Assembly (NCBI GenBank): GCA_017435255.1 | Contig: JAFSFI010000008.1 | Span: 1,765-65,764 of the forward strand | Length of the DNA: 64,000 nt | Origin: Bacilli bacterium | GTDB taxonomy: Bacteria; Bacillota_I; Bacilli_A; RF39; UBA660 | Reading direction: 5' to 3' | Shown: positions 1 to 64,000 of the stretch, piece after piece | Numbering within the stretch: position 1 is the stretch's first letter | Layout of the letters: each line of letters starts with the position of its first letter | Position numbers and translations under genes: made by a program | Notes under the pieces: model-generated | The model's input: only the letters and a program-made list of their open reading frames with translations | What the model was told of the DNA's origin: nothing | The model's database searches: none

Positions 1-2
1 AT

Positions 3-1445
3 CAAAATGAATCAATAGAACATTTAGCAGAGTGTAATCAGTTAATAAGTTCTTTATCAACAATGATAATGGAAGATAAAACAGCAAAAGAGGCATTTTG
101 GAATAATAGTGCTAGTGATTTATTATATGGTATTATTTCATTATTTTTAGAAGATTATGCTGATGGAAAAATTGAAAGAGAACAAATAACATTATCATCA
201 ATAAAGAAATTTCAAAATAGTTCAATGGCTGGTAAAAATTTAAAGACATTAATTAAATATGTTGAAGGTAAATCTTATGGATTAAAAAGTAAAGATAAAT
301 TAATACCAATAATAACTACATCAGAAAATACCTATAAGAGTATTACAAGTATATTTAATGAACGAATGACTTTATTTGATGATATTAATGTTGAAAATAT
401 AACATCTGATTCAGATTTTGAATTTGATATTTTAGGAAAGCAACCAACAGTCTTATATTGTTGTATTCCCGATGAATCAAAAATATATTATGCTTTGGTA
501 TCAATAGTTGTTTCTTTAATATATAAGACATTAGTATTATTATGTAATTCACAACCAAACAAGAGATTACCATATGATCTTGTTTTTTTATTAGATGAAT
601 TTGCTAATACACCACCATTATCTGATATTGAAACAATAGTATCAGTAGCAAGAAGTAGAGGAATGTATTTTCAATTCTTCTTACAAAGTTTCGCACAATT
701 AGATAATTTGTATGGAAAAGAAGTAAGTCAAATTATCCAAGATAACTGTGGACTTGCTTATCTTAAAACTAATACACAAGAAACAGCAGAAGCAATATCA
801 AAAAGATTAGGTAATAAAACTATTGAAACTACATCATTAAATTATTCATTAAGTTTTATGAATAATAATGGTAGTAAAGGAACAAGTTTAATTGCTAGAA
901 ATCTTATGACAGCTGATGAAATAAAACAATTACATTTTAAAACAATAATATTCCCAACGATTGGATACCCAATTTTTAGGGACACAGTTGTATATCAAAA
1001 GTTTAGTTGTTATAAAAAAGGAATGATTGATAGAAAGGTAAGACCACTTGAAAGGTTAGTTAATACTTATCACACAGTAGAAAAATTAAAGTTTGATGAA
1101 GAAGAACAACCTAAACAAGAACAACCAAAAGTAAATGATGAAACTCAAAAACAAAGAACTGAACTTTATAACTTAATAAATAAAGTTGTTGAGATATTTG
1201 GAAAAGTTGATAAAGAAGTTGAATATGTAGTTGATAATGGAAAGGTAACTGCTGAACTTTATATAGCACCACCATTATCATTGAGCGACATCACAAGTTT
1301 AGAAGAAAATAGTGAAAAATATAATTTTAAATATGAAGCAATAACTGAAAAACAAAAAATAAAAAAGAATGGACGAAATTCTTTAATATTAATATCTTTG
1401 TTAGATGAAGGAGAGAAAATAGATGAACATAGGAGAAATAATTAA
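3..1445 (+). CDS. Type IV secretion coupling protein (VirD4/TraG family), C-terminal part; 5' end beyond the window
   Basis: The frame is open from the window edge, upstream of the ORF-track ATG at 63. Walker-B region VFLLDEFANTPP, then ARSRGMYFQFFLQSFAQLDNLYG and DNCGLAYLKTN..TAEAISKRLG, as in VirD4/TraG coupling ATPases. Confidence 0.75.
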   Translation, partial: QNESIEHLAECNQLISSLSTMIMEDKTAKEAFWNNSASDLLYGIISLFLEDYADGKIEREQITLSSIKKFQNSSMAGKNLKTLIKYVEGKSYGLKSKDKLIPIITTSENTYKSITSIFNERMTLFDDINVENITSDSDFEFDILGKQPTVLYCCIPDESKIYYALVSIVVSLIYKTLVLLCNSQPNKRLPYDLVFLLDEFANTPPLSDIETIVSVARSRGMYFQFFLQSFAQLDNLYGKEVSQIIQDNCGLAYLKTNTQETAEAISKRLGNKTIETTSLNYSLSFMNNNGSKGTSLIARNLMTADEIKQLHFKTIIFPTIGYPIFRDTVVYQKFSCYKKGMIDRKVRPLERLVNTYHTVEKLKFDEEEQPKQEQPKVNDETQKQRTELYNLINKVVEIFGKVDKEVEYVVDNGKVTAELYIAPPLSLSDITSLEENSEKYNFKYEAITEKQKIKKNGRNSLILISLLDEGEKIDEHRRNN

Positions 1446-1899
1446 AAGTTCAAGAGAACGAGCAGGAATATCAATGAGAGAATTAGGAAGATTATCAGGA
1501 GTTAATAGTTCTGAAATATCTAAAATAGAAAGTGGGTTAAGACCTAGTCCTAATCTTAAAACATTAAAAAAATTATGTAGATATTTAGATATAAGATTAA
1601 ATGATTTAATCTTTGAAATGGGATTAGGTGCAACTTATAATCCTAAAAATAAAATCTTAATTGATTATTATAAGAATTTAGATATTAAGAATGTAAAATT
1701 ACCATATAAAGCACTTAAATATAAATATAATGATACATTAAAACAAATAAAAAAATTTAATGAAATGAAAGAAGATAAAAGGTATCATGATGAGTTAATA
1801 GATTTAATCAAAATACTAGAATACGAAAATGATACTACTAAATTTATTTTGAATATTTTAGAAGAAAAAATATTAAGCAATTTTTTAAACGAAAGTTAG
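1423..1899 (+). CDS. XRE-family helix-turn-helix transcriptional regulator
   Basis: N-terminal HTH_3 pattern IIKSSRERAGISMRELGRLSGVNSSEISKIESGLRPSPNLKTLKKL. Overlaps the end of the upstream gene by 23 nt. Confidence 0.7.
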   Translation: MNIGEIIKSSRERAGISMRELGRLSGVNSSEISKIESGLRPSPNLKTLKKLCRYLDIRLNDLIFEMGLGATYNPKNKILIDYYKNLDIKNVKLPYKALKYKYNDTLKQIKKFNEMKEDKRYHDELIDLIKILEYENDTTKFILNILEEKILSNFLNES

Positions 1900-1911
1900 G
1901 AGGTTGAAAAA

Positions 1912-4900
1912 ATGAAAGAAGAGTTTAAGAAAGATTTTATAAATAATAGAGATAATACTTTAACTGAAATAAAAGAAAATAATAACAACTGGAATAAGTT
2001 TATAGTTTATTGGTCAAACATTTTAGATAAATATAGTATTGATAATGTTTTGAATCTTTATTCTTATAATCCTTATGGAAGATTATTCATGACATTTGAT
2101 GAATGGAATAGTAATGAAATTGATAGAAGAATTAAACCAAAGAGTAAAGGGATACCTATACTTGAAGATAATAATAAAATATATGTTTTTGACGTAAGAC
2201 AAACATATGGAAAAGATTATAGAATATGGAAATATAATCACATGGCAGATATTGAAATATTAAGTTATTTCCAAGATAAGTATAAAGTATTACATGATAG
2301 TGATTTATCTTTGGATAATAATTTTTATAAAACATTTAAAGAAATAACAAAAGATAAAATAGAAGATAATTATATAGGATTATCTGATAAAGAAGTGGAG
2401 TTTGTATCTAATACAATAACTTCACTTTTTTTATCTAAATCTAATTTTAATATTTATAACTTACCTAGTAGTTATGAAAGTGTAAATAAGTTAGATGATG
2501 AAGATATTTTAAAATGTATGCAAATTGCTAATAAAGAAACAGCAATTATGTTTAATGAATTTCAAAAAAATGCGAAAAATATATCTAATCTTCATGCAAT
2601 TATTAGAGAAGATATTTTAAATCAATATAATGAAAATGTTTTTAAAAATGAAAATGAAATAAATGGGACTTTAAATGACTTATCTAATGCAAGTGGGTAT
2701 AATCATGAGTTATTAGAAGGTATTTATAATAATTTATTAAGTAAATATTCTTATATTAATAAGGATAAAAGAGAACAACCAAAAGAAGAAATCATTGAAG
2801 AAATAAGAGTTGAAGATGAGAAGAAAGCAGATGTATATGAAAATATACAAATGTCTTTATTTGCAACAAGAGAAGAAGAACTAGCAAATAAAATATGTGA
2901 TATATTTAATTCATTTGATACTAAATATCAAAATACTTTTGAAGTTAGAAATGTAGAATTACAAGTATGGGAACATATTGCTAGTAATAAAAGAAACCTA
3001 TCAATAATGTTAAAAAGTCCACTAGCAGATTATAATGAAAATGCTTTTACATATTTTAATGCTGATAAAACTGATGAAATAAAAATAAATGATAGTATAA
3101 AGAAAAATTATTTCTTACAACAATTATATAAAGATAAAGATTTCTCAATAACATTATCACCAGATATAGTTCATATATTTTGGAATAATTTTGATGATAA
3201 AAAATTTGATATGAATATCCCTAGCACAAAGGTAATAGATCAAGAAGAAATTGAACAAGAGGAATTAGAAAAAATAGATGAAGAAGTAGATTATATAGTA
3301 AGAACATCAGAACTAATACCTACTCAAAATGGAATTGAAACTAATGTTATTGAATCAAAATATTATAATAAAGATGGTATAGAATTAGAACAACCAAAAG
3401 AAGAACAATATCCTAAAATTAATTATCATATTAGTGATGATAAAGTTGATAATAATTTTGGTGCAAAAAGTAGATTTGATGATAATGTAAATGCAATTAA
3501 ATTATTAAAGAAATTAGAATTAGAAGATCGTAATGCAACAAGTGATGAGCAAGAGATACTTACTAAATATGTTGGTTGGGGAGGATTATCTGATGCTTTT
3601 GATGAAAGAAAAGATAATTGGAATAGAGAATATAATGAACTTAAAAATCTTTTAAGTGAGGAAGAATATAATCAAGCAAGACAATCAACATTAACATCTT
3701 TTTATACACCTAATGTTGCAATAGATGGTATTTATGATGCTATTAAAAAATTTGGATTTAATAAAGGAAATATATTAGAGCCATCTTGTGGTATTGGAAA
3801 TTTTTTTGGAAGAATACCAGAAGAACTAAATAACAATAGATTATATGGAGTAGAGTTAGATAGTATAAGTGGAAGAATTGCAAAGAAACTATATCCAACA
3901 GCTAAAATAGAAATAAAAGGATATGAAGAATCTAGTGTTCAAGATAATTTCTTTGATGTAGCAATAGGTAATGTTCCTTTTGGTAATTATAAAGTTTTAG
4001 ATAAGAGATATAAAGAAAACTTTATGATACATGATTATTTCTTTCAAAAGACATTAGATAAAGTTAGATCTGGTGGAATTATTGCTTTTATTACTACTGA
4101 TGGAACACTTGATAAGAAAGATACAAAGGTAAGAGAATATATTGCTAAACGAGCAGAATTAGTTGGAGCAATAAGACTACCAAACAATACATTTACAGGG
4201 AATGCAAATACAAAGGTAACATCTGATATTATTTTCTTAAAGAAAAGGGACGAATTAAAACATGATATAAGTGATGAAGATTGGATTTATACTAGTGAAT
4301 ATGATGATGGTATAACAATTAATAATTATTATATAAATCATCCAGAGATGATGCTTGGAAAAATGGAATTACATTCAACTGCTTATGGAATGGATAATAC
4401 TTTAAGTCCAATAGAAACACCATTAAAAGAATTAATGATTGATGCAATAAACAATTTACCACCTAACATATTTGAAAATATTGAGTTTGAATTAAATGAA
4501 CAAAATAATAAATATGAAATATTAGAAGTAGAAGATGGAATAAAGAATAATGCTTTTGTAATAAAGAATATAAATGATAAAGATATTATATATCAAAGAC
4601 AAGATTCTAATTTAGTTCCATATTCAATTCAAGATGGAATGACTGCAAAAAGAATTATTGGTTTATGTAAAGTAAAAAATGATTTAAGAAAAGTATTTGA
4701 TATACAACTTAAAGATGGTAGTGATGAAGAATTAGAACTTGCACAAAGTAAATTAAATAATTCTTATGATGAGTTTGTTAAAAAGCATGGATATATAAAT
4801 GATAATGTTAATCAAAGAGCATTTGACGAAGATCCAGATTATTACTTACTAACTTCTATTGAAAATAAAATTAGTAAAGATGAAGAAGATGATAAACCTG

Positions 4901-7900
4901 TATATGTTAAGGGAGATGTTTTTACTAAAAGAACAATAAGAAAAAGTAAAGAAGCAAAGAGTGTTGAAACAGCAGAAGATGCTTTGAGATATTCACTTAA
5001 TAATCGTGGATGTGTAGATTTAGATTATATGAAAACATTATATCCAAAAGATGAAGAAGAAATTATTGATGAACTTGGTAATTTAATTTATCAAGATCCA
5101 TCTAAATTAAATGATTTTAATAAAGGATATGTAATAGCAAGTGAGTATTTAAGTGGAAATGTAAAACAAAAACTTAATTATGTTAAATCAGTAAATATTG
5201 ATAATAAGTATGATAGAAATATTGAGGCACTAGAACAAGTGCAACCTATACCACTTGAATATGATGAGATAAGTGTTAAGTTAGGATCTACTTGGATACC
5301 AGAAGATGTATATCATCAATTTTGTTGTGAACTATTAGATATAAGTAGATGGAATGCAACAAGATTAAAAATTAAATATGCAAAAGAAATTAATTCGTGG
5401 TTATTTCAAGCAAGTGGTTTATATGGATATGGAGTAAAAAATACTAATGTATGGGGAACTGATAGAGCAGATGCTTTATCAATAATTAAGAATACTCTTA
5501 ATCTTCAAAGTATAACTGTCTATGACAAATTAGAAGATGAAAGACGAGTAGTAAATCCAGTAGAAACTGCTAATGCAAGAGAAAAACAAGAATTAATAAA
5601 ACAAGAGTTTAAAGAATGGATTTGGAAAGATGAAGAACGAAGAAATAGATTAGTTAAAATCTATAATGAAAACTTTAATTGTATGAGAGAAAGAGAATAT
5701 GATGGTAGTCATTTAACATTTGATGGAATGAATCCAACAATAGATTTAAGAGAACATCAAAAGAATGCTGTTGCAAGAGTTTTATATGGTGGTAATACTT
5801 TACTTGCTCATGCAGTAGGTGCTGGTAAAACTTACGAATGTATCGCAAGTGCAATGGAATTAAAAAGATTAGGTATAGTTAGTAAACCAATGTTTGTTGT
5901 TCCTAATCATTTATTAGGACAATGGGCTAATGAGGTTTTAAAACTATATCCAACAGCAAACATATTAGTTGCTACTCAAAAAGATTTTGAAAAAACAAGA
6001 AGAAAAAAACTAATGGCAAAAATAGCAACAGGAGAATGGGATGCAGTTTTAATTGCACATTCTAGTTTTGGATTAATCCCTATGAGTAAAGAATACGAAA
6101 AGAAACATATTGAAAAAGAAATACAAGAAGTAACAGAAGCAATAGATAGAATAAAAATGGAAGAAGGAGGAGGATTAAGTGTAAAGAAATTAGAGCAAAT
6201 TAAAATGAGTATGAATACAAAGCTAAAAAACTTATTAGATGATACTAAAAAAGATGATGTAGTAACATTTGAAGAATTAGGTGTAGATCAACTTATTGTA
6301 GATGAAGCACATATGTTTAAAAACTTACCAATGTTTTCTAAAATAAGAAATGTTGCTGGAATTAATAATAGTGAAAGTAAAAAAGCAACTGACCTTTATA
6401 TGAAGATAAGTTATATTTTAGAAAATAATGATGGTAAAGGAGCAGTATTTGCAACAGGAACTCCTATTAGCAATTCAATGGGAGAATTATTTGCAATGCA
6501 AAAATATCTTCAAATGGATAGATTAAGAGAAATGGGATTAGAACATTTTGATGAATGGGCATCAACTTTTGGAGAAATAGTTAATAGTTTTGAAATTGCA
6601 CCAGATGGTAGTGGTTTTAGAACAAAAGCACGATTTGCTCAATTCTTTAATATTCCTGAACTTATGACTTTATTTAAAGAAGTTGCTGATATTAAAACAT
6701 CAAAAATGTTAGACTTACCAGTTCCTAAATTAAAAGGTGGAGAATATAAAACAATAGTAGCACCCAAAACTGATGAATTAGGAGATTATGTTGAGAAATT
6801 AGCAGAACGAAGTGAAATAATAAGAAATGGATGTGATCCAAGAATTGATAATATGTTGCTTGTTACCAATGATGGAAGAAAAGCAGCACTTGATTTAAGA
6901 ATGATAGATCCAAATATGCCAGACTTACCTAATTCAAAAGTTAATATGGCTATTGAGAACATTTATAGAATATGGTTAGAAAATAAAGAAGACAAGCTTA
7001 CACAACTTGTCTTTTGTGATTTATCAACACCTAAAAATGATGGAACATTTAATGTTTATGATGATATTAAAAATAAATTAATTGAAAGAGGAATACCAGA
7101 AGATGAAATTGAATTTATTCATAATGCTAAAACAAATCCTCAAAAGTTAAAACTATTTGAAGATATGAGAACAGGTAATAAAAGAATACTTATAGGATCT
7201 ACTTCTAAAATGGGAGCAGGTATGAATGTTCAAGATAAATTAATTGCTTTACATCATTTAGATTGTCCATGGCGACCAAGTGATATAGAACAAAGAGAAG
7301 GTAGAATATTAAGACAAGGAAATCAAAATGAAGAGGTAGAAATATATAGATATGTAACTGAAGGCAGTTTTGATGCTTACTCTTATCAATTAATTCAAAC
7401 AAAATCTACATTTATAAATCAAATAATGGCTAATTCAAATGGTGGTGGAAGAACAGCAGAAGATTTAGATAGAGATACACTTACTTATGCAGAAGTAAAA
7501 GCATTAGCAAGTGGTAATCCTTTAATAATTGATAAATTCAAAATTGAAAATGAATTGAAACAATTATATTTATCTAAATCAAGATATGATAAATCACGAA
7601 TTGAATTAGAATCTAAATGTAATAGAGAATTACCTCAACAATTAAAATTTCAAGAAAGATATTTAAACGGATTGGAACAAGATATAAATAAAGTAGAAGA
7701 TTTGTCTGCTGATAATTTCAAAATAACAATAAGAGATCAATTCTTTGATTCAAGAAAAGATGCGAGTACAAAATTTTATCAAACTTTATCGTTGTTAAAG
7801 ACAGGAGAGGAAATCAAGATAGGAGAAATAAGTGGCTTTGATATTGTGGGAACACGAGAAGAATTGAGATTTACCCCTGTCGTATATATAAAAGGTATTG

Positions 7901-8196
7901 GTAAATATAAAGTAGAAATAAATAATATTGATGAAATAGGTAATATTCTTAAATTAGAGAATATGCTTAAAAGTTTTGAAACTAAAATTGAAACAGTTAA
8001 AGAGCAAATAGAATATACAAAGAAACAATTAAATGATGCAAAAGAAGAACTTGATAAACCATTTGCTTTTACTGAAAGAATAAGAGAATTACAAAAAGAA
8101 AAAGCAAGAATTGATAGTGAACTTGATTTAGATAAACAAGAAACGACTCAAGAATTATCTGACGAAAATAGTAATGATGATGAATTAGAAAGATAA
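1912..8196 (+). CDS. Giant fusion protein: N6-adenine DNA methyltransferase domain plus SNF2/DEAH helicase domain, typical of conjugative elements
   Basis: SAM motif [13 protein letters not shown] and catalytic motif IV GNVPFG around aa 630-690. Helicase Walker [15 protein letters not shown] box [11 protein letters not shown], and helicase-C motifs [13 protein letters not shown] and [19 protein letters not shown] upstream. Confidence 0.85.
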
Positions 8197-8401
8197 TTAA
8201 AAAAATGTAAAAAAAGTCTTGCAAAATTTCTTTTTTTAAGTGATTAATTATACGAAGAAAAAAGTCGTTTTAAAGTAGTTAATACAAGAATATCAAATTG
8301 TAAGACGCTCGGTTATATAACTATAAGTCATAAAAATTAAAACCTCTTAAAACGGCTTAAATTCGTTATATATAGTGATGTAATAAAAGGAGGAAGATAT
8401 T

Positions 8402-8908
8402 ATGTATATTACAGAAACTACAATTAATGTAAAAAATGTATTTGAAAAGGTAGAAGAATTGAATGATATAGGAAAAGTTAAATTTATTCTATATACATTC
8501 GGTTTGTTAAATAATAATCAAATAAATAATAAAAATGAAATTAATCCTACATTAAATAAAGATGAAGAAGAAATGACAATATTTAAAATGGATTTGTTAG
8601 GTTTATCTGAAAGTGCTTGTAATGTGTTTTTAGAATATAATGCAATGTTATATAATGGATTAACTGAAACAAAAGATATAATTATAGATAATGGAAATGT
8701 ATTAGGATTAGAATTTGATGATAATGAAATTAATATAGTAAAAGATTTTGAAAAATTAACTTATAATGAAAAGTTAGATTTATTTAAAGAATTGTTTATA
8801 AGATATGATAATAATACTTATTTTAAAAATAATATAAACATTATGACTTTTGACTCAAATAAAAATGGTTTTGATATAGCAAGAGAAATTGAACAATTTA
8901 AAATATAA
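8402..8908 (+). CDS. Hypothetical acidic, Asn-rich ICE protein
   Basis: 168-aa ORF with strong RBS AAAGGAGGAAG 6 nt upstream. No recognisable motif. Confidence 0.4.
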   Translation: MYITETTINVKNVFEKVEELNDIGKVKFILYTFGLLNNNQINNKNEINPTLNKDEEEMTIFKMDLLGLSESACNVFLEYNAMLYNGLTETKDIIIDNGNVLGLEFDDNEINIVKDFEKLTYNEKLDLFKELFIRYDNNTYFKNNINIMTFDSNKNGFDIAREIEQFKI

Positions 8909-9003
8909 AAATATATATAAGGACTAGTGATAGTCCTTTTTTTATGTAAAAAAATAATTATTTCAATTTACTAAACATATATTTAGAAAGGAAAGGTGAT
9001 TTT

Positions 9004-9129
9004 ATGTATAGAAAAGAAAAAATAAAAATAAATTTATTTTATGATGATTCTGGTGTAAATATATTAGATGTTTTAAAATTAGACTTCAAGGAATTTTTTG
9101 AACAATATTTAAAAGAAAAAGTTTTATAA
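9004..9129 (+). CDS. Possible small ORF (41 aa) upstream of the recombinase
   Basis: Not in the ORF track. ATG preceded by GAAAGGTGA. Peptide MYRKEKIKINLFYDDSGVNILDVLKLDFKEFFEQYLKEKVL. No homology recognised. Confidence 0.25.
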   Translation: MYRKEKIKINLFYDDSGVNILDVLKLDFKEFFEQYLKEKVL

Positions 9130-9242
9130 ATTTATCCAAAATAACTGAAAATATAATGTTTCTATGATATAATAACCATGTACCGTACTCGGTTGGTTAT
9201 ATTAGAAATGTTTGTATTGAATTCTAGAAATAGGAGGAAAAT

Positions 9243-10898
9243 ATGAATTATGATTGTGGAGTAGTTAAAGCATTACTAAACATATATAAACCAGAAGAAA
9301 TAGCTAAATATATAAGGTTATCTCTTGCTGATGAAGAAAGTGAAAAACAAAAACCAACTGATGAGAGTGAAAGTGTTACTAATCAAAGAAGATTAATAAA
9401 TAGTTTTATTGATCGCAATGGTAATATAGGTGCAAATTGTAAAGAGTTTATTGATGACGGATGTTCTGGAACAAATTTTGATAGACCTGGATGGAATAAA
9501 TTACAAGAACAAATGGAAGCAGGTAAAATCAAAGTTGTTATAACAAAAAGTTTATCAAGACTAGGTAGAAGTAATTTTGAGTGTAGTTATTTTCTTGATT
9601 ACTATTTTCCTGAAAACAATATTAGATATATTGCAATACAAGAACAAATAGATACAGGAAATGGAGAAAATACTAACAACGAATATGCGGCTTTAAACAA
9701 TTTTATAAATGAAAAATATTCTAGAGATTTATCAAAGAATATTAAAAGGGTTTATAGAATGAAACAACAATCAGGAGAATATATGGGAGGTATTCCTGTA
9801 TATGGATATAAGAAAGATCCTAATGATAAACATAAACTGATTATTGATGAAGAAGCTGCAGATGTTGTTAGAGAAATATTTGACAAGTATTTAGAACTAC
9901 AATCACAAAGTGCTGTTATGAAATATTTAACTGATAAGAAAGTCCCTATACCAGAGGTATATAAAGGAACTAGAAGAGGAATTAAAGCAAAACACCCATA
10001 CGAATGGAATTATCATACAATTAGAAGCATTCTTCGTAATCAAATGTATATTGGAGATATGGTACAAAATGTTCATGTCAAAAAAAGTTTTAGAGAAAAG
10101 AAGATTATTAAAAATGATAAGGAAAATTGGGTTATAGTTGAAGGCACACATGAACCTATTATTGATAAAGAAACATTTGATAGAGTTCAAAATCTATTAG
10201 ATGCTAATTTTAGACAACCAACACCAGAATATCAAAGAACATTTAAAGGATTAATGTTTTGTCATGAATGTGGACATTTAATAGGCGTAGGTAATCCTAA
10301 AAGAGATAATAGACCTATTGAAAAACAATATGTATATACTTATTGTAATTATTATAGAAAGAATAGTGCGTATAATAAGTGTACTCCACATACAATGAAC
10401 TACAATAATCTTGAAGATCAACTTTTATCTATTATTACAAATGTATGTAATAAATATATTAATTTAGTTGGATATGATGATTTGGTTGAAAATAGAAAAA
10501 AGACATTAACAACATATACAACTGATTTAGAGAAAAAAGTTGGTAGATTAGAGATAGACCTAAAAACCATTGATTTAAAAATTGAAAAGTTATACATGGA
10601 TAGATTAGATGACATTATAACACCAGATACATATAAGAAACTTACGGATAAATTTGAAGAACAAAAACATGAAATGCAAAAACAAATTGATGAGTTAAAT
10701 CAAAGTATAAATGAATATAAAGAAAATAATAAAGTAGAAGATTTACTTGAAACTCAAACCATAGTAAAAGAATATTTAAAAGCAAGAAAAAATCCACCAA
10801 GAGAATTAATTTTAAAAATAATTGATAAAATAGAAATACATCAAGATAAGACAGTGGATTTACATTTTAAACTAAAACAACTTGAAGAAGTTGTATAA
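9243..10898 (+). CDS. Large serine recombinase (resolvase/invertase N-domain, recombinase domain, zinc ribbon, coiled coil); the ICE integrase
   Basis: Catalytic serine context AKYIRLSLADEES. ITKSLSRLGRS, YGYKKD, Cys cluster CHECGH...CNYYRK...C and a C-terminal coiled coil. Sits at the extreme end of the element, as in Tn5397/Tn4451/skin-type elements. Confidence 0.9.
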   Translation: MNYDCGVVKALLNIYKPEEIAKYIRLSLADEESEKQKPTDESESVTNQRRLINSFIDRNGNIGANCKEFIDDGCSGTNFDRPGWNKLQEQMEAGKIKVVITKSLSRLGRSNFECSYFLDYYFPENNIRYIAIQEQIDTGNGENTNNEYAALNNFINEKYSRDLSKNIKRVYRMKQQSGEYMGGIPVYGYKKDPNDKHKLIIDEEAADVVREIFDKYLELQSQSAVMKYLTDKKVPIPEVYKGTRRGIKAKHPYEWNYHTIRSILRNQMYIGDMVQNVHVKKSFREKKIIKNDKENWVIVEGTHEPIIDKETFDRVQNLLDANFRQPTPEYQRTFKGLMFCHECGHLIGVGNPKRDNRPIEKQYVYTYCNYYRKNSAYNKCTPHTMNYNNLEDQLLSIITNVCNKYINLVGYDDLVENRKKTLTTYTTDLEKKVGRLEIDLKTIDLKIEKLYMDRLDDIITPDTYKKLTDKFEEQKHEMQKQIDELNQSINEYKENNKVEDLLETQTIVKEYLKARKNPPRELILKIIDKIEIHQDKTVDLHFKLKQLEEVV

Positions 10899-10927
10899 TT
10901 TTTACAAAAAAGTTATCACTGAAAACC

Positions 10928-11344
10928 ATGAGCCATAATTTTAAAGGATATAAAGCAGGAGATACAATTACTGTAGAAGGAAGCTATGATATTAATATTT
11001 GGTATTCATGCCAAGACGATACTAAAACTGAAGTTGTAAGACAAACTGATACATATAAAGAAACTGTGGTAGTCCCAAGAAAAAACAATTCTAATATATC
11101 TGGAGATGAAGAGATTATTGTTAGAAGTTTAAGACAACCAAGTTGCGTAAAAGCGGAAATTCAAAACGGAATGATAGTATATACTATTGAAAAAGAATTA
11201 GGAATTGAGATTGTAGGGGATACTAAAGTAAAAATTGCAATAGATGAAGACGAGGATGAATGGGATATTATAGATGATGATGTAATTGATAATGAAATAG
11301 ATAAAAAGATAGATGAAGAAGTTAATGAAGAGTTCTTAGATTAA
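10928..11344 (+). pseudogene. cotE: 3' portion of cotE (outer spore coat morphogenetic protein E), split by the ICE insertion
   Basis: [49 protein letters not shown] and an acidic tail ending EEFLD match B. subtilis CotE from about residue 55 to the C-terminus (from memory). About 45-50 N-terminal residues are missing. No SD precedes the ATG. The frame is open back to 10886. Confidence 0.7.
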
Positions 11345-11459
11345 GAACTTTTTTGTTTGAATAAAATTTTACACAAGTTTACAATTGCTTTGATTTTTGC
11401 TGTTCAATCCTTAAGAAAATCATGTATAATATATATGTAAAATAAGGAGGATTAAAAGG

Positions 11460-11641
11460 ATGGAAAAGAAAAGTAATAAAGGAGTAGTTATTTCATTATT
11501 AGTAGTAATAGCAGTATTAATAGGTTCTATTACATACATGTTTGTAAGTGGAACAGTAATATTTAATACAAAGAAAAATAATGATAACAAAACAGAAGAA
11601 AAAGAAAATAATAAAAATGAAAATGACAAAGAAAATGAAAA
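11460..11641 (+). repeat. 182-nt near-identical copy 1 of a duplicated 5' gene module
   Basis: Near-identical to 12203..12384, with only a few substitutions on visual alignment. Covers the start codon, TM anchor and the start of the NKNENDKENE linker. Confidence 0.85.
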
Positions 11642-12065
11642 TGACAAAGAAAATGAAAATGATGATGAAATTGATATAAATATATCGATGGATACTGTTA
11701 GTGTTTCAAAAGATGCACCGAATACAAAAATTTTAATTACTGGTATGATAGATTTATCTTATGATAATAATAAATATGAAGGAGTAACACTTTCTGGATA
11801 TTGTCTTGGAGCAGATAACGAAAAATATCTTATTAATGGTCCTAACGATGGTAGAGTATTTTTCCATAATGATGGCAATAAAGACCTTACTCTTGCAGAA
11901 AATTCAGGTGCAGAGTATCCAGATGGAACAACTAAAGCTGGGTCAGAAGTCGATTGGGAAAACGTTGAAATTAAATATTGTAAAATTGATAAAATGACTA
12001 CAATATTAAGTGACGGAACAATCGGCCGTGAAATCACATTAAATGTCGAAAAAAATTTCAATTAA
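11460..12065 (+). CDS. Membrane-anchored hypothetical protein (paralog A)
   Basis: RBS AAGGAGG. N-terminal signal-anchor MEKKSNKGVVISLLVVIAVLIGSITYMFV, then an N/E/K/D low-complexity linker and a unique C-terminal domain. Confidence 0.6.
   Translation: MEKKSNKGVVISLLVVIAVLIGSITYMFVSGTVIFNTKKNNDNKTEEKENNKNENDKENENDKENENDDEIDINISMDTVSVSKDAPNTKILITGMIDLSYDNNKYEGVTLSGYCLGADNEKYLINGPNDGRVFFHNDGNKDLTLAENSGAEYPDGTTKAGSEVDWENVEIKYCKIDKMTTILSDGTIGREITLNVEKNFN
11616..11669 (+). repeat. In-frame 18-nt tandem repeat, 3 units, encoding NENDKE/NENDKE/NENDDE
   Basis: AATGAAAATGACAAAGAA occurs twice, followed by the degenerate AATGAAAATGATGATGAA. Paralog B carries fewer units. Confidence 0.8.
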
Positions 12066-12202
12066 TTTTTGCATATACTTATTAAAAGCAGCACAAACAA
12101 CAAGATTATATTATAAATTTATTTTATGTTTGTAAAATAAAATTGGAAGAAAATTAATTTGAGCAATTATATATCGAGCGATTATAAATAAGGAGTGAAA
12201 GA

Positions 12203-12384
12203 ATGGAAAAGAAAAGTAATAAAGGGGTAGTAATTTCGTTATTAGTAGTAATAGCAGTATTAATAGGTTCTATTACATATATGTTTGTAAGTGGAACAGT
12301 AATATTTAATACAAAGAAAAATAATGATAACAAGACAGAAGAAAAAGAAAATAATAAAAATGAAAATGACAAAGAAAATGAAAA
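12203..12384 (+). repeat. 182-nt near-identical copy 2 of the duplicated 5' gene module
   Basis: See 11460..11641. Confidence 0.85.
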
Positions 12385-13072
12385 ACAAGAGGAGGAACAA
12401 GGAGAAGCTGAGCCATTAGATTTAAATAGTGTTTTAGTACAAGATTTATATAATTATGTTAACTTAGATCCGGGATATGGAGATGTAAAAGATTTTTTTG
12501 GTTCATATGGTAATATAACTAACAAAGAAGTGTCTGATGAAATTAAGTTGTTGACTACTTTGGTTGTTAATAAATTAGGAGATTCTGCTGTCTTTTTGGA
12601 AAATAGACAAGAATATTGGGGAACAGCAAAAGTATATTCTTTAAGCGGTAGTCTTGTACTAAATGAACTTAATAAAATTTATGGTAAGGATAATGGTTAT
12701 ACTCATTTGAGTGAAGGAGTATATTTCCCTATGTCTGGTATGTCTAAAAATATATGTGCGACAATAAAATATAATGCAACATCCGAAAATTATGAAATAA
12801 TAGAACAAGGCGGATGTGGTGGAGCTGTGGCTCACTCTATGCATGGTAAATTAATTGGTGCTGAAAAGGTAAACGATAAAATCGTATTAACAGAAAAAAT
12901 ATATATGTCTACTGCAGAAAATATATATAAAACAATAGATGCCACTGAAATTATTGGTTCTGGAAACAATGCAAATAGCCAAGAATATTTTGATAAAGGA
13001 GCAACTACTGAATATACATTCAAATTAGCAGAGGATGGAAGTTATTACTTTGATAGTAAAACAACTTATTAA
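12203..13072 (+). CDS. Membrane-anchored hypothetical protein (paralog B)
   Basis: RBS AAGGAG. The first ~60 aa are the same as paralog A, followed by an unrelated ~225-aa C-terminal domain. Confidence 0.6.
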   Translation: MEKKSNKGVVISLLVVIAVLIGSITYMFVSGTVIFNTKKNNDNKTEEKENNKNENDKENEKQEEEQGEAEPLDLNSVLVQDLYNYVNLDPGYGDVKDFFGSYGNITNKEVSDEIKLLTTLVVNKLGDSAVFLENRQEYWGTAKVYSLSGSLVLNELNKIYGKDNGYTHLSEGVYFPMSGMSKNICATIKYNATSENYEIIEQGGCGGAVAHSMHGKLIGAEKVNDKIVLTEKIYMSTAENIYKTIDATEIIGSGNNANSQEYFDKGATTEYTFKLAEDGSYYFDSKTTY

Positions 13073-13074
13073 TT

Positions 13075-13097
13075 AAAGAGCTTAGGCTCTTTTTTGT
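13075..13097 (+). terminator. Rho-independent terminator
   Basis: AGAGC-TTAG-GCTCT hairpin followed by a T6 run. Confidence 0.6.
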
Positions 13098-13161
13098 TTT
13101 GTTCTAAAAATTCAAATTTACTAAAAATATATATTTTGTTATAATAATTTTGGGTGATAAT

Positions 13162-14121
13162 ATGGATAAAATTAAAGTGGTATTTATGGGAACTCCTGAA
13201 TTTAGCGTTCCTGTATTAGAAGGACTTATAGAAAATTATGATGTAATAGGTGTTGTTACTCAACCAGATAAAGAAGTTGGAAGAAATCATGAAATAAAAT
13301 TTTCTCCGGTTAAAGAAGTAGCGTTAAAAAATGATATTAGAGTTTATCAACCTGTAAAGATTAGATTAGATTATGATGATATAGTTAAGTTAAATCCGGA
13401 TATGATTGTAACATGTGCTTATGGTCAAATAATTCCTAAGGTATTATTGGATTTGCCTAAATATGGATGTATTAATGTTCATGCTTCACTTTTACCTAAA
13501 TTAAGAGGAGGTGCTCCACTTCATAGATGCGTTATTAATGGGGATAGTAAAACAGGTGTTACTATTATGTATATGGATGAACATATGGATACTGGTGATA
13601 TTATAAGTAAAAAAGAAATGTTAATTGATATTAATGATACTGTTGGAGATATTCATGATAAATTAATGGTTATAGGTAAAGAATTATTGTTAGAGACTAT
13701 TCCTAGTATTATTGAGGGTACTAATGATAGAATCAAACAAAATGATGATGAGGCAACGTATGCTCCCGTAATTAAAAGAGAAGATGAATTGATTGATTTT
13801 AATAAAACATCGTTAGAAATATACAACCAAATAAGGGGGTTAAATCCTTTCCCTGTATCGTATGCGATGCTTGATGGTAAAGTTGTAAAAATATATAAAG
13901 CAATAGTCAAAGATAACGTTTATACTTCTAAAAAGAATGGAGAAATAGTAAGAATTCATAAGGATGGAATTGGTGTTTCTACAAAAGATTCTGAAATTGT
14001 TTTAACTGAGATAAAGGTAGAAGGTAAAAAAAAGATGAAATGCAAAGATTATCTAAATGGTGTAAATAAAGAAGAATTAATTGGTAAAGTATTTAATGAG
14101 GAATATGATGGAAAAGAATAA
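13162..14121 (+). CDS. fmt: Methionyl-tRNA formyltransferase
   Basis: KVVFMGTPEFSVPVLEGL, VVTQPDKEVGR, INVHASLLPKLRGGAPLHR and a C-terminal Fmt domain. ATG at 13162 preferred over the TTG at 13150. Confidence 0.9.
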   Translation: MDKIKVVFMGTPEFSVPVLEGLIENYDVIGVVTQPDKEVGRNHEIKFSPVKEVALKNDIRVYQPVKIRLDYDDIVKLNPDMIVTCAYGQIIPKVLLDLPKYGCINVHASLLPKLRGGAPLHRCVINGDSKTGVTIMYMDEHMDTGDIISKKEMLIDINDTVGDIHDKLMVIGKELLLETIPSIIEGTNDRIKQNDDEATYAPVIKREDELIDFNKTSLEIYNQIRGLNPFPVSYAMLDGKVVKIYKAIVKDNVYTSKKNGEIVRIHKDGIGVSTKDSEIVLTEIKVEGKKKMKCKDYLNGVNKEELIGKVFNEEYDGKE

Positions 14122-14809
14122 CAAAGAAAGCAAGTTTCAATTTAAGGAACTGTTTACTAATAAACAGTATCGTTCAATTATGATATTAGCGTTGTACGCA
14201 ATTCTTTTTGCTGTATTAATAGTAATTATTAGAAATCCTGTAAATGTTGTTTCTGGTGGTGGAAGTATTAAGTCTAAAGTAGATGGATACGAACTAATTG
14301 ATAATAAGAATTTTGGTTATAAATATACAGTTACTTTAGATGAAGATACATATGTATATGAGGGACAAAAATATAATAATAAGGATTTGTTTACTTTAAG
14401 TAAAGGCGAAGAAAGTGTAAGTTATTATATTGAGGGGGATAAATTTTATAAAGAAGAAGATGGTGTGTATAAATCTATTATAGATAAACCAATAATAGTT
14501 TTTGATTATTTTAATACTAATATATTAGATCAATTAATTATAAGAAGTGTATTAATAGATGAAAAAGCTAATAAATATAAAATAGATAATCAATCGTTGT
14601 ATGATGTTTTAAATGAAGATAGTTCAAAAGTAGAGTCGGGAGAGAATTATATAACATTAGGTTATCGTAATTCTAATATTACAAAAATAGAATTTGAACT
14701 TGGTAATTATGCTAGATTAGTTGGTGATAATTATGATAAAGTCATCATTAGCTTAGAATATTATGATTTTAATTTAATAGAAGATTTTACTGAATTAACT
14801 GTAGAATAG
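14105..14809 (+). CDS. Hypothetical single-pass membrane protein
   Basis: ORF overlapping the fmt 3' end. One TM segment (IMILALYAILFAVLIVII). No recognised domain. Start is uncertain (14081, 14096 or 14105). Confidence 0.45.
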   Translation: MMEKNNKESKFQFKELFTNKQYRSIMILALYAILFAVLIVIIRNPVNVVSGGGSIKSKVDGYELIDNKNFGYKYTVTLDEDTYVYEGQKYNNKDLFTLSKGEESVSYYIEGDKFYKEEDGVYKSIIDKPIIVFDYFNTNILDQLIIRSVLIDEKANKYKIDNQSLYDVLNEDSSKVESGENYITLGYRNSNITKIEFELGNYARLVGDNYDKVIISLEYYDFNLIEDFTELTVE

Positions 14810-14849
14810 TTAGTGCTTGATAAAAATTATAAAAAGTTTTAAAAAAAAC

Positions 14850-14878
14850 TTGCAATATTAAAAAAAATATTATAAAAT
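14850..14878 (+). promoter_or_regulatory. Sigma-A-type promoter for tRNA-Ile
   Basis: TTGCAA, 17-nt spacer, TAAAAT, with an A-rich upstream tract. The same AAAACTTGCAATATT context recurs at 45010. Confidence 0.45.
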
Positions 14879-14903
14879 GTAAAAGTACAACTGAATTACA
14901 GTT

Positions 14904-14980
<77 letters not shown>

Positions 14981-14993
14981 TTGTGGAAATAAT

Positions 14994-15018
14994 CCGAATC
15001 GAAAGGTTCGGTTTTTTT
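14994..15018 (+). terminator. Rho-independent terminator after tRNA-Ile
   Basis: CCGAA...TTCGG hairpin followed by T7. Confidence 0.6.
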
Positions 15019-15140
15019 GTGTAATTTTATTTTACATTTTTATACATTGATATTGACATTTTTTTAAAAACATTATTGTCAATATAAATAAGTGCTGAGA
15101 TAATCATTTTAGGATAAGAAGTATTTATTAGGAGGTACTT

Positions 15141-17177
15141 ATGAAGAAATATTTATATGTGATTTTAGTAATAATTTTAGCTGTATCTTTTGTTGGGGTT
15201 GACGCTAAAAGCAATACTATATATTTAAAAGAATGCGAGTATACAGAAGAATATAAACACTGGCTTGCATTGAGCGATAAAGAGAAAGAAAAAGTTACTA
15301 TGCCAACTGTATGTAAAAATAATAGTAAAGATAAGTTTAATTTAGTTGGTAATTCAAGTTCAAGCTTAGTTGGTGGAAGTGTTGGTGATACTAAATATGA
15401 TTTGAGAGAGCACGGACTAGTTACATCAGTAAAAGATCAAGGTCAAACTGGTTCTTGTTGGGCTTTTGCAACAAATGCATCAATCGAATCCAATTTATTA
15501 GTTAACGGTAAAGGAACTTATGATTTAAGTGAAGCACATTTGGAACTTGCTACACAAAATACACATAGTTATAATCGTTTAACTTTTAACAGAACTATTA
15601 ATAGTGGAGGAAATTCTTATTTATCTTCAGCATATTTAAGAAATAATTGGGGGCCTGTTTTAGAAATTACGTTGCCTTTTTCCGAATTGATGCAATCATA
15701 TGAACAAAATATTGTGATTCCTGAATCTAAAGTGTTAAATAATACTGCTACGCTAGATATTAATTCAATTTCTCGGATTGGTAATAGTGGAAGTTGTAAT
15801 GCAAATACTATTGCAGATATTAAAGAATATTTAGTTACTAACGGTGCTTTAGCCACAACGGTAAATTTTAGTAACTTTGGTAGTGCCAACTTGTATCAAT
15901 ATTATGATGGTGAAGAATATATTAATAAAAAAGGTAATAAAGTTCCTGCAAACCAAAATGCAAATCATGCTGTTACTATTGTTGGTTGGGATGATAATGT
16001 TTCTAAAGATTCTTTTAACACTTCGTCTAAACCTACTAGAAATGGCGCATTTATAATAAAAAACTCTTATGGCGAAAGTGTTTCTGAGCGTCTTCTTGAA
16101 ATTAAAAAAATTCTTTATGACAATGATACAGAGGGGTTTAACTCTGATGGAATTAATTCACCAAGTGCTATTCCGGATGAAATTGTTGTTGAAAAAGTAA
16201 AACAAGTTTATGATGCTACAGATTCTCAAATTCAAATTTCTGGTGACGATTTGATTATTACTATAGGAGATAATGGATATCAATATGTATCATATGATGA
16301 TGTTTTAATTTGCAATGGCGTGTTTGGATTCTTTGACATAGATACAGAGGTTGAAGATAATGTTTATGGATATGATGATTTAGGATTAAATAAGGAGATT
16401 TATTATCCTGATTTAAAGAAACTATATTTTGCAAATGTTTTTGAAAAGAAAAGTGATAAAACCGAGTCTTTAGAAGAACTAAATATTTGGTTTTCAACTG
16501 TTGGTCAAGAGTATAAGGTATATTTTGCAAACGGTGAAACTCGCCAAGTGCTACAATCTAACTTAGTTGCTCAAGGGACATCAACATTTGTTGGTTTTAA
16601 TACTATAAATATTGATAACGCATTTATAACTTCTGATAAGTTTAGTGTAATTGTGGAAGTTGAAGATGATGAAGAATTGGTATTTGGCATTTCAACTTCA
16701 TGGGAAGAAGATGGTGATCCGTGGGATGATATAGAAATGGTTGAGGGTGTGCAATATTTGTCTGCTGATGGAATAACATATGTTGATGTTGCTGCAGACG
16801 CTTCATTTCATTTCTTAATAAAGGCATATACAAATGAGGTTGAAGAATCATTAGATAATGGTAGTGGTAATCTTCCTCCTGAAAATAACGATGATTTAAA
16901 TAATGATAATCCGGAAGGTGATAATAATCAGAATGATGATGTTGTTGTTCCTGGTGGAGAAGTAAAACCGGAAGATGATCATACTAATACAGATGGTAAA
17001 ATTGAAATATTACCTAATGAAATGAATAATACTATTCCTAATAACAACAATTCAGATAATGAAGAAAATCCATCAACAGGAGATATGGTAAGTGTTATAT
17101 TAATCGTTTCAATTGTTGCATTGGTTCTTGCCTTTATGTCATTTAGAAGATTACAAAAAGTAAAACATAATAATTAG
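15141..17177 (+). CDS. Secreted papain-family (C1) cysteine peptidase with a C-terminal sortase-type sorting signal
   Basis: Signal peptide. Active-site Cys QGQTGSCWAFA and His NHAVTIVGWDD. C-terminus is NPSTG, a hydrophobic stretch and RRLQKVKHNN (LPXTG-like anchor). Confidence 0.8.
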   Translation: MKKYLYVILVIILAVSFVGVDAKSNTIYLKECEYTEEYKHWLALSDKEKEKVTMPTVCKNNSKDKFNLVGNSSSSLVGGSVGDTKYDLREHGLVTSVKDQGQTGSCWAFATNASIESNLLVNGKGTYDLSEAHLELATQNTHSYNRLTFNRTINSGGNSYLSSAYLRNNWGPVLEITLPFSELMQSYEQNIVIPESKVLNNTATLDINSISRIGNSGSCNANTIADIKEYLVTNGALATTVNFSNFGSANLYQYYDGEEYINKKGNKVPANQNANHAVTIVGWDDNVSKDSFNTSSKPTRNGAFIIKNSYGESVSERLLEIKKILYDNDTEGFNSDGINSPSAIPDEIVVEKVKQVYDATDSQIQISGDDLIITIGDNGYQYVSYDDVLICNGVFGFFDIDTEVEDNVYGYDDLGLNKEIYYPDLKKLYFANVFEKKSDKTESLEELNIWFSTVGQEYKVYFANGETRQVLQSNLVAQGTSTFVGFNTINIDNAFITSDKFSVIVEVEDDEELVFGISTSWEEDGDPWDDIEMVEGVQYLSADGITYVDVAADASFHFLIKAYTNEVEESLDNGSGNLPPENNDDLNNDNPEGDNNQNDDVVVPGGEVKPEDDHTNTDGKIEILPNEMNNTIPNNNNSDNEENPSTGDMVSVILIVSIVALVLAFMSFRRLQKVKHNN

Positions 17178-17183
17178 ATTTTG

Positions 17184-17210
17184 AAAACGACTAAGTAGTC
17201 GTTTTTTTTT
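17184..17210 (+). terminator. Rho-independent terminator
   Basis: AACGACT-AAGT-AGTCGTT hairpin followed by T9. Confidence 0.7.
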
Positions 17211-17240
17211 AACCATATTTTTATAATAGAATAAATTAAT

Positions 17241-18212
17241 ATGGGAAGTGATATTGTGAATGATAATTTAGAAAATAAAAGTTATTTTTATAATTTGGAA
17301 GAATGTAATATTCCAGGGAAACAATGCTTTTTAGAAAATGGAACAGGGTTAAAATGTAATAGGTTCGAAGTTGAGTTTCCTCCACAAATGCAGACTAAGC
17401 AGCCAGGGTATGAATATTTGATGGTTCCTCGTCCTATTTTTGACAATCCTAATTATAAACCTAGTGGAAAACTAAATGGAAAAGTTGCAATTATAACAGG
17501 AGGAGACTCTGGGTTAGGTAGAAGTATTGCTGTTCATTTTGTAAAAGAAGGGGCTAAAGTAGTTATTCCTTACTTTAATGAACATAAGGATGCTAACGAT
17601 ACTAAAAAATATATAGAATCATTAGGTGGTGAATGTATTTTAATACCTGGTGATTTAAAAGATCCTAATTTTTGTAAAGAGGTTGTTAATAGAACTTTAA
17701 ACGCTTTTGGAAAAATTGATATTTTAATCAATAATGCGGGTGTTCAGTATCAAAAGAAAAATATAGAAGATATTAGTAATGAACAATTTGACTATACTAT
17801 GAAGTCTAATATTTATTCTATTTTCTATTTAACTAAAGCGGCAGCCCCTTATATGAGTGAAGGTTCATCAATTATAAATGTTAGTAGTATAACAACATTC
17901 TATGGAGAACCAGAACTTATTGATTATGTAACTAGTAAAGGGGCAATTGTTGGGTTTACGAGATCATTATCCAGCAATTTAGTTAAGAAGAAAATTAGGG
18001 TTAATGCGGTAGCTCCAGGTTTCTTTTGGACACCTTTACAGCCAGCTTGTTGGGAACCGTGCAAAATTCCTGTATTAGCTGCTGATGTACCAATGGGAAG
18101 AGCTGGTCAGCCGTATGAGATTGCACCATTGTTTGTATATTTAGCAAGTGATGATTCTAAATTTATGACAGGCCAAGTTTTGCATATAAATGGTGGCCAA
18201 TATAAAGGATAA
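17241..18212 (+). CDS. SDR-family oxidoreductase (YdaD/YhxC general-stress-type)
   Basis: QPGYEYLMVPRPIF, GKVAIITGGDSGLGRS, NNAG, the YxxxK region YVTSKGA, and VNAVAPGFFWTPL. Confidence 0.85.
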   Translation: MGSDIVNDNLENKSYFYNLEECNIPGKQCFLENGTGLKCNRFEVEFPPQMQTKQPGYEYLMVPRPIFDNPNYKPSGKLNGKVAIITGGDSGLGRSIAVHFVKEGAKVVIPYFNEHKDANDTKKYIESLGGECILIPGDLKDPNFCKEVVNRTLNAFGKIDILINNAGVQYQKKNIEDISNEQFDYTMKSNIYSIFYLTKAAAPYMSEGSSIINVSSITTFYGEPELIDYVTSKGAIVGFTRSLSSNLVKKKIRVNAVAPGFFWTPLQPACWEPCKIPVLAADVPMGRAGQPYEIAPLFVYLASDDSKFMTGQVLHINGGQYKG

Positions 18213-18263
18213 TATTTGAAAATATATTAATTGATGTTATAATTTTTATAATAGGTGAAGTAA

Positions 18264-19094
18264 ATGAAAAAGATATATGTATTGTTTTTAGGATTAATAG
18301 TTTTAGGGTTTAACCCGGTTTTTGCAAATGAAAAAGTAGAAGTTAAATTTTCAAAATGTGTTGATGGTGATACAGCTAAATTTGTATTAGATAATAAAGA
18401 AATAACAGCAAGATTTTTAGCGGTAGATACACCAGAGACCGTGCATCCAACAAAAGAAGAAGAACCTTTTGGAAAAGAAGCTAGTAATTATACTTGTGAA
18501 AAATTAACAAATGCTAAAGAAATAATTTTAGAATATGATGATGGTAGTGATAAATTTGATAAATATGACAGACATTTAGTATGGGTTCATTATGACAATA
18601 ACTTTTTACAAGAGGAATTAATATCTTTAGGATATGCAAAAGTTGCATATCTTTATGGAGAATACAAATATACAGAAGATTTACAAAATAAGGAGATAGT
18701 AGCAAAAAGTGAAAAGGCTGGTATCTGGGGAGATTATGAATTTGTTGATATTGAAGAAGAATATATCGTAACTTTTTCTTATAATGGAAAAAGTAAAAAA
18801 GTAGAAGTAATTGGAGGCAATTCGGTTGTTCCTATTAGTAATCCTAAAAAGGAAAATTATAAGTTTTTAGGATGGTATTTGGATGAGGAAATTTATGATT
18901 TTTCACTCCCTGTAGAAAAGAATATTACGTTAGTTGCTAAATTTGAAAAAATAGATGATGAAATACCTATATATGTTTATATAATCAGTGGGATAATTGT
19001 TGTGATAGCAATAACTACCAATTATAAAGGAAGTAGAAATAAATTAAGAAGAAAAGTAAAATCTAGTGTTAAGAAAAAATTAATGAAAAATTAA
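18264..19094 (+). CDS. Secreted thermonuclease (SNase) with a Listeria-Bacteroides-type repeat and a C-terminal membrane anchor
   Basis: Signal peptide. CVDGDTAKF...ARFLAVDTPE and DRHLVWV match staphylococcal nuclease motifs. NYKFLGWYLDEEIYDFSLPV repeat. C-terminal TM plus a basic tail. Confidence 0.75.
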   Translation: MKKIYVLFLGLIVLGFNPVFANEKVEVKFSKCVDGDTAKFVLDNKEITARFLAVDTPETVHPTKEEEPFGKEASNYTCEKLTNAKEIILEYDDGSDKFDKYDRHLVWVHYDNNFLQEELISLGYAKVAYLYGEYKYTEDLQNKEIVAKSEKAGIWGDYEFVDIEEEYIVTFSYNGKSKKVEVIGGNSVVPISNPKKENYKFLGWYLDEEIYDFSLPVEKNITLVAKFEKIDDEIPIYVYIISGIIVVIAITTNYKGSRNKLRRKVKSSVKKKLMKN

Positions 19095-19159
19095 TTTTTT
19101 TTATTTTTTTAGGAAAACAATGTTTGAGAAGAGAATAATTAAAGTAAGGAGGTGATACG

Positions 19160-21241
19160 ATGTTAAAAAAATATGAGTGGGTTAGACAAGATGATATTAA
19201 AGATTGTGGTGTTTGTTCCTTGCTTATTATTATTAAAACTTATGGTGGTGGAGTTTCAAAAGAGTATTTAAGGGAATTAACAAAAACAACAAAAGAAGGT
19301 ACTACTGCATTTCATTTATTAGAAGCCGGTAGGAAATTAGGCTTTAACACGAACGCATTAAAAGGCGATATACTAGAATTAGATAAAAGATTATTACCTT
19401 GTATTGCGCATGTTGTTGTTGATAAAAAATATCAGCATTTTGTAGTAGTTATGAATATTAATAAAAAGAAAGGTATTATAACTATAAGTGATCCTGCTGA
19501 AGGGATTATTAAATATAAACTAGAAGAATATAATAAGATTTCAACAAATCAATACTTAGTTTTCATACCCAATAAAAAGATACCAAACTTAAAAAAGAAT
19601 AATGAAGTATTTAATAATATTTTTGAGACTATTATTCAGTATAAACATGTGTTTATTTCAATTTTTATTTTTTCATTATTATATACCCTTGTTAGTATAA
19701 TAACAGCTTTTAACTTTCAGATTATTATAGATCATGTGCTTACTTATTCTTCAAAAAACAATTTAAATTTAATCATTTTCATATTTATTTTTCTTTATAT
19801 TTTGAAATCTATTATAGATTTAACTAGAAATAATTTATTAGTATTTATAAATCATACTTTAGATAATAAACTAATCATGAATATTTATAGTCACATCATA
19901 TCACTTCCTTATTTGTTTTATAAAAACAGAACTACAGGAGAAATTATTTCTAGAATTAATGACTTAAGTGATGTTAAAGAGTCAATAAGTCGATTGTTTA
20001 TGACCTTTTTTGTTGATTTAGTATTAATTATATTTGTTTTCTTTACTTTATATAATATTAGCCCAAGTCTTACTTTGATAGGAATTATTATGATTATTAT
20101 GTATTTGATTGTTATAAAAATATTTAATAAATTTTTTAAATATTATATAAACAAGAATCAAGAAGATGCTGCGATAGTAAATTCGTATTTAATTGAGTCT
20201 ATTAATAATGTGGATACAATTAAATCCTTGGGATTAGAGAAGATATCTACTAATAAACTATATTGTAAATATAATAATTATCTTAACTCTAGCTATAAGT
20301 TTCAAAAACTTTTTAATTTAGAAAATTTTATTAAAGATATAGTTAATTATATTGGTACTGCTCTTATTATTTTTGTGGGAACAATATTTGTGTTAGAAGA
20401 AAAAATGAGCTTAGGAGAATTAATAACTTACAACGGTATGATTATATATTTTTTAGAACCGATAAAAAATATTATAGAAATGGAGTTAGTTATTAAAAAA
20501 AGTAAGATTTCAATTAACCGAGTAACAGAGTTATATGAAGTTGAAAAAGAAGAGATGGAGATTGATAAAAAATATAATGGAAATAAACTAAAAGGAAATA
20601 TTAAAATTAATAATTTGGACTATTCTTATAATGGTCGTAAGAATATATTTGAAGGCATTAATTTACAAATTGATTCTGGTAAAAAAATTATGATTTATGG
20701 AAATAGTGGCTCTGGGAAAAGTACCATAGGGAAGATATTAATGAAATTCCTTAATATAGAACGTGACAAAGTGTTTATAGATAATAAGGATATTAATGAT
20801 TATAATGTTATGGATATAAGAAGAGAAATTTGTTATATTGGTCAAAATGAAAACTTATTTAGTGATACTATTTATAACAATATTGTTTTAGATAGAGATG
20901 TTGATTATGACAAGTTTTTAAATATTGCTGATATTACTAAGGTAGATGAGATAGTAAAGAAGAATGTATTATCTTATGAAATGCTTTTAGAGGAAAATGG
21001 ATTTAATATTAGTGGTGGTGAAAAACAGAGAATTATTTTAGCAAGATCTTTACTTAAAGAAAGTAGTATATATGTTTTGGATGAAGCACTTAATCAAGTG
21101 GATGTAGAAAAGGAAAGAGAAATTCTAAAAAACGTTTTTAATTATTTAGATGGTAAAACAGTTATTTATATTTCTCATAGATTTGACAATAGCGATATGT
21201 TTGATAATAAGATAAATATGGAGAAAATTAAATATGCTTGA
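19160..21241 (+). CDS. Bacteriocin-processing ABC transporter with an N-terminal C39 peptidase domain
   Basis: C39 active-site context QDDIKDCGVCSL. Six TM segments. Walker A GNSGSGKST, signature ISGGEKQR, Walker B IYVLDEA. Confidence 0.9.
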   Translation: MLKKYEWVRQDDIKDCGVCSLLIIIKTYGGGVSKEYLRELTKTTKEGTTAFHLLEAGRKLGFNTNALKGDILELDKRLLPCIAHVVVDKKYQHFVVVMNINKKKGIITISDPAEGIIKYKLEEYNKISTNQYLVFIPNKKIPNLKKNNEVFNNIFETIIQYKHVFISIFIFSLLYTLVSIITAFNFQIIIDHVLTYSSKNNLNLIIFIFIFLYILKSIIDLTRNNLLVFINHTLDNKLIMNIYSHIISLPYLFYKNRTTGEIISRINDLSDVKESISRLFMTFFVDLVLIIFVFFTLYNISPSLTLIGIIMIIMYLIVIKIFNKFFKYYINKNQEDAAIVNSYLIESINNVDTIKSLGLEKISTNKLYCKYNNYLNSSYKFQKLFNLENFIKDIVNYIGTALIIFVGTIFVLEEKMSLGELITYNGMIIYFLEPIKNIIEMELVIKKSKISINRVTELYEVEKEEMEIDKKYNGNKLKGNIKINNLDYSYNGRKNIFEGINLQIDSGKKIMIYGNSGSGKSTIGKILMKFLNIERDKVFIDNKDINDYNVMDIRREICYIGQNENLFSDTIYNNIVLDRDVDYDKFLNIADITKVDEIVKKNVLSYEMLLEENGFNISGGEKQRIILARSLLKESSIYVLDEALNQVDVEKEREILKNVFNYLDGKTVIYISHRFDNSDMFDNKINMEKIKYA

Positions 21242-21665
21242 TATTAGAGATTATTTATTAGAATACAAAAGAAAAATTCCAAACCTTATACTCATATGGA
21301 CTGTGTTTTTAGTTTTTATAATAACATTTATTTTAATAATAAATAAATCCTTTAAGATAACAAACTATTATCTAGTTAAAGGAATTGTTAAGGACAATAA
21401 ATTAAACTTAGTAGTATCTTTAGATAGGAAGGATTCAATAATAAAAAACAATTATATTTATATAGACGAAAATAAGTATAAATATAAAGTCGAAAGTATT
21501 AGTGATATAGTACAGGAGAACAATAATTTTTATCAACAAATAATATTAGATATTGATGTTAAAGATGCCAACCTAATAGAAAATAATGTTATTGAATCAA
21601 AATTTATTGTTAGCAAAAAGACCATTTTAGAATATATTTATAATTTAATTAAGGGGGGATTTTGA
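21234..21665 (+). CDS. Short bacteriocin-export accessory-like membrane protein
   Basis: Start overlaps the ABC stop by 8 nt. One N-terminal TM. Sits where LcnD/HlyD-type accessory genes usually sit, but at 143 aa it is much shorter. Confidence 0.45.
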   Translation: MLDIRDYLLEYKRKIPNLILIWTVFLVFIITFILIINKSFKITNYYLVKGIVKDNKLNLVVSLDRKDSIIKNNYIYIDENKYKYKVESISDIVQENNNFYQQIILDIDVKDANLIENNVIESKFIVSKKTILEYIYNLIKGGF

Positions 21666-21805
21666 TGTTAGAGATTAATAGTAATGAGTTAAAAAATATT
21701 AAAGGAGGAGGTATTACTATTTGGGGTGGAATAGGAATAGCTTCAGGAATATTGTTTTTAATAGGTGTAATTGATGGCTTCGTGAGACCATTAAAATGTA
21801 ATTAG
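21665..21805 (+). CDS. Class II bacteriocin precursor A (46 aa) with a double-glycine leader
   Basis: Not in the ORF track. ATG overlaps the upstream TGA. MLEINSNELKNIKGG|GITIWGGIGIASGILFLIGVIDGFVRPLKCN. The leader fits ELxxIxGG and the core is Gly-rich and hydrophobic. Confidence 0.8.
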   Translation: MLEINSNELKNIKGGGITIWGGIGIASGILFLIGVIDGFVRPLKCN

Positions 21806-21817
21806 GAGGTAGATACC

Positions 21818-21988
21818 GTGAAAATAATAACAAAACAAAACGATTTATTAGAAATAAGTGGAGGAATTAATGTATCGGGAAGTGTCATTAATGCCTTTGC
21901 TAAAGGAATAGAAAGTATATTAAATGTCGGACGCAGTTTAGGAACAGCTATTAGAAGATTATATAGTGGAAATTTATGCAAAATTTAA
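21818..21988 (+). CDS. Class II bacteriocin precursor B (56 aa) with a double-glycine leader
   Basis: Not in the ORF track. GTG start 8 nt after AGGAGG. MKIITKQNDLLEISGG|INVSGSVINAFAKGIESILNVGRSLGTAIRRLYSGNLCKI. The leader fits DLxxIxGG and the core is cationic and amphipathic. Confidence 0.72.
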   Translation: MKIITKQNDLLEISGGINVSGSVINAFAKGIESILNVGRSLGTAIRRLYSGNLCKI

Positions 21989-22140
21989 TTAGACAACATA
22001 GAAACAAGATAAATATTTCGCTTCTTCTGTTATCTCCTGTTATTGTAGCTGTGTGTAATGTTTGTTTAGTTTCTATATTTAATTTAGGAAATTATACAGG
22101 TACATTTTTGAGATACTTGTTTCAACTGGTTGTTTCTTGA
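21976..22140 (+). CDS. Candidate bacteriocin immunity protein (54-aa small membrane ORF)
   Basis: Not in the ORF track. ATG overlaps the end of peptide B. MQNLIRQHRNKINISLLLLSPVIVAVCNVCLVSIFNLGNYTGTFLRYLFQLVVS. Followed directly by the operon terminator. No SD seen. Confidence 0.35.
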   Translation: MQNLIRQHRNKINISLLLLSPVIVAVCNVCLVSIFNLGNYTGTFLRYLFQLVVS

Positions 22141-22148
22141 TAATTAAG

Positions 22149-22178
22149 ACTGTTAGCTTGTAAGCTAACAGTTTTTTG
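22149..22178 (+). terminator. Rho-independent terminator of the bacteriocin operon
   Basis: ACTGTTAGCT-TGTA-AGCTAACAGT perfect 10-bp stem followed by T6. Confidence 0.85.
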
Positions 22179-22250
22179 TTGTGATTTTTTTGATAAAGAT
22201 ATATAATTAGTTTAATAATAGGGTTGGTTTTTGTGAGGTGAGTAGCGTTT

Positions 22251-23003
22251 ATGTATTGTATTGGCTGTAGTAAAAAATTAAATAATGGTGAGATTGTGTG
22301 TTCTAATTGTGGAACCAATCAAACTCAAGTTAATATTCCAAGAAAACCAATGATGCAAAGTTTAAAAAAGGCAATTATGAAAAATAAATTTCCAATATTT
22401 ATTGTATTGACAATCTTATTAATTGTTATATTTATATTTGTTATTAATTCAAATAAAGAAGTTAAAGAACCTGCTTCAGGACAACAAAAGTTTTCATATT
22501 ATTCTTTTGATGTAGATGGTGAAGGATTTTTAATCGGTGAAGAGGTTTCGTATTATGAGAAAAAGGGATATTCTTATAAAGACAATTATTATTCAAAAAA
22601 TGACTTTATTGTATCTGATGGATTTATGCCACATCTATTTTATAAAAACAATAATCCAGTTATGTATGCTGCTATGCATTGTCAAAAAGAAGATAAATGT
22701 AGTTATTCTGAAGCACGCATCATAAAGATTAATTTTTATGATGCAATTGGAAAAGTAACTTTTGCTGACTTTATAACAATAGGTACTACTGTGGAGGAAG
22801 TTGAAGAAAAACTTGGAAAAGCAGATGGTACCATTTATACAAATGACAATGAAAAAGTATGGTCATTTTATGATAAAGGTAAAGTAGGAACCCCTTATTA
22901 TGTACTTGAATTTGGTTCGGGTAAGGTTGTTAATATGAAAATAGGTGTTTGGTGGTATGAGGATGAGTATGAGCATACCATAAAAAAATGGGTATCATTT
23001 TAG
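22251..23003 (+). CDS. Zinc-ribbon membrane protein
   Basis: N-terminal CIGC...CSNCG zinc ribbon, one TM segment and an extracytoplasmic domain of unknown function. Confidence 0.5.
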   Translation: MYCIGCSKKLNNGEIVCSNCGTNQTQVNIPRKPMMQSLKKAIMKNKFPIFIVLTILLIVIFIFVINSNKEVKEPASGQQKFSYYSFDVDGEGFLIGEEVSYYEKKGYSYKDNYYSKNDFIVSDGFMPHLFYKNNNPVMYAAMHCQKEDKCSYSEARIIKINFYDAIGKVTFADFITIGTTVEEVEEKLGKADGTIYTNDNEKVWSFYDKGKVGTPYYVLEFGSGKVVNMKIGVWWYEDEYEHTIKKWVSF

Positions 23004-23016
23004 GTGGTGATTGATA

Positions 23017-25809
23017 ATGCAAAAGAATAATAAGAAAAGAAATTTGTTAATAGTTATTGTTATTATAATAATGTTATTATTATCGTTAGCAGGTGCATTA
23101 CTATTTGTACATGGATCTAAACAAAATAAAAATACGATAACAATAAATGAAAAACATTTATCAAAAATAGACGAGAATATATATAATCTAACAGAGAAGG
23201 TTGATTCTTTAAATGGCGATATTATTACAAAAGAAGAAATTGTTGATGTTTCTATTAATGTAAAAAGTGGTAACTTAAATATTTTAGATAAAAAATTGAA
23301 TCAATCTAAAAAATGGCAACTCGATGAAATAAGTTTTGTTCCTGGTACTAATGAAGTTTGCATTACTGCAAAGTTAGAAAAAAATAACTTGGAACAATGC
23401 TTTACGATCAATAACTATAATGAAGAAAACATAGGTGATATAGATGCTGGTGATTCAGATAATGATGGATTAAAAAATTATGAAGAAATAATTTTTGGTA
23501 CAGATATTACAAAAAAAGACACTGATGAAGATGGGCTAAGTGATTATGAAGAAATATATGTTATTTTAACTAGTCCGCTAGAACAGGATACCGACAAAGA
23601 TGGAATAGAGGATGCTTCTGAGGATTTTGATAAAGACCAACTAATTAATAGTGAAGAATTAAAAAAGAAGACATCTGTACATATGAGTGATACGGATGAA
23701 GATGGATTGAACGATTATGATGAATTAAACGAATTCAATACTAATCCAACACAAAAAGATACAGATGGAGATGGATTAAGGGATTATATAGAAATATATG
23801 AAACTAATACTGACCCAAACAAAAAAGATCAAAAAATAGATACAGCAAAAACTTCAGATGATGGAATAGCAAGCGTAGAGGTTAAAGATTTAAATGGTAA
23901 TGCGTATGAAACTTTATCTATTACCAAAGCTAATGTTTCACTTTTAAATTCAAATATTGCTGGTTATATTTTAGATGCTTATGAATTTAACGTTGAGCAA
24001 TCCAAAATAGATGCAGTAATCAGCTTTGATTTAAATTCTATTGATTTGGATGAAAATGCTAATCCTACTATTTATTATTACAATGAAGAAACACAAATGT
24101 TAGAAGAACTTGAAACAACAATTGAAGACGGAAAGGCATATGCCCATGTTAATCACTTCTCTAAATATATATTAATTGATAAAACAGAACATGATGCTAT
24201 GTGGGCTGAAGATCTTAGTTATTTGATTGGAGACAATTATAATAATTTAGATGTTGTTTTTGTTATTGATATATCAGCTAGTATGGATACGAATGATCCT
24301 ACTGATTCAAGAAAACAAATGATGAGTAACTTTATTTCTTCGTTAAAAGATGAGGATCGAGCAGGAGTGGTTTTATTTAGAAGAACATCACAAATTTTAA
24401 ATAATGGATTTTCTAATAGCGAAGGTGATAAGAAAAAATTGATTACAGATGTTTTTAATATATCTAACGACAATGGACGAGAGCTGGATTCTGGCACTAA
24501 TGGTTCACAGGGATTATATACAGCAATTAATATGTTTAAAGATAAAGAAGAAGCAAAAAGATATATAATATTTTTAACTGATGGATTGGATACCCATCAT
24601 GCTTATAAATATGAGGAAATATATAGATTGGCTAATGAAAAACACATAACAATATTAACTATAGGATTAGGATGGGAAGCAGATAGTAATTTGTTAAGTG
24701 AAATAGCAGAAAATACAGGTGGTAAATTTTATTATTCTGAAAATTCTGAAGATTTATATGAAAATTATGTTGGAATTTTAGAAGAAACAGAAGATTATAG
24801 AACCGATAGTAATAATGATGGTATTTCTGATTATTTTACTAAATTGATCTGTGACGGGACTATTACAACAGCAACTGGGCTTAATCCTTTCGAAGGGCTT
24901 TCTTATAATGAAATGCAGAAAAATGATGACCAAGATAAAGATGGATTGAAGAATGGTGAAGAAGTAAAGGTAGTCGTATTAGATAACAAAATATATTTGA
25001 AATATATTTCGGATCCTGTATTTATTGATAGTGATGGTGATGGTTTAGATGATACATATGATGCCAATCCGAATAAAAAATTTGATTCTAGATTTTCTGT
25101 GGTTGATGGACTGGACTTTAAACCTGAAACGCCTACAGAGGATAACCTGGCAAGGGAGTCAAATTCATCATATAACAAAGAATCTGGAAATTGTGTGGGA
25201 TGTAAGACAAGGGCCCAAGCAATGGTTGCAAGTTTTGGAACGATGCCGGCAGCATTAGCTTTACAACATTTTTTAGACAACGATGGAACTACATATAATT
25301 TTAATAATGATTGGGGATTACTTGAGACATATAGAGGAAAAGAGTATTTGGCTAAAAACACGAACGTTTTAATGCAGGTTGCAGAAGAAACTGTTAAAAA
25401 CGGTGACACACTTACTTTTGCAACCAATAAAGAATTAACAGGCACTAAATTTTCAGAACATTTGGACGATTTGGCAGATATTGGTTGGTGGTATGCTGTG
25501 GGACACACTAGAGCAACCATGGTAGGTCAAATTACACAAGAGAATGGAATGTATGAAATGACGTTGTATTATAATATTCACGATTTTTACGATTGGAATA
25601 AAGATGGGAGCTATTTTAATGGAGGTTTCGGCTTACTTGTTAGTGATGCGGAGATGTATAAACTTCACACTTTGGGAATTGCAAAACAATATCGCATAGA
25701 TATAAACTATAAAATGATTGTTAGATGGCAAAAAGGGGATCGTTATTATTTGGATAAAATAAAACTTTGGCAAACTCCTGCCACAATGAGTGTTGAAAGA
25801 ATAAATTGA
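23017..25809 (+). CDS. Membrane-anchored protein with thrombospondin type-3-like Ca-binding repeats, a vWA domain and an unknown C-terminal domain
   Basis: ATG at 23017, 7 nt after AGGTGGTGA. Eight DxDxDGxxDxxE repeats (e.g. DTDEDGLSDYEE). vWA MIDAS DVVFVIDISASMD, and IIFLTDGLD. Confidence 0.7.
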   Translation: MQKNNKKRNLLIVIVIIIMLLLSLAGALLFVHGSKQNKNTITINEKHLSKIDENIYNLTEKVDSLNGDIITKEEIVDVSINVKSGNLNILDKKLNQSKKWQLDEISFVPGTNEVCITAKLEKNNLEQCFTINNYNEENIGDIDAGDSDNDGLKNYEEIIFGTDITKKDTDEDGLSDYEEIYVILTSPLEQDTDKDGIEDASEDFDKDQLINSEELKKKTSVHMSDTDEDGLNDYDELNEFNTNPTQKDTDGDGLRDYIEIYETNTDPNKKDQKIDTAKTSDDGIASVEVKDLNGNAYETLSITKANVSLLNSNIAGYILDAYEFNVEQSKIDAVISFDLNSIDLDENANPTIYYYNEETQMLEELETTIEDGKAYAHVNHFSKYILIDKTEHDAMWAEDLSYLIGDNYNNLDVVFVIDISASMDTNDPTDSRKQMMSNFISSLKDEDRAGVVLFRRTSQILNNGFSNSEGDKKKLITDVFNISNDNGRELDSGTNGSQGLYTAINMFKDKEEAKRYIIFLTDGLDTHHAYKYEEIYRLANEKHITILTIGLGWEADSNLLSEIAENTGGKFYYSENSEDLYENYVGILEETEDYRTDSNNDGISDYFTKLICDGTITTATGLNPFEGLSYNEMQKNDDQDKDGLKNGEEVKVVVLDNKIYLKYISDPVFIDSDGDGLDDTYDANPNKKFDSRFSVVDGLDFKPETPTEDNLARESNSSYNKESGNCVGCKTRAQAMVASFGTMPAALALQHFLDNDGTTYNFNNDWGLLETYRGKEYLAKNTNVLMQVAEETVKNGDTLTFATNKELTGTKFSEHLDDLADIGWWYAVGHTRATMVGQITQENGMYEMTLYYNIHDFYDWNKDGSYFNGGFGLLVSDAEMYKLHTLGIAKQYRIDINYKMIVRWQKGDRYYLDKIKLWQTPATMSVERIN

Positions 25810-25927
25810 TGTTAAAAGCTTGTAATAAAACTCTAGGAATGAATATTCTTAGAGTTTTGCTTTTTAAAAAGTGTTTGAAATAATATTAAAATATAGTATA
25901 ATATATTTTGAAAGTAGGAGCGATGAT

Positions 25928-27175
25928 ATGAGAGATATTTATACAGGGATAGATATTGGTAGTGATAGTATTAAAATCGTAATTAGCGAGTTTTTAGATA
26001 ATCGTTTTAATATACTTGCTTCTACTAATGTAAGATCAGCAGGAATCAAGAAAGGTTTGATTGTTGATAAAGACTTGGTTGTGAATTCTTTGAGGCTTGC
26101 CATAAAAGAAATAGAGCCTTCAATAGGAGTAAAAATAGATAAAGCAATTGTCACGGTTCCTTCTAATGATAGAAGATTTAGTGTTGTGGCTGGTACTACT
26201 AGAATTATCAATGAAGATAATGGTGTTAGCGGAGAAGATATAAGCAATGCGCTAGAAGAGTCTGTTCAAGATCAATTATCTCATAAAGAAAGTTTGGTAA
26301 CAGTAATCCCTATTACTTTTTCTGTTGATGATAAGGAAGGGGTACTGGATCCTAGAGGACTATCGGGAGAATATTTGGAAGTTAAGGCGGTACTTGCTAC
26401 TGCCCCTAGTTCTAACATTATTCCTTTTTTAGAAGTCTTTGAGGAGTGTGGAATAGAGGTTGAAGATATTACTTTTGGTAGTATTGGTGACTATTATGAA
26501 GCAAAGACTAGTGATACTGATAAAAGTTTAGGCGCTATTATTAATGTCGGTAGTGATACGGTTAATGTATCTATATTTAATAAAGGGATTATAATTAAAG
26601 AAGCAAATATAGACTTAGGAAGTAAAAATATAGACAAAGATATTTCATATGTTTATGGTGTTGATTTAACTACCTCTAGAACGCTAAAGGAAAATTTTGC
26701 GGTGTGTTCTAGGCGATATGCAGATGTTAATGATGTTTTAGAAATAGAAACCAAAAACGGTGATAAAGTTATTATTAATCAATATGAAATTTCTGAAATT
26801 GTTGAATCTCGTGTTGTGGAATTATTAAAACTTGCAAAAAAACAAATAAATAACTTAACAAAAAGAAAAATAAGTTATATAATTGTTACAGGTGGTGTAA
26901 GTGAATTAACAGGATTTAGTTATGTAGTAGAAAATACTTTAGGGATTACTGCTAATACACTTAATATTACGACGATAGGAATTAGAAACAATAAATATTC
27001 TAGTGCTTCTGGAATAATTAAGTACTATCATGAAAAATTAAAATTACGCGATCAGTCTTCGGACATGTTTGATGAAGAAAAAATAGAGGAAATGTTGAAT
27101 AACAAAAATAATATAAAGAAGACAACAAATGATACGATCGTCAGTAAAGTATTTGGATACTTTATTGGAAACTAA
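25928..27175 (+). CDS. ftsA: Cell division protein FtsA
   Basis: IYTGIDIGSDSIKIVISE, the actin-like ATPase fold pattern and VTGGVSELTGF. Lies immediately upstream of ftsZ. ATG at 25928 follows AGGAG. Confidence 0.9.
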   Translation: MRDIYTGIDIGSDSIKIVISEFLDNRFNILASTNVRSAGIKKGLIVDKDLVVNSLRLAIKEIEPSIGVKIDKAIVTVPSNDRRFSVVAGTTRIINEDNGVSGEDISNALEESVQDQLSHKESLVTVIPITFSVDDKEGVLDPRGLSGEYLEVKAVLATAPSSNIIPFLEVFEECGIEVEDITFGSIGDYYEAKTSDTDKSLGAIINVGSDTVNVSIFNKGIIIKEANIDLGSKNIDKDISYVYGVDLTTSRTLKENFAVCSRRYADVNDVLEIETKNGDKVIINQYEISEIVESRVVELLKLAKKQINNLTKRKISYIIVTGGVSELTGFSYVVENTLGITANTLNITTIGIRNNKYSSASGIIKYYHEKLKLRDQSSDMFDEEKIEEMLNNKNNIKKTTNDTIVSKVFGYFIGN

Positions 27176-27187
27176 GGAGGAATTGGA

Positions 27188-28285
27188 ATGTTTGGCGCAT
27201 TAGAAATGGATCAATTAGCAAAAATTAAAGTTATAGGTATAGGTGGTGGCGGAGGAAACGCCGTTAACCGTATGATAGAGTCAGGTGTAAAAGGTGTTGA
27301 GTTTATTGTTGCAAATACAGATTTGCAAGTATTAAATAATTCACAAGCTGATGTTAAGATTCAGATTGGTGCTAATCTTACAGATGGATTGGGAGCCGGT
27401 GCTAAGCCAGAGGTTGGTAGAGAAGCTGCTGTTGAATCTAAAAAAGAGATAGAAGAAGCATTAGCCGGTGCAGACATGGTGTTTGTTACTTGTGGAATGG
27501 GTGGAGGAACAGGTTCTGGTGCTGCACCAGTAGTTGCTGAGATCGCACAAGCGCTAGGTGCTCTTACTGTTGCTATCGTTACTAAACCATTTACTTTTGA
27601 AGGAAGAAAAAGAATGGAAAACGCATTAGCAGGTATTGAAGAATTAAAGAAACATGTAGATACTTTAATTGTTATTCCAAACGATAGATTAAGAGAAATT
27701 ATTGATAAAACAACTCCTATGCTAGAAGCATTTAAAGAAGTAGATAATGTATTACGTCGTGGTGTACAATCAATTTCGGATTTAATTGCTGTAGTTGGTC
27801 TTGTTAACCTTGACTTTGCGGATGTAAAAGCAGTCATGGAAAAATCAGGAAACGCTATTATCGGTATTGGTATCGGTATGGGAGAAGATAGAGCTATTGA
27901 GGCTGCCAAACAAGCAGTGTCTAGTCCACTTTTGGAAACATCGATTTCTGGTGCTACAGATGCAATTATAAATATTACTGGTGGTATGAACTTAACATTA
28001 TTTGAAGCAGAACAAGCTGCTGAAGTTGTAAGGGCTGCTGCTAATACTGATATTAATACAATCTTTGGATCTGTTATTAATGAAAACCTTACTGATGAAG
28101 TAATAGTTACTGTTATTGCTACTGGATTTGATAAAGCAAATAAAGAACCGCTTTATAATACTGCACAAACTCCAACTAGAAGAATTAAAGAGGTAGAAAC
28201 TAAAGAAACTCCTATAATTGATGAGGAAGATGATTCTGATGGAGAATATGAATTGCCTCCATTCTTAAGAAATAGAAATTATTAA
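27188..28285 (+). CDS. ftsZ: Cell division GTPase FtsZ
   Basis: [17 protein letters not shown], the tubulin signature [22 protein letters not shown], and a C-terminal ELPPFLRNR tail. Confidence 0.97.
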
Positions 28286-28307
28286 GAGCTAATGCTCTTT
28301 TTTTCTT
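28284..28307 (+). terminator. Rho-independent terminator after ftsZ
   Basis: AAGAGC-TAAT-GCTCTT hairpin followed by a T-run. Confidence 0.65.
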
Positions 28308-28360
28308 TTGTTGCAAGATAAAATGTGGTAAAATTAAATATAGAATATGGAGGTATCTGT

Positions 28361-29833
28361 ATGTTTGACAAGTTAATAAATCTGTTAGAAGAAAAAATTT
28401 CTGTATTAGATCAAAAAAGACGTGATGAAGAACATAAAATTGAAGAGATTAGACAGTTACATAAAGTTATCAGAACAATCAAAAATAATCCTTTTGGATT
28501 AGCTGAATTAAATGATGAGCAAGCTAGTTATGTGGTTAATGCTTTGGGTTTAGGTGATAGTTATTATGAAACTATTAAAAAGTATAAAGTTATTTATGAA
28601 GCTTATTTACAATTTGGAAGAGATGTTATTCCTCAGATTGAAGTTGTTGAAGAATTTCTTGATGATATAAATAAAAGATTGGATAATAGGAGTACTACTT
28701 TAACAGATGAAGTTGTAGAGCATCAATATACAATTATTCAACATGAAGAGCACAGTAGACTGATGGATGAGTTGAGAGAACCAGAAAAAATTGTTTCTAA
28801 AATGGAAGTTTTATTTAAAATATTAAACGAGTCATCATTATCAACTGGTGAAAAAAATGAAATTTTATTTTATATCAACTCTAAAAACAATTCTTTGTTT
28901 GAAAAACTGTCATTAGAAGATAGTGTTGTTAATACAGGTGATAATAATGGACTCGAAGAAGAAATTATTGCTATTGAGAATCGCTTAGAAGAACAGTTTA
29001 ATCCATCAGCGTTGAATAGTATAAAAGCGGTAGCTAAATTATTATTGGATTGTAAAACTCAAGAAGAACTAGAAGATGTTATCGATGAATGGAAATTTGC
29101 ATTTGGTGATGAATCCATTACTAAAGTTGTTGATGCTTTGATTTCTCTAATGGATATTGAAACTTTAACAATAAAAGGTCTTTTTGATCAAGATACTCCA
29201 GGTTATGAGGAAGAACTAGCAAATATAGAGACTCATATTCAATTTTTAAGAGAGTATAAAGATTCGATCGAACAAGTTAACGATATTGAGAATAATTCAG
29301 CTGTAACAGAGGTTTCATCTAACAAAGTGGAACAGGCATTGGCTGAGTACAATGATGATCCATTATCTACTCCTAATATTGTGCTATTCTTAAGCGATGC
29401 AATAAATAGGGATATAAAATCAATATATGATAATGAAACGTTGGAAGATGTTTTCTTGCTTATTGAACAATTGAAAAACGATAATGTAGAAGATAGAAGT
29501 AAAATGGGTGGAGGAACAGATTTAGAAAAACTTAAACCAAAATCTAAAGGAAAACAAGCGAGGGTTGTATTTGTTAAGTTAGACAGTAATATTTATGGAA
29601 TATTACACGTTTCTGGTAAAAAAGGTGATACTCCTAAGGGATGGATTACAACATTGGAAGCAAGAAGAAATAATTGTGATATTGATAATTTGAGAAAGAC
29701 AATAAATGAGCCGGAAGTTTTAGAGATTTATGTTAATAAAACTAAGGAAATATCTGCTAAATTAAAATCTAGAGTATCTGCTTTACATAATCATAATAAA
29801 GAAACTTCCGTAGGTGGTGAATCTAAGAAATGA
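28361..29833 (+). CDS. Hypothetical 490-aa protein: coiled-coil/acidic N-terminal region with a RelE/Gp49(HigB)-like C-terminal domain
   Basis: ATG at 28361, 9 nt after GGAGG. The C-terminal segment GGGTDLEKLKPKSKGKQARVVFVKLDSNIYGILHVSGKKGDTPKGW resembles the G-GGL-K-R..KGKGK..R[IV][IV]Y...LL..YGK pattern of Gp49/HigB-type RelE-fold toxins (from memory). Confidence 0.5.
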   Translation: MFDKLINLLEEKISVLDQKRRDEEHKIEEIRQLHKVIRTIKNNPFGLAELNDEQASYVVNALGLGDSYYETIKKYKVIYEAYLQFGRDVIPQIEVVEEFLDDINKRLDNRSTTLTDEVVEHQYTIIQHEEHSRLMDELREPEKIVSKMEVLFKILNESSLSTGEKNEILFYINSKNNSLFEKLSLEDSVVNTGDNNGLEEEIIAIENRLEEQFNPSALNSIKAVAKLLLDCKTQEELEDVIDEWKFAFGDESITKVVDALISLMDIETLTIKGLFDQDTPGYEEELANIETHIQFLREYKDSIEQVNDIENNSAVTEVSSNKVEQALAEYNDDPLSTPNIVLFLSDAINRDIKSIYDNETLEDVFLLIEQLKNDNVEDRSKMGGGTDLEKLKPKSKGKQARVVFVKLDSNIYGILHVSGKKGDTPKGWITTLEARRNNCDIDNLRKTINEPEVLEIYVNKTKEISAKLKSRVSALHNHNKETSVGGESKK

Positions 29834-30075
29834 GTGATTTAAAAGAAAAACAACTTCTAGTTGGCGATGAAATATTTAAAGAAGTTATTGATAAAAAAGT
29901 AAAAACTAATATAACTACTAATAATATTTGTTCGGATTTAAATTTAGATGAAGAAGAAGTTACAAATTATTTTTTGGGACTATCCAAAACCAATTTGCCA
30001 TTGGGTATAAAAATTTTAGATTATCTTGAAGATAAAGAAGCAAATTCAAGTAGTTATGATAATACAAATATTTAG
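29830..30075 (+). CDS. Small protein with a probable helix-turn-helix
   Basis: ATGA overlap with the upstream stop. ITTNNICSDLNLDEEEVTNYFLGLSKTNLPLGIKILDYL looks like an XRE-type HTH. Sits in the HigA-like position. Confidence 0.45.
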   Translation: MSDLKEKQLLVGDEIFKEVIDKKVKTNITTNNICSDLNLDEEEVTNYFLGLSKTNLPLGIKILDYLEDKEANSSSYDNTNI

Positions 30076-30092
30076 ATAATTGAGGTAATTTT

Positions 30093-31942
30093 ATGGTAAG
30101 AAAAAATGGTGTAATTGATAAAATTATTAGTTTGATTGAAAAAAGTATAGAACAATCGAAAGAGAGTTTGATGAGGCAAGCGATTTATCTAGTGTTTTAA
30201 ACTTAATAAACAAAGTATTTCCGGAAGAAGAGCAAGAAGATTTTTCATCCTTAAAAGGTATATCAAGTGATGAGCTTCAACAATTAGTTTCTCTTTTGGT
30301 TAAGGAAGATGAAAGGGAATTAAAAACTGTTATAAATGCTGCATATTTTCTTGTTACAAACGATATTGATTTAGTAGAAAGACAGAAAGAAGATTTAAGA
30401 GAATTAAATTATCGAGCAAATATAAAACGTAGAAATTTAAGAAAGTCTATTGAACGTCGTGAAACAAATGTAGAGACAATAGAAATCTATAGCGCTTTGG
30501 AAAAAGAATTAAATGGCTTTGCTAAAGACGGATATATTCCTAACGATACAATTAAAAGAGTTTTTGAACTTTTAAAGATTAAAGAAGAAGAACAAGGGGA
30601 ATATCTAAAACAAATATTAATGTTTAATCTTGAACGTTTTACTTTAGTTAATTCAAGGGCTAAAGATGGCGAGCAAATTATTGAAATGTTAGAAGTTACT
30701 AGTACAGATTTAGAAAAACCTGAAATTGCATTGGAGCAAATGCAACCAATATTTGAAAAACATGGCTATGATATATCATTACTTAGTAATGAATTGATAG
30801 AATTATTAACCAGACAAGGAAATTTGTCTAAAATTGATAGCATATTTGAAAGTATTAAAAGAAATAAACTTGATTTTGTAAGTAATAGTAAAGAATCTAT
30901 GCCGTTCTTAACTAATTTATTGGTATATTCTAATAGTGACATTATTGACGAAGCATGTAAGATTTTTAAAGATGCCCATGTAGATAGTAAATTTATAAGG
31001 AATTATAAACCAATATTTTTTCCATCTTCTGATGAAGTAGATGATAGTAAGAATATTACTAGAAGAAGAAACCCGTCAACTATTATTGATCATGGTGAAA
31101 AAGTTGAGGATAGTAATCGAAATAAAGTTATAGGTAGACATAGAGATTTTGTCGAAAATTTGAATTTATTAGAAAGCCTTGGATATGACAGAAAATTTTT
31201 ATTAGAGCGTCAAACTGCAATAATAACGTTACCACATTCTACACTTTGTAGGCATTTAAAAGAGTTAAAGTTATATGAATTTCCAGTAGATAGTGGTAAA
31301 TTTCCTTTATCAACGCTAGGTTCATATAGAATTATGGAATATACTGATGCGTTTATAGAACTTGGTGAAGAACAATATATATATAATTTTCCTTCAAAGT
31401 TATGGGGATTTAGAGATGCATATTTTGATAGGTTGTATACTTTTAAAAAGTTAGGAATTCCATATCAGTATGAGACTAATGGTAATCCAAAGTTGTTGCA
31501 ATCGGTTATTGATTCTGATACTTCGCATGGCGTTACCAAAGAAAAAGTATCTAGTACTGTTCCAAGGGATGCAGAGGTTATTTTAAGAGGAAATAAATAT
31601 AGTGAATTACTTGATAGATGTTTACCAATAGAGATTTCGCAAGAAACATTAGAATCCTCAATGGTTAGACAACTTGATTCTAAATACAAAAGAACTAACG
31701 CTACATATGACATTAATGGTGTATTAATATCTCGTAGGAAGTTGCTACGTAATTATGAATTTTTAATTAATACTGATTTAATTTCTTCTGACGAAAAAGA
31801 TCCAGAACAAATTTTGCTAGTTTCTGCAATTTCTAAATCAAGATTAAGTATTGCTGAAATTGAAAAAGTAAATAACGGTTTAAATAGTTGTATGGTAGTA
31901 GGAGGAGGCAAAGATGGAATTCTTAAAAAACAAGGGATTTAG
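30093..31942 (+). pseudogene. Frameshifted (or slippage-dependent) gene for a ~616-aa helical-repeat protein; the ORF-track entry 30296..31942 is its downstream frame
   Basis: ORF 30093..30200 (RBS GAGGT, MVRKNGVIDKIISLIEK...) and the downstream frame, open from 30140, overlap across an A6 tract (30139..30144). One extra A would give a continuous ...SLIEKKYRTIEREFDEASDL... The N-terminus parallels that of the 28361 protein. Confidence 0.5.
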
Positions 31943-32204
31943 TGATGAACAAATTAATTTGCTTTTAAGTGTATACGACAAAGAGATAATTGAGACGTTT
32001 TTACTTAATAAAGATAATGTAGTAGAAGTAATTGATTATTTAAAAGAATATGGGATAAAAGATATACCAAAATTAATGATAGAAAGAATAGATATATTTT
32101 ATTTACCATATAAAGTTATAGATGAGTTGTTTTCTCATTATGAAAAAGATAGTGTAATAGCAACACTTGATTATGATGCATCAATATTTGATGAAATGAT
32201 TTAA
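31914..32204 (+). CDS. Hypothetical 96-aa protein with two mTERF-like helical motifs
   Basis: Overlaps the upstream gene by 29 nt. FLKNKGFSDEQINLLLSVYDKEII and VIDYLKEYGIKDIPKLMIERIDIFY fit the L..xG[FI]s...I..ll...p.i repeat. Confidence 0.45.
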   Translation: MEFLKNKGFSDEQINLLLSVYDKEIIETFLLNKDNVVEVIDYLKEYGIKDIPKLMIERIDIFYLPYKVIDELFSHYEKDSVIATLDYDASIFDEMI

Positions 32205-32212
32205 AAAAACAC

Positions 32213-32241
32213 TTGATTTATTATTAATAATAAGGTATATT
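32213..32241 (+). promoter_or_regulatory. Sigma-A-type promoter of rpsO
   Basis: TTGATT, 17-nt spacer, TATATT. Followed by an ~85-nt leader before the rpsO RBS. Confidence 0.4.
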
Positions 32242-32327
32242 ATTAATGCTTACTTCTTCTAGGTGATGGATTCTTCCGACCATTACTTGGATGATAGTGA
32301 ATAAATTATGAAAGGGAGGACTATAAA

Positions 32328-32597
32328 ATGGCTTTAACTAAAGAAGTAAAAGCAAGAATCATTAAAGATTTTGCTAAAAACGAAAAAGATACTGGTTCAG
32401 CTGAAGTTCAAATTGCTATTCTTACAGAAGAAATTAATATTTTAACTGAACATTTAAAAGAACATATCCATGATTATCATTCTAGACGTGGTCTTTTAAG
32501 AAAAGTTGGACAAAGAAGAAGCTTATTAAATTACTTAGCTAAAAACGATATTAACTCATACCGTGAAGTAATTAAGAAGTTAGGATTAAGAAAATAA
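32328..32597 (+). CDS. rpsO: 30S ribosomal protein S15
   Basis: 89 aa. [49 protein letters not shown] is canonical S15. RBS GGGAGG. Confidence 0.97.
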
Positions 32598-32608
32598 TAA
32601 TAAAAAGT

Positions 32609-32638
32609 AGACACTCTTTTTTGGGTGTCTTTATTTTT
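32609..32638 (+). terminator. Rho-independent terminator after rpsO
   Basis: AGACAC...GTGTCT hairpin followed by a T-rich run. Confidence 0.6.
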
Positions 32639-32653
32639 GAGAGGGGGATTAAA

Positions 32654-32974
32654 ATGGATACAAATAGAGTATATTTTGGTAGTGTATATCAGGTTGATTC
32701 TATAGGTACTAGTTATTATGATCATACTGTTCATTTGAATTATGTGAAACCAGCGCTTGTATTTGTGAAAGCTAATATATTTGGTAGACAATATATGTTA
32801 GATTTAAATACAAAAGAAAAATATCCATTCAGGACAGGAAGAATTCCTAAAGTTGGAACTTTACATGTATCAACAAGATCACTTAGATCATTTAATGAAG
32901 TTACTAAAAACGAAAGAGAAGATTTACCAAGGAAAATGATTAAACAAATGGGAAATAAATACTTATCAAAATAG
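32654..32974 (+). CDS. Hypothetical 106-aa basic protein between rpsO and pnp
   Basis: ATG at 32654 follows GAGGGGG. The ORF-track start at 32621 lies inside the rpsO terminator and is rejected. No recognised domain. Confidence 0.5.
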   Translation: MDTNRVYFGSVYQVDSIGTSYYDHTVHLNYVKPALVFVKANIFGRQYMLDLNTKEKYPFRTGRIPKVGTLHVSTRSLRSFNEVTKNEREDLPRKMIKQMGNKYLSK

Positions 32975-32989
32975 TAAAGGAGAAGTAAA

Positions 32990-35122
32990 ATGGAAAAGAA
33001 AATATTTGAATTAGATTTTAGAGGAAGAAAAATAGTTGTAGAACATGGTGAAGTAGCTAAACAAGCTCATGGTGCAGTACTAGTTAGATATGGGGACACA
33101 GTAATTTTATCAACTGCTGTAGTTAGTAAGAATGCTAATATTTTATCTGATTTCTTCCCGTTAATGGTTCTTTATCAAGAAAAATTATATTCTGTAGGTA
33201 AAATACCTGGTGGATTTATTAAAAGAGAAGGTAGACCAACTGATGCTGCAACACTTGCTGCTAGAATGATTGATAGACCAATGCGCCCATTGTTTCCAGA
33301 AGGTTTTAGAAATGAAGTGCAAATAGTAAATACAGTATTATCTGTTGAACAAGATAATTCACCAGAAATTACTGCATTATTAGGTTCTAGTATTGCTACT
33401 TGTATTAGTAAAATACCTTTTGATGGACCTATAGCAGGTGTAAAAGTTGGTAGAGTTGATGGAGAATTTGTAATCAACCCAACTCCTGAGCAAGTGGAGA
33501 AATCTGATATAGATTTAACAGTAGCAGGTACTAAGTATGCTATTAACATGGTTGAATCTAGTGCTAAACAAGTGTCAGAAGATGATATGTTAGAAGCATT
33601 AATGTTTGGCCATGAAGCTATTAAAGAATTAGTGGCATTCCAAGAAGAGATTATTGAAGCAATCGGTGAAGAGAAAATGGAATATGAAACATTAGAAATC
33701 ACTGATGAGTTTAAAGAAGAAATCTCTAATCTTTGTAAAGAAGAATTGGATAAAGCTCTTCGTATTAAAGATAAACTTGAAAAATATGCAGCTATCGACA
33801 AAGTTAAAGAAGAAGTTGTTACTAAATATGAGGCTGAGAATAGTGAATTAAAAGATAAAGAATTAAATGAATTATTAACTAAAGTAAAACTAGTATTAGA
33901 AGAAATAGAATATGAGTTATTTAGAAGAATAGTTGTTAAAGAAAAAACTAGAGCAGATGGAAGAAGTATGACTGAGATTCGTCCGTTATCAACTGATATA
34001 GATATTTTACCTAGAACTCATGGTTCTGCATTGTTTACTCGCGGGCAAACTCAAAGTTTATCTATTACTACATTGGGAGCATTAGGTGAACATCAAATAT
34101 TAGATGGATTATCTCTAGAAGATGAAAAAAGATTTATGCTTCATTATAACTTCCCACAATTTTCAGTTGGTGAAACTGGAAGATATGGTTCTCCTGGAAG
34201 ACGTGAAATTGGTCATGGAGCATTAGGTGAAAAAGCATTATTACAAGTTATTCCAAGTGAAGATGAATTCCCATATACTATTCGTGTAGTTAGTGAAATT
34301 TTAGAAAGTAATGGTTCATCAAGTCAAGCATCAATTTGTGCTGGATGTATGTCTCTAATGGCAGCTGGTGTTCCAATTAAAGCTCCAGTAGCTGGTATTG
34401 CTATGGGACTTATTACTGATGGTGATGATTATACTATTTTAACTGATATTCAAGGTATGGAAGATCACCTAGGAGATATGGATTTTAAAGTAGCTGGTAC
34501 AAGAGATGGTATTTGTGCATTACAAATGGATATTAAGATTAAAGGTATTACTAAACAAATCTTAAAAGAAGCTTTAGCGCAAGCGAAAGATGCAAGAATG
34601 GAAATACTTGATGTTATTCAAAAACAAATTGCTGAACCAAGAAAAGAAGTTAGTAAATATGCTCCAAAAACATTAACATTTATGATTAAACCAGAAAAAA
34701 TTAAAGATGTTATTGGTAAAGGTGGAGAAATGATTACTAAAATCATTTGTGAAGCAAGTAATGTTACTAGTGTAAGTGATATTAATGCTGTTAAAGTTGA
34801 TTTAGAAGATGATGGAAGAGTAATTATTTATCATTCTGATCAAGAAATTATCGATAAGACTGCTGAAATGATTAAGAATATCGTAAGAGAAGTTGAAGAA
34901 GGAAAAATTTATACAGCTAAAGTAGTTGCAATTGAAGAGTTTGGATGTTTTGTACAAGTTTGGCCTGGATGTGAAGGGTTGGTACATATTTCAAAACTAT
35001 CAAAAGAAAGAGTTGAAAAAACAGAAGATGTTGTAAAACTTGGTGACGAAATTATTGTTAAAGCAATAGGTACTGATAAAAAAGGTAGACTTAACTTCTC
35101 AAGAAAAGACGCAATGAATTAA
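32990..35122 (+). CDS. pnp: Polyribonucleotide nucleotidyltransferase (PNPase)
   Basis: Two RNase PH domains (REGRPTD..., [22 protein letters not shown]), a KH domain ([12 protein letters not shown]) and an S1 domain ([20 protein letters not shown]). Confidence 0.97.
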
Positions 35123-35147
35123 GAGAAAGAAATTTCTCTTTTTTTTA
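35122..35147 (+). terminator. Rho-independent terminator after pnp
   Basis: AGAGAAA-GAAA-TTTCTCT hairpin followed by T8. Confidence 0.7.
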
Positions 35148-35174
35148 TAAAATGTAAAATATTAGTTTGTTCGA

Positions 35175-35203
35175 TTGTTCTAGAAGTTTACTTATAGTAT
35201 AAT
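35175..35203 (+). promoter_or_regulatory. Sigma-A-type promoter of the small structured transcript
   Basis: TTGTTC, 17-nt spacer, TATAAT. The predicted TSS near 35210 coincides with the first base of the long 5'-3' helix. Confidence 0.5.
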
Positions 35204-35209
35204 TATTCT

Positions 35210-35445
35210 AGGAACATTTAATAGTTGGGTGGTTGCCAAATCTCTTGCAGGGAGGTGGTGATACAATGAACAAGAAAGATTTTTTAATCTTATCTCAAGT
35301 AATTATTATCTTCCTTTTAATATTATTGCTATATACAGTTTTAATATAAAAAGAAAACCACCTAACTCATCTATGAATTAGGTGGAACCCAAAATATACG
35401 GCAACATCCAACATGGACATATTAGATGTTCCTTTTTTATTTTAT
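35210..35445 (+). ncRNA. Highly structured ~235-nt transcript carrying a 27-codon ORF (type I toxin mRNA candidate)
   Basis: 5' 35211-35237 pairs with 3' 35400-35432 (13+5+6 bp, one G-U). The SD AGGUGGU (35253-59) is complementary to ACCACCU (35357-63). That element can instead pair with UUAGGUGG (35378-85). Ends in a T-run. Confidence 0.55.
35266..35349 (+). CDS. 27-aa hydrophobic peptide (candidate type I toxin)
   Basis: Not in the ORF track. GGAGGTGG SD 7 nt upstream of the ATG. MNKKDFLILSQVIIIFLLILLLYTVLI has a charged N-terminus followed by a single TM helix. Confidence 0.45.
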   Translation: MNKKDFLILSQVIIIFLLILLLYTVLI

Positions 35446-35488
35446 GCAAGTTTCCTTGACAAATTCATAGTAACATATTTTTTATTGT

Positions 35489-35517
35489 TTGTCAAAATTC
35501 TAACTTTATAGTATAAT
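35489..35517 (+). promoter_or_regulatory. Sigma-A-type promoter of smc
   Basis: TTGTCA, 17-nt spacer, TATAAT. Confidence 0.5.
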
Positions 35518-35542
35518 TTTTATAGTAGATAGGGTGATAAGT

Positions 35543-38488
35543 ATGTACTTGAAAGAAATAAGCGCATCTGGATTTAAGTCTTTTGCAGAAAAATTAACTA
35601 TAAGTCTAGATGGTAAAACTACTTGTATTGTTGGTCCTAATGGATCTGGTAAAAGTAATATAGTAGATGCAGTAAGATGGGTATTAGGTGAACAATCAGT
35701 TAAATCACTTCGTGGTGATAGTGGCATGACAGATGTCATTTTTTCTGGTTCAAAATCAAGAAATCCACTTAATGTAGCTAGTGTATCTTTAACATTTGAT
35801 AATAGTGATAATTATTTAAAGATACCTTATAATGAAGTTTCTATCAAAAGAAGAGTTTATCGTACAGGAGAAAATGAATATTACTTAAATGGTGATAAAT
35901 GTAGGCTTAAAGATATAACCGATTTATTTATTGATAGCGGAATTGGAAAAGACGCATTTAACATTATTTCTCAAGGAGATATTAGTAAAATATTATCTAA
36001 TTCTCCTGAAGAAAGACGTACTATATTTGAAAGTGCAGCAGGAGTATTAAAATATAAAAAGAGAAAAGAAGAAGCTATTAGGAAGCTTGATAGAACTCAT
36101 AATAATTTGGATAGAGTAAATGATATTATTGGTGAATTAGAAGTACAAGTAGAACCTTTAAAAGAACAAAGTAAAAAAGCTTTAGAGTATTTAGAGAATA
36201 AAGAAAAACTTGAAAATATTGAAGTAGCGCTAATCGCTTATGAAATAGAAGAGATGAATTTCCAATATGAAGAAGTTAAGAAAAACGTAGAGGAATTAAA
36301 TAATAAAATACTTAATTTAAATGTAAAAGGCAACAATGATGATACCTTGTTTATTGAAAGTAAAAATGATCTAGGTAAATTAAACGTTGAACTTAATGAA
36401 TTTAATAATAGATTATTGGAACTTACTAAGAAAGAAGAAAAACTTAATGGTGAAATGAATATTCTTAAAGAACGTAGTAAATATGATGCATCTAATAGTA
36501 AAGTTCATGAAAACATTTCTAAATTAAAAGAAGATAAATTAAAGTTAGAAAATGATTTATATTTATTAAATAAAGATATAGAAGATTTATTAAATGAAGT
36601 AAATAATAATAGAGACGAAGTTAGTAAAATAGAACTTGAAGTTTCTAATTTAAAGAAAAGAAAAGATTCTAGTTTAAGTGATTTAGATAATAAAAATAGA
36701 GAACTTACAAATGTAAGCCATAAGATCGAAGTGTTAAATAATTATATTTCATCCGGTGGAAGTCTATCAAACAGTGTTAAATCTGTTTTAAATAATCCTA
36801 GACTTTCTGGCATTCACGATGTTTTAGGTAATTTGATAGAGGTAGATGAAAAATATACTAAAGCATTAGAAGTAGCTCTCTTAGCTAGTAAACAATATAT
36901 TGTTGTAGATGATGAAAAAAGTGCTAAAAGTGCGATTAATTATTTAAAAGATAATAACTTAGGTAGGGCAACATTCTTTCCTATTGCAGTTATAAAACCT
37001 AGAGGAATAGATCACGAAACATTAAGTTTATTAAGTAATGAAGATGGATTTATTGATATATTTTCAAATGTTGTTACATATAGTGACAAATATTATGGAG
37101 TTGTTACAAATCAACTTGGAAATGTAATACTAGTAAATAATATTGATACTGCTAATAGAGTTAGTAAAAGAATAAACCAAAGATATAAGATAGTAACACT
37201 TGATGGTGATGTAGTAAATGTTGGTGGTTCTATTACTGGTGGTAGCTTACATGTAGGTAAGAGTATCATTAGTGAGAAAAAAGAATTAGAATATTTAAAC
37301 AGACATAAAAAAGAATTAGAAGTAGTAATTACAGATATTAATAAAGATATAGTTAGATTTAATGATGAAATTTCTAAATTAGAAGAAGTATTATTTTCTA
37401 ATAAGTCTAAACTAGTAGAAATTGAAGAAATATTACACAATAAAGAAAATAATAACAGTATTCTTCGTAGTAGTCTTGAAAATACAGATAATGAACTTAA
37501 TAGCTTAGGTCATGTTGTTGATTCATCTCTTTCTAAAGAAGAAGAAAGATTAATGAATGAATACTATAGTGTTAATCGTGAGAAAGAGGAGTTAATTAAA
37601 GACATTAACAATAAAGCTAAAGAAAAAGATAAATTATCTATGAAAATAGATGAAATGGAAGCAATTAATAAAATGAATAATTCCTTGCTTTATAAAACTG
37701 AAAAAGAGTTAAAAGAACAAGAAATTTTATTAGGTAAATTAGATGTTAAATTGGATAATCATTTAAATATATTAAGAGAAGATTATGAATTAACTTTTGA
37801 AAAGGCTAAAGATAATTATGTTTTAGAATTAGAACCTAGTGAGGCTAGAACTAATGTTAACATTTATAAAAATAATATTAAACGTCTTGGAATGGTAAAC
37901 TTAGCATCAATTGAAGACTATAAAAGAGTGTCGGAAAGATATGAATTCCTAACTTCTCAAAAGAATGATTTATTAAATGCAAAAGAGACTTTATTAGAAA
38001 TAATTGAAGAGATGGATTCTGTTATGAAGGAAGAATTCTTAACTACATTTGAAAAAATAGAAATAGAGTTTAAAAAAGTCTTTAAAGAATTATTCCATGG
38101 TGGAACAGCAACTCTTAAATTAACAGATCCTAATAATATATTAGAAACAGGAATAGAAATTATTGCATCACCGCCTGGTAAGAAACTTGCATCAATTTCT
38201 CTTTTATCAGGAGGAGAAAAAACACTTACTGCAATTAGTTTAATATTTGCAATTCTAAATGTTAGGGTAGTACCATTCTGCTTGTTTGATGAAGTAGAAG
38301 CAGCACTTGACGAGGCAAATGTAGATAACTTTGGTAAATATTTAAACAATTATAGTAATAAAACTCAGTTCTTATTAATTACGCATAAGAAAAAAACTAT
38401 GGAGTATGCTAATACTTTATATGGAATTACTATGCAAGAGTCTGGAGTTAGTAAACTAGTAAGTGTAAAACTAGATAAAATAGATTAA
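35543..38488 (+). CDS. smc: Chromosome segregation protein SMC
   Basis: MYLKEISASGFKSF, Walker A GPNGSGKSN, long coiled coils, the hinge (LGRATFFPI), signature LSGGEKTLTA and Walker B FCLFDEVEAALD. Confidence 0.96.
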   Translation: MYLKEISASGFKSFAEKLTISLDGKTTCIVGPNGSGKSNIVDAVRWVLGEQSVKSLRGDSGMTDVIFSGSKSRNPLNVASVSLTFDNSDNYLKIPYNEVSIKRRVYRTGENEYYLNGDKCRLKDITDLFIDSGIGKDAFNIISQGDISKILSNSPEERRTIFESAAGVLKYKKRKEEAIRKLDRTHNNLDRVNDIIGELEVQVEPLKEQSKKALEYLENKEKLENIEVALIAYEIEEMNFQYEEVKKNVEELNNKILNLNVKGNNDDTLFIESKNDLGKLNVELNEFNNRLLELTKKEEKLNGEMNILKERSKYDASNSKVHENISKLKEDKLKLENDLYLLNKDIEDLLNEVNNNRDEVSKIELEVSNLKKRKDSSLSDLDNKNRELTNVSHKIEVLNNYISSGGSLSNSVKSVLNNPRLSGIHDVLGNLIEVDEKYTKALEVALLASKQYIVVDDEKSAKSAINYLKDNNLGRATFFPIAVIKPRGIDHETLSLLSNEDGFIDIFSNVVTYSDKYYGVVTNQLGNVILVNNIDTANRVSKRINQRYKIVTLDGDVVNVGGSITGGSLHVGKSIISEKKELEYLNRHKKELEVVITDINKDIVRFNDEISKLEEVLFSNKSKLVEIEEILHNKENNNSILRSSLENTDNELNSLGHVVDSSLSKEEERLMNEYYSVNREKEELIKDINNKAKEKDKLSMKIDEMEAINKMNNSLLYKTEKELKEQEILLGKLDVKLDNHLNILREDYELTFEKAKDNYVLELEPSEARTNVNIYKNNIKRLGMVNLASIEDYKRVSERYEFLTSQKNDLLNAKETLLEIIEEMDSVMKEEFLTTFEKIEIEFKKVFKELFHGGTATLKLTDPNNILETGIEIIASPPGKKLASISLLSGGEKTLTAISLIFAILNVRVVPFCLFDEVEAALDEANVDNFGKYLNNYSNKTQFLLITHKKKTMEYANTLYGITMQESGVSKLVSVKLDKID

Positions 38489-38518
38489 AGCCATTTTACA
38501 TGGCTTTTTATTTTTTTG
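38487..38518 (+). terminator. Rho-independent terminator after smc
   Basis: AGCCAT-TTTAC-ATGGCT hairpin followed by a T-run. Confidence 0.7.
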
Positions 38519-38604
38519 TGTAAAGTGATTAAAAAAAACAAATTTACTACTATTATTGATCGACATTGTTTGATAGAATATAAATTAAGATAGGAGTGTT
38601 TATA

Positions 38605-39378
38605 ATGGAATTTGTAAAGAAGAATATTAAGTGGATTGCTTTAGGAGGTTTGGGTGTTGCTTTTTTAGGTCTGTTTTTACCTTATGCAACAGTAACTGCA
38701 GAACTTTTTGGTACTCCAATTTTTAGCCAATCTATAACTTATGTAAAACATGATGGAATATTTGTTTTATTAGCTATTGTTGCTTGTGGAGTATTATTAT
38801 TCTTAAAGAAAGAATTGTTTTCTTTAATACCGTTAGGACTAGGAGCAGGTATTACTGTGTATAGTGCATTTAATGTAGGTAAAGTAATGGGTGAAACTCA
38901 AGTAGAAGGAGTTAAAACTAGTTTCTCAATAGGGTTTTATATGTTGATTATAGGACTAGTTGTAGCTGCCGCTGCAATTTGCTACAGTGAGTTTGTTCTA
39001 AAGAAAAAAGGAATAGGAATTGGAGTTAATAACCAGGGTTATGCACAACCAAATTATAATCAGGGATATCAACCTTATAACTATAATCAACCAACTCAAC
39101 CAATCGAACAACCTAGTTATAATCAACCATTTGTTGGTGGACCAGTAAACGATGTACAACAACCTATGGGAATGCCAGCAAACAATGATACGTACAATCA
39201 AACATCTGTTGCACAGAATCCAGTTCAATCGTTTGGTCAAGTGCAACCAGCAATGAACAATATGCAACAACCTGTTCAAGACTTTTCTAATCCAGCAGTT
39301 GTTAATTGTCCACAATGTGGAACAGCATTGAACGCGGGTACTCAATTCTGCCATCAATGCGGAAGTAAAGTAAATTAG
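38605..39378 (+). CDS. Multi-pass membrane protein with a Q/N/P/Y-rich linker and a C-terminal zinc ribbon (paralog 1)
   Basis: About four TM segments. Low-complexity NQGYAQPNYNQGYQPYNYNQPTQP. C-terminal CPQCGTALNAGTQFCHQCGSKVN. Confidence 0.6.
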   Translation: MEFVKKNIKWIALGGLGVAFLGLFLPYATVTAELFGTPIFSQSITYVKHDGIFVLLAIVACGVLLFLKKELFSLIPLGLGAGITVYSAFNVGKVMGETQVEGVKTSFSIGFYMLIIGLVVAAAAICYSEFVLKKKGIGIGVNNQGYAQPNYNQGYQPYNYNQPTQPIEQPSYNQPFVGGPVNDVQQPMGMPANNDTYNQTSVAQNPVQSFGQVQPAMNNMQQPVQDFSNPAVVNCPQCGTALNAGTQFCHQCGSKVN

Positions 39379-39445
39379 TTAAAGGGCCTTATGGCCTTTT
39401 ATTTATAAGGCAGATATAAAAGAATAAAATCGGGGTGAAATATAA

Positions 39446-40231
39446 ATGAATTCAGGTGTAAAACTGTTAGTGTTGTTGCTATGTGTAGTATCAATAGGTG
39501 GCTTGTTTTTACCACAGATGACAATTTCAAGTGAGTTTTCGGATGATAAAGAAAGTACTATATATATTCAGGTGGGTGAGGAAGCAGAAGACAAAGATCA
39601 AAGTATGGGAATAACAATTTTGGTTTTAATCGCTATTGCTGTATTTTTCTTGTGTATTGGTGCTAATGTTTTGTCATTGTTGGCTTTAACCGCAGGAGGA
39701 ACATTAGTTATCTATAACGCTGTTATATTAATTAAAGCGATGGATATATATAAAGAATATTCAGATTCTTTATCCGGTTTTATGGATATGAATTATGGTA
39801 TTGGCTTTTATATGTTACCAGCTGGGATATTAATTTCAATTATTATGATTTTGTTTAATTTGAATAATCAAAATGATGTTGGTTATGCTAGTGGAATTAG
39901 TTATAGTTCTTTAAGTTCGAGAACATCATATCAACCTAGTAGTTATAATCCGGAACCTCAACCAGTTGTGCAACCTAATTATAATCAATATTATGGGCAA
40001 TCTGCAGCTAACAGTAGTTATCAATCGATAGGAATGCAGAATAGTTCGGTGAACACTAACATATTTAATCAAGCGCCAGTTGCATCAAATGTGAACCAAT
40101 TTGATGCTGTTGTTGATAATGCTGGGCAAAATACATCAGTAACATCTAGTGCTATGAATTGTCCTCAATGTGGTTCATCGTTAAATAGTGGTATGCAATT
40201 CTGTAATAATTGCGGAACAAAAATCAATTAA
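39446..40231 (+). CDS. Multi-pass membrane protein with an S/Q/N/Y-rich linker and a C-terminal zinc ribbon (paralog 2)
   Basis: Same architecture as 38605..39378. C-terminal CPQCGSSLNSGMQFCNNCGTKIN. Confidence 0.6.
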   Translation: MNSGVKLLVLLLCVVSIGGLFLPQMTISSEFSDDKESTIYIQVGEEAEDKDQSMGITILVLIAIAVFFLCIGANVLSLLALTAGGTLVIYNAVILIKAMDIYKEYSDSLSGFMDMNYGIGFYMLPAGILISIIMILFNLNNQNDVGYASGISYSSLSSRTSYQPSSYNPEPQPVVQPNYNQYYGQSAANSSYQSIGMQNSSVNTNIFNQAPVASNVNQFDAVVDNAGQNTSVTSSAMNCPQCGSSLNSGMQFCNNCGTKIN

Positions 40232-40389
40232 AAGCCTTAATGGCTTTTTTTAATTTGTTAAAAAAAGTATTGTTTTTTTATATGATGTATTTTATAATGT
40301 TTTTGACGTTTGCAAAGAAAACTACATATTTTATAGGGACTACATATAAAAATGTGGCTTTTTTGCGTTGTAAAGGAGTGTGATAATAA

Positions 40390-41370
40390 ATGTCATTCAT
40401 CAAGGTAGAACACATACGCAAAACCTTTAAGGTTGCGAAAAGAAGGAGTGGTGTTAAAGATGCTATAAAATCATTCTTTAAGAGGGACTACAAATTAGTT
40501 CAAGCTATCCAAGATGTATCTTTCTCTATTGAAAAAGGTGAAATAGTTGGATACATTGGACCTAATGGTGCTGGTAAAAGTACTACTATAAAAATTCTTA
40601 GTGGTATTTTAACTCCAGATGAGGGGAAATGTACTATTAACGGTATGACACCTTGGAAAGAAAGAGAAAAATATGTAAAAAAAATTGGCGTGGTTTTTGG
40701 ACAAAGAAGTCAATTGTGGTGGGATATTCCAAGTGAGGATACATTTGATCTGTTAAAAGATATTTATGGAATTGATGAACTTGAATATCAGAAGACAAAA
40801 GATGAGTTGATCCGCGAACTTAATTTAGAAGACATAATAACGGTGCCTGTACGCCAACTTAGTTTAGGGCAAAGAATGAGGTGTGAGATTGCAGCATCAC
40901 TTTTACATAATCCCGAAATATTATTTTTGGATGAACCAACCATTGGTCTTGATGCAGTATCTAAACAAATTCTAAGAGATTTTATTAAAAGACTAAACAA
41001 GGAGAAAAAAGTTACTGTCATCCTTACAACACATGATATGAGTGATATAGAGGCTTTAGCAGAGAGAATCATTTTGATTGGTAAAGGCCAGGTTCTATAT
41101 GACGGCTCTTTGAAAAAATTAAAAAATAAGTATGGTAATAATAAATATTTAAGTGTTACTACAAAAGAGGGATTGGAGTTAAATCACAAAGGCATAATAT
41201 CTTGCTTGAAAACTATTGATGGATATGAATTTGTAATTGATTCAAATCTTATAAATGTATCTGATTTTTTAAATATGGTATCTAAAAAAGTAGCAATTGA
41301 AGATGTGGAAATAGATAATGAAAATATTGATAATATAATAGTAAGATTATATAAGGAATATCAAATATGA
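40390..41370 (+). CDS. ABC transporter ATP-binding protein (ABC-2 type)
   Basis: Walker A GPNGAGKSTT, signature LSLGQRMR, Walker B ILFLDEPTIGLD, H-loop TTHDM. Confidence 0.9.
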   Translation: MSFIKVEHIRKTFKVAKRRSGVKDAIKSFFKRDYKLVQAIQDVSFSIEKGEIVGYIGPNGAGKSTTIKILSGILTPDEGKCTINGMTPWKEREKYVKKIGVVFGQRSQLWWDIPSEDTFDLLKDIYGIDELEYQKTKDELIRELNLEDIITVPVRQLSLGQRMRCEIAASLLHNPEILFLDEPTIGLDAVSKQILRDFIKRLNKEKKVTVILTTHDMSDIEALAERIILIGKGQVLYDGSLKKLKNKYGNNKYLSVTTKEGLELNHKGIISCLKTIDGYEFVIDSNLINVSDFLNMVSKKVAIEDVEIDNENIDNIIVRLYKEYQI

Positions 41371-42170
41371 AATTTTACTTTTCATACTTTAAATTAAGAT
41401 TTATAACTGGTCTTCAATACCGTGCTGCAGCATATGCTGGGCTTGCTACACAATTGTTTTTTGGATTAATCTTTATTATGGTTTATTTAGCATTCTATGA
41501 GTCTAGTAGTGGTAAAAACCCGATGGAAGTTAGTGAACTGGTATCATATTTATGGTTGAATCAAGCTTTCTTTTCACTTTTTTATATGTTATATAAGGAT
41601 GGTGAAATATTTGATTTAATCAAAAATGGAAATATTGCTTATGAGTTGGTTAGGCCTAAAAAACTTTACTTTATATGGTTTGCAAAGATTATTGGGCAAA
41701 GATTATCTGCTGTTACTTTAAGATGTTTTCCAGTTTTAATAATAAGCTTTTTTCTACCTAAACCATATAATATGGTACTTCCAATAGGACTTGCTAATTT
41801 CATATTATTTATACTAACTCTTATAACAGGAACTTTATTGATGACATCAATTGTTACTTTGTATCATGTAATTACAATGAAAACTTTAAATGAAAAAGGA
41901 ATCCCTCAAGTTTTTGCCGCTATTGCTGATTTGTTATCAGGATTAGTGGTGCCGATTCCGTTTTTCCCTCATTTTTTACAAGTAATATCTAATTATTTAC
42001 CTTTTAGATATGTCAATGATTTACCCTTTAGGATTTATACAGGAAATATAGGTTTACAAGAAGGTCTATTTGGATTAGGTATTCAATTATTATGGATTGT
42101 TCTAATTGTAGGAATTGGATACATTATGACTAATAAATCATTAAAAAGGGTAGTAGTACAAGGAGGATAG
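41367..42170 (+). CDS. ABC-2 family transporter permease
   Basis: ATGA overlap with the ATPase gene. About six TM segments. Order of ATPase followed by two permeases. Confidence 0.7.
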   Translation: MKFYFSYFKLRFITGLQYRAAAYAGLATQLFFGLIFIMVYLAFYESSSGKNPMEVSELVSYLWLNQAFFSLFYMLYKDGEIFDLIKNGNIAYELVRPKKLYFIWFAKIIGQRLSAVTLRCFPVLIISFFLPKPYNMVLPIGLANFILFILTLITGTLLMTSIVTLYHVITMKTLNEKGIPQVFAAIADLLSGLVVPIPFFPHFLQVISNYLPFRYVNDLPFRIYTGNIGLQEGLFGLGIQLLWIVLIVGIGYIMTNKSLKRVVVQGG

Positions 42171-42171
42171 T

Positions 42172-42948
42172 ATGAAATTATATTTAAAATCATTAAAATT
42201 ACATTTTAAGTCTATGCTGGAATACAAAATGTCTTTTATAATATCTTTCTTTTCACAAATAATTATTTTTTTCTCATTTTATTTTGTTATTTTATCTTTA
42301 TTTGACCAGTTTGATAATATAAAAGGATTTACACTTTACGAAGTATTATTATGTTTTTCTGTTATTCAATTTGGTTATTCTATTTGTGAAGTTTTTGCAA
42401 GAGGAATAGATAGGTTCGACAGGTTAATAATAAATGGTGATTTTGATAGGGTTTTGGTTAGACCACAAAACATAATATTGCAAGTATTGTGCTCTGATGC
42501 TGATTTTGTTAAAGTGTGCCGTGTTATTCAGGCATTAATAATCATGGTAATATCGCTTGTTAATTTAAATATAAATTGGACTATATATAGAGTTATATGT
42601 CTTTTATTAATGATGATTAGTTCAATTGCAATTTTCTTTGGGATATTTTTACTTGCAGCTTCTTACTGCTTTATAACGGTTCAAGGTTTGGAAGTAAGAA
42701 ATGTTTTTACAGATGGTGGTAAGCATATGGCTCAATATCCAATTGGAGTTTTTAAGAAAGGTTTTGTACTATTCTTTACATTTATAATTCCATATGCATT
42801 CGTAAATTATTATCCATTATTATATTTTATAGGTAAAAGCAATAATATATTATATGCTTTCTCTCCTTTAATTGTATTTGTATATCTAGTTCCATGTTTC
42901 ATAGTTTTTCATCAAGGTACTAAAAGGTATGCTAGTGTTGGATCATAA
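42172..42948 (+). CDS. ABC-2 family transporter permease
   Basis: Starts 1 nt after the upstream stop. About six TM segments. Confidence 0.7.
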   Translation: MKLYLKSLKLHFKSMLEYKMSFIISFFSQIIIFFSFYFVILSLFDQFDNIKGFTLYEVLLCFSVIQFGYSICEVFARGIDRFDRLIINGDFDRVLVRPQNIILQVLCSDADFVKVCRVIQALIIMVISLVNLNINWTIYRVICLLLMMISSIAIFFGIFLLAASYCFITVQGLEVRNVFTDGGKHMAQYPIGVFKKGFVLFFTFIIPYAFVNYYPLLYFIGKSNNILYAFSPLIVFVYLVPCFIVFHQGTKRYASVGS

Positions 42949-43029
42949 TATGAAAATGAGAAAGATTATAATTATAATAAAAACTTTACAAAAATTCCTT
43001 TTGTGTTATAATTAATTGTGAAATGCAGT

Positions 43030-43225
43030 GAATAGGACACGATTATTAAATAATTTAAATAGAGAGCTATTGTTTGGTGGAAAATAGTTAATAGTTTAAT
43101 AATTACTACCTAGGAGCAGAACTCGAAAGATGTTTCCGGATAAAACCGTTATTTATTAATTAAGTTAAACCAAGGATGGTACCGTGTAATTCACTCCTGC
43201 TATATTAGCAGGAGTTTTTATTTTT
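43030..43225 (+). promoter_or_regulatory. T-box leader (threonine specifier) controlling thrS
   Basis: AGAGAG and GGTGGAAA Stem-I elements. Thr codons ACU/ACC at 43115-43120 in the specifier region. T-box sequence AAACCAAGGATGGTACCGTG (43167-86). Terminator ACTCCTGC-TATATTA-GCAGGAGT followed by Ts. Confidence 0.85.
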
Positions 43226-43238
43226 ATAGGAGGTAATT

Positions 43239-44978
43239 ATGATTAATATTAAAGAAAATGAAAAACTAAGTGTTATGAATCACTCTTGTGCCCATCTTTT
43301 AGCGCAAGCAGTAAAGCATTTATATCCAAAAGCATTATTTTGGGTAGGACCAGTTATTGAAGAAGGTTTTTACTATGATATTGATTTAGGAGAAGATGTA
43401 ATTAAAGAAGAAGATTTAGCAAAAATAGAAAAAGAAATGAAAAAGATTGCTAAAGATGGTAAAAGAATTGTAAGAGAAGAAATCTCTAAGGAAGAAGCAT
43501 TAAAAAGATTTAGTGATGATCCGTATAAAATAGACTTGATTTCTAGAATGGATGAAGATGATACTGTTATTTCTTGTTATACTCAAGGTGATTTTACTGA
43601 TCTTTGCCGTGGACCACATGTTGATTCTGTTAAAGAATTAAAGCATTTTAAACTATTAAAATTTAGTGGTGCTTATTGGAAGGGTGACGCTAAAAACAAA
43701 ATGTTACAAAGAATATATGGTATTTGTTTTGAAAACGAAGAAGATTTAAATAAACATTTAGAGTTTTTAGAAGAAGCAAAAAGAAGAGACCATAAAAAGT
43801 TAGGAAAAGAATTAGATTTATTTATGATGAGCGAATATGGCCCTGGATTTCCTTTCTTCTTAAACAAAGGAATGATTCTTAGAAATGAATTAGAAAATTT
43901 TTGGTATAGAGAACATACTAAAGAGGGATATGAGTTCATAAAAACTCCAATCATGTTAAATAAGGAATTGTGGGAGTTATCAGGACATTGGTATAACTAT
44001 AGAGAAAATATGTATACAAGTGAAATTGATGAAAGAACTTTTGCAGTTAAGCCAATGAATTGTCCGGGTGGAATGTTGGTTTATAAAAATTCGTTACATT
44101 CATATAAAGATTTACCACTAAGAATTGGTGAATTAGGGCAAGTTCATAGACATGAAGCAAGCGGAGCATTAAATGGTTTGTTTAGGGTTAGAACGTTCAC
44201 TCAAGATGATGCTCATATTTTTATGAGAGAAGATCAAATCGAAGAAGAAGTAATTAATTTAATTAGTTTTATTGACAGGATGTATTCTATTTTTGGACTT
44301 ACATATGATATCGAATTATCAACAAGACCTGAAGAAAAATATATTGGTGATATAGAGATATGGAATAAATCAGAGAAAGCTTTAGAAGATGCTTGTCATA
44401 AAGCTGGTCATGATTGCAAAATTAATCCTGGGGATGGGGCTTTTTATGGGCCAAAGCTTGATTTCCATATTAAAGATTCTTTAGGTAGAGTTTGGCAATG
44501 TGGTACAATTCAATTAGATATGAATCTACCAGAAAGATTTGATTTAACATACATTGATAGTGATGGAAGCAAAAAAAGACCAGTTATGTTACATAGGGTA
44601 ATCTATGGTTCTATAGAAAGATTTATTGGTATATTAATTGAACATTATGCTGGTGCTTTCCCATTTTGGTTAGCTCCAACACAATTAGTAGTAATTCCTG
44701 TTAACCCAGAAATTCATGGTGAATATGCTAAAGAATTAACAGAAAAACTAAAAGAATTAAATATTAGAGTAGAATTAGATGATAGAAATGAAAAACTAGG
44801 ATATCGCATGAGAGAAGCTCAAACTAGTAAGATTCCATATTCTATAATTATTGGTGATAAAGAAATGGAAGAACATTCAATAAGCTACCGTAAATTTGGT
44901 GAACAAGGTACTACTACTGTTAGTGAAGAAGAGTTTATCAACTTTGTAACTGATAAAATAAATAATAAAACACTTTAA
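43239..44978 (+). CDS. thrS: Threonine--tRNA ligase lacking the N-terminal TGS domain
   Basis: Begins at the editing-domain motif HSCAHLLAQAVKHLYP. Class II core FRVRTFTQDDAHIF and CGTIQLD. Anticodon-binding domain present. 579 aa, against about 640 aa for typical bacterial ThrRS. Confidence 0.95.
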   Translation: MINIKENEKLSVMNHSCAHLLAQAVKHLYPKALFWVGPVIEEGFYYDIDLGEDVIKEEDLAKIEKEMKKIAKDGKRIVREEISKEEALKRFSDDPYKIDLISRMDEDDTVISCYTQGDFTDLCRGPHVDSVKELKHFKLLKFSGAYWKGDAKNKMLQRIYGICFENEEDLNKHLEFLEEAKRRDHKKLGKELDLFMMSEYGPGFPFFLNKGMILRNELENFWYREHTKEGYEFIKTPIMLNKELWELSGHWYNYRENMYTSEIDERTFAVKPMNCPGGMLVYKNSLHSYKDLPLRIGELGQVHRHEASGALNGLFRVRTFTQDDAHIFMREDQIEEEVINLISFIDRMYSIFGLTYDIELSTRPEEKYIGDIEIWNKSEKALEDACHKAGHDCKINPGDGAFYGPKLDFHIKDSLGRVWQCGTIQLDMNLPERFDLTYIDSDGSKKRPVMLHRVIYGSIERFIGILIEHYAGAFPFWLAPTQLVVIPVNPEIHGEYAKELTEKLKELNIRVELDDRNEKLGYRMREAQTSKIPYSIIIGDKEMEEHSISYRKFGEQGTTTVSEEEFINFVTDKINNKTL

Positions 44979-44999
44979 GCAATCATTTGATTGCTTTTT
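44977..44999 (+). terminator. Rho-independent terminator after thrS
   Basis: AAGCAATC-ATTT-GATTGCTT hairpin followed by Ts. Confidence 0.75.
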
Positions 45000-45013
45000 A
45001 TAATAGAAAAAAC

Positions 45014-45042
45014 TTGCAATATTTATTACTTGTGATTATAAT
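45014..45042 (+). promoter_or_regulatory. Near-consensus sigma-A promoter
   Basis: TTGCAA, 17-nt spacer, TATAAT, with an A-rich UP-like tract upstream. Confidence 0.6.
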
Positions 45043-45055
45043 AGGTGCTATTGAA

Positions 45056-45099
45056 AGCGCTAGTACAGGTTTTTAATAATTTTGTACTGCGCTTTTTTT
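45056..45099 (+). terminator. Terminator-like hairpin about 10 nt downstream of the predicted TSS (attenuator or end of a ~50-nt sRNA)
   Basis: AGCGCTAGTACA...TGTACTGCGCT (11-bp stem with one bulge) followed by T7. Lies about 90 nt upstream of the 45190 start codon. Confidence 0.5.
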
Positions 45100-45189
45100 G
45101 TGTAAAGTAAGTGTCTAATTTGTTGTAATAAGCAAACCAAAAAGTTATAATTGTATTAGAGCATAGTACTTAAGATAGGGGGAAATGTT

Positions 45190-47124
45190 ATGAAAAAATT
45201 AAAATTTGATGAACAAAATATTGGAAGACTTGATGGTCAAGTTAGGGTAAAAAGACATGGAAAGAAAGAATTAACTGGGTATGCGACAATTGATAAGCCA
45301 TGGATGAAGTGGTATGAATATGAAGAAATGCCTATTACAACAGGAGTTAATGCGTATGATAATTTTCTTCATGAGACTAGGAATTTCGATTTTCCATTAT
45401 TAGAATATTATGGAAAGAAGTATACTCGTAAAGATATTGAAAGAGAAGTAGAAGATAAGATTAAGAAGCTAACTACTATGGGAGTAAAACAAGGAGATAT
45501 GGTTTCATTTGTATTTTTAAATGTTCCTGAAGCTATATTCTTTTGGTTTGCATTATCCAAAATGGGAGCAACAGCGAATTTAATTAAGTTTGATGAAAGT
45601 CCAGAGCGAATTAAAACAATGTGTGAATTAGCTAATTCTAAATATTTGTTTGTTTCAGAAGTGCCATTTATTGTTGATAATGTTATTAAAAGTTGTGAAT
45701 TAGGCCTTTGGGATACAGTAGATCAGATTATTACTGTTCCAGTAACAGAATCTATGCCTAAAGTAGCAGTTTTAAATATGCTTTATGAGGATAGCAAAAA
45801 AGTAGAATTTAAAGAAAAATCACCGTTCGCTACATTAAAAGCAATGAAGAAAGTATATAGTGATACCATGCGAGCTCAACAAGAGTTAAAAGCAAAATTA
45901 GAAACATATGATATGTTTATGACTTATGAGGATTGGAAAGATATATATAATGGTAAAAGTATGAATACTATTATTGGGGGAGGACAAAATCCTAGTGTTA
46001 TCATGTATACAGGTGGTACTACGGGAGGTGCTAAAGGTGTAGTAACAACTAATGATGCATTTAGTGCTAGTGCCCATATTTTTAAAACTAGTGAAATGGA
46101 GTTTTATCCAGGTAAAACATCTATGAGCATATTACCACCAGCAGTATCTTACTATTTTAATGCAACATATTGTTTAATGTGTTGTGGAGTATCAGTTAAT
46201 TTAATATCTAAGTTTGATATTAACGAATATCCAGAATTAATTAAGAAAACGAGACCTAATGTTTATATGGCTGGTCCAATATTATTTAAAGCTATTAGAG
46301 AATCTGACATCGAAGATTTATCTTTTGCAACAGATCCTATTTCAGGTGGTGATAAACTTCACACTGAAGAGGAATATTTATATCATGATTTCTGTAATGA
46401 AAAAGGCTGTGATACATGGATTAAACAAGGTTATGGTATGACTGAGACCATGGCAGGTGTTGTGTATTCAATCAAGCCAGCATTAAAGGTTGGAAGTATT
46501 GGTATACCTTTAAAACATTGTGATGTAGCAATATTCGAATATGGTACAGATGAAGAGAAGAAGTATGGAGAAATAGGTGAAATTTGTGTTTCTGGACCTA
46601 CTATTATGAAAGAATATTTAAATAATCCTGAAGCTACTGCAGATATGCTTAGAGTTCATTCTGATGGTAAAGTTTGGTGCCACACAGATGACTTGGGTTA
46701 TATGGATGAAGAAGGAAGAATTTATCACCAGGGAAGAGCTAAGAGAATGATTACTAGAAACGGTGGTAAGATTTGGCTTGGAACATTGGAAGATGCAATT
46801 AAATCTCATCCATTAATTGATAATTGTTGTTGTGTTAAACTAAATGATGAAGAAGAGCGTGAAGTTCCTGTGGCACATGTAGTATTTAAAAATGATGATG
46901 TAGATAGTAGTGTTTATGATGAAATCGATGCTATTGTTAGACAAAATTGCCCAGAAATTTATGTACCTAAATACTATGTAAAACGTGATGAAATACCGGT
47001 TACTCAAGTTAACAAAAAGATAGATTTTAAAACTTTGGAAAATGAGAATATAATGGATCCTAACAACTATAGTATAAATGGTAGGGTAATTACTAAGAAA
47101 AATAAAGTAAAGAAATTAAGTTAA
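45190..47124 (+). CDS. AMP-dependent synthetase/ligase (acyl-CoA synthetase family)
   Basis: AMP-binding motif YTGGTTGGAKGV, then GYGMTE, and HTDDLGYMDEEGRIYHQGR. The substrate cannot be inferred. Confidence 0.8.
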   Translation: MKKLKFDEQNIGRLDGQVRVKRHGKKELTGYATIDKPWMKWYEYEEMPITTGVNAYDNFLHETRNFDFPLLEYYGKKYTRKDIEREVEDKIKKLTTMGVKQGDMVSFVFLNVPEAIFFWFALSKMGATANLIKFDESPERIKTMCELANSKYLFVSEVPFIVDNVIKSCELGLWDTVDQIITVPVTESMPKVAVLNMLYEDSKKVEFKEKSPFATLKAMKKVYSDTMRAQQELKAKLETYDMFMTYEDWKDIYNGKSMNTIIGGGQNPSVIMYTGGTTGGAKGVVTTNDAFSASAHIFKTSEMEFYPGKTSMSILPPAVSYYFNATYCLMCCGVSVNLISKFDINEYPELIKKTRPNVYMAGPILFKAIRESDIEDLSFATDPISGGDKLHTEEEYLYHDFCNEKGCDTWIKQGYGMTETMAGVVYSIKPALKVGSIGIPLKHCDVAIFEYGTDEEKKYGEIGEICVSGPTIMKEYLNNPEATADMLRVHSDGKVWCHTDDLGYMDEEGRIYHQGRAKRMITRNGGKIWLGTLEDAIKSHPLIDNCCCVKLNDEEEREVPVAHVVFKNDDVDSSVYDEIDAIVRQNCPEIYVPKYYVKRDEIPVTQVNKKIDFKTLENENIMDPNNYSINGRVITKKNKVKKLS

Positions 47125-47128
47125 TGTT

Positions 47129-47157
47129 AAAGATGATTTAAAATCATCTTTTTTTTA
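47129..47157 (+). terminator. Rho-independent terminator
   Basis: AAAGATGATT-TAAA-ATCATCTTT hairpin followed by T8. Confidence 0.8.
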
Positions 47158-47195
47158 GTGATATATGTGTTATAATTAATAATAGAGGTGAGGCT

Positions 47196-48995
47196 ATGCT
47201 AAGTATATCTTATACAATTATGTCTTTTATAGTTTGTTTAATATTAATGTTTGTATATTTTACAAAAGAAAGAATAAATTATGTAGAGAACAAAATTTAT
47301 TCATTTATTGTAATATCATCATTTTTAAGCTGTTTGTTAGAAATTATTAATTTCGGTTTAGTACAAAATGGTATTAAAGCAACCGACCCGTTGTATTCGT
47401 TTACATTAAAAATGCTTTTTACTGGTTTCTTATCTTGGATATATTCGTTTACTATGTATACAATTATTACCGGTAGAAAACAAAGAGGGGTATTCAACGA
47501 ACAAGGTTTATCAATAAAAAGAATGAGTCTTATATTTGCTTTAGTTGTTGCAATAATTTTATTTTTACCGATAGAAATCTTGGAAACTAATGGATTATTA
47601 TTGCCGGTAGGATTAAGTGTAAATTTGATTTATATTTTAGCTGGAGCTTGTATAGTTGCCATGGTTATTTCTATTATTTTAAATAGGAAGAACCTAAAAA
47701 GTAAAAAGTATATTCCGTTGTATTTAGTCATTGTATTTTTTACGATAATCGTAATTGCGCAAAAGATATTTCCAGAGTTGTTTTTAGTAAATAGTGGTTT
47801 TGCAATAGTAGCGTTCTGTATGTATTTTACTATTGAAAATCCTGATATAAAGATGGTAGAAGAATTAATTGAAAATAGAAAAATTATCGAGCGAGCAGGA
47901 GAAGAAAAATCAGTGTTTTTATTTAAAATATCTCAAGGGTTAAGAGAGCCTGTTCAAAATATTAATAAACAAATTGGTATGTATAAATCTAGTAAGATGA
48001 CTAAACAGGATATAGATTTTGTGGTCGAATCAATTGATAAAAATAATCAAAAAATTAATTATTTAATAAATGAAGTTCTTGGAATATCTTCTTTTGATAA
48101 TATTAATCTTAAAAAAGTAGAAAACACATACAATATCTATTCTCTTTTAGAAGATGTTAAAAAACGTGGTAAATCGTATATAAAAAATGATGTTGGATAT
48201 AATTTTTCGGTAGCCAAAAGCATGCCAAAAGAACTATACGGGGATTCTATTAAATTAAAGCAAGTAATAATGTCTGTTTTAGTTAACGCAATTAAAAATA
48301 CTACTGAAGGATTTGTAGAAGTTGAAGTTAATTCTTTTACCAAGTATGATGTTTGCAGAATAATGTTAACTATAGAGGACTCAGGTTGTGGGACAGATAT
48401 AAAGGTAATTAATAATATTATGGACCAAGATTTAGAATTAACTGAAAAAGATTACCTAAAGACGGAAAAACTGGATGTTGATTTACCTTTAGCATATAAA
48501 ATAATTAAGTCTTTAGGTGGAACCATGTATATTAAAGCAGGAGATATTAAAGGGACTGAGGTTACTATTACTTTAGACCAACATATTGTTAAAAATGAAG
48601 AAATGAGTTTAACTGAAAAAGTTGATTCATATATTAAAACAAGAAGAAACACTAAAAAAGTATTAATTGTTGATGATGATGAAGAAGAAATAAGAAAAAT
48701 TAAACATGCATTAGAAAGAAAAAATTATGATGTAGTTATATCTATGTTTGGTGCTGATGCGATTGATAGGGTCAAAAATAAAGAGAAGTACGATATTATT
48801 CTTATTGATGATGAAATGCCTTTAATGAATGGAATAAATGTTGTACAAGAAATTAATAAATTAAAAAACAAAAGTAAAGAAATTGTTTTGTTAAATAAAG
48901 ATAAATTATTTATAGCTAAACATTACTTAAAAGACGGATTTGATGATTATATTGATAAAACTAATTTGATAGAAGAAATCAATAAAAAATTCTAG
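47196..48995 (+). CDS. Membrane hybrid sensor kinase/receiver protein with a degenerate H-box (His replaced by Gln)
   Basis: About seven TM segments. The H-box position reads FLFKISQGLREPV, against the consensus SHELRTP. N-box VLVNAIKNT, G1 IEDSGCG, and a C-terminal receiver (VLIVDDDEEE...IILIDDEMPLMNG). Confidence 0.7.
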   Translation: MLSISYTIMSFIVCLILMFVYFTKERINYVENKIYSFIVISSFLSCLLEIINFGLVQNGIKATDPLYSFTLKMLFTGFLSWIYSFTMYTIITGRKQRGVFNEQGLSIKRMSLIFALVVAIILFLPIEILETNGLLLPVGLSVNLIYILAGACIVAMVISIILNRKNLKSKKYIPLYLVIVFFTIIVIAQKIFPELFLVNSGFAIVAFCMYFTIENPDIKMVEELIENRKIIERAGEEKSVFLFKISQGLREPVQNINKQIGMYKSSKMTKQDIDFVVESIDKNNQKINYLINEVLGISSFDNINLKKVENTYNIYSLLEDVKKRGKSYIKNDVGYNFSVAKSMPKELYGDSIKLKQVIMSVLVNAIKNTTEGFVEVEVNSFTKYDVCRIMLTIEDSGCGTDIKVINNIMDQDLELTEKDYLKTEKLDVDLPLAYKIIKSLGGTMYIKAGDIKGTEVTITLDQHIVKNEEMSLTEKVDSYIKTRRNTKKVLIVDDDEEEIRKIKHALERKNYDVVISMFGADAIDRVKNKEKYDIILIDDEMPLMNGINVVQEINKLKNKSKEIVLLNKDKLFIAKHYLKDGFDDYIDKTNLIEEINKKF

Positions 48996-49099
48996 TAAAA
49001 TAAAAGAATGTCAAATTGACATTCTTTTTTTGTTTTTTAAACGAAATAAAATTTAAACTATTTACAAAGCGGGTAATAAATAGTAGTATAATAGTAGCA

Positions 49100-49123
49100 G
49101 TGGTTGATTGTGGTGAAAAGTGG
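49100..49123 (+). promoter_or_regulatory. Putative MraZ operator: three GTGG direct repeats at 10-nt spacing
   Basis: GTGG at 49100, 49110 and 49120 (aGTGGttgattGTGGtgaaaaGTGGggg), immediately upstream of the mraZ start. MraZ is known to bind phased GTG-containing direct repeats in mra promoters. Confidence 0.5.
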
Positions 49124-49132
49124 GGGATTTTT

Positions 49133-49576
49133 ATGTTGATAGGTGAGTATCATCATAATATTGATGAAAAGGGACGTATTATCTTGCCTGCTAAATTCCG
49201 TGAGGATTTAGGGGAAGAGTTTTTTGTTACACGTGGTCTTGAAGAGTGCCTATTTGTCTATCCGAAAACAGAATGGGACAAAATCACTAGAAAACTAAAA
49301 AGTCTACCTTTCACGAAGAAGGACGCTCGTAGTTTTACGAGATTCTTCCTATCAGGCGCTACTGCAACAGTATTTGACAAACAAGGTCGAATCAATATTA
49401 CCTCTCCATTGATTTCCTACGCTGACTTAAAAAAAGAATGTGTAATAGTTGGCGTGGGGGATCGACTTGAAATTTGGGATAAAGGTAAATGGGATGATTT
49501 TTATAATAGCAACAAAGAAGAAATGTCAAATATTGCTGAAGATTTATTTGATTCAAATTGGGAGTCGGGTGAATAA
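49133..49576 (+). CDS. mraZ: Transcriptional regulator MraZ
   Basis: [23 protein letters not shown] and the second DxxxR-type repeat [13 protein letters not shown]. The ORF-track upstream extension to 49016 is not credible. Confidence 0.92.
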
Positions 49577-49578
49577 TT

Positions 49579-50502
49579 ATGCATGTTAGCGTTTTACTAG
49601 AAGAAGCAATCCAAGGTCTTAATTTGAAAGATGACGGTATCTACGTTGATTGCACATTAGGGTATGCTGGACATTCCAGCGAAATTTTAAAGCGAGTAAG
49701 AAGGGGTTGTCTTTTCGCCTTTGATCAAGATAGTGATGCTATAGAATATAGTAAAGAAAGACTATCAAAAATAGGGGATAATTTTACTATTATATATAGT
49801 AATTTTGTTAACTTAAAAGAAGAATTAGAAAAAAGAAATGTAAAAAAAGTTGATGGTATTTTATTTGATTTGGGTGTTTCATCAGTCCAATTAGATGAAG
49901 CTGACAGGGGATTTAGTTATCATCAAGATGCAAAATTAGATATGAGAATGGATAGAAACAATACACTTTCTGCATATGAAGTAGTAAACAATTATAGCGA
50001 AGCGGAACTTGTTAATATCTTTTTCAAGTATGGAGAAGAAAAATATTCAAAAAGCATTGTAAGAGCTATTGTTAAATATCGCGAAACAAAGCATATAGAA
50101 AATACGCTTGAGTTAGTTGAAATAATTAAGAGTGCGATGCCTATGAAGGCTAAAAGAGATAAACATCCTGCAAGGAAAGTTTTTCAAGCTATAAGAATAG
50201 AAGTTAACCATGAGTTGGATATTTTAGAAAAAGCAATAAATGACGCTTTAGATATTCTAAATATTGGTGGTAGAGTTGCCGTAATTACATTTCATTCATT
50301 AGAAGATAAAATAGTAAAAAATATATTTAAGGAAAAAACTCATATAGATGATATGGTAAAAGGACTTCCTAATATACCGGAAGAATATATGAGTAAGTAT
50401 AGATTAGTTAATAATAAAGCAATAGTACCGACAGATGAAGAACTTGAAAATAACAATCGTTCTAGAAGTGCTAAATTAAGGGTAATAGAAAGAATAAGAT
50501 AG
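49579..50502 (+). CDS. rsmH: 16S rRNA (cytosine1402-N4)-methyltransferase RsmH
   Basis: HVSVLLEEAI, YVDCTLGYAGHS, FDLGVSSVQLD, ITFHSLEDKIVK, and SRSAKLRV. Confidence 0.96.
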   Translation: MHVSVLLEEAIQGLNLKDDGIYVDCTLGYAGHSSEILKRVRRGCLFAFDQDSDAIEYSKERLSKIGDNFTIIYSNFVNLKEELEKRNVKKVDGILFDLGVSSVQLDEADRGFSYHQDAKLDMRMDRNNTLSAYEVVNNYSEAELVNIFFKYGEEKYSKSIVRAIVKYRETKHIENTLELVEIIKSAMPMKAKRDKHPARKVFQAIRIEVNHELDILEKAINDALDILNIGGRVAVITFHSLEDKIVKNIFKEKTHIDDMVKGLPNIPEEYMSKYRLVNNKAIVPTDEELENNNRSRSAKLRVIERIR

Positions 50503-50511
50503 GGTGATATC

Positions 50512-50817
50512 ATGAAGAAAAAACGTATGAAGAAAGTATTAAAAATGAGTAAATTTGAAAGATTGTTATATACTTTTACGCTAGTATTGTTAGTATTGTC
50601 TCCTTTTGGAATTGTTTTTTCTCAAGCTACCTTATCTAAAATAAATTTTGATGTAGAAAAAATTAGAAAACAAATTTCTACACAAGAGAAGAAAAATGAA
50701 AGCCTGGCTATGAAAGTTAATGAATTAGCGTCGCTTGATAATATCAAATCTGTTGCTCTAGAGCAAGGTTTAAGTTATAATAATAGTAATATTAAATCAA
50801 TAAGTAATAATAGATAA
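50512..50817 (+). CDS. ftsL: Cell division protein FtsL-like
   Basis: 101 aa with a basic N-terminus, a single TM and a coiled coil. Conserved position between rsmH and the PBP gene. Confidence 0.6.
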   Translation: MKKKRMKKVLKMSKFERLLYTFTLVLLVLSPFGIVFSQATLSKINFDVEKIRKQISTQEKKNESLAMKVNELASLDNIKSVALEQGLSYNNSNIKSISNNR

Positions 50818-50833
50818 TAGATGGTGATTAATA

Positions 50834-52981
50834 ATGGATAAGAAACTAAGGCAAAATAACATAAGAATAAGTTTATTTTTAGTTATTGTTGCTCTAGTTT
50901 TTTTTGTTTTAATTATAGTTAGAGCTGTTCAGTTATCGTTATCCGAAGAAATAGATGGAATAAATTTACAGGATTTTGCTAGTAGTAGGACAACTAAGAC
51001 TGAAATATTGAAAGCTAAAAGAGGTAATATTTATGATAAAAATGGAGATGTTTTAGCACAAAATGTTTCATCTTATACTTTAATAGCGTATTTATCAGAA
51101 TCAAGAACTACAGATATATCTAATCCAAAACATGTAGTAGATAAGGAATATACAGCGCAAATGCTTGCTACTATACTAGATATTAGTGAAGAACAGATAT
51201 TAAATTATTTATCAAAAGAAGGTGTATATCAAACAGAATTTGGTAGTAAAGGAAGAGGTTTAACTGAACTTACTAAGGATGCAATTTTATCTTTAGGTCT
51301 TCCAGGGATAGATTTTATAGAAACACAAAAAAGATATTATCCTTATGGTGATTTTGCTTCATATACTTTAGGTTATGCTAAAACAGTAGTAGTGGAAGAT
51401 GAAGAAGGAAATAGTGAAGAAGCTATTGTTGGTGAGATGGGGATCGAAAAACAGTTTAATGAAGAGTTAAGTGGTGAAGATGGATTTACTTTTTATCAAA
51501 AAGATAGACGTGGATATAAAATACCTGGTACAAAAGAAACCACAGTATCAGCAACTGATGGAAATGATGTGTATTTAACAATTGATTCTAATATTCAGTT
51601 GTTCTTAGAGCGCGCATTAGAAAAAGCTGAATGGGCTAATTTTGAGTGGTCTAATATAATTGTTGCTGACGCTAAAACAGGAGCAATTTTAGCGTCGACT
51701 AGTACACCTTCATATGATCCTAATATTAGAAATATGACTAACTATATTAATTACAACACGAGTTATGCATATGAACCGGGAAGTACTATGAAAATATTTT
51801 CGTATATGGCTGCTATGGAAACAGGAAAATATAATGGGCAAGAAACTTTTAAGTCTGGTGTTTATGTTACTAAAGATGGTACTGAAATAGGGGATCACGA
51901 TCGTAAAGGTTGGGGAGAAATTACTTTTAATTATGGATTTACTTTATCTAGTAACGTGGGTGTAATTAACCTCATCAATAGATATATGGATAGTGATGGT
52001 AAGTATTTAAAATCTTATTATCAAAAACTAGGTTTTGGTTCTAAAACAGGAATAGAACTTCCTAATGAATCAGCCGGGAAAATTGCATTTAAATACGAAA
52101 CAGAAATATTAAATGCTGGATTTGGACAAGGGATTACCACAACTCCTATCCAGTATATTAAGGCTATGACATCTCTTACTAATAATGGTGTATTAATGCA
52201 ACCATATATTGTAGATAAAATAGTTGATAGCCATACAGGTGAAATAGTATATCAAGGCGAAAAAAAGGAACTAGAACAAGTAGCTAGTAAAGATACAGTT
52301 AATAATATTAAAGCATTAATGAGAACTGTAATTGAAGATCCAACTGGTACTGGACATATATATTATATGGAAGGATATGATACTATTGCTAAAACTGGAA
52401 CAGCTCAGGTTGCGGATAAAGGAGGATATGGTAGTAGTGTTATTCGTAGTTATGCAGGAATTTATCCTGGAAATGATCCGAGTATAATAGTTTATTATTC
52501 GGCTAAGGATAATGGGGATTCCGGTGTTTGGGCGATGAAAGATGTTATAAAAGAATTGATTGCTAATATTAGTAAATATTTAGAAATAGATACACAATTA
52601 GAGGAAGATGTAAAAGATTTAAAAGAATATCAACTACCTTCATTTGTGAATAAAAACACAAATGAGATAACCAATACATTAAAAAATGAAGGGTTAAATT
52701 GTGTAGTAATCGGTAATGGAGATAAAATAATAAAACAATATCCAAATTTTAATACAACAGTGTCAGAATTAGATAAAATATTTCTTGTTACTAACGATGA
52801 AAACATTTTAATGCCTAATTTAGTTGGATATAGTTTGATAGAAACTAGGACTTTATTAAATCTTCTTGACATAGAGTACGATGTTGAAGGAAATGGTTAT
52901 GTTACTAGTCAAAGTATACCAGCAGGCACAAAAATAAAAAAAGGTGATTTAATACATTTAGTGTTAAATCCAAAATTTTAA
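50834..52981 (+). CDS. Class B penicillin-binding protein (PBP2B/SpoVD-type) with a C-terminal PASTA domain
   Basis: N-terminal TM and dimerisation domain. SxxK as GSTMK, SxN as LSSN, KTGTA. PASTA segment MPNLVGYSLIETRTLL... Confidence 0.88.
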   Translation: MDKKLRQNNIRISLFLVIVALVFFVLIIVRAVQLSLSEEIDGINLQDFASSRTTKTEILKAKRGNIYDKNGDVLAQNVSSYTLIAYLSESRTTDISNPKHVVDKEYTAQMLATILDISEEQILNYLSKEGVYQTEFGSKGRGLTELTKDAILSLGLPGIDFIETQKRYYPYGDFASYTLGYAKTVVVEDEEGNSEEAIVGEMGIEKQFNEELSGEDGFTFYQKDRRGYKIPGTKETTVSATDGNDVYLTIDSNIQLFLERALEKAEWANFEWSNIIVADAKTGAILASTSTPSYDPNIRNMTNYINYNTSYAYEPGSTMKIFSYMAAMETGKYNGQETFKSGVYVTKDGTEIGDHDRKGWGEITFNYGFTLSSNVGVINLINRYMDSDGKYLKSYYQKLGFGSKTGIELPNESAGKIAFKYETEILNAGFGQGITTTPIQYIKAMTSLTNNGVLMQPYIVDKIVDSHTGEIVYQGEKKELEQVASKDTVNNIKALMRTVIEDPTGTGHIYYMEGYDTIAKTGTAQVADKGGYGSSVIRSYAGIYPGNDPSIIVYYSAKDNGDSGVWAMKDVIKELIANISKYLEIDTQLEEDVKDLKEYQLPSFVNKNTNEITNTLKNEGLNCVVIGNGDKIIKQYPNFNTTVSELDKIFLVTNDENILMPNLVGYSLIETRTLLNLLDIEYDVEGNGYVTSQSIPAGTKIKKGDLIHLVLNPKF

Positions 52982-53076
52982 GTGTAAAGAAAGAGCAATA
53001 GTTCTTTTTTTTCTTGATTTAAGAAATAATAAAATAGTATACTATATGTAGATTATAAATAGTCCGGAGGGATGTT

Positions 53077-54816
53077 ATGAAAAAGAAAAAGAATATAATA
53101 ATTCTGTCGATGGTAATGTCGGTTTTAGTAATGGCTGTAGTGTTTGCGGCTTTACAAACTAGATTAAGCATAAATGGTGTAAGTACTATTACGAGTACAT
53201 GGAAAGTAGAAATTACGAGCATCACTAGTGAAGCTTTTGGGGATGCATATTTGTTAGAATCTCCAGTTTATTCTAGTACTAATGCCACTATTAATACAGG
53301 TTTAAAAAAACCAGGTGATAAAATGGTTTATAGTATTACTGTAGCTAATTCTGGTACAGTAAACGCTATTATTGAAGATGTGTCTATAGATACTAGTGGT
53401 AGTGCATATATTATATATGATGTTGAAGGAATTGAAAGTCAAACTAGACTAGAGGCTGGGAAAACTGTAACTTTTTCTATATCAGTAGAGTTTGATAGTA
53501 ATGCTACATCTATTCCTAGTGAAAACTCTAAGGAAATTAATATGAATATCATTACTATTCAAGATGATGGTCAACAGTTAACGCCATCTAATCCAAATAT
53601 AAATCAAAATCTATTGTTAACTACCAAAATATTGAAAAATAATATAGTTTACGCTGATAATGTAGCAAGTACATATGTAAGTAGTGAAACAGGAATAGAT
53701 TTTAGTCAAGCAAGTAGTGATACAAATGGAAAAGGATTGTACTATACATCTACGAATACCGAAGGTAATAAAAAGACATATTACTTTAGAGGAGCTGTAG
53801 ATAACAACTATGTACAGTTTGGCAAAGGTTTGGTGCAGAGAGAAGCTTGTATGTATAATGGGGTAGAATTAACTCACTATGATGGAAAATCGAGTGTCGA
53901 TAACGACTCTGGTAACTGTGCTTACGTATGTCAGTTATCAGATGGAAAACTAGTAACTGGTGGATATTTCCCAGATTGGTTTTGTACAGATAATTTAGGT
54001 GGAACTTACATGAGTGGAAGTGCAAGCATTGAACTAGTGGATGTAGAGACAGATATTCTATGGAGAATAATAAGAATAAATGAAGATGGAAGCGTTAGAT
54101 TAATAACAGAGAATATTACATCAACAAGTAAATTTAATAATTATGATCATGATAATGCGTATGTTGGATATATGTATGGAACTCCAGGAAGCACAAGTTA
54201 TAAGGAAACACATAAGAATACAAATGACAGCCAAATAAAGACAAATTTAGATAATTGGTATATGATGTTCATGGGAAGTTATTCAAGTTATTTAGCTGAT
54301 GCTGGATTTTGTAATGATAGAAGTATAGCTCCAAGCGCTGGAATGTGGTCGTCGTATGATACTGCATTGGGATATGGGACAAATGAAACAAATTATGGAG
54401 CATATAACAGGCTATATAATACAAATCAACCACAGTTTGTATGTCCTCAAAAGAACGATTTATTTACGCTTACGACAAGTGGTAAAGGAAATAAAAAATT
54501 GAGATTTCCTATTGGATTAATAACAATAGATGAAGTAGTATATGCCGGTGGAAAACTGATAACAGAAGGAACTGAAAATCATTATTTAGTAAATTTCGAC
54601 TATTGGTGGACAATGTCTGCTGCAGCATATGGCGGTGGTGATACAAGAAACTGGTATTATTACGATGATGCTGACGGTAATAATCACATATATAATTCTT
54701 ATACTACCGATGCTTTCGGAATACGTCCAGTAATCAATTTGAGGGGAGACGTAGAAGTAGTTAATGAAGATGCAGATGGTACTATAGATAATCCTTACAT
54801 TATTAAAACTAATTAA
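53077..54816 (+). CDS. Secreted or membrane-anchored hypothetical protein
   Basis: RBS GGAGGG. N-terminal KKKK plus a hydrophobic anchor. The C-terminal region has YWWTMS...AFGIRPVINL, a pattern I associate with an uncharacterised Firmicute surface-protein domain. Confidence 0.5.
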   Translation: MKKKKNIIILSMVMSVLVMAVVFAALQTRLSINGVSTITSTWKVEITSITSEAFGDAYLLESPVYSSTNATINTGLKKPGDKMVYSITVANSGTVNAIIEDVSIDTSGSAYIIYDVEGIESQTRLEAGKTVTFSISVEFDSNATSIPSENSKEINMNIITIQDDGQQLTPSNPNINQNLLLTTKILKNNIVYADNVASTYVSSETGIDFSQASSDTNGKGLYYTSTNTEGNKKTYYFRGAVDNNYVQFGKGLVQREACMYNGVELTHYDGKSSVDNDSGNCAYVCQLSDGKLVTGGYFPDWFCTDNLGGTYMSGSASIELVDVETDILWRIIRINEDGSVRLITENITSTSKFNNYDHDNAYVGYMYGTPGSTSYKETHKNTNDSQIKTNLDNWYMMFMGSYSSYLADAGFCNDRSIAPSAGMWSSYDTALGYGTNETNYGAYNRLYNTNQPQFVCPQKNDLFTLTTSGKGNKKLRFPIGLITIDEVVYAGGKLITEGTENHYLVNFDYWWTMSAAAYGGGDTRNWYYYDDADGNNHIYNSYTTDAFGIRPVINLRGDVEVVNEDADGTIDNPYIIKTN

Positions 54817-54817
54817 C

Positions 54818-54845
54818 AAAAGAGACTTAAATGTCTCTTTTTTAT
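54818..54845 (+). terminator. Rho-independent terminator
   Basis: AGAGAC-TTAAAT-GTCTCT hairpin followed by T6. Confidence 0.75.
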
Positions 54846-54914
54846 AAAAAAACAAATTTATATGGTACAAATTACTAAAAATGTGTTATAATCAAATAGC
54901 GTTGGTGGTAATTT

Positions 54915-54990
54915 GGGCTGTTAGCTCAGTTGGTAGAGCAACTGACTCTTAATCAGTGGGTCTAGGGTTCGAATCCCTAACAGCCCACCA
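54915..54990 (+). tRNA. tRNA-Lys (anticodon CUU), CCA encoded
   Basis: Acceptor GGGCTGT, anticodon stem ACTGA/TCAGT with loop CTCTTAA, T-arm GGGTTCGAATCCC, 3' CCA. Confidence 0.92.
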
Positions 54991-55000
54991 TATGTTAATT

Positions 55001-55030
55001 AGAACTTATTTTAAGTTCTTTTTTCTTTTT
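55001..55030 (+). terminator. Rho-independent terminator after tRNA-Lys
   Basis: AGAACTTA-TTT-TAAGTTCT hairpin followed by a T-run. Confidence 0.75.
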
Positions 55031-55040
55031 ATAATAACCA

Positions 55041-55070
55041 ACAAAAAAAGCATAACTTTTGTTATGCTTT
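55041..55070 (-). terminator. Rho-independent terminator for the minus-strand tRNA-Ser
   Basis: AAAGCATAAC-TTTT-GTTATGCTTT hairpin. The T-run is on the minus strand (plus-strand A7 at 55043-49). Confidence 0.7.
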
Positions 55071-55080
55071 ATTTATATAA

Positions 55081-55171
55081 TGGCGGAGACGGAGGGATTT
55101 GAACCCTCGCACCAGTTACCCGATCTACACCCTTAGCAGGGGCGCCTCTTCAGCCTCTTGAGTACGTCTCC
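55081..55171 (-). tRNA. tRNA-Ser (anticodon GCU), long variable arm, CCA encoded
   Basis: The reverse complement reads GGAGACG...CTGCTAA (anticodon loop)...a long extra arm...GGGTTCAAATCCCTC...CGTCTCCGCCA. 91 nt. Confidence 0.9.
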
Positions 55172-55277
55172 ATTACCAAGGCAACAAAATAATTATACAT
55201 GAACTTTTGCTTAATAGTCAATATAAATTATAAAAACTTTTAATTTTATGATATAATTTTTGTATGAGGAGAAGCAT

Positions 55278-55985
55278 ATGAAATTAGTTATTAAAGATTT
55301 AATAAAAAGTTATGAAGAAAAAGAAGTGTTGAAGGGAATTAACTTTGAGTTTGAAAGTGGAAAAATATATGGACTTTTAGGTAGAAATGGTGCTGGAAAA
55401 ACAACTTTATTTAACTGCTTAAATGAAGATATAGGAGTTAATTCCGGCGAGTTTTTTCTTTCGTTAAATGAAGAAGATAAAAAAATAGAGTCTAGTGATA
55501 TTGGGTATGTTTTATCGACACCTATTGTACCTGAATTTTTAACAGGAAGAGAATTCTTAAAGTTTTTTATAGATATAAATAAAGATAAAATAGAAGATTT
55601 GAAGACAATAGATGAATATTTTGATTTAGTAAAAATTGATGTAGAAGATAGAGATAAATTATTAAGAGAATACTCCCACGGTATGAAAAATAAAATGCAA
55701 ATGCTAGTCAATATTATTTATAATCCCAAAATATTGTTATTAGATGAACCACTTACTTCCTTTGATGTGGTAGTAGCAGAGGAAATGAAAAAACTACTAA
55801 AAAAGATTAAAAAAGATAAGATTTTGATTTTTTCTACACATATTATGGAACTTGCATTAGATTTGTGTGATGAAATCGTAATCTTAAATAAAGGAAAATT
55901 AGAAAAGATGACTAAAAATAATTTAAGCGAAAAGGAATTCAAAGAAAAAATTATTAATACATTAAAAGGTGAAGATAATGTTTAA
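55278..55985 (+). CDS. ABC transporter ATP-binding protein
   Basis: ATG at 55278 follows GAGGAG. Walker A GRNGAGKTT, divergent signature YSHGMKNK, Walker B ILLLDEPLTSFD. Confidence 0.85.
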   Translation: MKLVIKDLIKSYEEKEVLKGINFEFESGKIYGLLGRNGAGKTTLFNCLNEDIGVNSGEFFLSLNEEDKKIESSDIGYVLSTPIVPEFLTGREFLKFFIDINKDKIEDLKTIDEYFDLVKIDVEDRDKLLREYSHGMKNKMQMLVNIIYNPKILLLDEPLTSFDVVVAEEMKKLLKKIKKDKILIFSTHIMELALDLCDEIVILNKGKLEKMTKNNLSEKEFKEKIINTLKGEDNV

Positions 55986-57543
55986 TGTGGTTATTAATTC
56001 TTTTAAATTTAATAATGCTTATAATAAAAATGCTTTTATTTATAGGTTGAGACAACTTCCCTTAATAGGAAACAAGATTCCTAAAGATTTATATCATAGT
56101 TATCTTTTGGATGTTTTAATTAATTTATGTGTTGGAGTTTATACTTTAATAAAACCGTTTTTAGGGAAATTTATATATTTGTTATTTTTTCTTTTAATAC
56201 CTATGGAATTTTTGAAAAATTCTAATTCTTTTGTAAATATTTTTGTTTTTTTAACGCTTATAGGTGGAATTTTTAACACATTCATGTTTAATCCTACTAA
56301 AAATAAATATTATGCAATGATACTGATGAGGATGAATGCAAAAAAATATGCTATATCTCATTTAATTTGGTTTTTATTAGAAAATTTAATTAGCTTTTAC
56401 CCGGCAGTTATATTATATGGATATATGTATAATGTTAATATTTTCTTATTAATTTTGTTACCTATATTTGTGGTTTTAACTAAATTAATTGGGAATTATA
56501 TACTCTTAAAATATTATGATATAACAAATAGGGTTTTAAGTGAAAACAATTTTTATTTAATAGGTAGTGTATCACTTGTGGGACTCTCTTTGGCATATTT
56601 ACTACCTTATTTTGGGTATAGTATTACACCAATAGTATTTATAACAATATTTGTACTTTTCTTTATCTTAGGAATAATATCATTAATATATATTTTGAAA
56701 AATAATAATTATAATCAAATATACAAGAAAATGTTGAACTTAAATAGTGTTATTTTTAATACAGAAAAAGCTTCTAATGATAATATGAAAAAACAGTATT
56801 CTTTGAAGATTGAAAGTAATAATGTTACTAGTAATAAAGAAGGTTATGAATATTTTAATGATTTATTTATGAAAAGACATAGGAGTCTACTTACAAAATC
56901 TGCAATTAAATTTGCAGTAATAATAGCGGTTGTTTTAATAATTTTAATGATAGGATCATATATAGATAAAAGTTCTTATAGTGAAATCAATCAAATTCCG
57001 CTTAAGTCGTTACCTTATTTTGTCTTTATAATGTATTTTATAAATAGAGGAAGCACAATAACACAGGCAATGTTTATTAATTGTGATAATTCTATGCTTG
57101 CATATCGTTTTTATAGAGAACCAAAAGTTATTCTTAGTTTATTTAAAACTAGATTAAAGACATTAATTAAAATTAATATGATACCAACTTTAGTACTTGC
57201 TATAGGACTTCCTTTATTATTATTTGTTACTGGTGGTACAAGTAATTATCTAAATTATATTTTATTGTTTATTTCAATAGTCTCATTATCAGTATTTTTT
57301 TCAGTTCATCATTTAGTTATTTATTATTTATTACAGCCATACGATATTGATATGAAAGCTAAAAGTGGTACTTATGGTATGGTTAATGGAATTACTTATT
57401 TTGTTTGTTATATGTTTATTGATGTCAAGGTTCCAACCATTACTTTTGCAACAATTGTTACGGTGTTTGCTATTTGTTATGTATTAATATCTCTTTTATT
57501 AGTATATAAATACGCGCCTAATACTTTTAAATTAAAACAATAA
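55978..57543 (+). CDS. Polytopic membrane protein, putative permease partner of the upstream ABC ATPase
   Basis: Overlaps the ATPase stop. More than 10 predicted TM segments. No recognised family. Start is either ATG 55978 or GTG 55969. Confidence 0.6.
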   Translation: MFNVVINSFKFNNAYNKNAFIYRLRQLPLIGNKIPKDLYHSYLLDVLINLCVGVYTLIKPFLGKFIYLLFFLLIPMEFLKNSNSFVNIFVFLTLIGGIFNTFMFNPTKNKYYAMILMRMNAKKYAISHLIWFLLENLISFYPAVILYGYMYNVNIFLLILLPIFVVLTKLIGNYILLKYYDITNRVLSENNFYLIGSVSLVGLSLAYLLPYFGYSITPIVFITIFVLFFILGIISLIYILKNNNYNQIYKKMLNLNSVIFNTEKASNDNMKKQYSLKIESNNVTSNKEGYEYFNDLFMKRHRSLLTKSAIKFAVIIAVVLIILMIGSYIDKSSYSEINQIPLKSLPYFVFIMYFINRGSTITQAMFINCDNSMLAYRFYREPKVILSLFKTRLKTLIKINMIPTLVLAIGLPLLLFVTGGTSNYLNYILLFISIVSLSVFFSVHHLVIYYLLQPYDIDMKAKSGTYGMVNGITYFVCYMFIDVKVPTITFATIVTVFAICYVLISLLLVYKYAPNTFKLKQ

Positions 57544-57575
57544 ATGATACAATTAGTTTTGTTAGGAGGGTTAAT

Positions 57576-58406
57576 ATGATTAAGGCAAAACCGTTTGTTA
57601 AATGGGCAGGAGGAAAACGTCAAATAATAAAGGAACTTATGAAATATGTTCCAGAAGATTATAATTGTTATTATGAACCATTTATAGGTGGAGGGGCCTT
57701 GTTTTTTGAACTAGCTCCTAAATGTGCAGTTATAAATGACAGTAATAGTGAACTTATGAATGTTTATAATGTTATGTGTGACGAAGATAAATATAGTAAA
57801 ATGTGCAGATTGTTAAACAGCTATGAAGTCAAGAATTGTGAAGAATTTTACTATGAATTAAGAAATAAAGATAGAGATAAAGAGAAATTTAATAAATTAA
57901 GTGATTATGCTAAAGCTGCGCGTACTATTTATTTAAATAAGGCTTGTTTCAATGGATTATATAGAGTTAATTCTAAAGGAGAATTTAATGTTCCGTATAA
58001 TAAGAAAACAAAAGTTAATACTTATGATAAAGAGAATTTGTTAGTAGTTCATATGTATTTAAATATGAATGATGTTAAAATACTTAATACTGATTTTGAA
58101 GAGACGTTAAAATTAGCTAAAAAAGGGGATTTTGTATATATAGATCCACCTTATGATCAAATTAATTCTTCTTTTACTTCTTATACGGAAGAAGGTTTTG
58201 GAAAGAATGAACAAAAACGTTTAGCAAGAGTTTATAAAGAATTAGATGAACGTGGTGTAAAAGTAATGCTTTCAAATCATAATACACCTTTAATAAATGA
58301 ACTATATAAAGATTTTAATATTCATATAATTGAAGCTAAAAGAAATATAAATTCGAAAGGCACCGGAAGAGGAAAAGTGGAAGAAGTTATTGTTACTAAT
58401 TATTAA
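57576..58406 (+). CDS. dam: Dam-family (D12 class) N6-adenine DNA methyltransferase; apparently an orphan
   Basis: KPFVKWAGGKRQII, the FxGxG region EPFIGGGALFFE, YLNKACFNGLYRVN and catalytic DPPY (VYIDPPYD). No endonuclease-like neighbour. Confidence 0.88.
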   Translation: MIKAKPFVKWAGGKRQIIKELMKYVPEDYNCYYEPFIGGGALFFELAPKCAVINDSNSELMNVYNVMCDEDKYSKMCRLLNSYEVKNCEEFYYELRNKDRDKEKFNKLSDYAKAARTIYLNKACFNGLYRVNSKGEFNVPYNKKTKVNTYDKENLLVVHMYLNMNDVKILNTDFEETLKLAKKGDFVYIDPPYDQINSSFTSYTEEGFGKNEQKRLARVYKELDERGVKVMLSNHNTPLINELYKDFNIHIIEAKRNINSKGTGRGKVEEVIVTNY

Positions 58407-58505
58407 GAAACAAATTGATTATTGTTTCTTTTTTTACGAGAATATTTAATCTTGAATTTACGATAAAGATATTATATAATAAAGAAGAAAGTAGAGGGAT
58501 GTACT

Positions 58506-59282
58506 ATGGATAATGAAGAAAAGAAAGTAAAAAACACTAAAACTGTTAAAACAACTGCTAAAAAAGCAGCTCCAAAGAAAGAGGCTAAGACTACTACTGT
58601 TAAAAGGGCAACTGTAGCAAAAAAGAAAGAAGAAGTAAAGGCTTCTACAAAAACAAAAGCAGCGACTGCATCATCTAATCCTAAAACGGAAAAGAAAACA
58701 GCTACAAGTAAGACTGCTTCTAAAACAACAACTACTAAAAGAGTTGTAAAAAAATTACCAGATAAGAAAGAAGTTGTTGTTCCTGTAAAAGAAGAAGTAA
58801 AGGTAGTGAAACCAAAAGAAAAGAAAGTAGTTACCAATGAGGAAAAAGTGGTTGAACCTAAAGTTTCTAAAAAAGAATTGAAAGAAATTAGAAAGAAAAG
58901 ATATATATTTGAAGCAATAGTAATTCTTGCTCTTGTAGCAATCGCATTGGTATTAGTTTTTAACCGTACATTTTTAAGTGTTAATTATAAAACGGATAGT
59001 GTAGATTTAGAAATACCTAGATTTAGTTATTTTATAAGTGATGAAGATAATGTAGTTAAACTAGTTACTTTAAGAAAATCAGAAAATTTAAATGAATATT
59101 ATAATGAATATTTAGAAGGTTTTACATTCTATAGTTGTGCAGAGGGTGATACAACTTTCTATTATGATGAAAAAACAGATACTTTGATTAAAGAAATTAA
59201 AGTTGAAAAGAATTTTGCATTAAAAACAGTAAGTATTATGTATGATACTAGAACTCCAGAAGAAGTTTGTGGATTAAGATAA
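58506..59282 (+). CDS. Membrane protein with a K/T/A-rich histone-H1-like cytoplasmic N-terminus
   Basis: The first ~130 aa are Lys/Thr/Ala/Val-rich low complexity (KTTAKKAAPKKEAKTTTVKR...), followed by one TM and a ~110-aa C-terminal domain. Confidence 0.6.
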   Translation: MDNEEKKVKNTKTVKTTAKKAAPKKEAKTTTVKRATVAKKKEEVKASTKTKAATASSNPKTEKKTATSKTASKTTTTKRVVKKLPDKKEVVVPVKEEVKVVKPKEKKVVTNEEKVVEPKVSKKELKEIRKKRYIFEAIVILALVAIALVLVFNRTFLSVNYKTDSVDLEIPRFSYFISDEDNVVKLVTLRKSENLNEYYNEYLEGFTFYSCAEGDTTFYYDEKTDTLIKEIKVEKNFALKTVSIMYDTRTPEEVCGLR

Positions 59283-59363
59283 AAAACACATGATTGTGTT
59301 TTTTTTTTTTGACATTTTTTAAAATTTGTGATATAATTAGCGCACTAATTGGGGGTAGATAGT

Positions 59364-60266
59364 ATGATTACATTGAAAGAATTGAATTTCGTTAATGTAT
59401 GGGCTTCAAAAGCACCTTATCCTGGAGAACAATACGCCGAACAAGCTGCGTTAAAATTAATAAAATCGGTAGAAGCATATGAAAAATTTTATAAAGATAA
59501 AGTATATGACTTTATATTATCGAACGGTGAGCAGTTTGAGTTTGAAGTATTTCCTATGAACTTATGTCATATGTTAGGTATTGATTATAAAATTCTTTCT
59601 TCTAAAAATTATAGCGATTTTAGAAAAGATGTGTTAGGTCTACCAAAAAGTCTTAAGTCTTATGAACTTTTAAAGGCAATAACAGAAAATATTGACGAAG
59701 TTTTAAGGTACGATAGAGAAGAGGCAAAATCTATTTTAAATTATTATAGGATAATGATAAAATGCTCTATTTTTGAAAAAATATCTGATTTTGAGCGATT
59801 TAATTTTGGAGTAATTAATTTTGATAAAGAAGCTTATAAGGAAAGTGTGGGACACACTTATTGTGGGCATGCAGAAAAATTTTTATATGTTCAAAGTAGT
59901 GAACAAACATGTCCGTATTTCATGATGGGTATAATACCTAGTGGTGAAGCAAAAAGTGATTATAGCGATGCTGATGATGTAAGTGACATTAGGAAGTATG
60001 CTGTTGAAACATTAGTTGCACCAACTAATGTTAGGGATTTCTTTAATGGACAAAAGGTTGCAATACCTACGCAAATATTAACCACAACTGCAGAAACAAT
60101 GACCAAAACAGAAGCCACACCAAGTGACAAATTATCTTTGTTGAATCAATATCACGCTATTACTACAGCATATAATATTCCTAACAATATGGATATTTAT
60201 GGTGATTATATATCAACTTTATCTAGTATGGAAAAACCATCTATGTTAATAAAAAAACAATTTTAA
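59364..60266 (+). CDS. Hypothetical 300-aa protein; the N-terminal domain is possibly nuclease-like (PBECR/Barnase-EndoU-type)
   Basis: ATG at 59364 follows GGGGGT. YDFILSNGEQFEFEVFPMNLCHMLGI resembles the strand-strand-HxxG pattern of PBECR-type domains. This is memory-based and weak. Confidence 0.4.
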   Translation: MITLKELNFVNVWASKAPYPGEQYAEQAALKLIKSVEAYEKFYKDKVYDFILSNGEQFEFEVFPMNLCHMLGIDYKILSSKNYSDFRKDVLGLPKSLKSYELLKAITENIDEVLRYDREEAKSILNYYRIMIKCSIFEKISDFERFNFGVINFDKEAYKESVGHTYCGHAEKFLYVQSSEQTCPYFMMGIIPSGEAKSDYSDADDVSDIRKYAVETLVAPTNVRDFFNGQKVAIPTQILTTTAETMTKTEATPSDKLSLLNQYHAITTAYNIPNNMDIYGDYISTLSSMEKPSMLIKKQF

Positions 60267-60353
60267 GATTTTGCTTTGTGGGACTTATCTTGACAAAAAT
60301 AATCATTTTTGATAAAATATTTAACTGTCACGTGAAATAAGAGGTGTTAGAAG

Positions 60354-61046
60354 ATGTTTTATGATGAGGCAAAAGCCATAAAAGCGTGTGAAGAAGAACC
60401 TTCCCTGATATTTGAGCTTATCAGAGAAGAACATTTTGAACTAGTTGATTTTTTGTTAACTAAAGGAAAAGTAGATATTAATATATGTGATGAGCTTGGA
60501 AATAATGTTCTAGTGAGACTCCTTAAAAAAGGTCAATATGAACTGGTTCTAAAACATATGAAAAATAAAAAATGGGATGTTAACCATCAAAATAATGAAG
60601 GTAATACATTTGCTCATATCTTAGTACTTTATAACTATGTAAATGTACTAGAGATAATTAATGGTTTAAAGAAAAATAAAAACTTTATGCCAAATATAAA
60701 GAATAATAAAGGGGAGACCATTCTTGACAAATCTATTAACAATAATTACATTTATACAACAATTAAAATCCTTGAAGATAAGAGATTTAATGACATTGAT
60801 ATAGTTTCATTTAAAAATTTATATGATACATATATTAAAACTAATAATTATGGTAAATATACTAAATTAACTAATTTACAAATTATAATGGATAATTTAG
60901 AAGAAAAAACATTATTACCTAATATGAAAAAGTTAGTTAATATGGTAAAAGCTAATTATGATGTTATTAAAGAAGAGGTTATTCATAATAAAACAAATGA
61001 ACTTGATAATATAATTAGTAATGTATTATTAGAAAGTAGAGCATAA
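60354..61046 (+). CDS. Ankyrin-repeat protein
   Basis: Repeats of the G-N-T/N-hydrophobic-LH/A type: ELGNNVLVRLLKKGQYELVLKHM, NEGNTFAHILVLYNYVNVLEII, NKGETILDKSINNNYIYTTIKIL. Confidence 0.65.
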   Translation: MFYDEAKAIKACEEEPSLIFELIREEHFELVDFLLTKGKVDINICDELGNNVLVRLLKKGQYELVLKHMKNKKWDVNHQNNEGNTFAHILVLYNYVNVLEIINGLKKNKNFMPNIKNNKGETILDKSINNNYIYTTIKILEDKRFNDIDIVSFKNLYDTYIKTNNYGKYTKLTNLQIIMDNLEEKTLLPNMKKLVNMVKANYDVIKEEVIHNKTNELDNIISNVLLESRA

Positions 61047-61106
61047 GTTCTACTTTTTATTTTGGGTTTTTTGTTATATAATATTTTAGGAAATGAGGGG
61101 AAGTAT

Positions 61107-62519
61107 ATGAATTTACCAGATTATGTTGAAGCTAGACGTAGAACAAAGAGTAAAGTAGATATAGAGATGTATAGTAATGATATAAAGGGAATAGGAATAG
61201 GTAAAACATATCATATCAAAACATATGGATGTCAGATGAATGAACATGATAGTGAGAATATTAAAGCTATTTTAGAAGAATTAGGTTTTACTTATTGTGA
61301 AGATTACGAGTCTAGTGATTTAGTTCTTTTAAATACTTGTTCTATTAGGGAAAATGCACATAATAAAGCTTTTGGTATGTTAGGAAGACTTAAGCATTTA
61401 AAAGAGTCTTCTAACCCTAACTTAATAGTAGGTCTTTGTGGTTGTATGGCCCAAGAAGAAGGTGTTGTAAAAGAAATAATCTCCAAATATAAATGGGTTA
61501 ATTTTGTATTTGGAACTCATAATTTACATAGGCTTCCATATTTGCTAAACGAGAATTTTAAGAGCAATAAATCTGAGATAGAAGTATTTAGTTATGAGGG
61601 AAATATAATTGAAGGAATGCCTGTTAAAAGAGATAGTAAGTATAAAGCGTTTGTAAATATTATTTATGGTTGCGATAAGTTTTGTACTTATTGTATAGTT
61701 CCTTTTACTAGAGGAAAACAAAGAAGTAGATTAAAAGAAGATATTATTTCAGAAGTGGAACAATTAGTTCGTGATGGTTACCAAGAAGTAACTCTTTTGG
61801 GGCAAAATGTTAATGCTTATGGTAAGGATTTAGAACTTGGTTATGGAATGGAAGAACTACTTGAAGAAGTAAGTAAGACTAATATTCCTAGAATACGTTT
61901 TGTAACTAGTCATCCATGGGATTTTACTGATGGAATGATTGATGTTATAGCTAAACACAAAAATATTATGCCGGCAATTCATTTACCAGTTCAATCAGGT
62001 TCATCTAGTGTATTAAAATTAATGGGAAGACGATATAGTAAAGAAGATTATTTAACTTTATTTAGTAAAATAAAAGAAAAAATTCCTAATGTTAGTATTT
62101 CTACAGATATAATTGTAGGTTTCCCAAGCGAGACGGAAGAAGACTTTAAAGAGACAGTTGAACTTTGTCATTTCTGTAAATTTGATAATGCGTTTACATT
62201 TATATATTCTCCAAGAGAAAATACAGCTGCGGCCAAGTTAAAAGATGATACCCCATTACGTGTAAAAGAGCAGAGATTAAATCAACTTAACGATGTTGTT
62301 AATAAATACTTTTTGGAGAATAATAAAAAGTTAATTGGTGAATATGTTCCCGTATTAGTTGAAGGAATAAGTGATAAGAAAAATGAATTATATGGATATA
62401 CTGACACTAATAAGTTAATTAATTTTAAAGGTGATGAATCACTAATTGGTAAAATTGTTCGTGTAAAAGTTACTGATGCTAAAACATGGAGTTTAGATGG
62501 AGAACTAGATGAGAGATAA
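61107..62519 (+). CDS. miaB: tRNA-2-methylthio-N6-dimethylallyladenosine synthase MiaB
   Basis: UPF0004 domain (IKTYGCQMNEHDSE, LNTCSIRENA). Radical-SAM CxxxCxxC (GCDKFCTYCIVP). C-terminal TRAM domain. ATG at 61107 follows GAGGGG. Confidence 0.93.
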   Translation: MNLPDYVEARRRTKSKVDIEMYSNDIKGIGIGKTYHIKTYGCQMNEHDSENIKAILEELGFTYCEDYESSDLVLLNTCSIRENAHNKAFGMLGRLKHLKESSNPNLIVGLCGCMAQEEGVVKEIISKYKWVNFVFGTHNLHRLPYLLNENFKSNKSEIEVFSYEGNIIEGMPVKRDSKYKAFVNIIYGCDKFCTYCIVPFTRGKQRSRLKEDIISEVEQLVRDGYQEVTLLGQNVNAYGKDLELGYGMEELLEEVSKTNIPRIRFVTSHPWDFTDGMIDVIAKHKNIMPAIHLPVQSGSSSVLKLMGRRYSKEDYLTLFSKIKEKIPNVSISTDIIVGFPSETEEDFKETVELCHFCKFDNAFTFIYSPRENTAAAKLKDDTPLRVKEQRLNQLNDVVNKYFLENNKKLIGEYVPVLVEGISDKKNELYGYTDTNKLINFKGDESLIGKIVRVKVTDAKTWSLDGELDER

Positions 62520-62847
62520 AATTCTAAATAAAGTTGATGAAATCATAGATATTATAAGAAATAGTGAAGAGTATTATAAATATATAGAAATATCTAATAA
62601 ATTAAAAGAACACGAAGAAATTATGGGTTTAATAGATGATGTTAAATCTTTACAAAAGAGATTGGTAAAAGAAGAATCATTAAATCTGGATATTAGTTAT
62701 ATAGATAAAGAAATAAATCAAAAACTAGCACTATTAGAAGCATATCCAATCTATTTAGAGTATATTGAGTTGCAAGAAAGCCTAGATCATAGTATAGGAA
62801 TAGTAAAAGATGGAATAGAAAAATATATAAATAATATTACTAATTAA
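62509..62847 (+). CDS. YlbF/YmcA (RicA/RicF)-family protein
   Basis: 112-aa helical protein overlapping the miaB stop. Same position as B. subtilis ymcA downstream of ymcB/miaB. The pattern is consistent with the family. Confidence 0.55.
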   Translation: MRDKILNKVDEIIDIIRNSEEYYKYIEISNKLKEHEEIMGLIDDVKSLQKRLVKEESLNLDISYIDKEINQKLALLEAYPIYLEYIELQESLDHSIGIVKDGIEKYINNITN

Positions 62848-62856
62848 GAGGTTGTT

Positions 62857-63735
62857 ATGAATGGAATATTATTAGTAAATAAAGAAAAAGATATGACTAG
62901 TCGTGATGTAGTTAATATCTTAAGTAAAAAATTTGATACTGGACGTGTTGGTCATACTGGAACACTTGATCCTATTGCTACAGGTATAATGGGAATTGCT
63001 ATTAATGATGGATTAAAAATAGTGGATTTTCTTATTAGTGATTCTAAAGAGTATATTGCAACAGTAAAGATTGGATTAGATACTGATACATTAGATATAA
63101 CTGGAAACATATTAGAAGAAGTAGAAAACTTTTCTATTAGTAAAGAAGAAATAGAGGAAGCGTTAAATAGTTTCTTAGGCAAAAGTATACAAGAAGTCCC
63201 TATCTATTCAGCGTTAAAGGTAAATGGTAAAAGACTTTATGAATATGCAAGAGAAAATATTAAAGTTGAACTTCCTAAAAGAGAGATAGAGGTTTTTGAT
63301 ATTGAGTTATTAGAATTTAATAATAATGAGTTTAAATTCAAAGTACATGTTAGTAAAGGAACTTATATTAGAAGTTTAATTAGGGATATTGGTAAAAAGA
63401 TAAATATCCCTTGCGTTATGAAAGATTTACAAAGAACAAAACAGGGTAATTTTAAAATAGAAAATAGTTATACTTTAGAAGAAATAAAAAATGATAAATA
63501 TAAGTTTATTTCTATTAAAGATGCTTTGGACGGATATAAATTTATAGAAGTAAATAGTTATATAGAAAATAAAATAAGAAATGGTAGAATACTTGAAAAT
63601 AGATATGATGAAGAATTTATTGTATTTATTAATTCTAGTGATGAAGTACTAGCAATTTATAAAGTTTACGAAAAAGACAAAACAAAAATAAAACCCATTA
63701 AAGTAATAAGTGGTGTTAAACAAAAATATGTGTAG
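62857..63735 (+). CDS. truB: tRNA pseudouridine55 synthase TruB
   Basis: GILLVNKEKDMTSRDVV, the catalytic Asp motif VGHTGTLDPIATG, YSALKVNGKRLYEYAR, and GTYIRSL. Confidence 0.95.
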   Translation: MNGILLVNKEKDMTSRDVVNILSKKFDTGRVGHTGTLDPIATGIMGIAINDGLKIVDFLISDSKEYIATVKIGLDTDTLDITGNILEEVENFSISKEEIEEALNSFLGKSIQEVPIYSALKVNGKRLYEYARENIKVELPKREIEVFDIELLEFNNNEFKFKVHVSKGTYIRSLIRDIGKKINIPCVMKDLQRTKQGNFKIENSYTLEEIKNDKYKFISIKDALDGYKFIEVNSYIENKIRNGRILENRYDEEFIVFINSSDEVLAIYKVYEKDKTKIKPIKVISGVKQKYV

Positions 63736-63811
63736 TGTTATACCTCATGAAGTTAATTATGAATATAGAAATATATTCTTTTTTTTGTTATAATCTTTAT
63801 GGGAGGTACTT

Positions 63812-64000
63812 ATGAATACATATATTATTGAATCTAGTGACTATGTAGTTATTAATTCTAGAATTAAAGATATTTTGAAAAAGCACAATTTGACTAGTGA
63901 TATGATTATTAAATATGATTTATTAGAAACTCCTATAAGCGTTGCTATAGAAGATTTAGATACATATAATTTTCTATTAAGTAATAAGGTAGTTGTATGT
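63812..64000 (+). CDS. holA: 5' part of a probable DNA polymerase III delta subunit gene (runs off the window)
   Basis: RBS GGGAGG. MNTYIIESSDYVVINSRIKDIL...YDLLETPISVAIEDLDTYNFLLSNKVVV resembles the HolA N-terminal domain. Only 63 codons are visible. Confidence 0.4.
   Translation, partial: MNTYIIESSDYVVINSRIKDILKKHNLTSDMIIKYDLLETPISVAIEDLDTYNFLLSNKVVVC

Follow-up and report, generated by a model that had tools for sequence, protein, structure and literature searches.

The window, by which we mean the whole 64-kb stretch of DNA that was analyzed, begins inside a putative conjugative element and leaves it within a spore-coat gene; contigs with the same genes continue leftward. The features around this junction are the following.

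1-10936, plus strand: right-hand ~10.9 kb of the putative integrated conjugative element; contigs with the same genes reach further left, and the boundary is the point of divergence after ...ATGAGCCAT
3-1445, plus strand: 3' part of a type IV coupling protein gene (full product 666 aa); in L001 and L019 the complete gene has Pfam T4SS-DNA_transf, TrwB_AAD_bind and TraG-D_C
1423-1899, plus strand: HTH regulator of the element, 158 aa; Pfam HTH_3, HTH_19 and HTH_31
1912-8196, plus strand: helicase-domain protein, 2094 aa; ResIII, Helicase_C, SNF2-related
8209-8248, plus strand: promoter-like 40-nt sequence (TTGCAA...), repeated without change in the element's left half (L010, 19624-19663)
8402-8908, plus strand: backbone gene for a 168-aa protein
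9004-9129, plus strand: 41-aa ORF, proposed recombination directionality factor; homologues in L074, L078, L080, L084, L044 and L085
9165-9203, plus strand: extended -10 (TGATATAAT) and then a palindrome, ACCATGTACCGTAC...GGT, ahead of the recombinase gene, read from the sequence
9243-10898, plus strand: large serine recombinase (LSR), 551 aa; Pfam Resolvase, Recombinase and Zn_ribbon_recom
10905-10965, no strand: attR, with an element arm containing GTTATCAC at 10912-10919, the crossover in CAT at 10934-10936 and the cotE arm from 10937
10937-11344, plus strand: 3' fragment of cotE, codons 44-178 and stop; assigned by Pfam CotE, alignment and in-silico joining

The N-terminal catalytic domain of the recombinase matches Pfam Resolvase (E = 9e-15) and is followed by Recombinase (E = 1e-24) and Zn_ribbon_recom (E = 9e-8) domains and by a long C-terminal extension. 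Residues R25-L26-S27 of its YIRLS motif are unchanged in all four homologues compared. The nearest solved structure is the catalytic domain of TnpX (E = 5e-23), the C-terminal part also matches the C-terminal region of the A118 integrase, and comparison with phage protein families gave the PHROG 95 integrase (E = 3e-102). With a catalytic domain, a zinc ribbon and short att sites, the ORF at 9243-10898 is a large serine recombinase. As for the other genes of the element, the helicase-domain protein is present at full length with 66-77% identity in most relatives of the family, and the 168-aa protein, for which searches of Pfam and PHROG returned no significant match, is found in relatives regardless of the type of recombinase that they carry.

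The cotE Fragment and the Attachment Sites

The ORF that follows the recombinase gene (10928-11344, 138 aa) matches the Pfam CotE profile over positions 39-174 of 177 (E = 4.5e-30), in agreement with a sequence-only reading of the window that had taken it for the C-terminal part of CotE. Against full-length relatives of 177-179 residues it aligns from column 41 onward, with MSH in place of INH, and its reading frame is open back to 10886. We defined attR by comparing attB in a relative that lacks the element (L027), attL (L010), the window and an attP-like junction (L004). Contigs with this recombinase are all identical up to ...GAAAACCATGAGCCAT, which ends at 10936, and diverge beyond, and the only sequence common to the four sites is CAT; together these observations place the crossover at 10934-10936 and not at 10899-10925, where the sequence-only reading had put attR. 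It follows that the ATG at 10928 is element DNA; the called ORF thus contains nine element-derived bases, and the true cotE part starts at 10937. That codons are missing from the 5' end had been correctly recognized, but they number 43 rather than the 45-50 suggested.

Within cotE, attB reads TGGGTTATTAAT-CAT-AATTTTAAAGG, with the crossover at codon 43 (His). The attP arms are imperfectly inverted (TTATCAC ... GTGATAA), and the L004 junction has 19-nt inverted arms centered on CA. This junction, the sole attP-like one, connects the end that bears the recombinase with the left end of another element. The idea that L004 proves a circular form was rejected: the match of its right side to other loci is confined to the 30-nt arm, and the scaffold runs through an N gap into another cotE allele. 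The predicted sequence of the rejoined attB is TGGGTTATTAATCATAATTTTAAAGGATATAAAGC and that of attP is GAAAACCATGAGCCATCTCTTGGTCATTGGTGATAACC. GC content is of no help in locating the junction, being 23-28% on either side, and only the AT skew drifts.

The Left Flank and in-Silico Rejoining of cotE

The element-free relative L027 carries an intact 178-aa cotE, not a short ORF, in the same gene neighborhood and provides the empty site; attL lies on L010-L016 and attR in the window, the two ends of the element being on different contigs. A 5' fragment of cotE had been anticipated at the other junction, in the same orientation, and on other contigs we found it at the expected left flank as a 55-aa ORF (P0121) that runs in this orientation into element DNA. 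The genes preceding it are those that precede the intact cotE in L027. Joining the two flanks in silico was exact and in frame and gave a 537-nt cotE encoding 178 residues, close to the ~180 that had been predicted, with 94.4% nucleotide identity to the intact L027 gene and 172 of 178 residues in common. Other in-silico joins also restored the frame, yielding proteins of 176 (L074) and 181 residues (L080). The proposal that an element with a terminal LSR lies inside cotE is thus borne out by the Pfam domains, by attR and attL and by the empty site in L027. Comparison of these loci shows that the mobile element was integrated into cotE by its terminal LSR through recombination of attP with attB, leaving a 55-aa ORF as the 5' part of the gene and 135 codons in the 3' fragment.

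Extent and Probable Conjugative Nature of the Element

We estimate the element at ~40-45 kb with the LSR gene as its last gene, an arrangement that is seen in relatives and would hold for this copy. Contigs with the exact window proteins all end 1.8-4.9 kb to the left of the window start, and the left-half contig is traceable to 20.5 kb; because the exact-match contigs end short of joining, the bridge between the two halves rests on relatives. Both halves are found in the same samples. The coupling protein of the window, on the right part of the element, is of the type IV kind (T4SS-DNA_transf, TraG-D_C), and the left half carries an adhesin, a sortase, SSB and DUF8208. In relatives, DUF8208, VirB4, an M23 hydrolase, a relaxase-like protein and the coupling protein are linked within ~9.5 kb; the relaxase-like protein and VirB4 occupy a conserved position in at least 15 of them, the corresponding stretch of the window's own element being absent from the contigs. 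The earlier description of the interrupting element as conjugative in type is therefore supported by the coupling protein in the window and by further genes of the set, which are found either in the left half or in relatives whose gene order is the same.

Sequence comparison also indicates that the element has moved horizontally between hosts: the recombinase protein and the element end, both identical, adjoin at least three different cotE alleles, and the same left end adjoins at least two. AMP-binding and histidine-kinase genes, considered as cargo accompanying the cotE 5' fragment, were dropped; in the window and in L070 they are host genes and share no more than 30-57% identity with the L039 cargo genes.

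Distribution of Split cotE Genes

CotE N-terminal fragments make up at least 236 protein clusters. Among the best 120 of these, ~113 are cut at this same codon, ending ...WVIN(H/Q) and continuing into related arm-derived tails, and the index of the protein collection lists one of these fragments in 102 blocks. Split cotE is common in the gut metagenomes of ruminants, rabbits, chickens and humans. The module formed by a 39-44-aa ORF and the LSR gene is also found interrupting cotE as part of a second conjugative backbone and of mini-elements of 3.3-4.1 kb. The mini-elements (3.3 kb, as in L074, and 4.1 kb) are stripped of every transfer gene; what they retain is the small ORF, the recombinase gene and the two att sites, with both cotE halves intact around them; their ORFs gave no significant match in Pfam and PHROG. 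The 3' fragment is open to a CotE-like C terminus in nine of nine cases examined. The gene order in L074 is miaB-ymcA-cotE, as in B. subtilis. In relatives of the same element family the neighbor is a spoVD-like fragment or a truncated piece of a D-Ala-D-Ala carboxypeptidase (Dac) gene, the Dac genes being ones that may or may not serve in sporulation.

The Small Upstream ORF and the Promoters

The 41-aa ORF belongs to a family of 39-44-aa ORFs that lie always directly upstream of this recombinase subfamily (seven contexts), and searches of Pfam and PHROG with it returned no significant match. From its position and its co-occurrence with the recombinase we propose that this family is the directionality factor. 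A CATATATT motif lies ~20 nt upstream of the start codon of the 41-aa ORF, and a scan of 8100-9300 for sigmaE and sigmaK motifs gave a single sigmaE-like match, upstream of this ORF, which is weak and lies in AT-rich DNA. The sequence at 9165-9203 is likely a sigmaA promoter with an operator; a related sequence occurs at the left end of the element, and a -10 of the TATAAT type is found at this position upstream of the recombinase in all homologous elements.

For cotE itself, five diverged hosts have AC-N17-GCATAnnnTA at a constant spacing from the ribosome-binding site (background 0.03 per 60 nt), and the gene, split alleles included, retains a sigmaK-like promoter. In the split gene the promoter remains with the 5' fragment, ~40 kb from the 3' fragment. 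By analogy with B. subtilis, cotE would be expressed here in the mother cell.

Comparison with Known Intervening Elements

Known targets of sporulation gene-intervening elements are sigK, spsM, spoVFB, spoVR, gerE, yabG, kamA and spoVK, and nearly all of the elements are prophages or prophage remnants of cultured Bacillus or Clostridium strains. We found no published case for cotE in the literature searched, and the sequence-only reading likewise knew of no description of it as such a target. Insertion within the coding sequence and a join that restores the frame, both found here, are the features of elements of the skin, SPbeta and gin type, and we regard the cotE element as a candidate sporulation intervening element.

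Like the cotE element, skin (sigK of B. subtilis and C. difficile) has a serine recombinase gene at one end and lies inside a mother-cell sporulation gene, with a small directionality factor (Skr, CD1234) close to the recombinase and with reduced, non-mobile derivatives (PMC5025042, PMC6957869). It is, however, a defective prophage in a sigma-factor gene, whereas the cotE case would be a conjugative element in a coat morphogenetic gene, whose excision we infer. SPbeta (spsM; SprA/SprB) is fully mobile and likewise splits a late mother-cell envelope gene; its integrase is constitutive and its small directionality factor has a sigmaE/K-type promoter (PMC4191935, PMC5499854). Unlike the cotE element it is a phage, and its recombinase is not closely related to an LSR whose nearest structure is TnpX. 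Common to the known systems is the pairing of a constitutive integrase with a sporulation-controlled directionality factor (PMC4191935, PMC5025042, PMC6957869). The gin element (gerE, B. cereus), which like the cotE element is not a phage, encodes the serine recombinase GirC together with the accessory factor GirX (PMC5595907). It has three recombinases and no conjugation genes, in contrast to the one recombinase of the cotE element and its full transfer module as judged from the left half and relatives. Tn5397 (TndX) and Tn4451 (TnpX) of clostridia resemble the cotE element in being conjugative or mobilizable and driven by an LSR, and the TnpX catalytic domain is the best structural match. 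These transposons are not known to insert into sporulation genes or to rebuild a gene when they excise, and they are less strict in their choice of sites. The yin element, in yabG of C. botulinum, is also a serine-recombinase element in a sigmaK-controlled, coat-related gene and has circular and integrated forms (PMC10747680), but it is a prophage unique to one strain, whereas the cotE system occurs in hundreds of sequence clusters. Finally, ICEBs1 engineered to carry an SPbeta or skin unit (Suzuki et al. 2019, PMC6957869) combines a conjugative element with an exchangeable attL-rdf-int-attR unit that targets a sporulation gene; the cotE-element family looks like its natural counterpart, a conjugative carrier of the kind that those authors looked for and did not find.

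A Model for Developmental Rejoining of cotE

In the model that we favor, the small ORF, the recombinase and the att sites would work like the corresponding units of skin, SPbeta and gin. The recombinase would be produced from the sigmaA-type promoter, and the 41-aa protein encoded just upstream would be its directionality factor. Once made in the mother cell, this protein would drive recombination of attL with attR and so remove the element, restoring the 178-aa cotE behind its sigmaK-type promoter and allowing the outer coat to be built, while the forespore chromosome would retain the element. In vegetative cells this reaction would produce the circular form for conjugation. As a whole, from insertion of the conjugative element by its LSR to mother-cell excision triggered by the small ORF, we consider this model slightly better than an even bet. 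Since this recombinase system interrupts cotE at one and the same codon in hundreds of related bacteria, the gene probably represents a new and widespread case of a coding sequence that must be rejoined when spores form.

A broader scheme, which we advance tentatively and with confidence well short of even, is that a family of conjugative elements in uncultured, presumed spore-forming gut Bacilli has adopted the strategy of skin and SPbeta. By swapping units of recombinase and directionality factor, these elements would target mother-cell sporulation genes (cotE, and possibly genes for a spoVD-like PBP and D-Ala-D-Ala carboxypeptidases) and excise in the mother cell; some would have shrunk to domesticated switches of 3-4 kb, the 39-44-aa protein would represent a new family of directionality factors, and the whole would be the natural counterpart of the engineered element of Suzuki et al. 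(2019).

The locus adds a coat morphogenetic gene to the targets of intervening elements and a natural conjugative carrier to the kinds of element known, and comparison of the loci indicates that the recombination unit passes between mini-elements and two conjugative backbones. Should excision be developmental, a whole lineage of gut bacteria would rely on a mobile element to assemble the spore coat, and the recombinase and its short att sites, together with the candidate 41-aa directionality factor, would make a compact, directly testable integrase/excision pair.

Alternative Explanations

Plain insertional inactivation would explain the split gene if cotE were only a conserved landing site, excision were rare and served conjugation, and the hosts sporulated without CotE or not at all. 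We think this doubtful but worth serious consideration. cotE is dispensable for spore formation in B. subtilis, which counts in its favor, and so do the searches for excision products: a scan of JGI metagenomes for the predicted attP gave no match, and an exact look-up of the rejoined CotE of three hosts in a collection of 15 billion proteins found none. Near-identical recombinases sit in diverged cotE alleles, so most insertions look recent and the intact gene halves tell little about selection. Moreover, a 48%-identical recombinase with the same small ORF adjoins a fragment of valS, a non-sporulation gene, and the recombinase is frameshifted in one mini-element copy. Against inactivation, however, mini-elements without a single transfer gene still carry the recombinase and the small ORF, with the two att sites, between intact cotE halves, split alleles retain the sigmaK-type promoter, and the split state is very common; the spoVD-like and Dac junctions of relatives resemble the targets of known intervening elements, with the proviso given above for Dac.

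It is very unlikely that the 138-aa ORF is an old, decayed remnant of a cotE whose functional full-length copy lies elsewhere in the genome. Full-length CotE proteins with 84-87% identity do occur in similar samples, and our search covered the 64-kb window, but there it found no second cotE, the intact copy that the sequence-only reading had weighed against an interrupted gene. The matching 5' fragment lies at the left flank predicted from the gene order of the relative, the join is exact and in frame, and most of the differences between the 3' fragment and the intact relative are synonymous, 30 nucleotide changes giving six amino acid changes. It is scarcely credible that the shortened CotE is what the locus serves to make, with translation beginning at the element-derived ATG at 10928: ATG AGC CAT is in frame with cotE and L078 likewise has an ATG at this place, but no Shine-Dalgarno sequence precedes the ATG in the window, as had been noted from the start, the related element L080 has ATC at this position, L084 lacks the codon, and the cotE promoter is ~40 kb away with the 5' fragment. 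We give practically no weight to a chimera produced by assembly or binning: contig breaks are frequent close to the junction and the L004 scaffold has its N gap, but the junction was recovered on 14 contigs in independent ENA, Logan and NCBI assemblies from several samples and so is not an assembly artifact, and L074, L076 and L080 each hold a whole attL-element-attR unit on a single contig.

A Large Serine Recombinase Adjoins the 3′ Part of cotE

The window is AT-rich (GC content of 23–30%) and contains the following features at the junction of interest.

9004–9129 (+): 41-aa ORF, candidate directionality factor
9243–10898: recombinase ORF, 551 aa, with Resolvase, Recombinase and Zn_ribbon_recom domains
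10928–11344: cotE 3′ fragment ORF, beginning 30 bases past the recombinase stop; Pfam CotE positions 39–174 of 177, E 4.5e-30

The nearest solved structure to the recombinase is the TnpX catalytic domain (E 5e-23), and the protein is assigned to PHROG 95, integrase. CotE homologues in the protein collection have 177–179 aa, and the alignment of the window ORF to them begins at column 41. The sequence-only reading, a terminal large serine recombinase followed by a C-terminal CotE ORF, is borne out by these domain matches and this alignment, and the split of cotE beside the recombinase is confirmed.

An intact CotE of 178 aa (P0241), at least 90% identical, is encoded on JGI contig L027, from a relative without the element, in the order rbfA, nrdD, nrdG, nrdD-like, trxB-like, cotE, a 294-aa gene, fmt, peptidase C1, SNase and C39 ABC transporter; rightward of cotE, its neighbors match those that follow the fragment in the window. 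Searching with the N-terminal piece expected from the split, we recovered a 55-aa protein (P0121; NCBI MBQ7140887.1, "MAG: Bacilli bacterium") whose gene sits just behind those nrdD and trxB-like genes, with foreign DNA after it. Joining attL and attR in silico at CAT gave a 537-nt ORF of 178 aa, equal in length to the L027 gene, with 94.4% nucleotide identity and 172 of 178 residues identical. The checks proposed with the sequence-only reading, for a cotE 5′ fragment at the other junction, for an intact CotE of about 180 aa on joining the flanks and for the state of the gene in relatives lacking the element, did not refute it. No second cotE was found in the 64-kb window. Next to the fragment, the window has tandem genes for membrane-anchored proteins (11460–12065 and 12203–13072) identical in their first 60 residues, for which L027 has the single 294-aa gene.

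The Crossover Is Placed at a CAT Trinucleotide

Junctions were compared in 14 contigs from ENA, Logan and NCBI that carry exactly the recombinase of the window. All match identically past the recombinase stop up to ...AAGTTATCACTGAAAACCATGAGCCAT and diverge beyond, three groups running into three different cotE alleles and contig L004 into GTGTTGGTCAGTGGTGATAACC..., in which the TTATCAC arm is repeated in inverted orientation. Because identity ends there, the comparison places the crossover at CAT 10934–10936, to the right of the attR first estimated at roughly 10899–10925. ATG 10928, which lacks a Shine-Dalgarno sequence and shows no conservation (ATC in the mini-element contig L080), is by the same comparison assigned to element DNA.

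Attachment sites
attB: TGGGTTATTAAT-CAT-AATTTTAAAGG
attL: ...AAT-CAT-CTCTTGGTCATTGGTGATAACCAC
attR: ...ATGAGC-CAT-AATTTTAAAGG

At L004 4010–4623 the recombinase end meets the left end of a different element at CAT. The resulting site is attP-like, with inverted arms of 19 nt, and some 180 nt past it an N gap precedes a further cotE 3′ allele. The junction is ambiguous: it may be that of a circular or tandem hybrid, represent a very small remnant element, or have arisen in scaffolding.

Split cotE Genes Are Widespread

A CotE N-terminal query returned 236 clusters at E ≤ 0.001. About 113 of the best 120 stop at ...GCWVIN(H/Q) and continue into related read-through tails (LLVVGDNHCKIY, LLVIGDNHYGSR and LITVGDKHL, for example), which are the conserved GTGATAA arm in translation. 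P0183, one of these fragments, has index entries in 102 collection blocks and is followed by homologues of the first two genes of the element's left half (72% and 60% identity). The small ORF and recombinase also occur on a second conjugative backbone, which has a sortase and a coupling protein of 761 aa that is only 40% identical; its recombinase is 80% identical, and the backbone adjoins four more cotE alleles (L078 and L081–L083).

Mini-elements in cotE, each complete on one contig
L074 3047–6917: 3,340 bp; recombinase 67% identical
L080 6134–10825: about 4.1 kb; recombinase 88% identical

Transfer genes are missing from both mini-elements, which still carry the two att sites, small ORF, recombinase and the two halves of cotE; their only genes are a few small ORFs, a 39-aa ORF and the recombinase, with an ATP-grasp-like gene in addition in L080. 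An apparent group II intron maturase remnant, judged by eye, also lies in L080. In L074, miaB and a YlbF/YmcA-family gene precede cotE, as in B. subtilis (miaB and ymcA immediately upstream), and this match supports orthology of the L074 cotE. In the window, a miaB-like gene followed by a 112-aa ORF (61062–62847) lies 50 kb away from cotE, which would therefore have moved in this host.

The Interrupting Element Is Probably a Single Conjugative Element

Within the window the element encodes the 3′ part of a coupling protein, an HTH regulator, a 2094-aa helicase-domain protein, a 168-aa protein, the 41-aa ORF and the recombinase. The left half, seen in L030 over 20.5 kb from attL, encodes a methyltransferase-like protein, an HTH_36 protein, regulators, an ABC/FtsX protein, a 1213-aa SpaA-domain adhesin, a sortase, SSB and a DUF8208 membrane protein. 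We found coupling-protein relatives at 32 loci in species-representative genomes, all MAGs (named Bacilli bacterium, Ca. Faecimonas, Ca. Onthocola and Ca. Scybalousia) from the gut of goat, deer, rabbit, chicken and human. At least 15 of the 32 share the order DUF8208, 100-aa protein, VirB4-like ATPase, M23 peptidase, two small proteins, relaxase-like protein, cargo, three small proteins, coupling protein, 2094-aa protein, 168-aa protein and recombinase, and this order bridges the last L030 genes and the first window genes within about 9.5 kb. The relaxase-like protein has a weak Pfam Relaxase/MobL match in L039, and its L061 homologue has no Pfam match. In two cases both halves occur in the same sample (SRR12529390, L008 and L013; ERZ28654157, scaffold_224 and L036), and a 40-nt promoter-like sequence is common to them. 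We conclude from these sequence comparisons that the window copy probably belongs to a single conjugative element of about 40–45 kb, its contiguity being inferred.

In some variants the coupling-protein block is preceded by a gene for a 500-aa ABC-F-like protein (L017 500–2002, L020 201–1703). The protein has two ABC_tran domains but lacks a membrane domain, and might confer resistance of the ribosome-protection type. The window has a chromosomal gene pair (45190–48995) encoding an AMP-binding enzyme and a hybrid histidine kinase. Such a pair immediately precedes cotE in another host (L070 6097–9859) and appears as element cargo in L039 (2162–6577; kinase 57% identical).

Excision Would Rejoin cotE

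An ORF of 39–44 aa (consensus K-INL-Y--D-G--I-DVL--DF--F---Y) lies immediately upstream of every examined recombinase of the subfamily (48–100% identity), a pairing seen in seven contexts, two of them not targeting cotE; it belongs to no family in Pfam or PHROG. Its position and co-variation make it the leading candidate for a directionality factor; the unit would then be arranged attL...rdf-int-attR, like the one described by Suzuki et al. (PMC6957869).

The recombinase genes all carry a −10 of the TATAAT type, in many cases extended by TG, and upstream of the small ORF itself a weak CATA(A/T)(A/G)TT motif occurs in four of five cotE-type elements. Five diverged hosts share AC-N17-GCATAnnnTA ahead of cotE, at a constant spacing from the ribosome-binding site (background, 0.03 per 60 nt), and the motif fits the B. 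subtilis sigmaK consensus. Behind the recombinase promoter's −10 (window 9165–9203, L080 about 8625–8665) comes a palindrome of the ACCATGTAC-N-GTACATGGT type. At the left element end, something similar stands ahead of the first gene (L010 about 10195–10225), and this may be a shared operator.

These data support a conjugative, widespread cotE-targeting intervening element, for which developmental excision is inferred: most likely, excision in the mother cell rejoins cotE, as skin, SPbeta and gin rejoin their split genes (PMC4191935, PMC5025042, PMC5595907). The main rival, plain insertional inactivation of cotE, is a possibility that we take seriously without favoring it. The retention of both cotE halves in the mini-elements counts against this rival, but near-identical recombinases in diverged cotE alleles indicate recent insertion, which makes intact halves poor evidence of selection. 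Several findings stand against the excision model. A search of JGI contigs turned up no attP, and none of three rejoined CotE sequences was present in a collection of 15 billion proteins. In one sample's copy of the L074 mini-element (L076 2596–4220) the recombinase is broken by a 1-nt deletion into two ORFs (255 and 278 aa), through genuine decay or else through misassembly. In L044 (10633–13166) a recombinase 48% identical, with the same small ORF upstream, adjoins a valS fragment from profile position 262; insertion into this essential gene was unexpected, and the fragment might belong to a second copy of valS or be chimeric.

Intervening elements are known in sigK, spsM, spoVFB, spoVR, gerE, yabG, kamA and spoVK, and in the openly accessible literature searched we found no report of cotE as a target. 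Relative to these known cases, the cotE target and the conjugative carrier are new.

Related Backbones Adjoin Other Genes

The same conjugative backbone occurs in other species with unrelated serine recombinases at its end (22–27% identity), and these adjoin truncated genes. A D-Ala-D-Ala carboxypeptidase fragment lies beside the recombinase in L061 (21096–21860; Pfam Peptidase_S11 positions 106–235 of 239), and truncated genes of this kind are similarly placed in L039 (21266–21961), L040, L042, L046 and L069 (14215–15033). In L060 (21405–21965) the neighbor is a spoVD-like PBP fragment (TIGR02214 positions 409–597, E 1e-54). This comparison, which covers the fragments beside the recombinases and in which the carboxypeptidase genes are only possible sporulation genes, suggests a second sporulation-type target in at least one case and an exchange of recombination units within one ICE family.

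Follow-up and report, generated by a model that had tools for sequence, protein, structure and literature searches.

A strongly conserved five-gene operon of uncultured gut Bacilli that probably encodes a two-peptide bacteriocin

The window analysed here is a 64,000-nt stretch of DNA from a Bacilli bacterium (GCA_017435255.1 JAFSFI010000008.1:1765-65764). It contains a five-gene operon that is preceded by a conserved spacer and closed by an intrinsic terminator, with the following features:

19095..19159, + strand: conserved 65-nt spacer that separates the exporter gene from an upstream nuclease gene; its last part is the Shine-Dalgarno sequence AAGGAGGTG
19160..21241, + strand: peptidase-containing ABC transporter (PCAT), 693 aa, with C39 protease, six-helix membrane and ATPase domains
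21234..21665, + strand: 143-aa single-pass membrane protein ("mini accessory"), its start overlapping the ABC transporter stop by 8 nt
21665..21805, + strand: peptide A precursor, 46 aa, with leader MLEINSNELKNIKGG (21665-21709) and 31-aa core GITIWGGIGIASGILFLIGVIDGFVRPLKCN (21710-21802)
21818..21988, + strand: peptide B precursor, 56 aa, with leader MKIITKQNDLLEISGG (21818-21865) and cationic amphipathic 40-aa core (21866-21985)
21976..22140, + strand: 54-aa membrane ORF (IJO43_02360), candidate immunity gene, overlapping peptide B by 13 nt and lacking a double-glycine site
22146..22175, + strand: intrinsic terminator with a 13-pair stem and T run, closing the operon

The ORF coordinates and translations given in a first-pass annotation of this DNA agree exactly with those recomputed here. 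The same annotation described the three small genes as unannotated, which is incorrect: GenBank already carries all three as hypothetical proteins (MBQ7136803, MBQ7136804 and MBQ7136805), the locus tags of the operon's hypothetical proteins being IJO43_02345, 02350, 02355 and 02360.

The operon is real and strongly conserved. The complete module, in the order C39-ABC exporter, 143-aa protein, 46-aa peptide, 56-aa peptide, overlapping 54-aa ORF and terminator, was found in 18 distinct loci in MAGs of Bacilli and Mollicutes, and is retained where exporter identity has fallen to 38-44%. Short ORFs are abundant in AT-rich DNA, and the small genes might for this reason be chance open frames, but the comparative data refute this explanation, to which we give practically no weight. 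Frame, length and motifs are retained across the 18 loci, and together with the Shine-Dalgarno sequence persist even at the lowest exporter identities; the best HMM E-values reach 1e-33; and pN lies well under pS in every part of the operon (pN/pS 0.18-0.54), which is consistent with purifying selection, the ratios being rough owing to saturation of pS. The pairwise distances of every part follow those of the exporter (r 0.79-0.96). Once the exporter signal is removed, the mirror-tree partial correlations are weak (0.31 or less) and do not identify interacting pairs. At two loci an additional gene separates peptide A from peptide B, a SAM methyltransferase gene in L015 and a dissimilar 157-aa ORF in L021; being different from each other and missing from all other loci, these were rejected as parts of the system. 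The Bacilli carrying the operon come from ruminant, rabbit, chicken and human samples, and a single operon variant accounts for 184 indexed blocks of the contig collection. A literature search with the core motifs VRPLKCN, GVIDGFV and GRSLGTAIRR found no paper.

The spacer ahead of the exporter gene has a mean column identity of 82% in an alignment of 7 loci. A terminator scan found no hairpin within it, and the operon may therefore be read through from a putative promoter at the upstream nuclease gene, where an 11/12 match is present at about 18216-18243. The promoter scan as a whole returned 40 promoter-like sites compared to 45.5 in shuffled sequence, however, and does not permit a confident assignment. 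The perfect 10-bp stem reported previously after the 54-aa ORF is present as the core of a 13-pair hairpin (-18.5 kcal/mol, z = -5.3 against shuffles), and related loci each have their own, different hairpin at the equivalent place. As the first-pass annotation stated, no quorum-sensing kinase or regulator is adjacent: there is none within about 20 kb, the nearest regulator being a hybrid HK-RR at 47196-48995.

The exporter matches Pfam families PF03412 (Peptidase_C39, 1e-31), PF00664 (ABC_membrane, 3e-42) and PF00005 (ABC_tran, 6e-25). Its full-length score of 484.5 bits on TIGR01193 (peptide cleavage/export ABC transporter) does not reach the cut-off of 523.85, and on NF045998 (Mbov_0121 family PCAT) it scores 313.7 bits against a cut-off of 500; nevertheless, its architecture and catalytic residues are, judged from sequence, those of a PCAT. 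Residues Cys17, His93 and Asp111 align with the protease residues of PCAT1 from Clostridium thermocellum (4ry2), the best solved relative (full-length homology, E 4e-118), and there is likewise full-length homology to ComA (8hf4; E 9e-104). The exporter has the three-domain layout and catalytic residues common to PCAT1 and ComA, but differs from them in falling under the TIGR01193 cut-off and in having the 143-aa partner always next downstream.

This partner is modelled as an N-terminal transmembrane helix followed by roughly 100 aa of all-beta ectodomain (AF2, pLDDT 77, helix at 4-39 and beta strands thereafter), and its gene is translationally coupled to that of the exporter at every locus. 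The first-pass annotation took it to be a miniature accessory protein, 143 aa compared to about 450 aa for the LcnD type. The short size stands but the kinship does not. The family comprises 335 representative clusters with lengths of about 135-150 aa, and the best 150 of these 335 relatives are all shorter than 200 aa (mostly 130-155 aa), ruling out a truncated LcnD: this is a separate family of about 140 aa. The protein has no Pfam match and, apart from a weak MAG1140 match, neither HlyD nor any other Pfam or NCBIfam family is matched at E <= 0.01. A profile of the family compared with PDB sequences found no membrane-fusion protein and nothing else of relevance, and a Foldseek search of the PDB returned nothing at E <= 1e-3. 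Weaker Foldseek matches of the ectodomain (E 0.2-0.5) are to the beta-barrel domains of MacA, AcrA and Spr0693, a likeness to membrane-fusion-protein barrels that is only suggestive. On NF045999 (MAG1140 family, 126 aa), the protein scores 17.4 bits against a cut-off of 35, covering profile positions 3-126 of 126; such weak matches are seen in 18 of 69 family members (best E 2.4e-4), all of them under the cut-off. NF045999 is the NCBIfam accession directly after NF045998. The two mycoplasma families, a PCAT and a protein about as short as the one described here, may form a comparable pair, at scores that are all below cut-off here. Our literature search found no published function for either family, with Mbov_0121 appearing in gene lists only.

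Could the 143-aa protein confer immunity, alone or besides another protein, instead of assisting export, leaving the 54-aa ORF with some other role? It is faster evolving than the exporter (47-88% identity compared to 74-90%), has no detectable HlyD/LcnD homology, and accessory proteins may contribute to immunity according to a review of the class IIb bacteriocins (PMC2850506). Against this, its translation is coupled to the exporter, its distances follow those of the exporter more tightly than do those of any other part (r 0.96), and its faint resemblances are to NF045999, the accession next to a PCAT family, and to membrane-fusion-protein barrels. We regard an immunity function for this protein as unlikely.

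The ATG of peptide A overlaps the TGA of the 143-aa gene and peptide B lies 12 nt beyond peptide A, beginning with a GTG (ATG in orthologues) located 8 nt past an AGGAGG Shine-Dalgarno sequence that is retained in 12 loci. Both leaders conform to [ED]LxxIxGG, as previously proposed, with ELKNIKGG in the 15-aa leader of A and DLLEISGG in the 16-aa leader of B, where G15 and G16 are invariant. These are the only two double-glycine ORFs of this type in the window, and the GG is retained in 119/120 sequences of each peptide family. The peptide A family contains at least 250 clusters (44-47 aa) and the unnamed peptide B family at least 158 (52-57 aa); in 121 sequences each, the invariant residues are F31, G34, D37, G38, P42 and C45 in A and G38, G42, R46 and C54 in B. 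The description of one hydrophobic and one cationic amphipathic core with GxxxG spacing is confirmed. The peptide A core is transmembrane-like (GRAVY 1.26) and has G9xxxG13 and G19xxxG23, with the motif glycines G34 and G38 invariant, whilst that of peptide B (net charge +4, muH 0.71) is modelled by AF2 as one long helix (21-50) and has G22xxxG26, with invariant motif glycines G38 and G42. The computed core masses (monoisotopic, reduced) are 3198.80 Da for A and 4203.33 Da for B; a disulfide-linked A-B heterodimer would have 7400.12 Da.

Each core also has the single cysteine near its C-terminus that had been noted, followed by one residue in A and two in B. Exactly one cysteine is found in 115/119 peptide A cores and in 78/119 peptide B cores. 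An intermolecular disulfide, raised earlier as a possibility, is weakened by the second cysteine present in one third of peptide B relatives and by the fact that the peptide B Cys codon doubles as the start codon of the 54-aa ORF.

Peptide A scores 21.0 bits (E 2e-4) on TIGR03949, the lactobin A/cerein 7B class IIb model, missing its cut-off of 21.5 by 0.5. With 101/121 relatives nonetheless reaching E <= 0.01 (best 1.8e-7), the family sits across the boundary of the model, and PGAP and JGI give some relatives in other MAGs a class IIb bacteriocin name. The match spans residues 3-36, from the leader into the glycine-rich opening stretch of the core, whereas the conserved C-terminal core residues listed above for A lie mostly past residue 36. 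For peptide B and the 54-aa ORF there is no hit to a named family in Pfam or NCBIfam, and neither A nor B has sequence similarity to characterised class IIb cores.

Class IIb bacteriocins are defined by adjacent peptide genes, double-glycine leaders of 15-30 residues, a dedicated ABC transporter carrying an active C39 peptidase domain, GxxxG motifs and an immunity gene in the operon (PMC2850506). The presence of the first four of these traits here supports a class IIb reading: the peptide genes are adjacent, the leaders are 15 and 16 aa long, there is a C39 exporter with aligned catalytic residues, and GxxxG occurs in both peptides. The candidate for the immunity role is the conserved 54-aa membrane ORF that follows peptide B at every locus. 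Like the operons of lactococcin G, plantaricin EF and JK and enterocin 1071, this one groups paired precursors with their own C39-ABC exporter and a short membrane-protein gene as immunity candidate, and it combines a hydrophobic with a cationic helical peptide, predicted here at 31 and 40 residues. There are also differences. An invariant cysteine lies near the end of each core, which most characterised class IIb peptides lack (PMC10100652); the accessory protein has 143 aa and is not HlyD/LcnD-like; there is no adjacent regulator; and the structural genes follow that of the transporter within what appears to be one tightly coupled transcript. The system is of an ordinary kind, its three unusual features being a very small accessory protein, a putative self-protection gene derived from one of the peptides, and a cysteine fixed at the tail of each peptide.

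Several unrelated double-glycine peptides are encoded together in operons such as blp and pln, so A and B might be two independent one-peptide bacteriocins served by a common exporter. What argues for a pair is that A and B are adjacent, single copy and in constant order in 18/18 loci and diverge together, that both have invariant GxxxG and an invariant C-terminal cysteine, and that a single candidate immunity gene accompanies them. Independent action therefore seems very unlikely to us.

The 54-aa membrane ORF is, as first reported, found overlapping the end of peptide B; it is present in 18/18 distinct loci, its start always lying on the invariant Cys codon of peptide B. Profile comparison adds a new observation, namely that the ORF is, by sequence, paralogous to peptide B over the latter's C-terminal half. 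Aligned by hhalign with the peptide B family it gives a probability of 93% (E 3.3e-7, score 34.8), whereas shuffling the columns of the ORF alignment 100 times gave a score of 11.3 at most, and its invariant G38-x3-G42-x3-R46 recurs as the same pattern in peptide B. This paralogy, together with the start on the Cys codon, suggests immunity by a membrane-anchored decoy.

Mimic-type immunity has a precedent in gallocin A (GllA1/GllA2) of Streptococcus gallolyticus, a bacteriocin of two peptides whose cysteines matter for function. GIP, encoded by the third gene in the gallocin operon, is a short immunity peptide for which mimicry of the bacteriocin peptides, and competition with them, has been proposed (PMC10100652). 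In gallocin each peptide has two cysteines and forms a helical hairpin with an intramolecular disulfide, and the mimicry of GIP comes from structural models (PMC10100652). Here, by contrast, most family members have one cysteine per peptide, peptide B is a predicted single long helix, and the resemblance of the 54-aa ORF to peptide B is detectable at the level of sequence profiles. A gallocin-like hairpin is unsupported, there being one cysteine per core in the window and peptide B being modelled as a single helix.

Taken together, these results make it probable that the locus is a self-contained operon for the production and export of a two-peptide, class IIb-like bacteriocin and for self-protection against it. 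The sequences show the gene content, the processing motifs, the catalytic residues, the conservation and the paralogy directly; we infer export, peptide pairing, killing, the mechanism of immunity and whatever part the conserved cysteines play. Adjacent genes, both preceded by a strong Shine-Dalgarno sequence, would yield the two precursors in roughly equal quantity. Cleavage after the double glycine would fall to the exporter's C39 domain, and the transporter would expel the cores, probably aided by the co-translated 143-aa single-pass protein. The hydrophobic A core and the cationic amphipathic B helix would then insert into the membranes of related bacteria, pairing by their invariant GxxxG faces (G34-x3-G38 with D37 in A; G38-x3-G42 with R46 in B) and permeabilising the membrane, possibly via a conserved membrane-protein receptor. 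The 54-aa protein would remain in the producer membrane and, by showing the G-x3-G-x3-R face of peptide B, bind A (or the receptor) as a decoy, so blocking self-killing.

Several observations count against this bacteriocin reading: the missing regulator, the half-bit shortfall of peptide A on TIGR03949, the want of a named family for peptide B and the 54-aa ORF, and the lack of a clear Shine-Dalgarno sequence for the latter. In the near clade, moreover, the operon occupies one fixed chromosomal site, with the secreted nuclease gene on one side and ftsA-ftsZ on the other, and no part of the operon evolves more slowly than the peptide A core (pN/pS 0.18, the lowest; mean p-distance 0.27 compared to 0.46 for its transporter), which is unlike the usual fast-changing, patchy bacteriocin loci. 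Peptides A and B could accordingly be non-toxins that serve the producer, for instance a pheromone pair or membrane factors for division or sporulation, with the 54-aa ORF as their partner. The fixed site fits such a role, as does the housekeeping-like rate of peptide A (76-96% identity compared to 74-91% for FtsA). Carriage on mobile elements was likewise not seen, tblastn giving no match in 72,556 plasmids and viral contigs yielding none either, and signalling peptides too are PCAT cargo (PMC7018657). Yet there is no adjacent sensor kinase or regulator, the transmembrane-like core of A is unlike a diffusible pheromone, the module at distant loci is flanked by unrelated genes and so behaves as a portable cassette, and a toxin-like paralogue kept in the membrane suits the logic of toxin and immunity. 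A producer-serving function is in our judgement improbable.

A more ambitious version of the bacteriocin reading is possible but doubtful. The operon may represent a distinct two-peptide branch, widespread in uncultured gut Bacilli, in which a duplicated beta-peptide gene has become a decoy immunity gene keeping only the partner-binding face (G-x3-G-x3-R), an undescribed export partner of ~140 aa, distantly shared with mycoplasma PCAT loci, replaces the HlyD-type accessory, and A and B form a heterodimer joined by a disulfide between their invariant C-terminal cysteines.

If active, the peptides would constitute a characteristic bacteriocin of widespread uncultured gut Bacilli, and the 54-aa ORF would offer a simple sequence-level case of immunity by a toxin-derived decoy. 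The 143-aa protein would provide a handle on the small partner proteins of peptidase-containing ABC exporters, those of mycoplasmas included. The operon would also be a test case for why a bacteriocin core can stay near-unchanged when the exporter retains only 40% identity, a disparity that points to a very conserved target.

The operon was recovered with every feature at the place given in the first-pass annotation, whose coordinates and translations match the ORF list and the raw sequence exactly:

19160-21241, + strand: exporter gene (693 aa; Peptidase_C39, ABC_membrane and ABC_tran domains)
21234-21665, + strand: 143-aa ORF, starting 8 nt before the exporter gene stop
21665-21805, + strand: peptide A, 46-aa ORF, its ATG overlapping the TGA of the 143-aa ORF
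21818-21988, + strand: peptide B, 56-aa ORF, with a GTG start 8 nt after AGGAGG
21976-22140, + strand: 54-aa ORF, overlapping the peptide B ORF by 13 nt
22146-22175, + strand: terminator (hairpin and T run)

The terminator hairpin has a free energy of -18.5 kcal/mol, equalled by none of 200 shuffles. The solved structure nearest to the exporter is PCAT1 (4ry2; E 4e-118), a peptidase-containing ABC transporter with whose protease residues Cys17, His93 and Asp111 align. A regular-expression scan of every ORF of the 64-kb window revealed no further short double-glycine precursor, and Pfam scans of 45 other window ORFs, including nearly all of at least 120 aa, found no kinase or regulator near the operon, in agreement with the earlier claim that no quorum-sensing system is adjacent; the closest, a hybrid kinase-receiver protein, lies 25 kb downstream. 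The description of the small genes as unannotated was incorrect, however, because GenBank already lists the 143-aa protein and the three small ORFs as hypothetical proteins (IJO43_02345, 02350, 02355 and 02360; accessions of the three small ORFs MBQ7136803, MBQ7136804 and MBQ7136805), none with a functional name. These records come from a MAG named "Bacilli bacterium", and an ENA metagenome assembly contains an identical scaffold.

Related loci were collected from look-ups of relatives of the 143-aa protein (L001-L013) and by using the peptide A alignment to scan GTDB species genomes (L014-L029). HMMs identified the full set of four small products, in unchanged order, in 18 distinct loci. Throughout the near clade, a gene for a secreted SNase-family nuclease flanks the operon on one side and ftsA-ftsZ on the other; in distant loci the module is intact despite unrelated flanks and an exporter identity of only 38-44%. 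Since each part shows pairwise distances that correlate with the exporter distances (r 0.79-0.96), the module is, on this comparison, passed on as a whole. In every part, nonsynonymous change falls well short of synonymous change, with pN/pS of 0.50 (exporter), 0.53 (143-aa gene), 0.45 (peptide B), 0.52 (54-aa ORF), 0.30 (peptide A) and 0.18 (peptide A core), ratios that are rough because pS (~0.5) is saturated. Of all parts, the peptide A core evolves most slowly: its mean p-distance is 0.27, that of its own transporter 0.46. Shine-Dalgarno sequences are conserved upstream of the exporter gene, the 143-aa gene and both peptide genes, and every locus ends in a hairpin that differs from locus to locus. 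Five loci (L016, L019, L021, L023 and L028) are low-GC Bacilli-type modules in GTDB representative MAGs titled 'uncultured Muribaculaceae bacterium', and one peptide A relative is labelled Ignavibacteriales; wrongly labelled bins or contaminating contigs probably explain both.

The relatives of peptide A number at least 250 (44-47 aa) and those of peptide B at least 158 (52-57 aa), all from metagenomes or from MAGs labelled Bacilli, Mollicutes or Bacillota. Peptide A scores 21.0 bits on the class IIb model TIGR03949 (lactobin A/cerein 7B), just short of the 21.5-bit cut-off, and 101 of 121 relatives match it at E <= 0.01; a few have been named as such by PGAP or JGI. The peptide B family has no model of its own. 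Across 121 sequences, F31, G34, D37, G38, P42 and C45 are invariant in peptide A and G15, G16, G38, G42, R46 and C54 in peptide B. Both cores contain GxxxG motifs; peptide A is strongly hydrophobic (GRAVY 1.26, net charge +1) and peptide B cationic (+4) and amphipathic (muH 0.71), with an AlphaFold2 model (121 sequences) of a short leader helix and a single long helix at 21-50 (pLDDT 73). The class IIb review gives these features as general traits (PMC2850506). Two distant loci have a gene between peptides A and B: a class I SAM-dependent methyltransferase in L015 (6165-6827; Methyltransf_11, E 5e-18) and an unrelated 157-aa ORF in L021 (6166-6639).

Of 119 peptide A cores, 115 have exactly one cysteine, located 1-2 residues before the C-terminus, and all 119 peptide B cores have a C-terminal cysteine, usually 2 residues from the end. 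A disulfide between A and B, raised earlier as a possibility from these single C-terminal cysteines, is possible, but the link itself drew no specific support and 40 of the 119 B cores have a second, more upstream cysteine. In every locus the start codon of the 54-aa ORF sits on the peptide B cysteine codon (xxA TGY giving ATG), so this overlap may account for part of the invariance.

The 54-aa ORF, the candidate immunity gene, is retained in all loci (48-56 aa), with a basic N-terminus, one hydrophobic helix and the conserved tail IF-x2-G-x3-G-[TS]-x2-R. Profile-profile comparison aligns its C-terminal 30-32 residues with those of the peptide B family (probability 93%, E 3.3e-7, score 34.8), against scores of 7.8 +/- 1.3 (maximum 11.3) for 100 column-shuffled ORF alignments and 11.1 for the reversed alignment; in a control comparison with the peptide A family instead, the probability is 0.3%. 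Its HMM retrieves peptide B among 1374 window ORFs (E 1.5e-6), and its three invariants, G38, G42 and R46, occupy the same positions as three of peptide B. From this we infer that the 54-aa gene is a duplicated peptide B gene that has lost export. In L005 (5742-5906) the ORF has KIVGG at residues 12-16, where peptide B has its double-glycine cleavage site, possibly a remnant of an exportable form or a return to one. The 54-aa product might act as a membrane-anchored decoy, for either peptide A or the receptor, and so protect the producer; a comparable idea, there resting on structural models, has been put forward for GIP of gallocin A (PMC10100652).

The 143-aa protein had been described as an accessory protein far shorter than those of LcnD type. 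Its size is confirmed. An exhaustive profile search gave 335 representative clusters, of which the best 150 are all below 200 aa (mostly 130-155 aa), with no likeness to the 450-aa LcnD/ComB proteins among them. It has no Pfam match; 18 of 69 diverse members give a match to NCBIfam NF045999 (MAG1140 family, 126 aa) that is weak but spans the entire model, and the exporter scores 313.7 bits on the adjoining accession NF045998, a mycoplasma PCAT family. AlphaFold2 predicts a membrane helix at the N-terminus, an all-beta domain and a short helix at the C-terminus (pLDDT 77), a model for which Foldseek returned no significant PDB match; weak matches include beta-barrel domains of MacA, AcrA and Spr0693. 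Tight translational coupling and the correlation of its distances with those of the exporter (r 0.96) make a minimal export partner the most likely role, with an immunity role being conceivable.

The gene directly upstream of the exporter gene (18264-19159) encodes a secreted nuclease of the SNase family that carries a Listeria-Bacteroides repeat and, C-terminally, a membrane anchor. No terminator lies between the two genes, the 65-nt spacer shows 82% column identity in 7 loci, and the nuclease may be co-transcribed with the operon. Between the operon terminator and ftsA (22251-25809) are genes for a 250-aa zinc-ribbon membrane protein and a 932-aa VWA and bacterial TSP3-repeat protein, also found in L009 and absent at this site from the nine other near-clade loci that show ftsA (L002, L005, L010, L022, L024, L027 and L030-L032), a distribution that marks them as a lineage-specific insertion. 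Two adjoining paralogous genes (38596-40231; ~260 aa each, with a zinc-ribbon domain at the end) precede genes for an ABC ATPase and two ABC-2 permeases (40390-42948). The window also contains the end of a conjugative or integrative element (63-11344), with an HTH protein and a 2094-aa SNF2-type helicase protein in addition to the following:

63-1445: TraG/VirD4 coupling protein
9243-10898: large serine recombinase
10928-11344: cotE, directly after the element (CotE positions 40-174 of 177; first ~39 codons missing)

The arrangement suggests that a mobile element has inserted into a spore-coat gene, from which it may be excised during sporulation. Some relatives carry a 'Mollicutes' label in databases. 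Given cotE and the mraZ, mraW and PASTA-domain PBP2B/FtsI genes at 49016-52981, the gene content identifies the organism as a walled, probably spore-forming Firmicute.

As far as sequence analysis reaches, the bacteriocin-operon interpretation is supported, and the operon resembles a class IIb locus in its predicted workings, although its 143-aa protein is not an accessory protein of LcnD type. What sets it apart is the small accessory family, an immunity candidate that apparently descends from the beta peptide, C-terminal cysteines that stay fixed, and a peptide A core that is unusually stable, as is the chromosomal site in one clade.

Follow-up and report, generated by a model that had tools for sequence, protein, structure and literature searches.

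The window analyzed here, a 64,000-nucleotide stretch of DNA from an uncultured gut bacterium, contains a cassette of four genes between ftsZ and rpsO (Table 1). The initial annotation had described these genes as a tightly coupled operon, and the coordinates and overlaps that it gave were recovered (gene 1 at 28361-29833, the ATGA overlap of gene 2, and the 29-nt overlap of gene 4). Shine-Dalgarno sequences precede all four genes, and no terminator-like hairpin was found inside the cassette. One candidate sigma-A promoter, with two alternative readings, was read from the sequence upstream of gene 1; it is not among the sites listed by a consensus promoter scan. The gene 1 protein is predicted to begin with a helical domain and to continue with a middle part, also helical, the RelE/HigB-like domain, further helices toward the C terminus, and a disordered tail that has GG..KK at its end. 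In the main frame of gene 3, an N-domain precedes the mTERF-like repeats, and a conserved module lies at the C-terminal end.

Table 1. Features of the four-gene cassette (window coordinates)
Feature	Position	Strand	Remarks
Terminator-like hairpin and T-run after ftsZ	28284..28299	+	upstream boundary of the cassette
Candidate sigma-A promoter, TTGCAA-17-TTAAAT	28311..28339	+	putative; read from the sequence
Alternative candidate, extended -10 TGgTAAAAT	28326-28334	+	putative; read from the sequence
Gene 1, 490 aa	28361..29833	+	AF2 pLDDT 79.6
Gene 1 N-domain, aa 2-189	28364..28927	+	homologous to the gene 3 N terminus
Gene 1 RelE/HigB (Gp49)-like domain, aa 313-421	29297..29623	+	
Gene 1 C-terminal helical extension, aa 425-481	29633..29803	+	behind the toxin-like fold
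Gene 2, 81 aa	29830..30075	+	ATGA overlap with gene 1; small, acidic tail, weakly HTH-like
Gene 3, 5' fragment, 35 codons	30093..30200	+	good RBS; truncated by frameshift
A6 run	30139..30144	+	1-nt deletion relative to A7 of the closest relative; breaks gene 3
Gene 3, main frame, 600 codons	30140..31942	+	AF2 pLDDT 81.2
Gene 3 mTERF-like repeats, aa 225-438 (600-aa frame numbering)	30812..31453	+	
Gene 3 C-terminal module	31457..31894	+	two beta-hairpins
Gene 4, 96 aa	31914..32204	+	small mTERF-repeat-like protein; 29-nt overlap with the gene 3 frame ending at 31942

Gene 3 had been read as a single open reading frame (ORF), which does not hold for this strain: the frame of the ATG at 30093 stops at 30200, and the long frame does not open until 30140. 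The peptides quoted in the initial annotation for gene 1, gene 4, and the body of gene 3 are all present; the quoted 'DKIISLIEKKYRTI' crosses a -1 shift of frame at the A6 run. The closest relative has an A7 run and an intact gene 3 of 613 aa, and the remaining homologues are all intact (607 to 620 aa). Since two sequences 100% identical to the window, one a scaffold in ENA and the other a Logan contig, both show A6, the deletion is not an assembler artifact. With gene 3 frameshifted, the module may be crippled in this strain. The initial observation is confirmed in part.

Purifying selection acts on each of the four genes, which are real genes, with dN/dS values against the closest relative of 0.17, 0.08, 0.16, and 0.09 for genes 1 to 4, respectively. 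Gene order is kept in at least 10 contigs at 40 to 83% identity. The cassette proteins change 10 to 50 times faster than those of the flanking ftsZ, rpsO, and pnp; between relatives, ftsZ is 93 to 99.7% identical, compared to 40 to 83% for genes 1 and 3.

A RelE/HigB (Gp49)-type fold had been proposed for the C-terminal part of gene 1, and the structure prediction supports this assignment. In the AF2 model, the domain has the beta-alpha-alpha-beta-beta-beta order of the microbial RNase-type fold (E340-343, H347-354, H358-372, E388-393, E401-406, and E411-418). Its top Foldseek matches in the PDB are HigB chains of 6af4 (probability 0.95-0.99, TMt 0.51-0.56), HigB2 (5jaa_D) is matched with a TMt of 0.52, and the sequence profile of the domain matches YoeB (7v6w; E=0.016). 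The Pfam Gp49 model (PF05973; gathering cutoff, 23.9 bits) scores the window's gene 1 at 12.9 bits (E=0.12), under the cutoff, and finds nothing at E<=0.001 in the genome itself. It weakly matches six of 10 close gene 1 homologues (best E=0.0075). In relatives from other genera, it exceeds the cutoff for a 347-aa member of the gene 1 family (G138; 27.1 bits) and a 531-aa protein (G187; 24.6 bits) and gives 23.1 bits for a gene 1-like protein (G055). An HMM of the gene 1 domain matches the G138 protein at 6.7e-8 and also finds, at 1.2e-5, a canonical stand-alone Gp49 toxin. Basic residues of the domain are kept across genera (R401, K420, K421, and R435): R401 and K421 are invariant, and K420, R435, and N410 are nearly so. 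The domain does not conserve the acidic residues, His, and Tyr that are characteristic of the active sites of many RelE or YoeB proteins. With its 490 aa, gene 1 is not a small stand-alone toxin of ~90 to 130 aa; family-wide, the RelE-like domain lies within ORFs of 250 to 552 aa.

Gene 2 had been taken for an XRE-type HTH protein in the HigA position. The position stands, with gene 2 behind gene 1 in toxin-first order, but the HTH identity comes from subthreshold matches only, and we call the protein weakly HTH-like. It does not match HTH_3; its weak Pfam and NCBIfam matches are to DUF2316 (0.058), CYNS_N (0.27), and cyanase (0.044), and its profile reaches, in the PDB, a TetR HTH (0.053) and, weakly, the XRE-like 3op9 (0.55). 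A gene 2 HMM weakly matches genuine HigA at E=8e-5 in a set of 25 proteins, and hhalign against two HigA sequences gives a probability of 4% (E=0.011). Another explanation of the locus would be a canonical HigB-HigA pair of genes 1 and 2 with genes 3 and 4 as unrelated neighbors, in keeping with the toxin-first order, the ATGA overlap, the HigB fold, and the weak HigA match. It is nevertheless very improbable: the N-domains of genes 1 and 3 are homologous, gene 1 has 490 aa rather than about 100, and canonical Gp49 toxins (117 to 128 aa) with XRE antitoxins (129 to 131 aa) exist separately in the same family. In addition, many variants of the cassette have no gene 2. RelE-domain proteins directly abut gene 3 without it in five genera, and a RelE-domain partner adjoins gene 3 in 21 of 24 genomes.

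The N-terminal similarity of genes 1 and 3, first noted as one shared helix, extends to a homologous domain of ~190 aa (hhalign probability, 97.1%; E=6.3e-11), and the gene 3 profile matches this stretch of gene 1 at E=1.1e-12; the two proteins are, on sequence, paralogous in this helical N-domain. An N-domain of this size with differing C termini, and with a small acidic protein encoded after each of them, is also the layout of secreted LXG/type VII polymorphic toxins, in which the N-domain would serve trafficking, the variable C termini would be toxins, and genes 2 and 4 would confer immunity; fast evolution and the lack of a signal peptide would agree with this. The C terminus of gene 3, however, is the best-conserved part of its family rather than the variable part, and no LXG Pfam domain was matched in the cassette proteins. 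We regard this explanation as extremely improbable and largely refuted, because the genome (88% complete) has no type VII apparatus (neither WXG100 nor EssC); its one FtsK/SpoIIIE ATPase is a single-domain protein of 750 aa.

The middle part of gene 3 and gene 4 had been likened to mTERF repeats, and the profile comparisons support their being divergent members of this repeat class. The comparison set was drawn from the same bacterial family and consisted of genuine mTERF genes, positive with the Pfam model (PF02536; cutoff, 23.1 bits). In hhalign against this set, residues 225-438 of gene 3 give a probability of 87.9% (E=3.3e-6) and gene 4 gives 82% (E=1e-5) and 63% (E=7e-5), these E values being pairwise and from profiles of moderate depth. 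The Pfam model itself falls short in this genome, with nothing at E<=0.05 and genes 3 and 4 unreached; it matches one of seven close gene 4 homologues (E=0.056) and scores gene 4 homologues of other genera at 19.1 and 17.8 bits, under the cutoff. In the AF2 model of gene 3, residues 198-440 form runs of helices of 4 to 13 residues with pLDDT above 85. Once TALE entries are set aside, MTERF3 (3m66; Foldseek probability 0.84, TMt 0.49) is the best fold match, and MTERF1 (3n7q) is matched with a probability of 0.38, but the E values of these matches are 0.8-2.4. The C-terminal module of gene 3, the best-conserved part of the family, carries the motif Y-x-[FI]-x-G-[VI]-x-I-S-R-x-K-x-L-R-N, and residues D403, E407, Y413, Y523, S531, and K534 are invariant family-wide.

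The initial annotation had centered the cassette on a HigBA pair, and here it fails: the conserved core across genera is genes 3 and 4, with gene 4 always directly behind gene 3 and the two adjacent in nearly all loci examined. This core is present in 59 of the 301 genomes of a single gut Bacilli family, whose genomes are roughly 1 Mb in size and Spo0A positive (289 of the 301); no matches were found among ~270 other Bacilli genomes, and in 20 high-quality genomes of the family the cassette was not detected even at E=0.5. Of the four genes, 3 and 4 are conserved together, and genomes with gene 3 tend to have a RelE-domain partner as well (odds ratio 3.8, p=4e-5), but gene 2 is often absent and the upstream partner is swapped between genera; in many cassettes with genes 3 and 4, a RelE domain is undetectable in the partner. 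No family in Pfam, NCBIfam, PHROGs, or PADLOC matches the cassette (the sole PADLOC-DB v2 match is a chance-level RmrA for gene 2, E=0.019), which agrees with the earlier statement that it corresponds to no known system. Within genera, it is syntenic and apparently vertically inherited among housekeeping neighbors, with no defense islands or mobile elements seen around it, and no phage or plasmid copies were found.

Within the genus, the cassette lies directly upstream of rpsO-pnp, and a distant genus (L041) likewise has it close to rpsO-pnp; in other genera, its neighbors are often translation or RNA genes (rpoA-rplQ, rpmE, rpsT, rpoBC, rnc/rnj, serS, trmB, jag-mnmE, and rplU-rpmA). Together with purifying selection, the lack of mobility, and the unconserved catalytic acid, His, and Tyr of the RelE-like domain, this setting makes it possible, if on balance unlikely, that the genes encode a nontoxic, lineage-specific complex for RNA metabolism or ribosome biogenesis. 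Such a fast-evolving housekeeping accessory would use genes 3 and 4 and the RelE fold of gene 1 purely as binding modules, whether in the handling of rRNA or mRNA or, in the manner of organellar mTERFs, in terminating transcription. Against it, ~80% of the genera in the family have no cassette, even at E=0.5, most neighbors in 1-Mb genomes are housekeeping genes anyway, the divergence is extreme compared to the flanks, the upstream partner changes between genera, and gene 3 is frameshifted in this strain with no obvious consequence.

The place right behind ftsA-ftsZ, which in many spore formers is the site of spoIIGA-sigE-sigG, could instead indicate proteins with a structural or regulatory part in sporulation or cell division, such as coat- or septum-associated coiled coils, whose RelE and mTERF resemblance would be functionally meaningless. 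The family is Spo0A positive, a distant homologue (L014) lies between spoVA genes and sigF/spoIIAA, another (L017) is near a gerE-like gene, and long helices and fast evolution are features of coat proteins. We nevertheless consider this improbable: the cassette occurs in just ~20% of these Spo0A-positive genomes, its location differs widely between genera, signal peptides and membrane segments are absent, and the sole promoter seen appears to be sigma-A-like.

Our preferred interpretation, which we hold tentatively at roughly 35%, is that the cassette is an accessory, family-restricted chromosomal module built from toxin-antitoxin and nucleic-acid-binding parts, most likely acting on RNA or ribosomes. 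Folds, homologies, linkage, purifying selection, fast evolution, and a patchy, family-restricted spread were computed here and support it. The N-domain common to genes 1 and 3 would pair the two proteins, probably as a heterodimer. Gene 1 would supply the HigB/RelE-type domain, as an RNA- or ribosome-binding module or as an endonuclease, and genes 3 and 4 would form an mTERF-type solenoid that binds nucleic acid and gives target specificity for RNA, by analogy resembling MTERF4 carrying NSUN4 to the mitochondrial ribosome. Gene 2 occupies the antitoxin or regulator position beside gene 1 and might neutralize a toxic gene 1 product. The likely role would be a conditional shutdown of translation in a stress response or phage defense. 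The earlier interpretation is partly supported.

Several observations weigh against this preferred interpretation: the RelE-like domain, within a 490-aa protein, may not fit the ribosomal A site; typical RelE/YoeB catalytic residues are not conserved; gene 2 is weakly HTH-like and often absent; and the cassette combines a syntenic housekeeping setting with zero PADLOC matches and many partners without a detectable RelE domain. A more specific version is doubtful, in which the mTERF solenoid of gene 3, capped or extended by gene 4, would recruit the HigB-type RNase domain of gene 1 through the shared dimerization domain and direct it to a specific RNA or ribosome, with gene 2 or the C-terminal helices of gene 1 as a safety catch. 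If this recruited-RNase version were true, the module would represent a new class of toxin-antitoxin, defense, or translation-control module, and gut Bacilli would harbor a functional bacterial reservoir of mTERF repeats, which are held to be eukaryote specific. More generally, an active module would put a classical toxin fold to work inside a large scaffold protein, with a helical-repeat adaptor doing the targeting, a design absent from current toxin-antitoxin or defense catalogues. The hosts are uncultured, and function could be addressed by ordinary heterologous expression.

Among known systems, HigB/HigA (Gp49/PF05973, RelE/ParE superfamily; 6af4 and 5jaa) has the fold predicted for residues 313-421 of gene 1 and the same toxin-first order, with a 4-nt stop/start overlap and a small, here weakly HTH-like, gene next; a conserved Arg and a conserved Lys-Lys pair occupy strand positions as in Gp49 toxins. 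The cassette differs in that the fold is embedded in 490 aa (310 aa before and ~65 aa after it), scores 12.9 bits against the Pfam cutoff of 23.9, and belongs to a putative toxin linked to, and sharing a domain with, a 610-aa solenoid protein; gene 2, moreover, is dispensable in other genera.

With mTERF proteins (PF02536; MTERF1, MTERF3, and MTERF4-NSUN4), genes 3 and 4 share degenerate ~30-aa helical repeats (L..xG[FY]s..xI..ll...P.il), a predicted solenoid, and a profile-profile relation to mTERF genes of the same family; like MTERF4 with NSUN4, they may act as an adaptor for an enzyme-like partner. They differ in that the Pfam model misses them in this genome and in that gene 3 carries, in addition, an N-domain and, at its C terminus, a conserved beta-hairpin module that is unique to it. 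Their host is bacterial, whereas the mTERF family has been described as eukaryotic and organellar (PMC7826268), and bacterial mTERF genes therefore bear on the origin of the repeat. Genuine mTERF-repeat genes and a divergent sister family, large with its 372 clusters at 50% identity, occur in this one family of uncultured gut Bacilli, and the small bacterial mTERF-type proteins are offered for studying the repeat.

TAL effector/BurrH-type solenoids are the top Foldseek matches of gene 3 (E=0.4-2) and have in common a superhelical array of short helix pairs, but TM-scores of 0.15 to 0.24 and probabilities of 0.1 to 0.4 are low, and gene 3 has neither near-identical repeats of 33 to 35 aa nor a sequence relation to them.

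CapRel-type proteins are an example of fused, multidomain toxin-antitoxin defense proteins. Their toxin family is a different one, and the cassette has no defense-island context or PADLOC match. As in CapRel-type systems, the gene 1 chain continues beyond its toxin-type fold into a helical extension, which may be a built-in regulator, and the genes of the cassette are accessory and fast evolving.

The data show that the cassette, which consists of the four genes g1 to g4 between ftsZ and rpsO, is family restricted and accessory and that it evolves fast yet is constrained. The genes lie in a window with a GC content of ∼28% and a strong and uniform GC skew, and a Shine-Dalgarno sequence is present for each of them (4/4). 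Gut metagenome contigs retain the order ftsA-ftsZ-g1-g2-g3-g4-rpsO, as does a Hadza-derived assembly with the label "uncultured Bacilli bacterium"; the exception is one contig that carries other genes upstream. Relatives have a small ORF of 106 to 132 aa, without a Pfam family, at the same position between rpsO and pnp as the window, and a distant genus (locus L041) has a 209-aa counterpart. Two related metagenome contigs (L002, 9269-11485; L003, 7295-9378) have pnp split into a pair of ORFs; the gene is uninterrupted in the window, as it is elsewhere.

Features of the cassette region on the plus strand of the window, with dN/dS relative to the closest relative and amino acid identity at genus depth
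Feature	Position (nt)	Length	dN/dS	Identity	Remark
ftsA	25871-27175				Upstream of ftsZ
ftsZ	27188-28285		0.003	93-97%	Upstream neighbour of cassette
Terminator-like hairpin	28284-28299				After ftsZ, before g1
g1	28361-29833	490 aa	0.17	about 40%	Co-directional with g2-g4
g1 tail	29789-29830				...VGGESKK
g2	29830-30075	81 aa	0.08	45-54%	ATGA overlap with g1
g3	Frame end 31942		0.16	about 42%	Co-directional with g1, g2, g4
A6 run in g3	30139-30144				Junction of two frames
g3 tail	31900-31939				...GGGKDGILKK
g4	31914-32204	96 aa	0.09	about 65%	29-nt overlap with g3
Promoter-like site					Between g4 and rpsO
rpsO	32328-32597			88-90%	
Small ORF	32621-32974				Between rpsO and pnp
pnp			0.015	92-96%	After small ORF

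The dN/dS values were obtained against the closest relative, whose proteins are 81 to 83% identical to those of the window, with similar dS across the compared genes, and they identify g1 to g4 as real genes. At genus depth, the flanking genes are far better conserved than the cassette. Together, the dN/dS values and the identities indicate that the cassette was inherited in place and is constrained, and that it changes 10 to 50 times faster than its neighbours.

The initial annotation had described g3 as a single ORF, which proved incorrect: the frame starting at ATG 30093 stops at 30200, the long frame does not open before 30140, and the two frames join at the A6 run, so that the proposed peptide DKIISLIEKKYRTI requires one extra A. 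The closest relative has A7 and an intact g3 of 613 aa, and the remaining homologues are all intact (607 to 620 aa). The sequence ...LIEKKYRTIE... of the homologues would be restored exactly by a −1 slip on GAA-AAA-A or by one added A in the mRNA. Two sequences that are 100% identical to the window, one an ENA scaffold and the other a Logan contig, also have the A6 run, which indicates that it stems from the reads of that sample and not from one assembler. The frameshift may reflect a pseudogene, phase variation, or recoding.

None of the four proteins gave a significant match in scans of Pfam, NCBIfam, PHROGs, and PADLOC, and no Pfam domain was found in 10 diverse members of the g3 family. 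An exhaustive profile search with g3 collected 372 clusters (50% identity), of which 186 reach E≤1e-10; with few exceptions, the members measure 560 to 690 aa. The g3 model (pLDDT 81.2) has long helices at the N terminus, an array of short helices at residues 198 to 440 that is interrupted at 299 to 328 by a low-confidence linker, and a C-terminal part with two beta-hairpins, which holds the family-wide invariant residues D403 and E407 (motif D.FIELGE), Y413, Y523, S531, and K534 (motif GVxISRxKxLRN). Its fold search returned TAL effectors, MTERF3 (probability 0.84, TMt 0.49), MTERF1, and BurrH, none of them significant; against viral structures, just generic tape-measure-like helices were found. 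Neither g3 nor g4 of the window genome is matched by the Pfam mTERF model, mTERF is the top but subthreshold Pfam match of g4 homologues from two other genera (19.1 and 17.8 bits), and the g4 profile, searched against PDB sequences, found designed helical repeats only and no mTERF entry.

The mTERF proteins have been described from metazoans and plants as eukaryote specific (PMC7826268). Of 61 related genomes, 5 carry genuine mTERF genes (PF02536, above the Pfam cutoff), and these 5 belong to the family of the window organism, a family of gut Bacilli; the 14 control genomes have none above that cutoff. Genome G042 has a tandem array (E=4e-20) and genome G074 a pair of 391 and 127 aa. Residues 225 to 438 of g3 align with the large genuine mTERF genes by hhalign (87.9%, E=3.3e-6), and g4 aligns with both the small (82%, E=1e-5) and the large ones (63%, E=7e-5). 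On these matches, the most fitting interpretation of the central part of g3 and of g4 in its entirety is that of divergent mTERF repeats; the mTERF resemblance proposed initially was thus right in kind, but both proteins fall short of formal Pfam membership. Across several genera, the genuine genes occur as tandem arrays or "large plus small" pairs, echoing g3 plus g4 (L045, 4304-8474, in G042; L046, 3258-4816, in G074; L047, 2651-3607; L049, 2398-2802). A further cluster, in genome G015 (L050, 1643-7268, minus strand), encodes four proteins of 403, 94, 608, and 766 aa; the 94-aa protein is g4-like (g4 HMM, E=7e-5), and the 766-aa protein gives weak matches to the g3 profile as well as to Pfam mTERF and may represent a transitional form linking the two families.

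The AF2 model of g1 (pLDDT 79.6) consists of long helices (residues 2 to 311), a beta-alpha-alpha-beta-beta-beta domain (residues 314 to 418), three helices, and a disordered tail. In a PDB fold search, the HigB chains of Streptococcus pneumoniae HigBA (6af4; probability 0.95 to 0.99, TMt 0.51 to 0.56) rank highest, with Vibrio cholerae HigB2 (5jaa_D) also among the best and all others generic coiled coil. At the sequence level, a domain profile from 11 proteins of six genera matches YoeB at E=0.016, and Pfam Gp49 scores 23.1 bits on a g1-like protein of genome G055 and exceeds its cutoff on large proteins from two further genera, one of these proteins being matched by the g1-domain HMM at 6.7e-8; the same HMM matches a canonical 128-aa Gp49 toxin at 1.2e-5. 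The whole-g1 profile found no match among PDB sequences, and hhalign against a thin, two-sequence Gp49 template was weak (probability 21%). A RelE/HigB (Gp49) assignment for the domain, suggested from the start, therefore holds at the fold level and through transitive sequence links, with catalysis putative; the window protein itself stays below the Pfam threshold (12.9 bits). Two residues, R401 and K421, do not vary between genera, and three others (K420, R435, and N410) are almost invariant; the same comparison revealed no conserved acidic, His, or Tyr residue in the domain. Within the genus, g1 and g3 both end in a conserved Gly-Gly, 1 to 5 residues, and Lys(-Lys), disordered in both models and not retained in other genera. 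Type VII-style secreted toxins of the LXG kind were rejected and can hardly be entertained, because the genome lacks WXG100 and EssC.

The relation between g1 and g3 is visible only via a profile of 45 g3 sequences, narrow alignments having given no significant result. This profile matches the first 200 residues of the window g1 (E=1.1e-12) and, in five other genomes, also the gene that precedes g3; by hhalign, g1 residues 2 to 189 match g3 residues 4 to 192 (97.1%, E=6.3e-11).

The g2 protein is conserved within the genus and gives weak HTH signals (DUF2316, cyanase N-domain, TetR HTH at E=0.053, and an XRE-like structure at E=0.55). Its HMM matches genuine HigA at 8e-5 in a 25-protein set, and hhalign against a thin, two-sequence HigA template gave a probability of 4%. 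Three other genera have a 64- to 66-aa protein with weak HTH matches in the g2 slot. Kinship of g2 with g4 was tested, and the two are unrelated.

We detected g3 in 59 of 301 genomes of the family (49 of 214 genera). Among the negatives, 20 high-quality genomes lack it even at E=0.5, and it is also absent from ∼270 other genomes of the class. The family genomes are ∼1 Mb in size. Profiling against sporulation does not discriminate, because Spo0A is present in 289/301 of them; a role in sporulation or division fits worse than the reading favoured below and seems improbable. The cassette position varies between genera, mostly among housekeeping genes. A mobile-element origin was rejected, since tblastn against 50,697 phage and 72,556 plasmid records and a scan of IMG/VR viral contigs returned no match.

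At 27 loci of other genera, g3 (573 to 715 aa) is nearly always followed directly by g4 (92 to 103 aa), and the gene upstream differs: g1 plus g2, a 452- to 510-aa protein plus a 65-aa HTH-like protein, a 138- to 170-aa plus a 613- to 662-aa protein, or a 330- to 366-aa RelE-domain protein that overlaps g3 and lacks g2, besides others. The RelE-like domain occurs in 61/301 genomes, almost always in ORFs of 250 to 552 aa; 24 genomes have both this domain and g3 (odds ratio, 3.8; P=4e-5), and in 21 of them the two are neighbours. The data show that the core of the cassette is an mTERF-like pair with a frequent partner that combines a HigB-type fold with a domain common to the core protein. A plain HigBA pair lying next to unrelated genes fits worse and is very improbable. 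Canonical stand-alone HigB(Gp49)-HigA(XRE) pairs exist in the same family (L051, 187-940; L055, 814-1644; 117 to 128 aa plus 129 to 131 aa), so that the large RelE-domain proteins form an additional, separate lineage.

The most likely reading, to which we assign a probability of roughly 35%, is an RNA- or ribosome-directed module derived from a toxin-antitoxin system. The solenoid would be the adaptor that provides targeting, and the effector would be the HigB-like domain; the pairing of g1 and g3 via their N-domains, the toxicity, and the part assigned to g2 are likewise inferences. An accessory complex that acts on RNA or ribosomes and is not toxic comes close in likelihood and is also tentative. 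The four-gene arrangement, the common N-domain, and the g3/g4 family are absent from the libraries searched (Pfam, NCBIfam, PHROGs, PADLOC); the parts of the cassette fall into known fold families.

Follow-up and report, generated by a model that had tools for sequence, protein, structure and literature searches.

Within the spacer that separates pnp from smc in an uncultured gut bacterium lies a compact locus that is probably a type I toxin-antitoxin-like module, the representative of a family without prior description. The parts from which this reading is assembled, a pair of complementary RNAs and a 27-residue membrane peptide, are very probably real, as judged from the sequence and its homologues; that together they constitute a true toxin-antitoxin pair is the interpretation we favor. 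In the computed models the locus carries the traits of type I systems: a hydrophobic peptide, a complementary antisense RNA from the same locus and a structured mRNA with an occluded Shine-Dalgarno (SD) sequence. The peptide (27 aa) is within the limit of fewer than 60 aa, and the short mRNA (~235 nt) within the range of 150-400 nt, that are usual for this class. A first-pass annotation of this DNA had already suggested a type I toxin-antitoxin-like locus; the tiny transmembrane peptide, the closing helix and buried SD of the mRNA and the idea of an antisense RNA survive our analysis, whereas the pairing that it drew between the SD and an ACCACCU element, and the antisense promoter that it proposed, do not. 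The type I systems treated in PMC8594479, PMC3834814 and PMC6733600 are those of cultured model organisms; the present locus would place a peptide and RNA family of ~78 clusters in uncultured, small-genome gut Bacilli.

The whole stretch of DNA analyzed, 64 kb long and called the window throughout, belongs to a low-GC organism whose PNPase is 78-81% identical to those of "Mycoplasma sp. CAG:877" and of MAGs labelled uncultured Bacilli/Tenericutes. The genes rpsO, pnp (32990-35122) and smc (35534-38488) are all on the + strand, and the module is contained within the 411-nt pnp-smc spacer, where it forms part of a larger insertion or deletion:

35140 to 35485, no strand assigned: the 338-bp indel carrying the whole module, delimited by alignment with the empty sites of L088 and L082

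The boundaries of this indel slide from 35140-35477 to 35148-35485 because the repeat TTTTTTAT is present at both ends; this 8-nt direct repeat flanks the 338 extra bases of the window. In the two relatives with an empty site the spacer is only 83 nt long and the T-run of the pnp terminator leads directly into ATTGTTTGTCAAA, the smc promoter. Both lack the module, yet they are close to the window: L088 has a PNPase that is 99% identical at the protein level and a pnp gene that is 92.9% identical at the DNA level, and for L082 these values are 97% and 91.6%. (The strain of the window is also that of L081 and L096.) At this site other relatives have inserts of a different kind, for example ~210 nt unrelated to the module in L089 (4640-4920) and ~570 nt in L083 (4640-5285) that encode a two-TM membrane ORF of 102/108 aa with its own terminator; in L004 and L005 a polysaccharide-deacetylase-like gene and other genes follow pnp. 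The spot behind the pnp terminator is a variable site in this clade, and its members differ in the cassette they carry there. The inverted repeats are located ~60 nt inward of the indel ends, and a MITE or small non-autonomous transposon was rejected as the identity of the insert: terminal inverted repeats are absent, although the direct repeat flanks the indel. A separate 20-nt direct repeat (18/20 identical; 35192-35211 and 35506-35525) covers the -10 regions of the element promoter and of the smc promoter, and the former is closer to the smc promoter than to the homologous promoters in L098 and L108, a likeness which could be the consequence of local recombination or of chance.

The coding part of the module is very small:

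35266 to 35349, + strand: ORF (ATG at 35266, TAA at 35347-35349) for the 27-aa peptide MNKKDFLILSQVIIIFLLILLLYTVLI, with relatives in ~78 protein clusters

The peptide has a charged head (MNKKD) and one predicted transmembrane helix, the mean Kyte-Doolittle hydropathy of residues 6-27 being 2.96. A search of 1.84 billion representatives, with the 38-aa TTG-extended ORF as query, gave 11 matches (E 8e-7 to 5e-4), and a subsequent profile search extended the family to 78 protein clusters, every member of which ends in a 27-residue peptide of the form M-x-KKD-[F/L]LI and then a hydrophobic tail. Gene calling registered these ORFs solely on account of start codons farther upstream that are in frame with the peptide across the 5' UTR, and their N-terminal parts are therefore translated conserved RNA, GTFN being the reading of GGAACATTTAAT and KGGDxM that of the SD; the 3' UTR of the read-through members is conserved too. 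A six-frame motif scan of ~1 Mb recovered only true members, each with a strong SD 5-10 nt upstream. Between the window and its distant homologue L002 the differences at the three codon positions number 12/8/17, the second position being the most conserved, as expected of a hydrophobic coding sequence.

That the peptide is not a recognized one, as had been remarked in the first-pass annotation, agrees with our searches of Pfam and NCBIfam: five family peptides (E <= 10) matched no toxin or small-peptide family and gave only three weak matches to unrelated models, and no model of the curated toxin families (Fst/RNAII, Hok, Ldr, Ibs, TisB and others) was matched by the peptide. At gathering score Rfam detected only three tRNAs in the whole window, and at E <= 10 the segment 35000-35700 gave chance-level matches only, with no type I antitoxin family (RatA, Sok, Sib, IstR or others) among them. 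The 38-aa ORF was not on record in an exact look-up, and a look-up of the family clusters returned no names or accessions. No paralogue of the peptide or module occurs within the 64-kb window, and blastn in its "distant" mode gave no match in phage and plasmid collections. Four patterns (structural, two peptide back-translations and the 5' end) each found nothing or one chance match in IMG/VR, and a pattern of SD, anti-SD and decoy found five chance matches and no homologues in the JGI metagenomes; since the ACCACCT motif lacks conservation, this last pattern was tailored too closely to the window. Our literature searches found no paper with the string KKDFLI and nothing relevant on type I toxin-antitoxin modules of Mollicutes. 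In four family members (P0167, P0170, P0172 and P0175) the called ORF fuses an unrelated protein N-terminus to the peptide, the partners being by eye L21, MurD, an XRE-type HTH protein and a GNAT acetyltransferase; these fusions could come from chimeric short contigs or from real recombination at the ATGxxxAAAAAAGAT motif.

At the DNA level the comparative RNA set consists of three distinct sequences, the window, L098 and L108, and the covariation described below rests on few events, which weakens the toxin-antitoxin case. L098 and L108 both retain the ORF together with the -10 box, the 5' end and the closing helix. The L108 copy directly follows a pnp terminator, in a genome whose PNPase is 78% identical to that of the window, and ten mutually identical loci of the P0141 type are found between an HTH_3 gene and tRNA-Met. 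The module is patchy in its occurrence: its three genomic contexts (pnp/smc, pnp/cotJ and HTH_3/tRNA-Met) have no conserved protein-coding neighbor, and it is missing from lineages with 92-93% identical pnp DNA. A comparison of the spacer, by blastn and nhmmer, with 80 pnp loci from species representatives of GTDB detected no copy downstream of pnp. A profile of the three sequences yielded one distant member, L002 (1079-1203), with the peptide MTKKDFLILVLLIIIILLVALLWKSLN; its UTRs are unrelated, but its RNA is again strongly folded (z = -4.20), with a long-range closure and a buried SD. This member is immediately upstream of an IS3-like transposase pair (1288-2507; 120 aa and 282 aa), and a terminator-like hairpin on its minus strand (1210-1195) abuts the stop codon, with no antisense promoter evident in that sequence, a point against the toxin-antitoxin reading. 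The ORF has exactly 27 codons in all four (window, L098, L108 and L002). Around the HTH_3/tRNA-Met copies, L098 and L101 were compared with L099, L100 and L102 over the stretch ~60-130 nt downstream of the element: the minus-strand tRNA-Met (1189-1265) is intact in L099, while L098 and L101 diverge inside tRNA-Met and continue with DnaB_C- and PAPS_reduct-like genes, which suggests that in these two a mobile element integrated into the tRNA gene.

The predicted plus-strand transcript is defined by the following features:

35175 to 35203, + strand: promoter of the peptide mRNA, with a weak -35 (TTGTTC, 35175-35180), 17 nt and the -10 TATAAT (35198-35203)
35210 to 35444, + strand: predicted toxin-like mRNA of ~235 nt, its 3' end approximate, from the fold and its shuffle z-score
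35210 to 35237, + strand: 5' arm of the closing helix, paired with 35400-35433
35400 to 35433, both strands: 3' arm of the closing helix in the + RNA and the bases of SL2 in the antisense RNA, from folds and pairing in homologues
35433 to 35446, + strand: U-run ending the + RNA, seen in the sequence and kept in homologues

The promoter is the one proposed in the first-pass annotation. It is missing from our consensus scan list because its -35 matches at only 3/6 positions, a weakness that counts against the toxin-antitoxin reading; in the window, L098 and L108 alike, TATAAT precedes the conserved AGGAACA by exactly 6 nt, so that both the -10 box and its spacing from the start are conserved, and in L098 the promoter (TTGTTA-17-TGaTATAAT) matches at 10/12. 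Folding of the + strand from 35211 to 35440 gave an MFE of -68.3 kcal/mol against -40.0 +/- 4.6 in dinucleotide shuffles (z = -6.16; 0/200 shuffles as good), and the homologous mRNAs, of like architecture, gave z = -5.98 (L098) and -5.33 (L108). The dominant element is a helix that pairs the two ends of the RNA and consists of 35210-23/35420-33 (14 bp), 35224-31/35405-12 (8 bp) and 35233-37/35400-04 (5 bp), with 2 G.U pairs, one bulge and an internal loop of 7 nt. Such a helix had been described earlier as 13+5+6 bp with one G-U; its existence is upheld but it proves to be longer, and the T-run that was said to follow it is indeed there and is conserved in homologues. All 66 of the 66 cells of its 22-bp core are paired in the window, L098 and L108. 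Among these three homologues wobble switches occur at four pairs and double changes at none; the changes are all of the wobble type because the 5' arm, AGGAACAUUUAAUA...GUUGGGUG, is invariant. Folding and covariation among relatives had been named as the check on the earlier model: the fold far exceeds its shuffles and each stem of the antisense RNA holds a compensatory pair, whereas the closing helix offers wobble switches only.

The SD and the start of the ORF are where the first-pass annotation had placed them, and in the predicted ensemble the SD is buried:

35250 to 35261, + strand: SD region GGGAGGTGGTGA, containing the SD GGGAGGTGG (35250-35258)
35303 to 35315, + strand: in-ORF anti-SD AUUAUUAUCUUCC, the predicted partner of the SD (pair probabilities 0.94-0.97)

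It is with this segment inside the ORF, kept in L098 and weaker in L108, that the SD pairs in the partition function, whereas in nascent or 3'-blocked forms it is buried instead by a 5'-UTR hairpin (35232-45/35249-62). The mean unpaired probability of the SD core, 0.003, equals the lowest value among 24 control genes, the long genes of the window with a clear SD, which range from 0.003 to 0.99 (median ~0.4; 3/24 at or below 0.012). The SD was buried in every fold computed, those with the 3' end removed or blocked included, and this counts against the toxin-antitoxin reading. The partner that had been suggested originally, an ACCACCU just behind the stop codon, was rejected as an anti-SD: the ACCACCT at 35357-63 is complementary to the AGGTGGT at 35253-59, but their pairing has an ensemble probability of ~0 and is kept in only 13/21 homologue cells. 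The alternative hairpin attributed to the same element (35358-85) is present, and its importance appears to lie on the other strand.

That strand carries a candidate antitoxin-like RNA with a promoter of its own:

35467 to 35495, - strand: antisense promoter TTGACA (35495-35490), 17 nt, TGtTACTAT (35475-35467), 10/12 with TG in the consensus scan
35346 to 35460, - strand: predicted antisense (antitoxin-like) RNA of ~115 nt, from folds and 87/90 paired cells
35458 to 35447, - strand: stem-loop SL1, with a GAAA loop, at the 5' end
35432 to 35400, - strand: stem-loop SL2
35385 to 35345, - strand: stem-loop SL3 plus U-run
35358 to 35385, both strands: hairpin H1, the SL3 terminator stem on the minus strand and a 3'-UTR hairpin on the plus strand

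The -10 of this promoter, TACTAT (35472-67), is preceded by TG, and the full arrangement TTGACA-N14-TGnTAnnnT occurs at 3 sites on both strands of the 64 kb, where 0.14 would be expected; another of these sites (60290-60318) is just upstream of an ORF starting at 60354. An extended -10 is found at the same minus-strand position in the window, L098 and L108 (TGTTACTAT, TGTTAAAAT and TGTTATGAT, respectively). The -35 of L098 and of L108 matches at only 3/6 positions, which counts against the toxin-antitoxin reading. The smc promoter (35489-35517; TTGTCA-17-TATAAT, 11/12) and the antisense promoter have one common palindromic -35, TTTGTCAAA, that is read both ways; since relatives with an empty site have this palindrome too, what came with the insert was only the antisense promoter's -10 half. 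A different sequence, TTGCAT-17-TCTAAT, had previously been put forward as a weak antisense promoter; it exists but was rejected, its -10 becoming TTCAAT in the homologues. The antisense RNA that it was to drive is thus retained in altered form, as a conserved predicted minus-strand RNA that overlaps the 3' UTR and starts at ~35460 from a different and much stronger promoter.

The terminator scan identified a 12-bp minus-strand stem (35385-58) followed by TTTTCTTTTT as the only terminator-like site in the region, and the U-run of SL3 reaches the stop codon. Across the three homologues each antisense stem has one compensatory pair (C-G to G-C in SL1, C-G to U-A through a U.G intermediate in SL2 and C-G to U-A in SL3) and the loops of SL1-SL3 are free to vary; RNAalifold recovered SL2 and SL3. 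The two larger hairpins have greater stability as minus-strand RNA, with -14.2 kcal/mol versus -6.0 kcal/mol on the plus strand for SL2 and -18.0 versus -13.4 kcal/mol for SL3/H1. The local hairpin equivalent to SL2 is paired in 36/36 cells on the minus strand and 30/36 on the plus strand. Positions that are C.A mismatches in plus-strand RNA become G.U pairs in minus-strand RNA, so that the hairpins under selection appear to be those of the minus strand. The SL3 stems of L098 and L108 contain one mismatch each and the terminator scan made no call for them, a further point against the toxin-antitoxin reading. Complementarity of the predicted antisense RNA to the mRNA is complete over ~99 nt of the 3' UTR, the 3' arm of the closing helix included.

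These predictions suggest how the module could work. The mRNA would lock itself by pairing its first 27 nt with the last 34 nt before the U-run, and its ribosome-binding site would be buried by the in-ORF CUUCC stretch or by the 5'-UTR hairpin. From the minus strand the strong extended -10 promoter would produce the ~115-nt RNA of three stem-loops whose terminator abuts the stop codon. First contact between the two RNAs may be made through complementary loops, that of SL3 with the H1 loop and that of SL2 with the closing helix's internal loop of 7 nt; the duplex could then grow to ~99 bp, displacing the mRNA's 5' end, which resembles the 5' arm of SL2 in sequence. The mRNA so freed would be open to RNase III and exonucleases, and the peptide would not be made. 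A bolder joint reading, which we hold only tentatively and consider rather improbable as a whole, is that of a widespread undescribed type I family in the RF39/"Mycoplasma sp. CAG" group and its spore-forming relatives, governed by a three-way competition and possibly subject to repeated homing. The mRNA 5' end, as a copy of the SL2 arm, would be a built-in "antitoxin mimic" that locks the mRNA 3' end and that the real antisense RNA would need to displace in order to trigger decay, and the cassette may home repeatedly to the T-runs of intrinsic terminators such as that of pnp.

The layout of the module matches that of the Gram-positive type I families, in which the antisense RNA is on the 3' side of the toxin mRNA (PMC8594479). 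With bsrG/SR4 and txpA/RatA of B. subtilis it shares convergent RNAs, a multi-stem-loop antisense RNA complementary to the 3' part of the mRNA, an antisense terminator loop that faces a complementary mRNA loop, a double-stranded SD and a small transmembrane peptide (PMC3834814, PMC8594479); in bsrG/SR4 that terminator loop contacts the mRNA loop and the SD is within a helix (PMC3834814). Unlike in those two systems, the overlap here stops at the stop codon whereas theirs enters the ORF, the mRNA has a 5'-3' closing helix of 22-27 bp, there is no Rfam antitoxin match, and the peptide is unrelated, with 27 aa versus 38 or 59 and no charged tail. The lack of the charged C-terminal tail of Fst, BsrG and TxpA counts against the toxin-antitoxin reading. 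In Fst/RNAII (par of pAD1) and SprA1/SprA1as, as here, the ORF is spared by the antisense RNA, whose overlap with the mRNA is limited to the 3' UTR (PMC8594479). Structure at the mRNA 5' end limits translation in both, as is predicted for the present locus; their repressing interaction is outside the overlap, unlike the one we propose. In par a single terminator is shared by both RNAs, whereas the present locus has two distinct hairpins, arranged criss-cross, no DRa/DRb-type direct-repeat pairing was identified and the peptide has no Fst Pfam match.

The Gram-negative systems hok/Sok and aapA/IsoA resemble the module in the 5'-3' long-distance interaction that closes the full-length mRNA and in their alternative anti-SD segments, several of which (5' UTR, in-ORF and 3') figure in the aapA3 model (PMC6733600). 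But in those systems the SD is covered by the long-distance 3' partner and it is the 5' region that the antisense RNA targets, whereas here the closing helix (35210-37/35400-33) excludes the SD, the antisense RNA targets the 3' arm and there is no leader ORF. Nor do the folds reproduce activation by 3' trimming in the style of aapA or hok, the SD staying paired with the 3' end removed or blocked. The ShoB and Ibs toxins are very short, with N-terminal charges and then an uninterrupted hydrophobic stretch to the C-terminus. The likeness to them is one of peptide architecture only; sequence similarity is not detectable, the host phylum is another and the antisense arrangement differs.

The main rival explanation is that the locus encodes a small membrane protein that does no harm, such as a regulator or accessory subunit of some membrane complex, with a cis-antisense RNA to adjust its expression; we regard this as unlikely but deserving of serious consideration. 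Many bacterial peptides of fewer than 50 aa with one transmembrane helix are not toxic, and the peptide, the structured mRNA and the antisense RNA fit a harmless product equally well; the missing charged C-terminal tail and the lack of tandem or multiple copies in the window even speak for it. However, the module is an isolated unit equipped with promoters and terminators of its own, has no conserved protein-coding neighbor in its three contexts and varies in presence or absence among close relatives, and the combination of extreme SD occlusion with a 5'-3' lock is typical of mRNAs with a product that is not to be made (PMC6733600).

The indel with its flanking 8-nt repeat, the other inserts that other strains carry at the site and a nucleotide-level conservation that runs through the UTRs might instead indicate a structured non-coding element or a MITE-like insertion relic in which the ORF is incidental and not translated. 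This is quite improbable, given an ORF of exactly 27 codons in all members with a strong SD 5-10 nt upstream each time, a second codon position that is the most conserved and a peptide that is kept in L002 despite unrelated UTRs; moreover, there are no terminal inverted repeats, the inverted repeats lying ~60 nt inside the indel ends. It is more doubtful still, to the point of being hardly credible, that the element is a cis-regulatory part of the pnp or smc units, such as a terminator/attenuator region or a PNPase-binding 3' element. Its position directly after the pnp terminator in two genomes with 78% identical PNPases is what such a role would predict, but in relatives without the element the pnp terminator is followed at once by the same smc promoter, smc has its own 11/12 promoter downstream of the element and the P0141-type copies are nowhere near pnp.

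If the locus is indeed a type I toxin-antitoxin module, its sequence already provides an explicit and testable design that comprises a promoter on each strand, a 5'-3' lock, multiple anti-SD segments and an antisense RNA of three hairpins; should the peptide not be toxic, it would still be a conserved 27-residue membrane peptide under what is predicted to be unusually tight RNA control. The variable spot at the pnp terminator is useful for strain typing and for studying the spread of such modules.

Three minor observations were made elsewhere in the window. Between rpsO and pnp there is a 117-aa ORF with no function assigned (32621-32974), at whose position most close relatives have an ORF of 99-131 aa. 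Two membrane proteins encoded side by side, paralogues of 260 and 261 aa (38596-39378 and 39446-40231), have Q/N/P-rich linkers and a C-terminal CPQCG...C..CG zinc-ribbon motif. Finally, a 932-aa protein (23011-25809), probably a large one of the cell surface, has numerous repeats of the calcium-binding type DTDxDGLxD together with a DxSxS motif like that of vWA.
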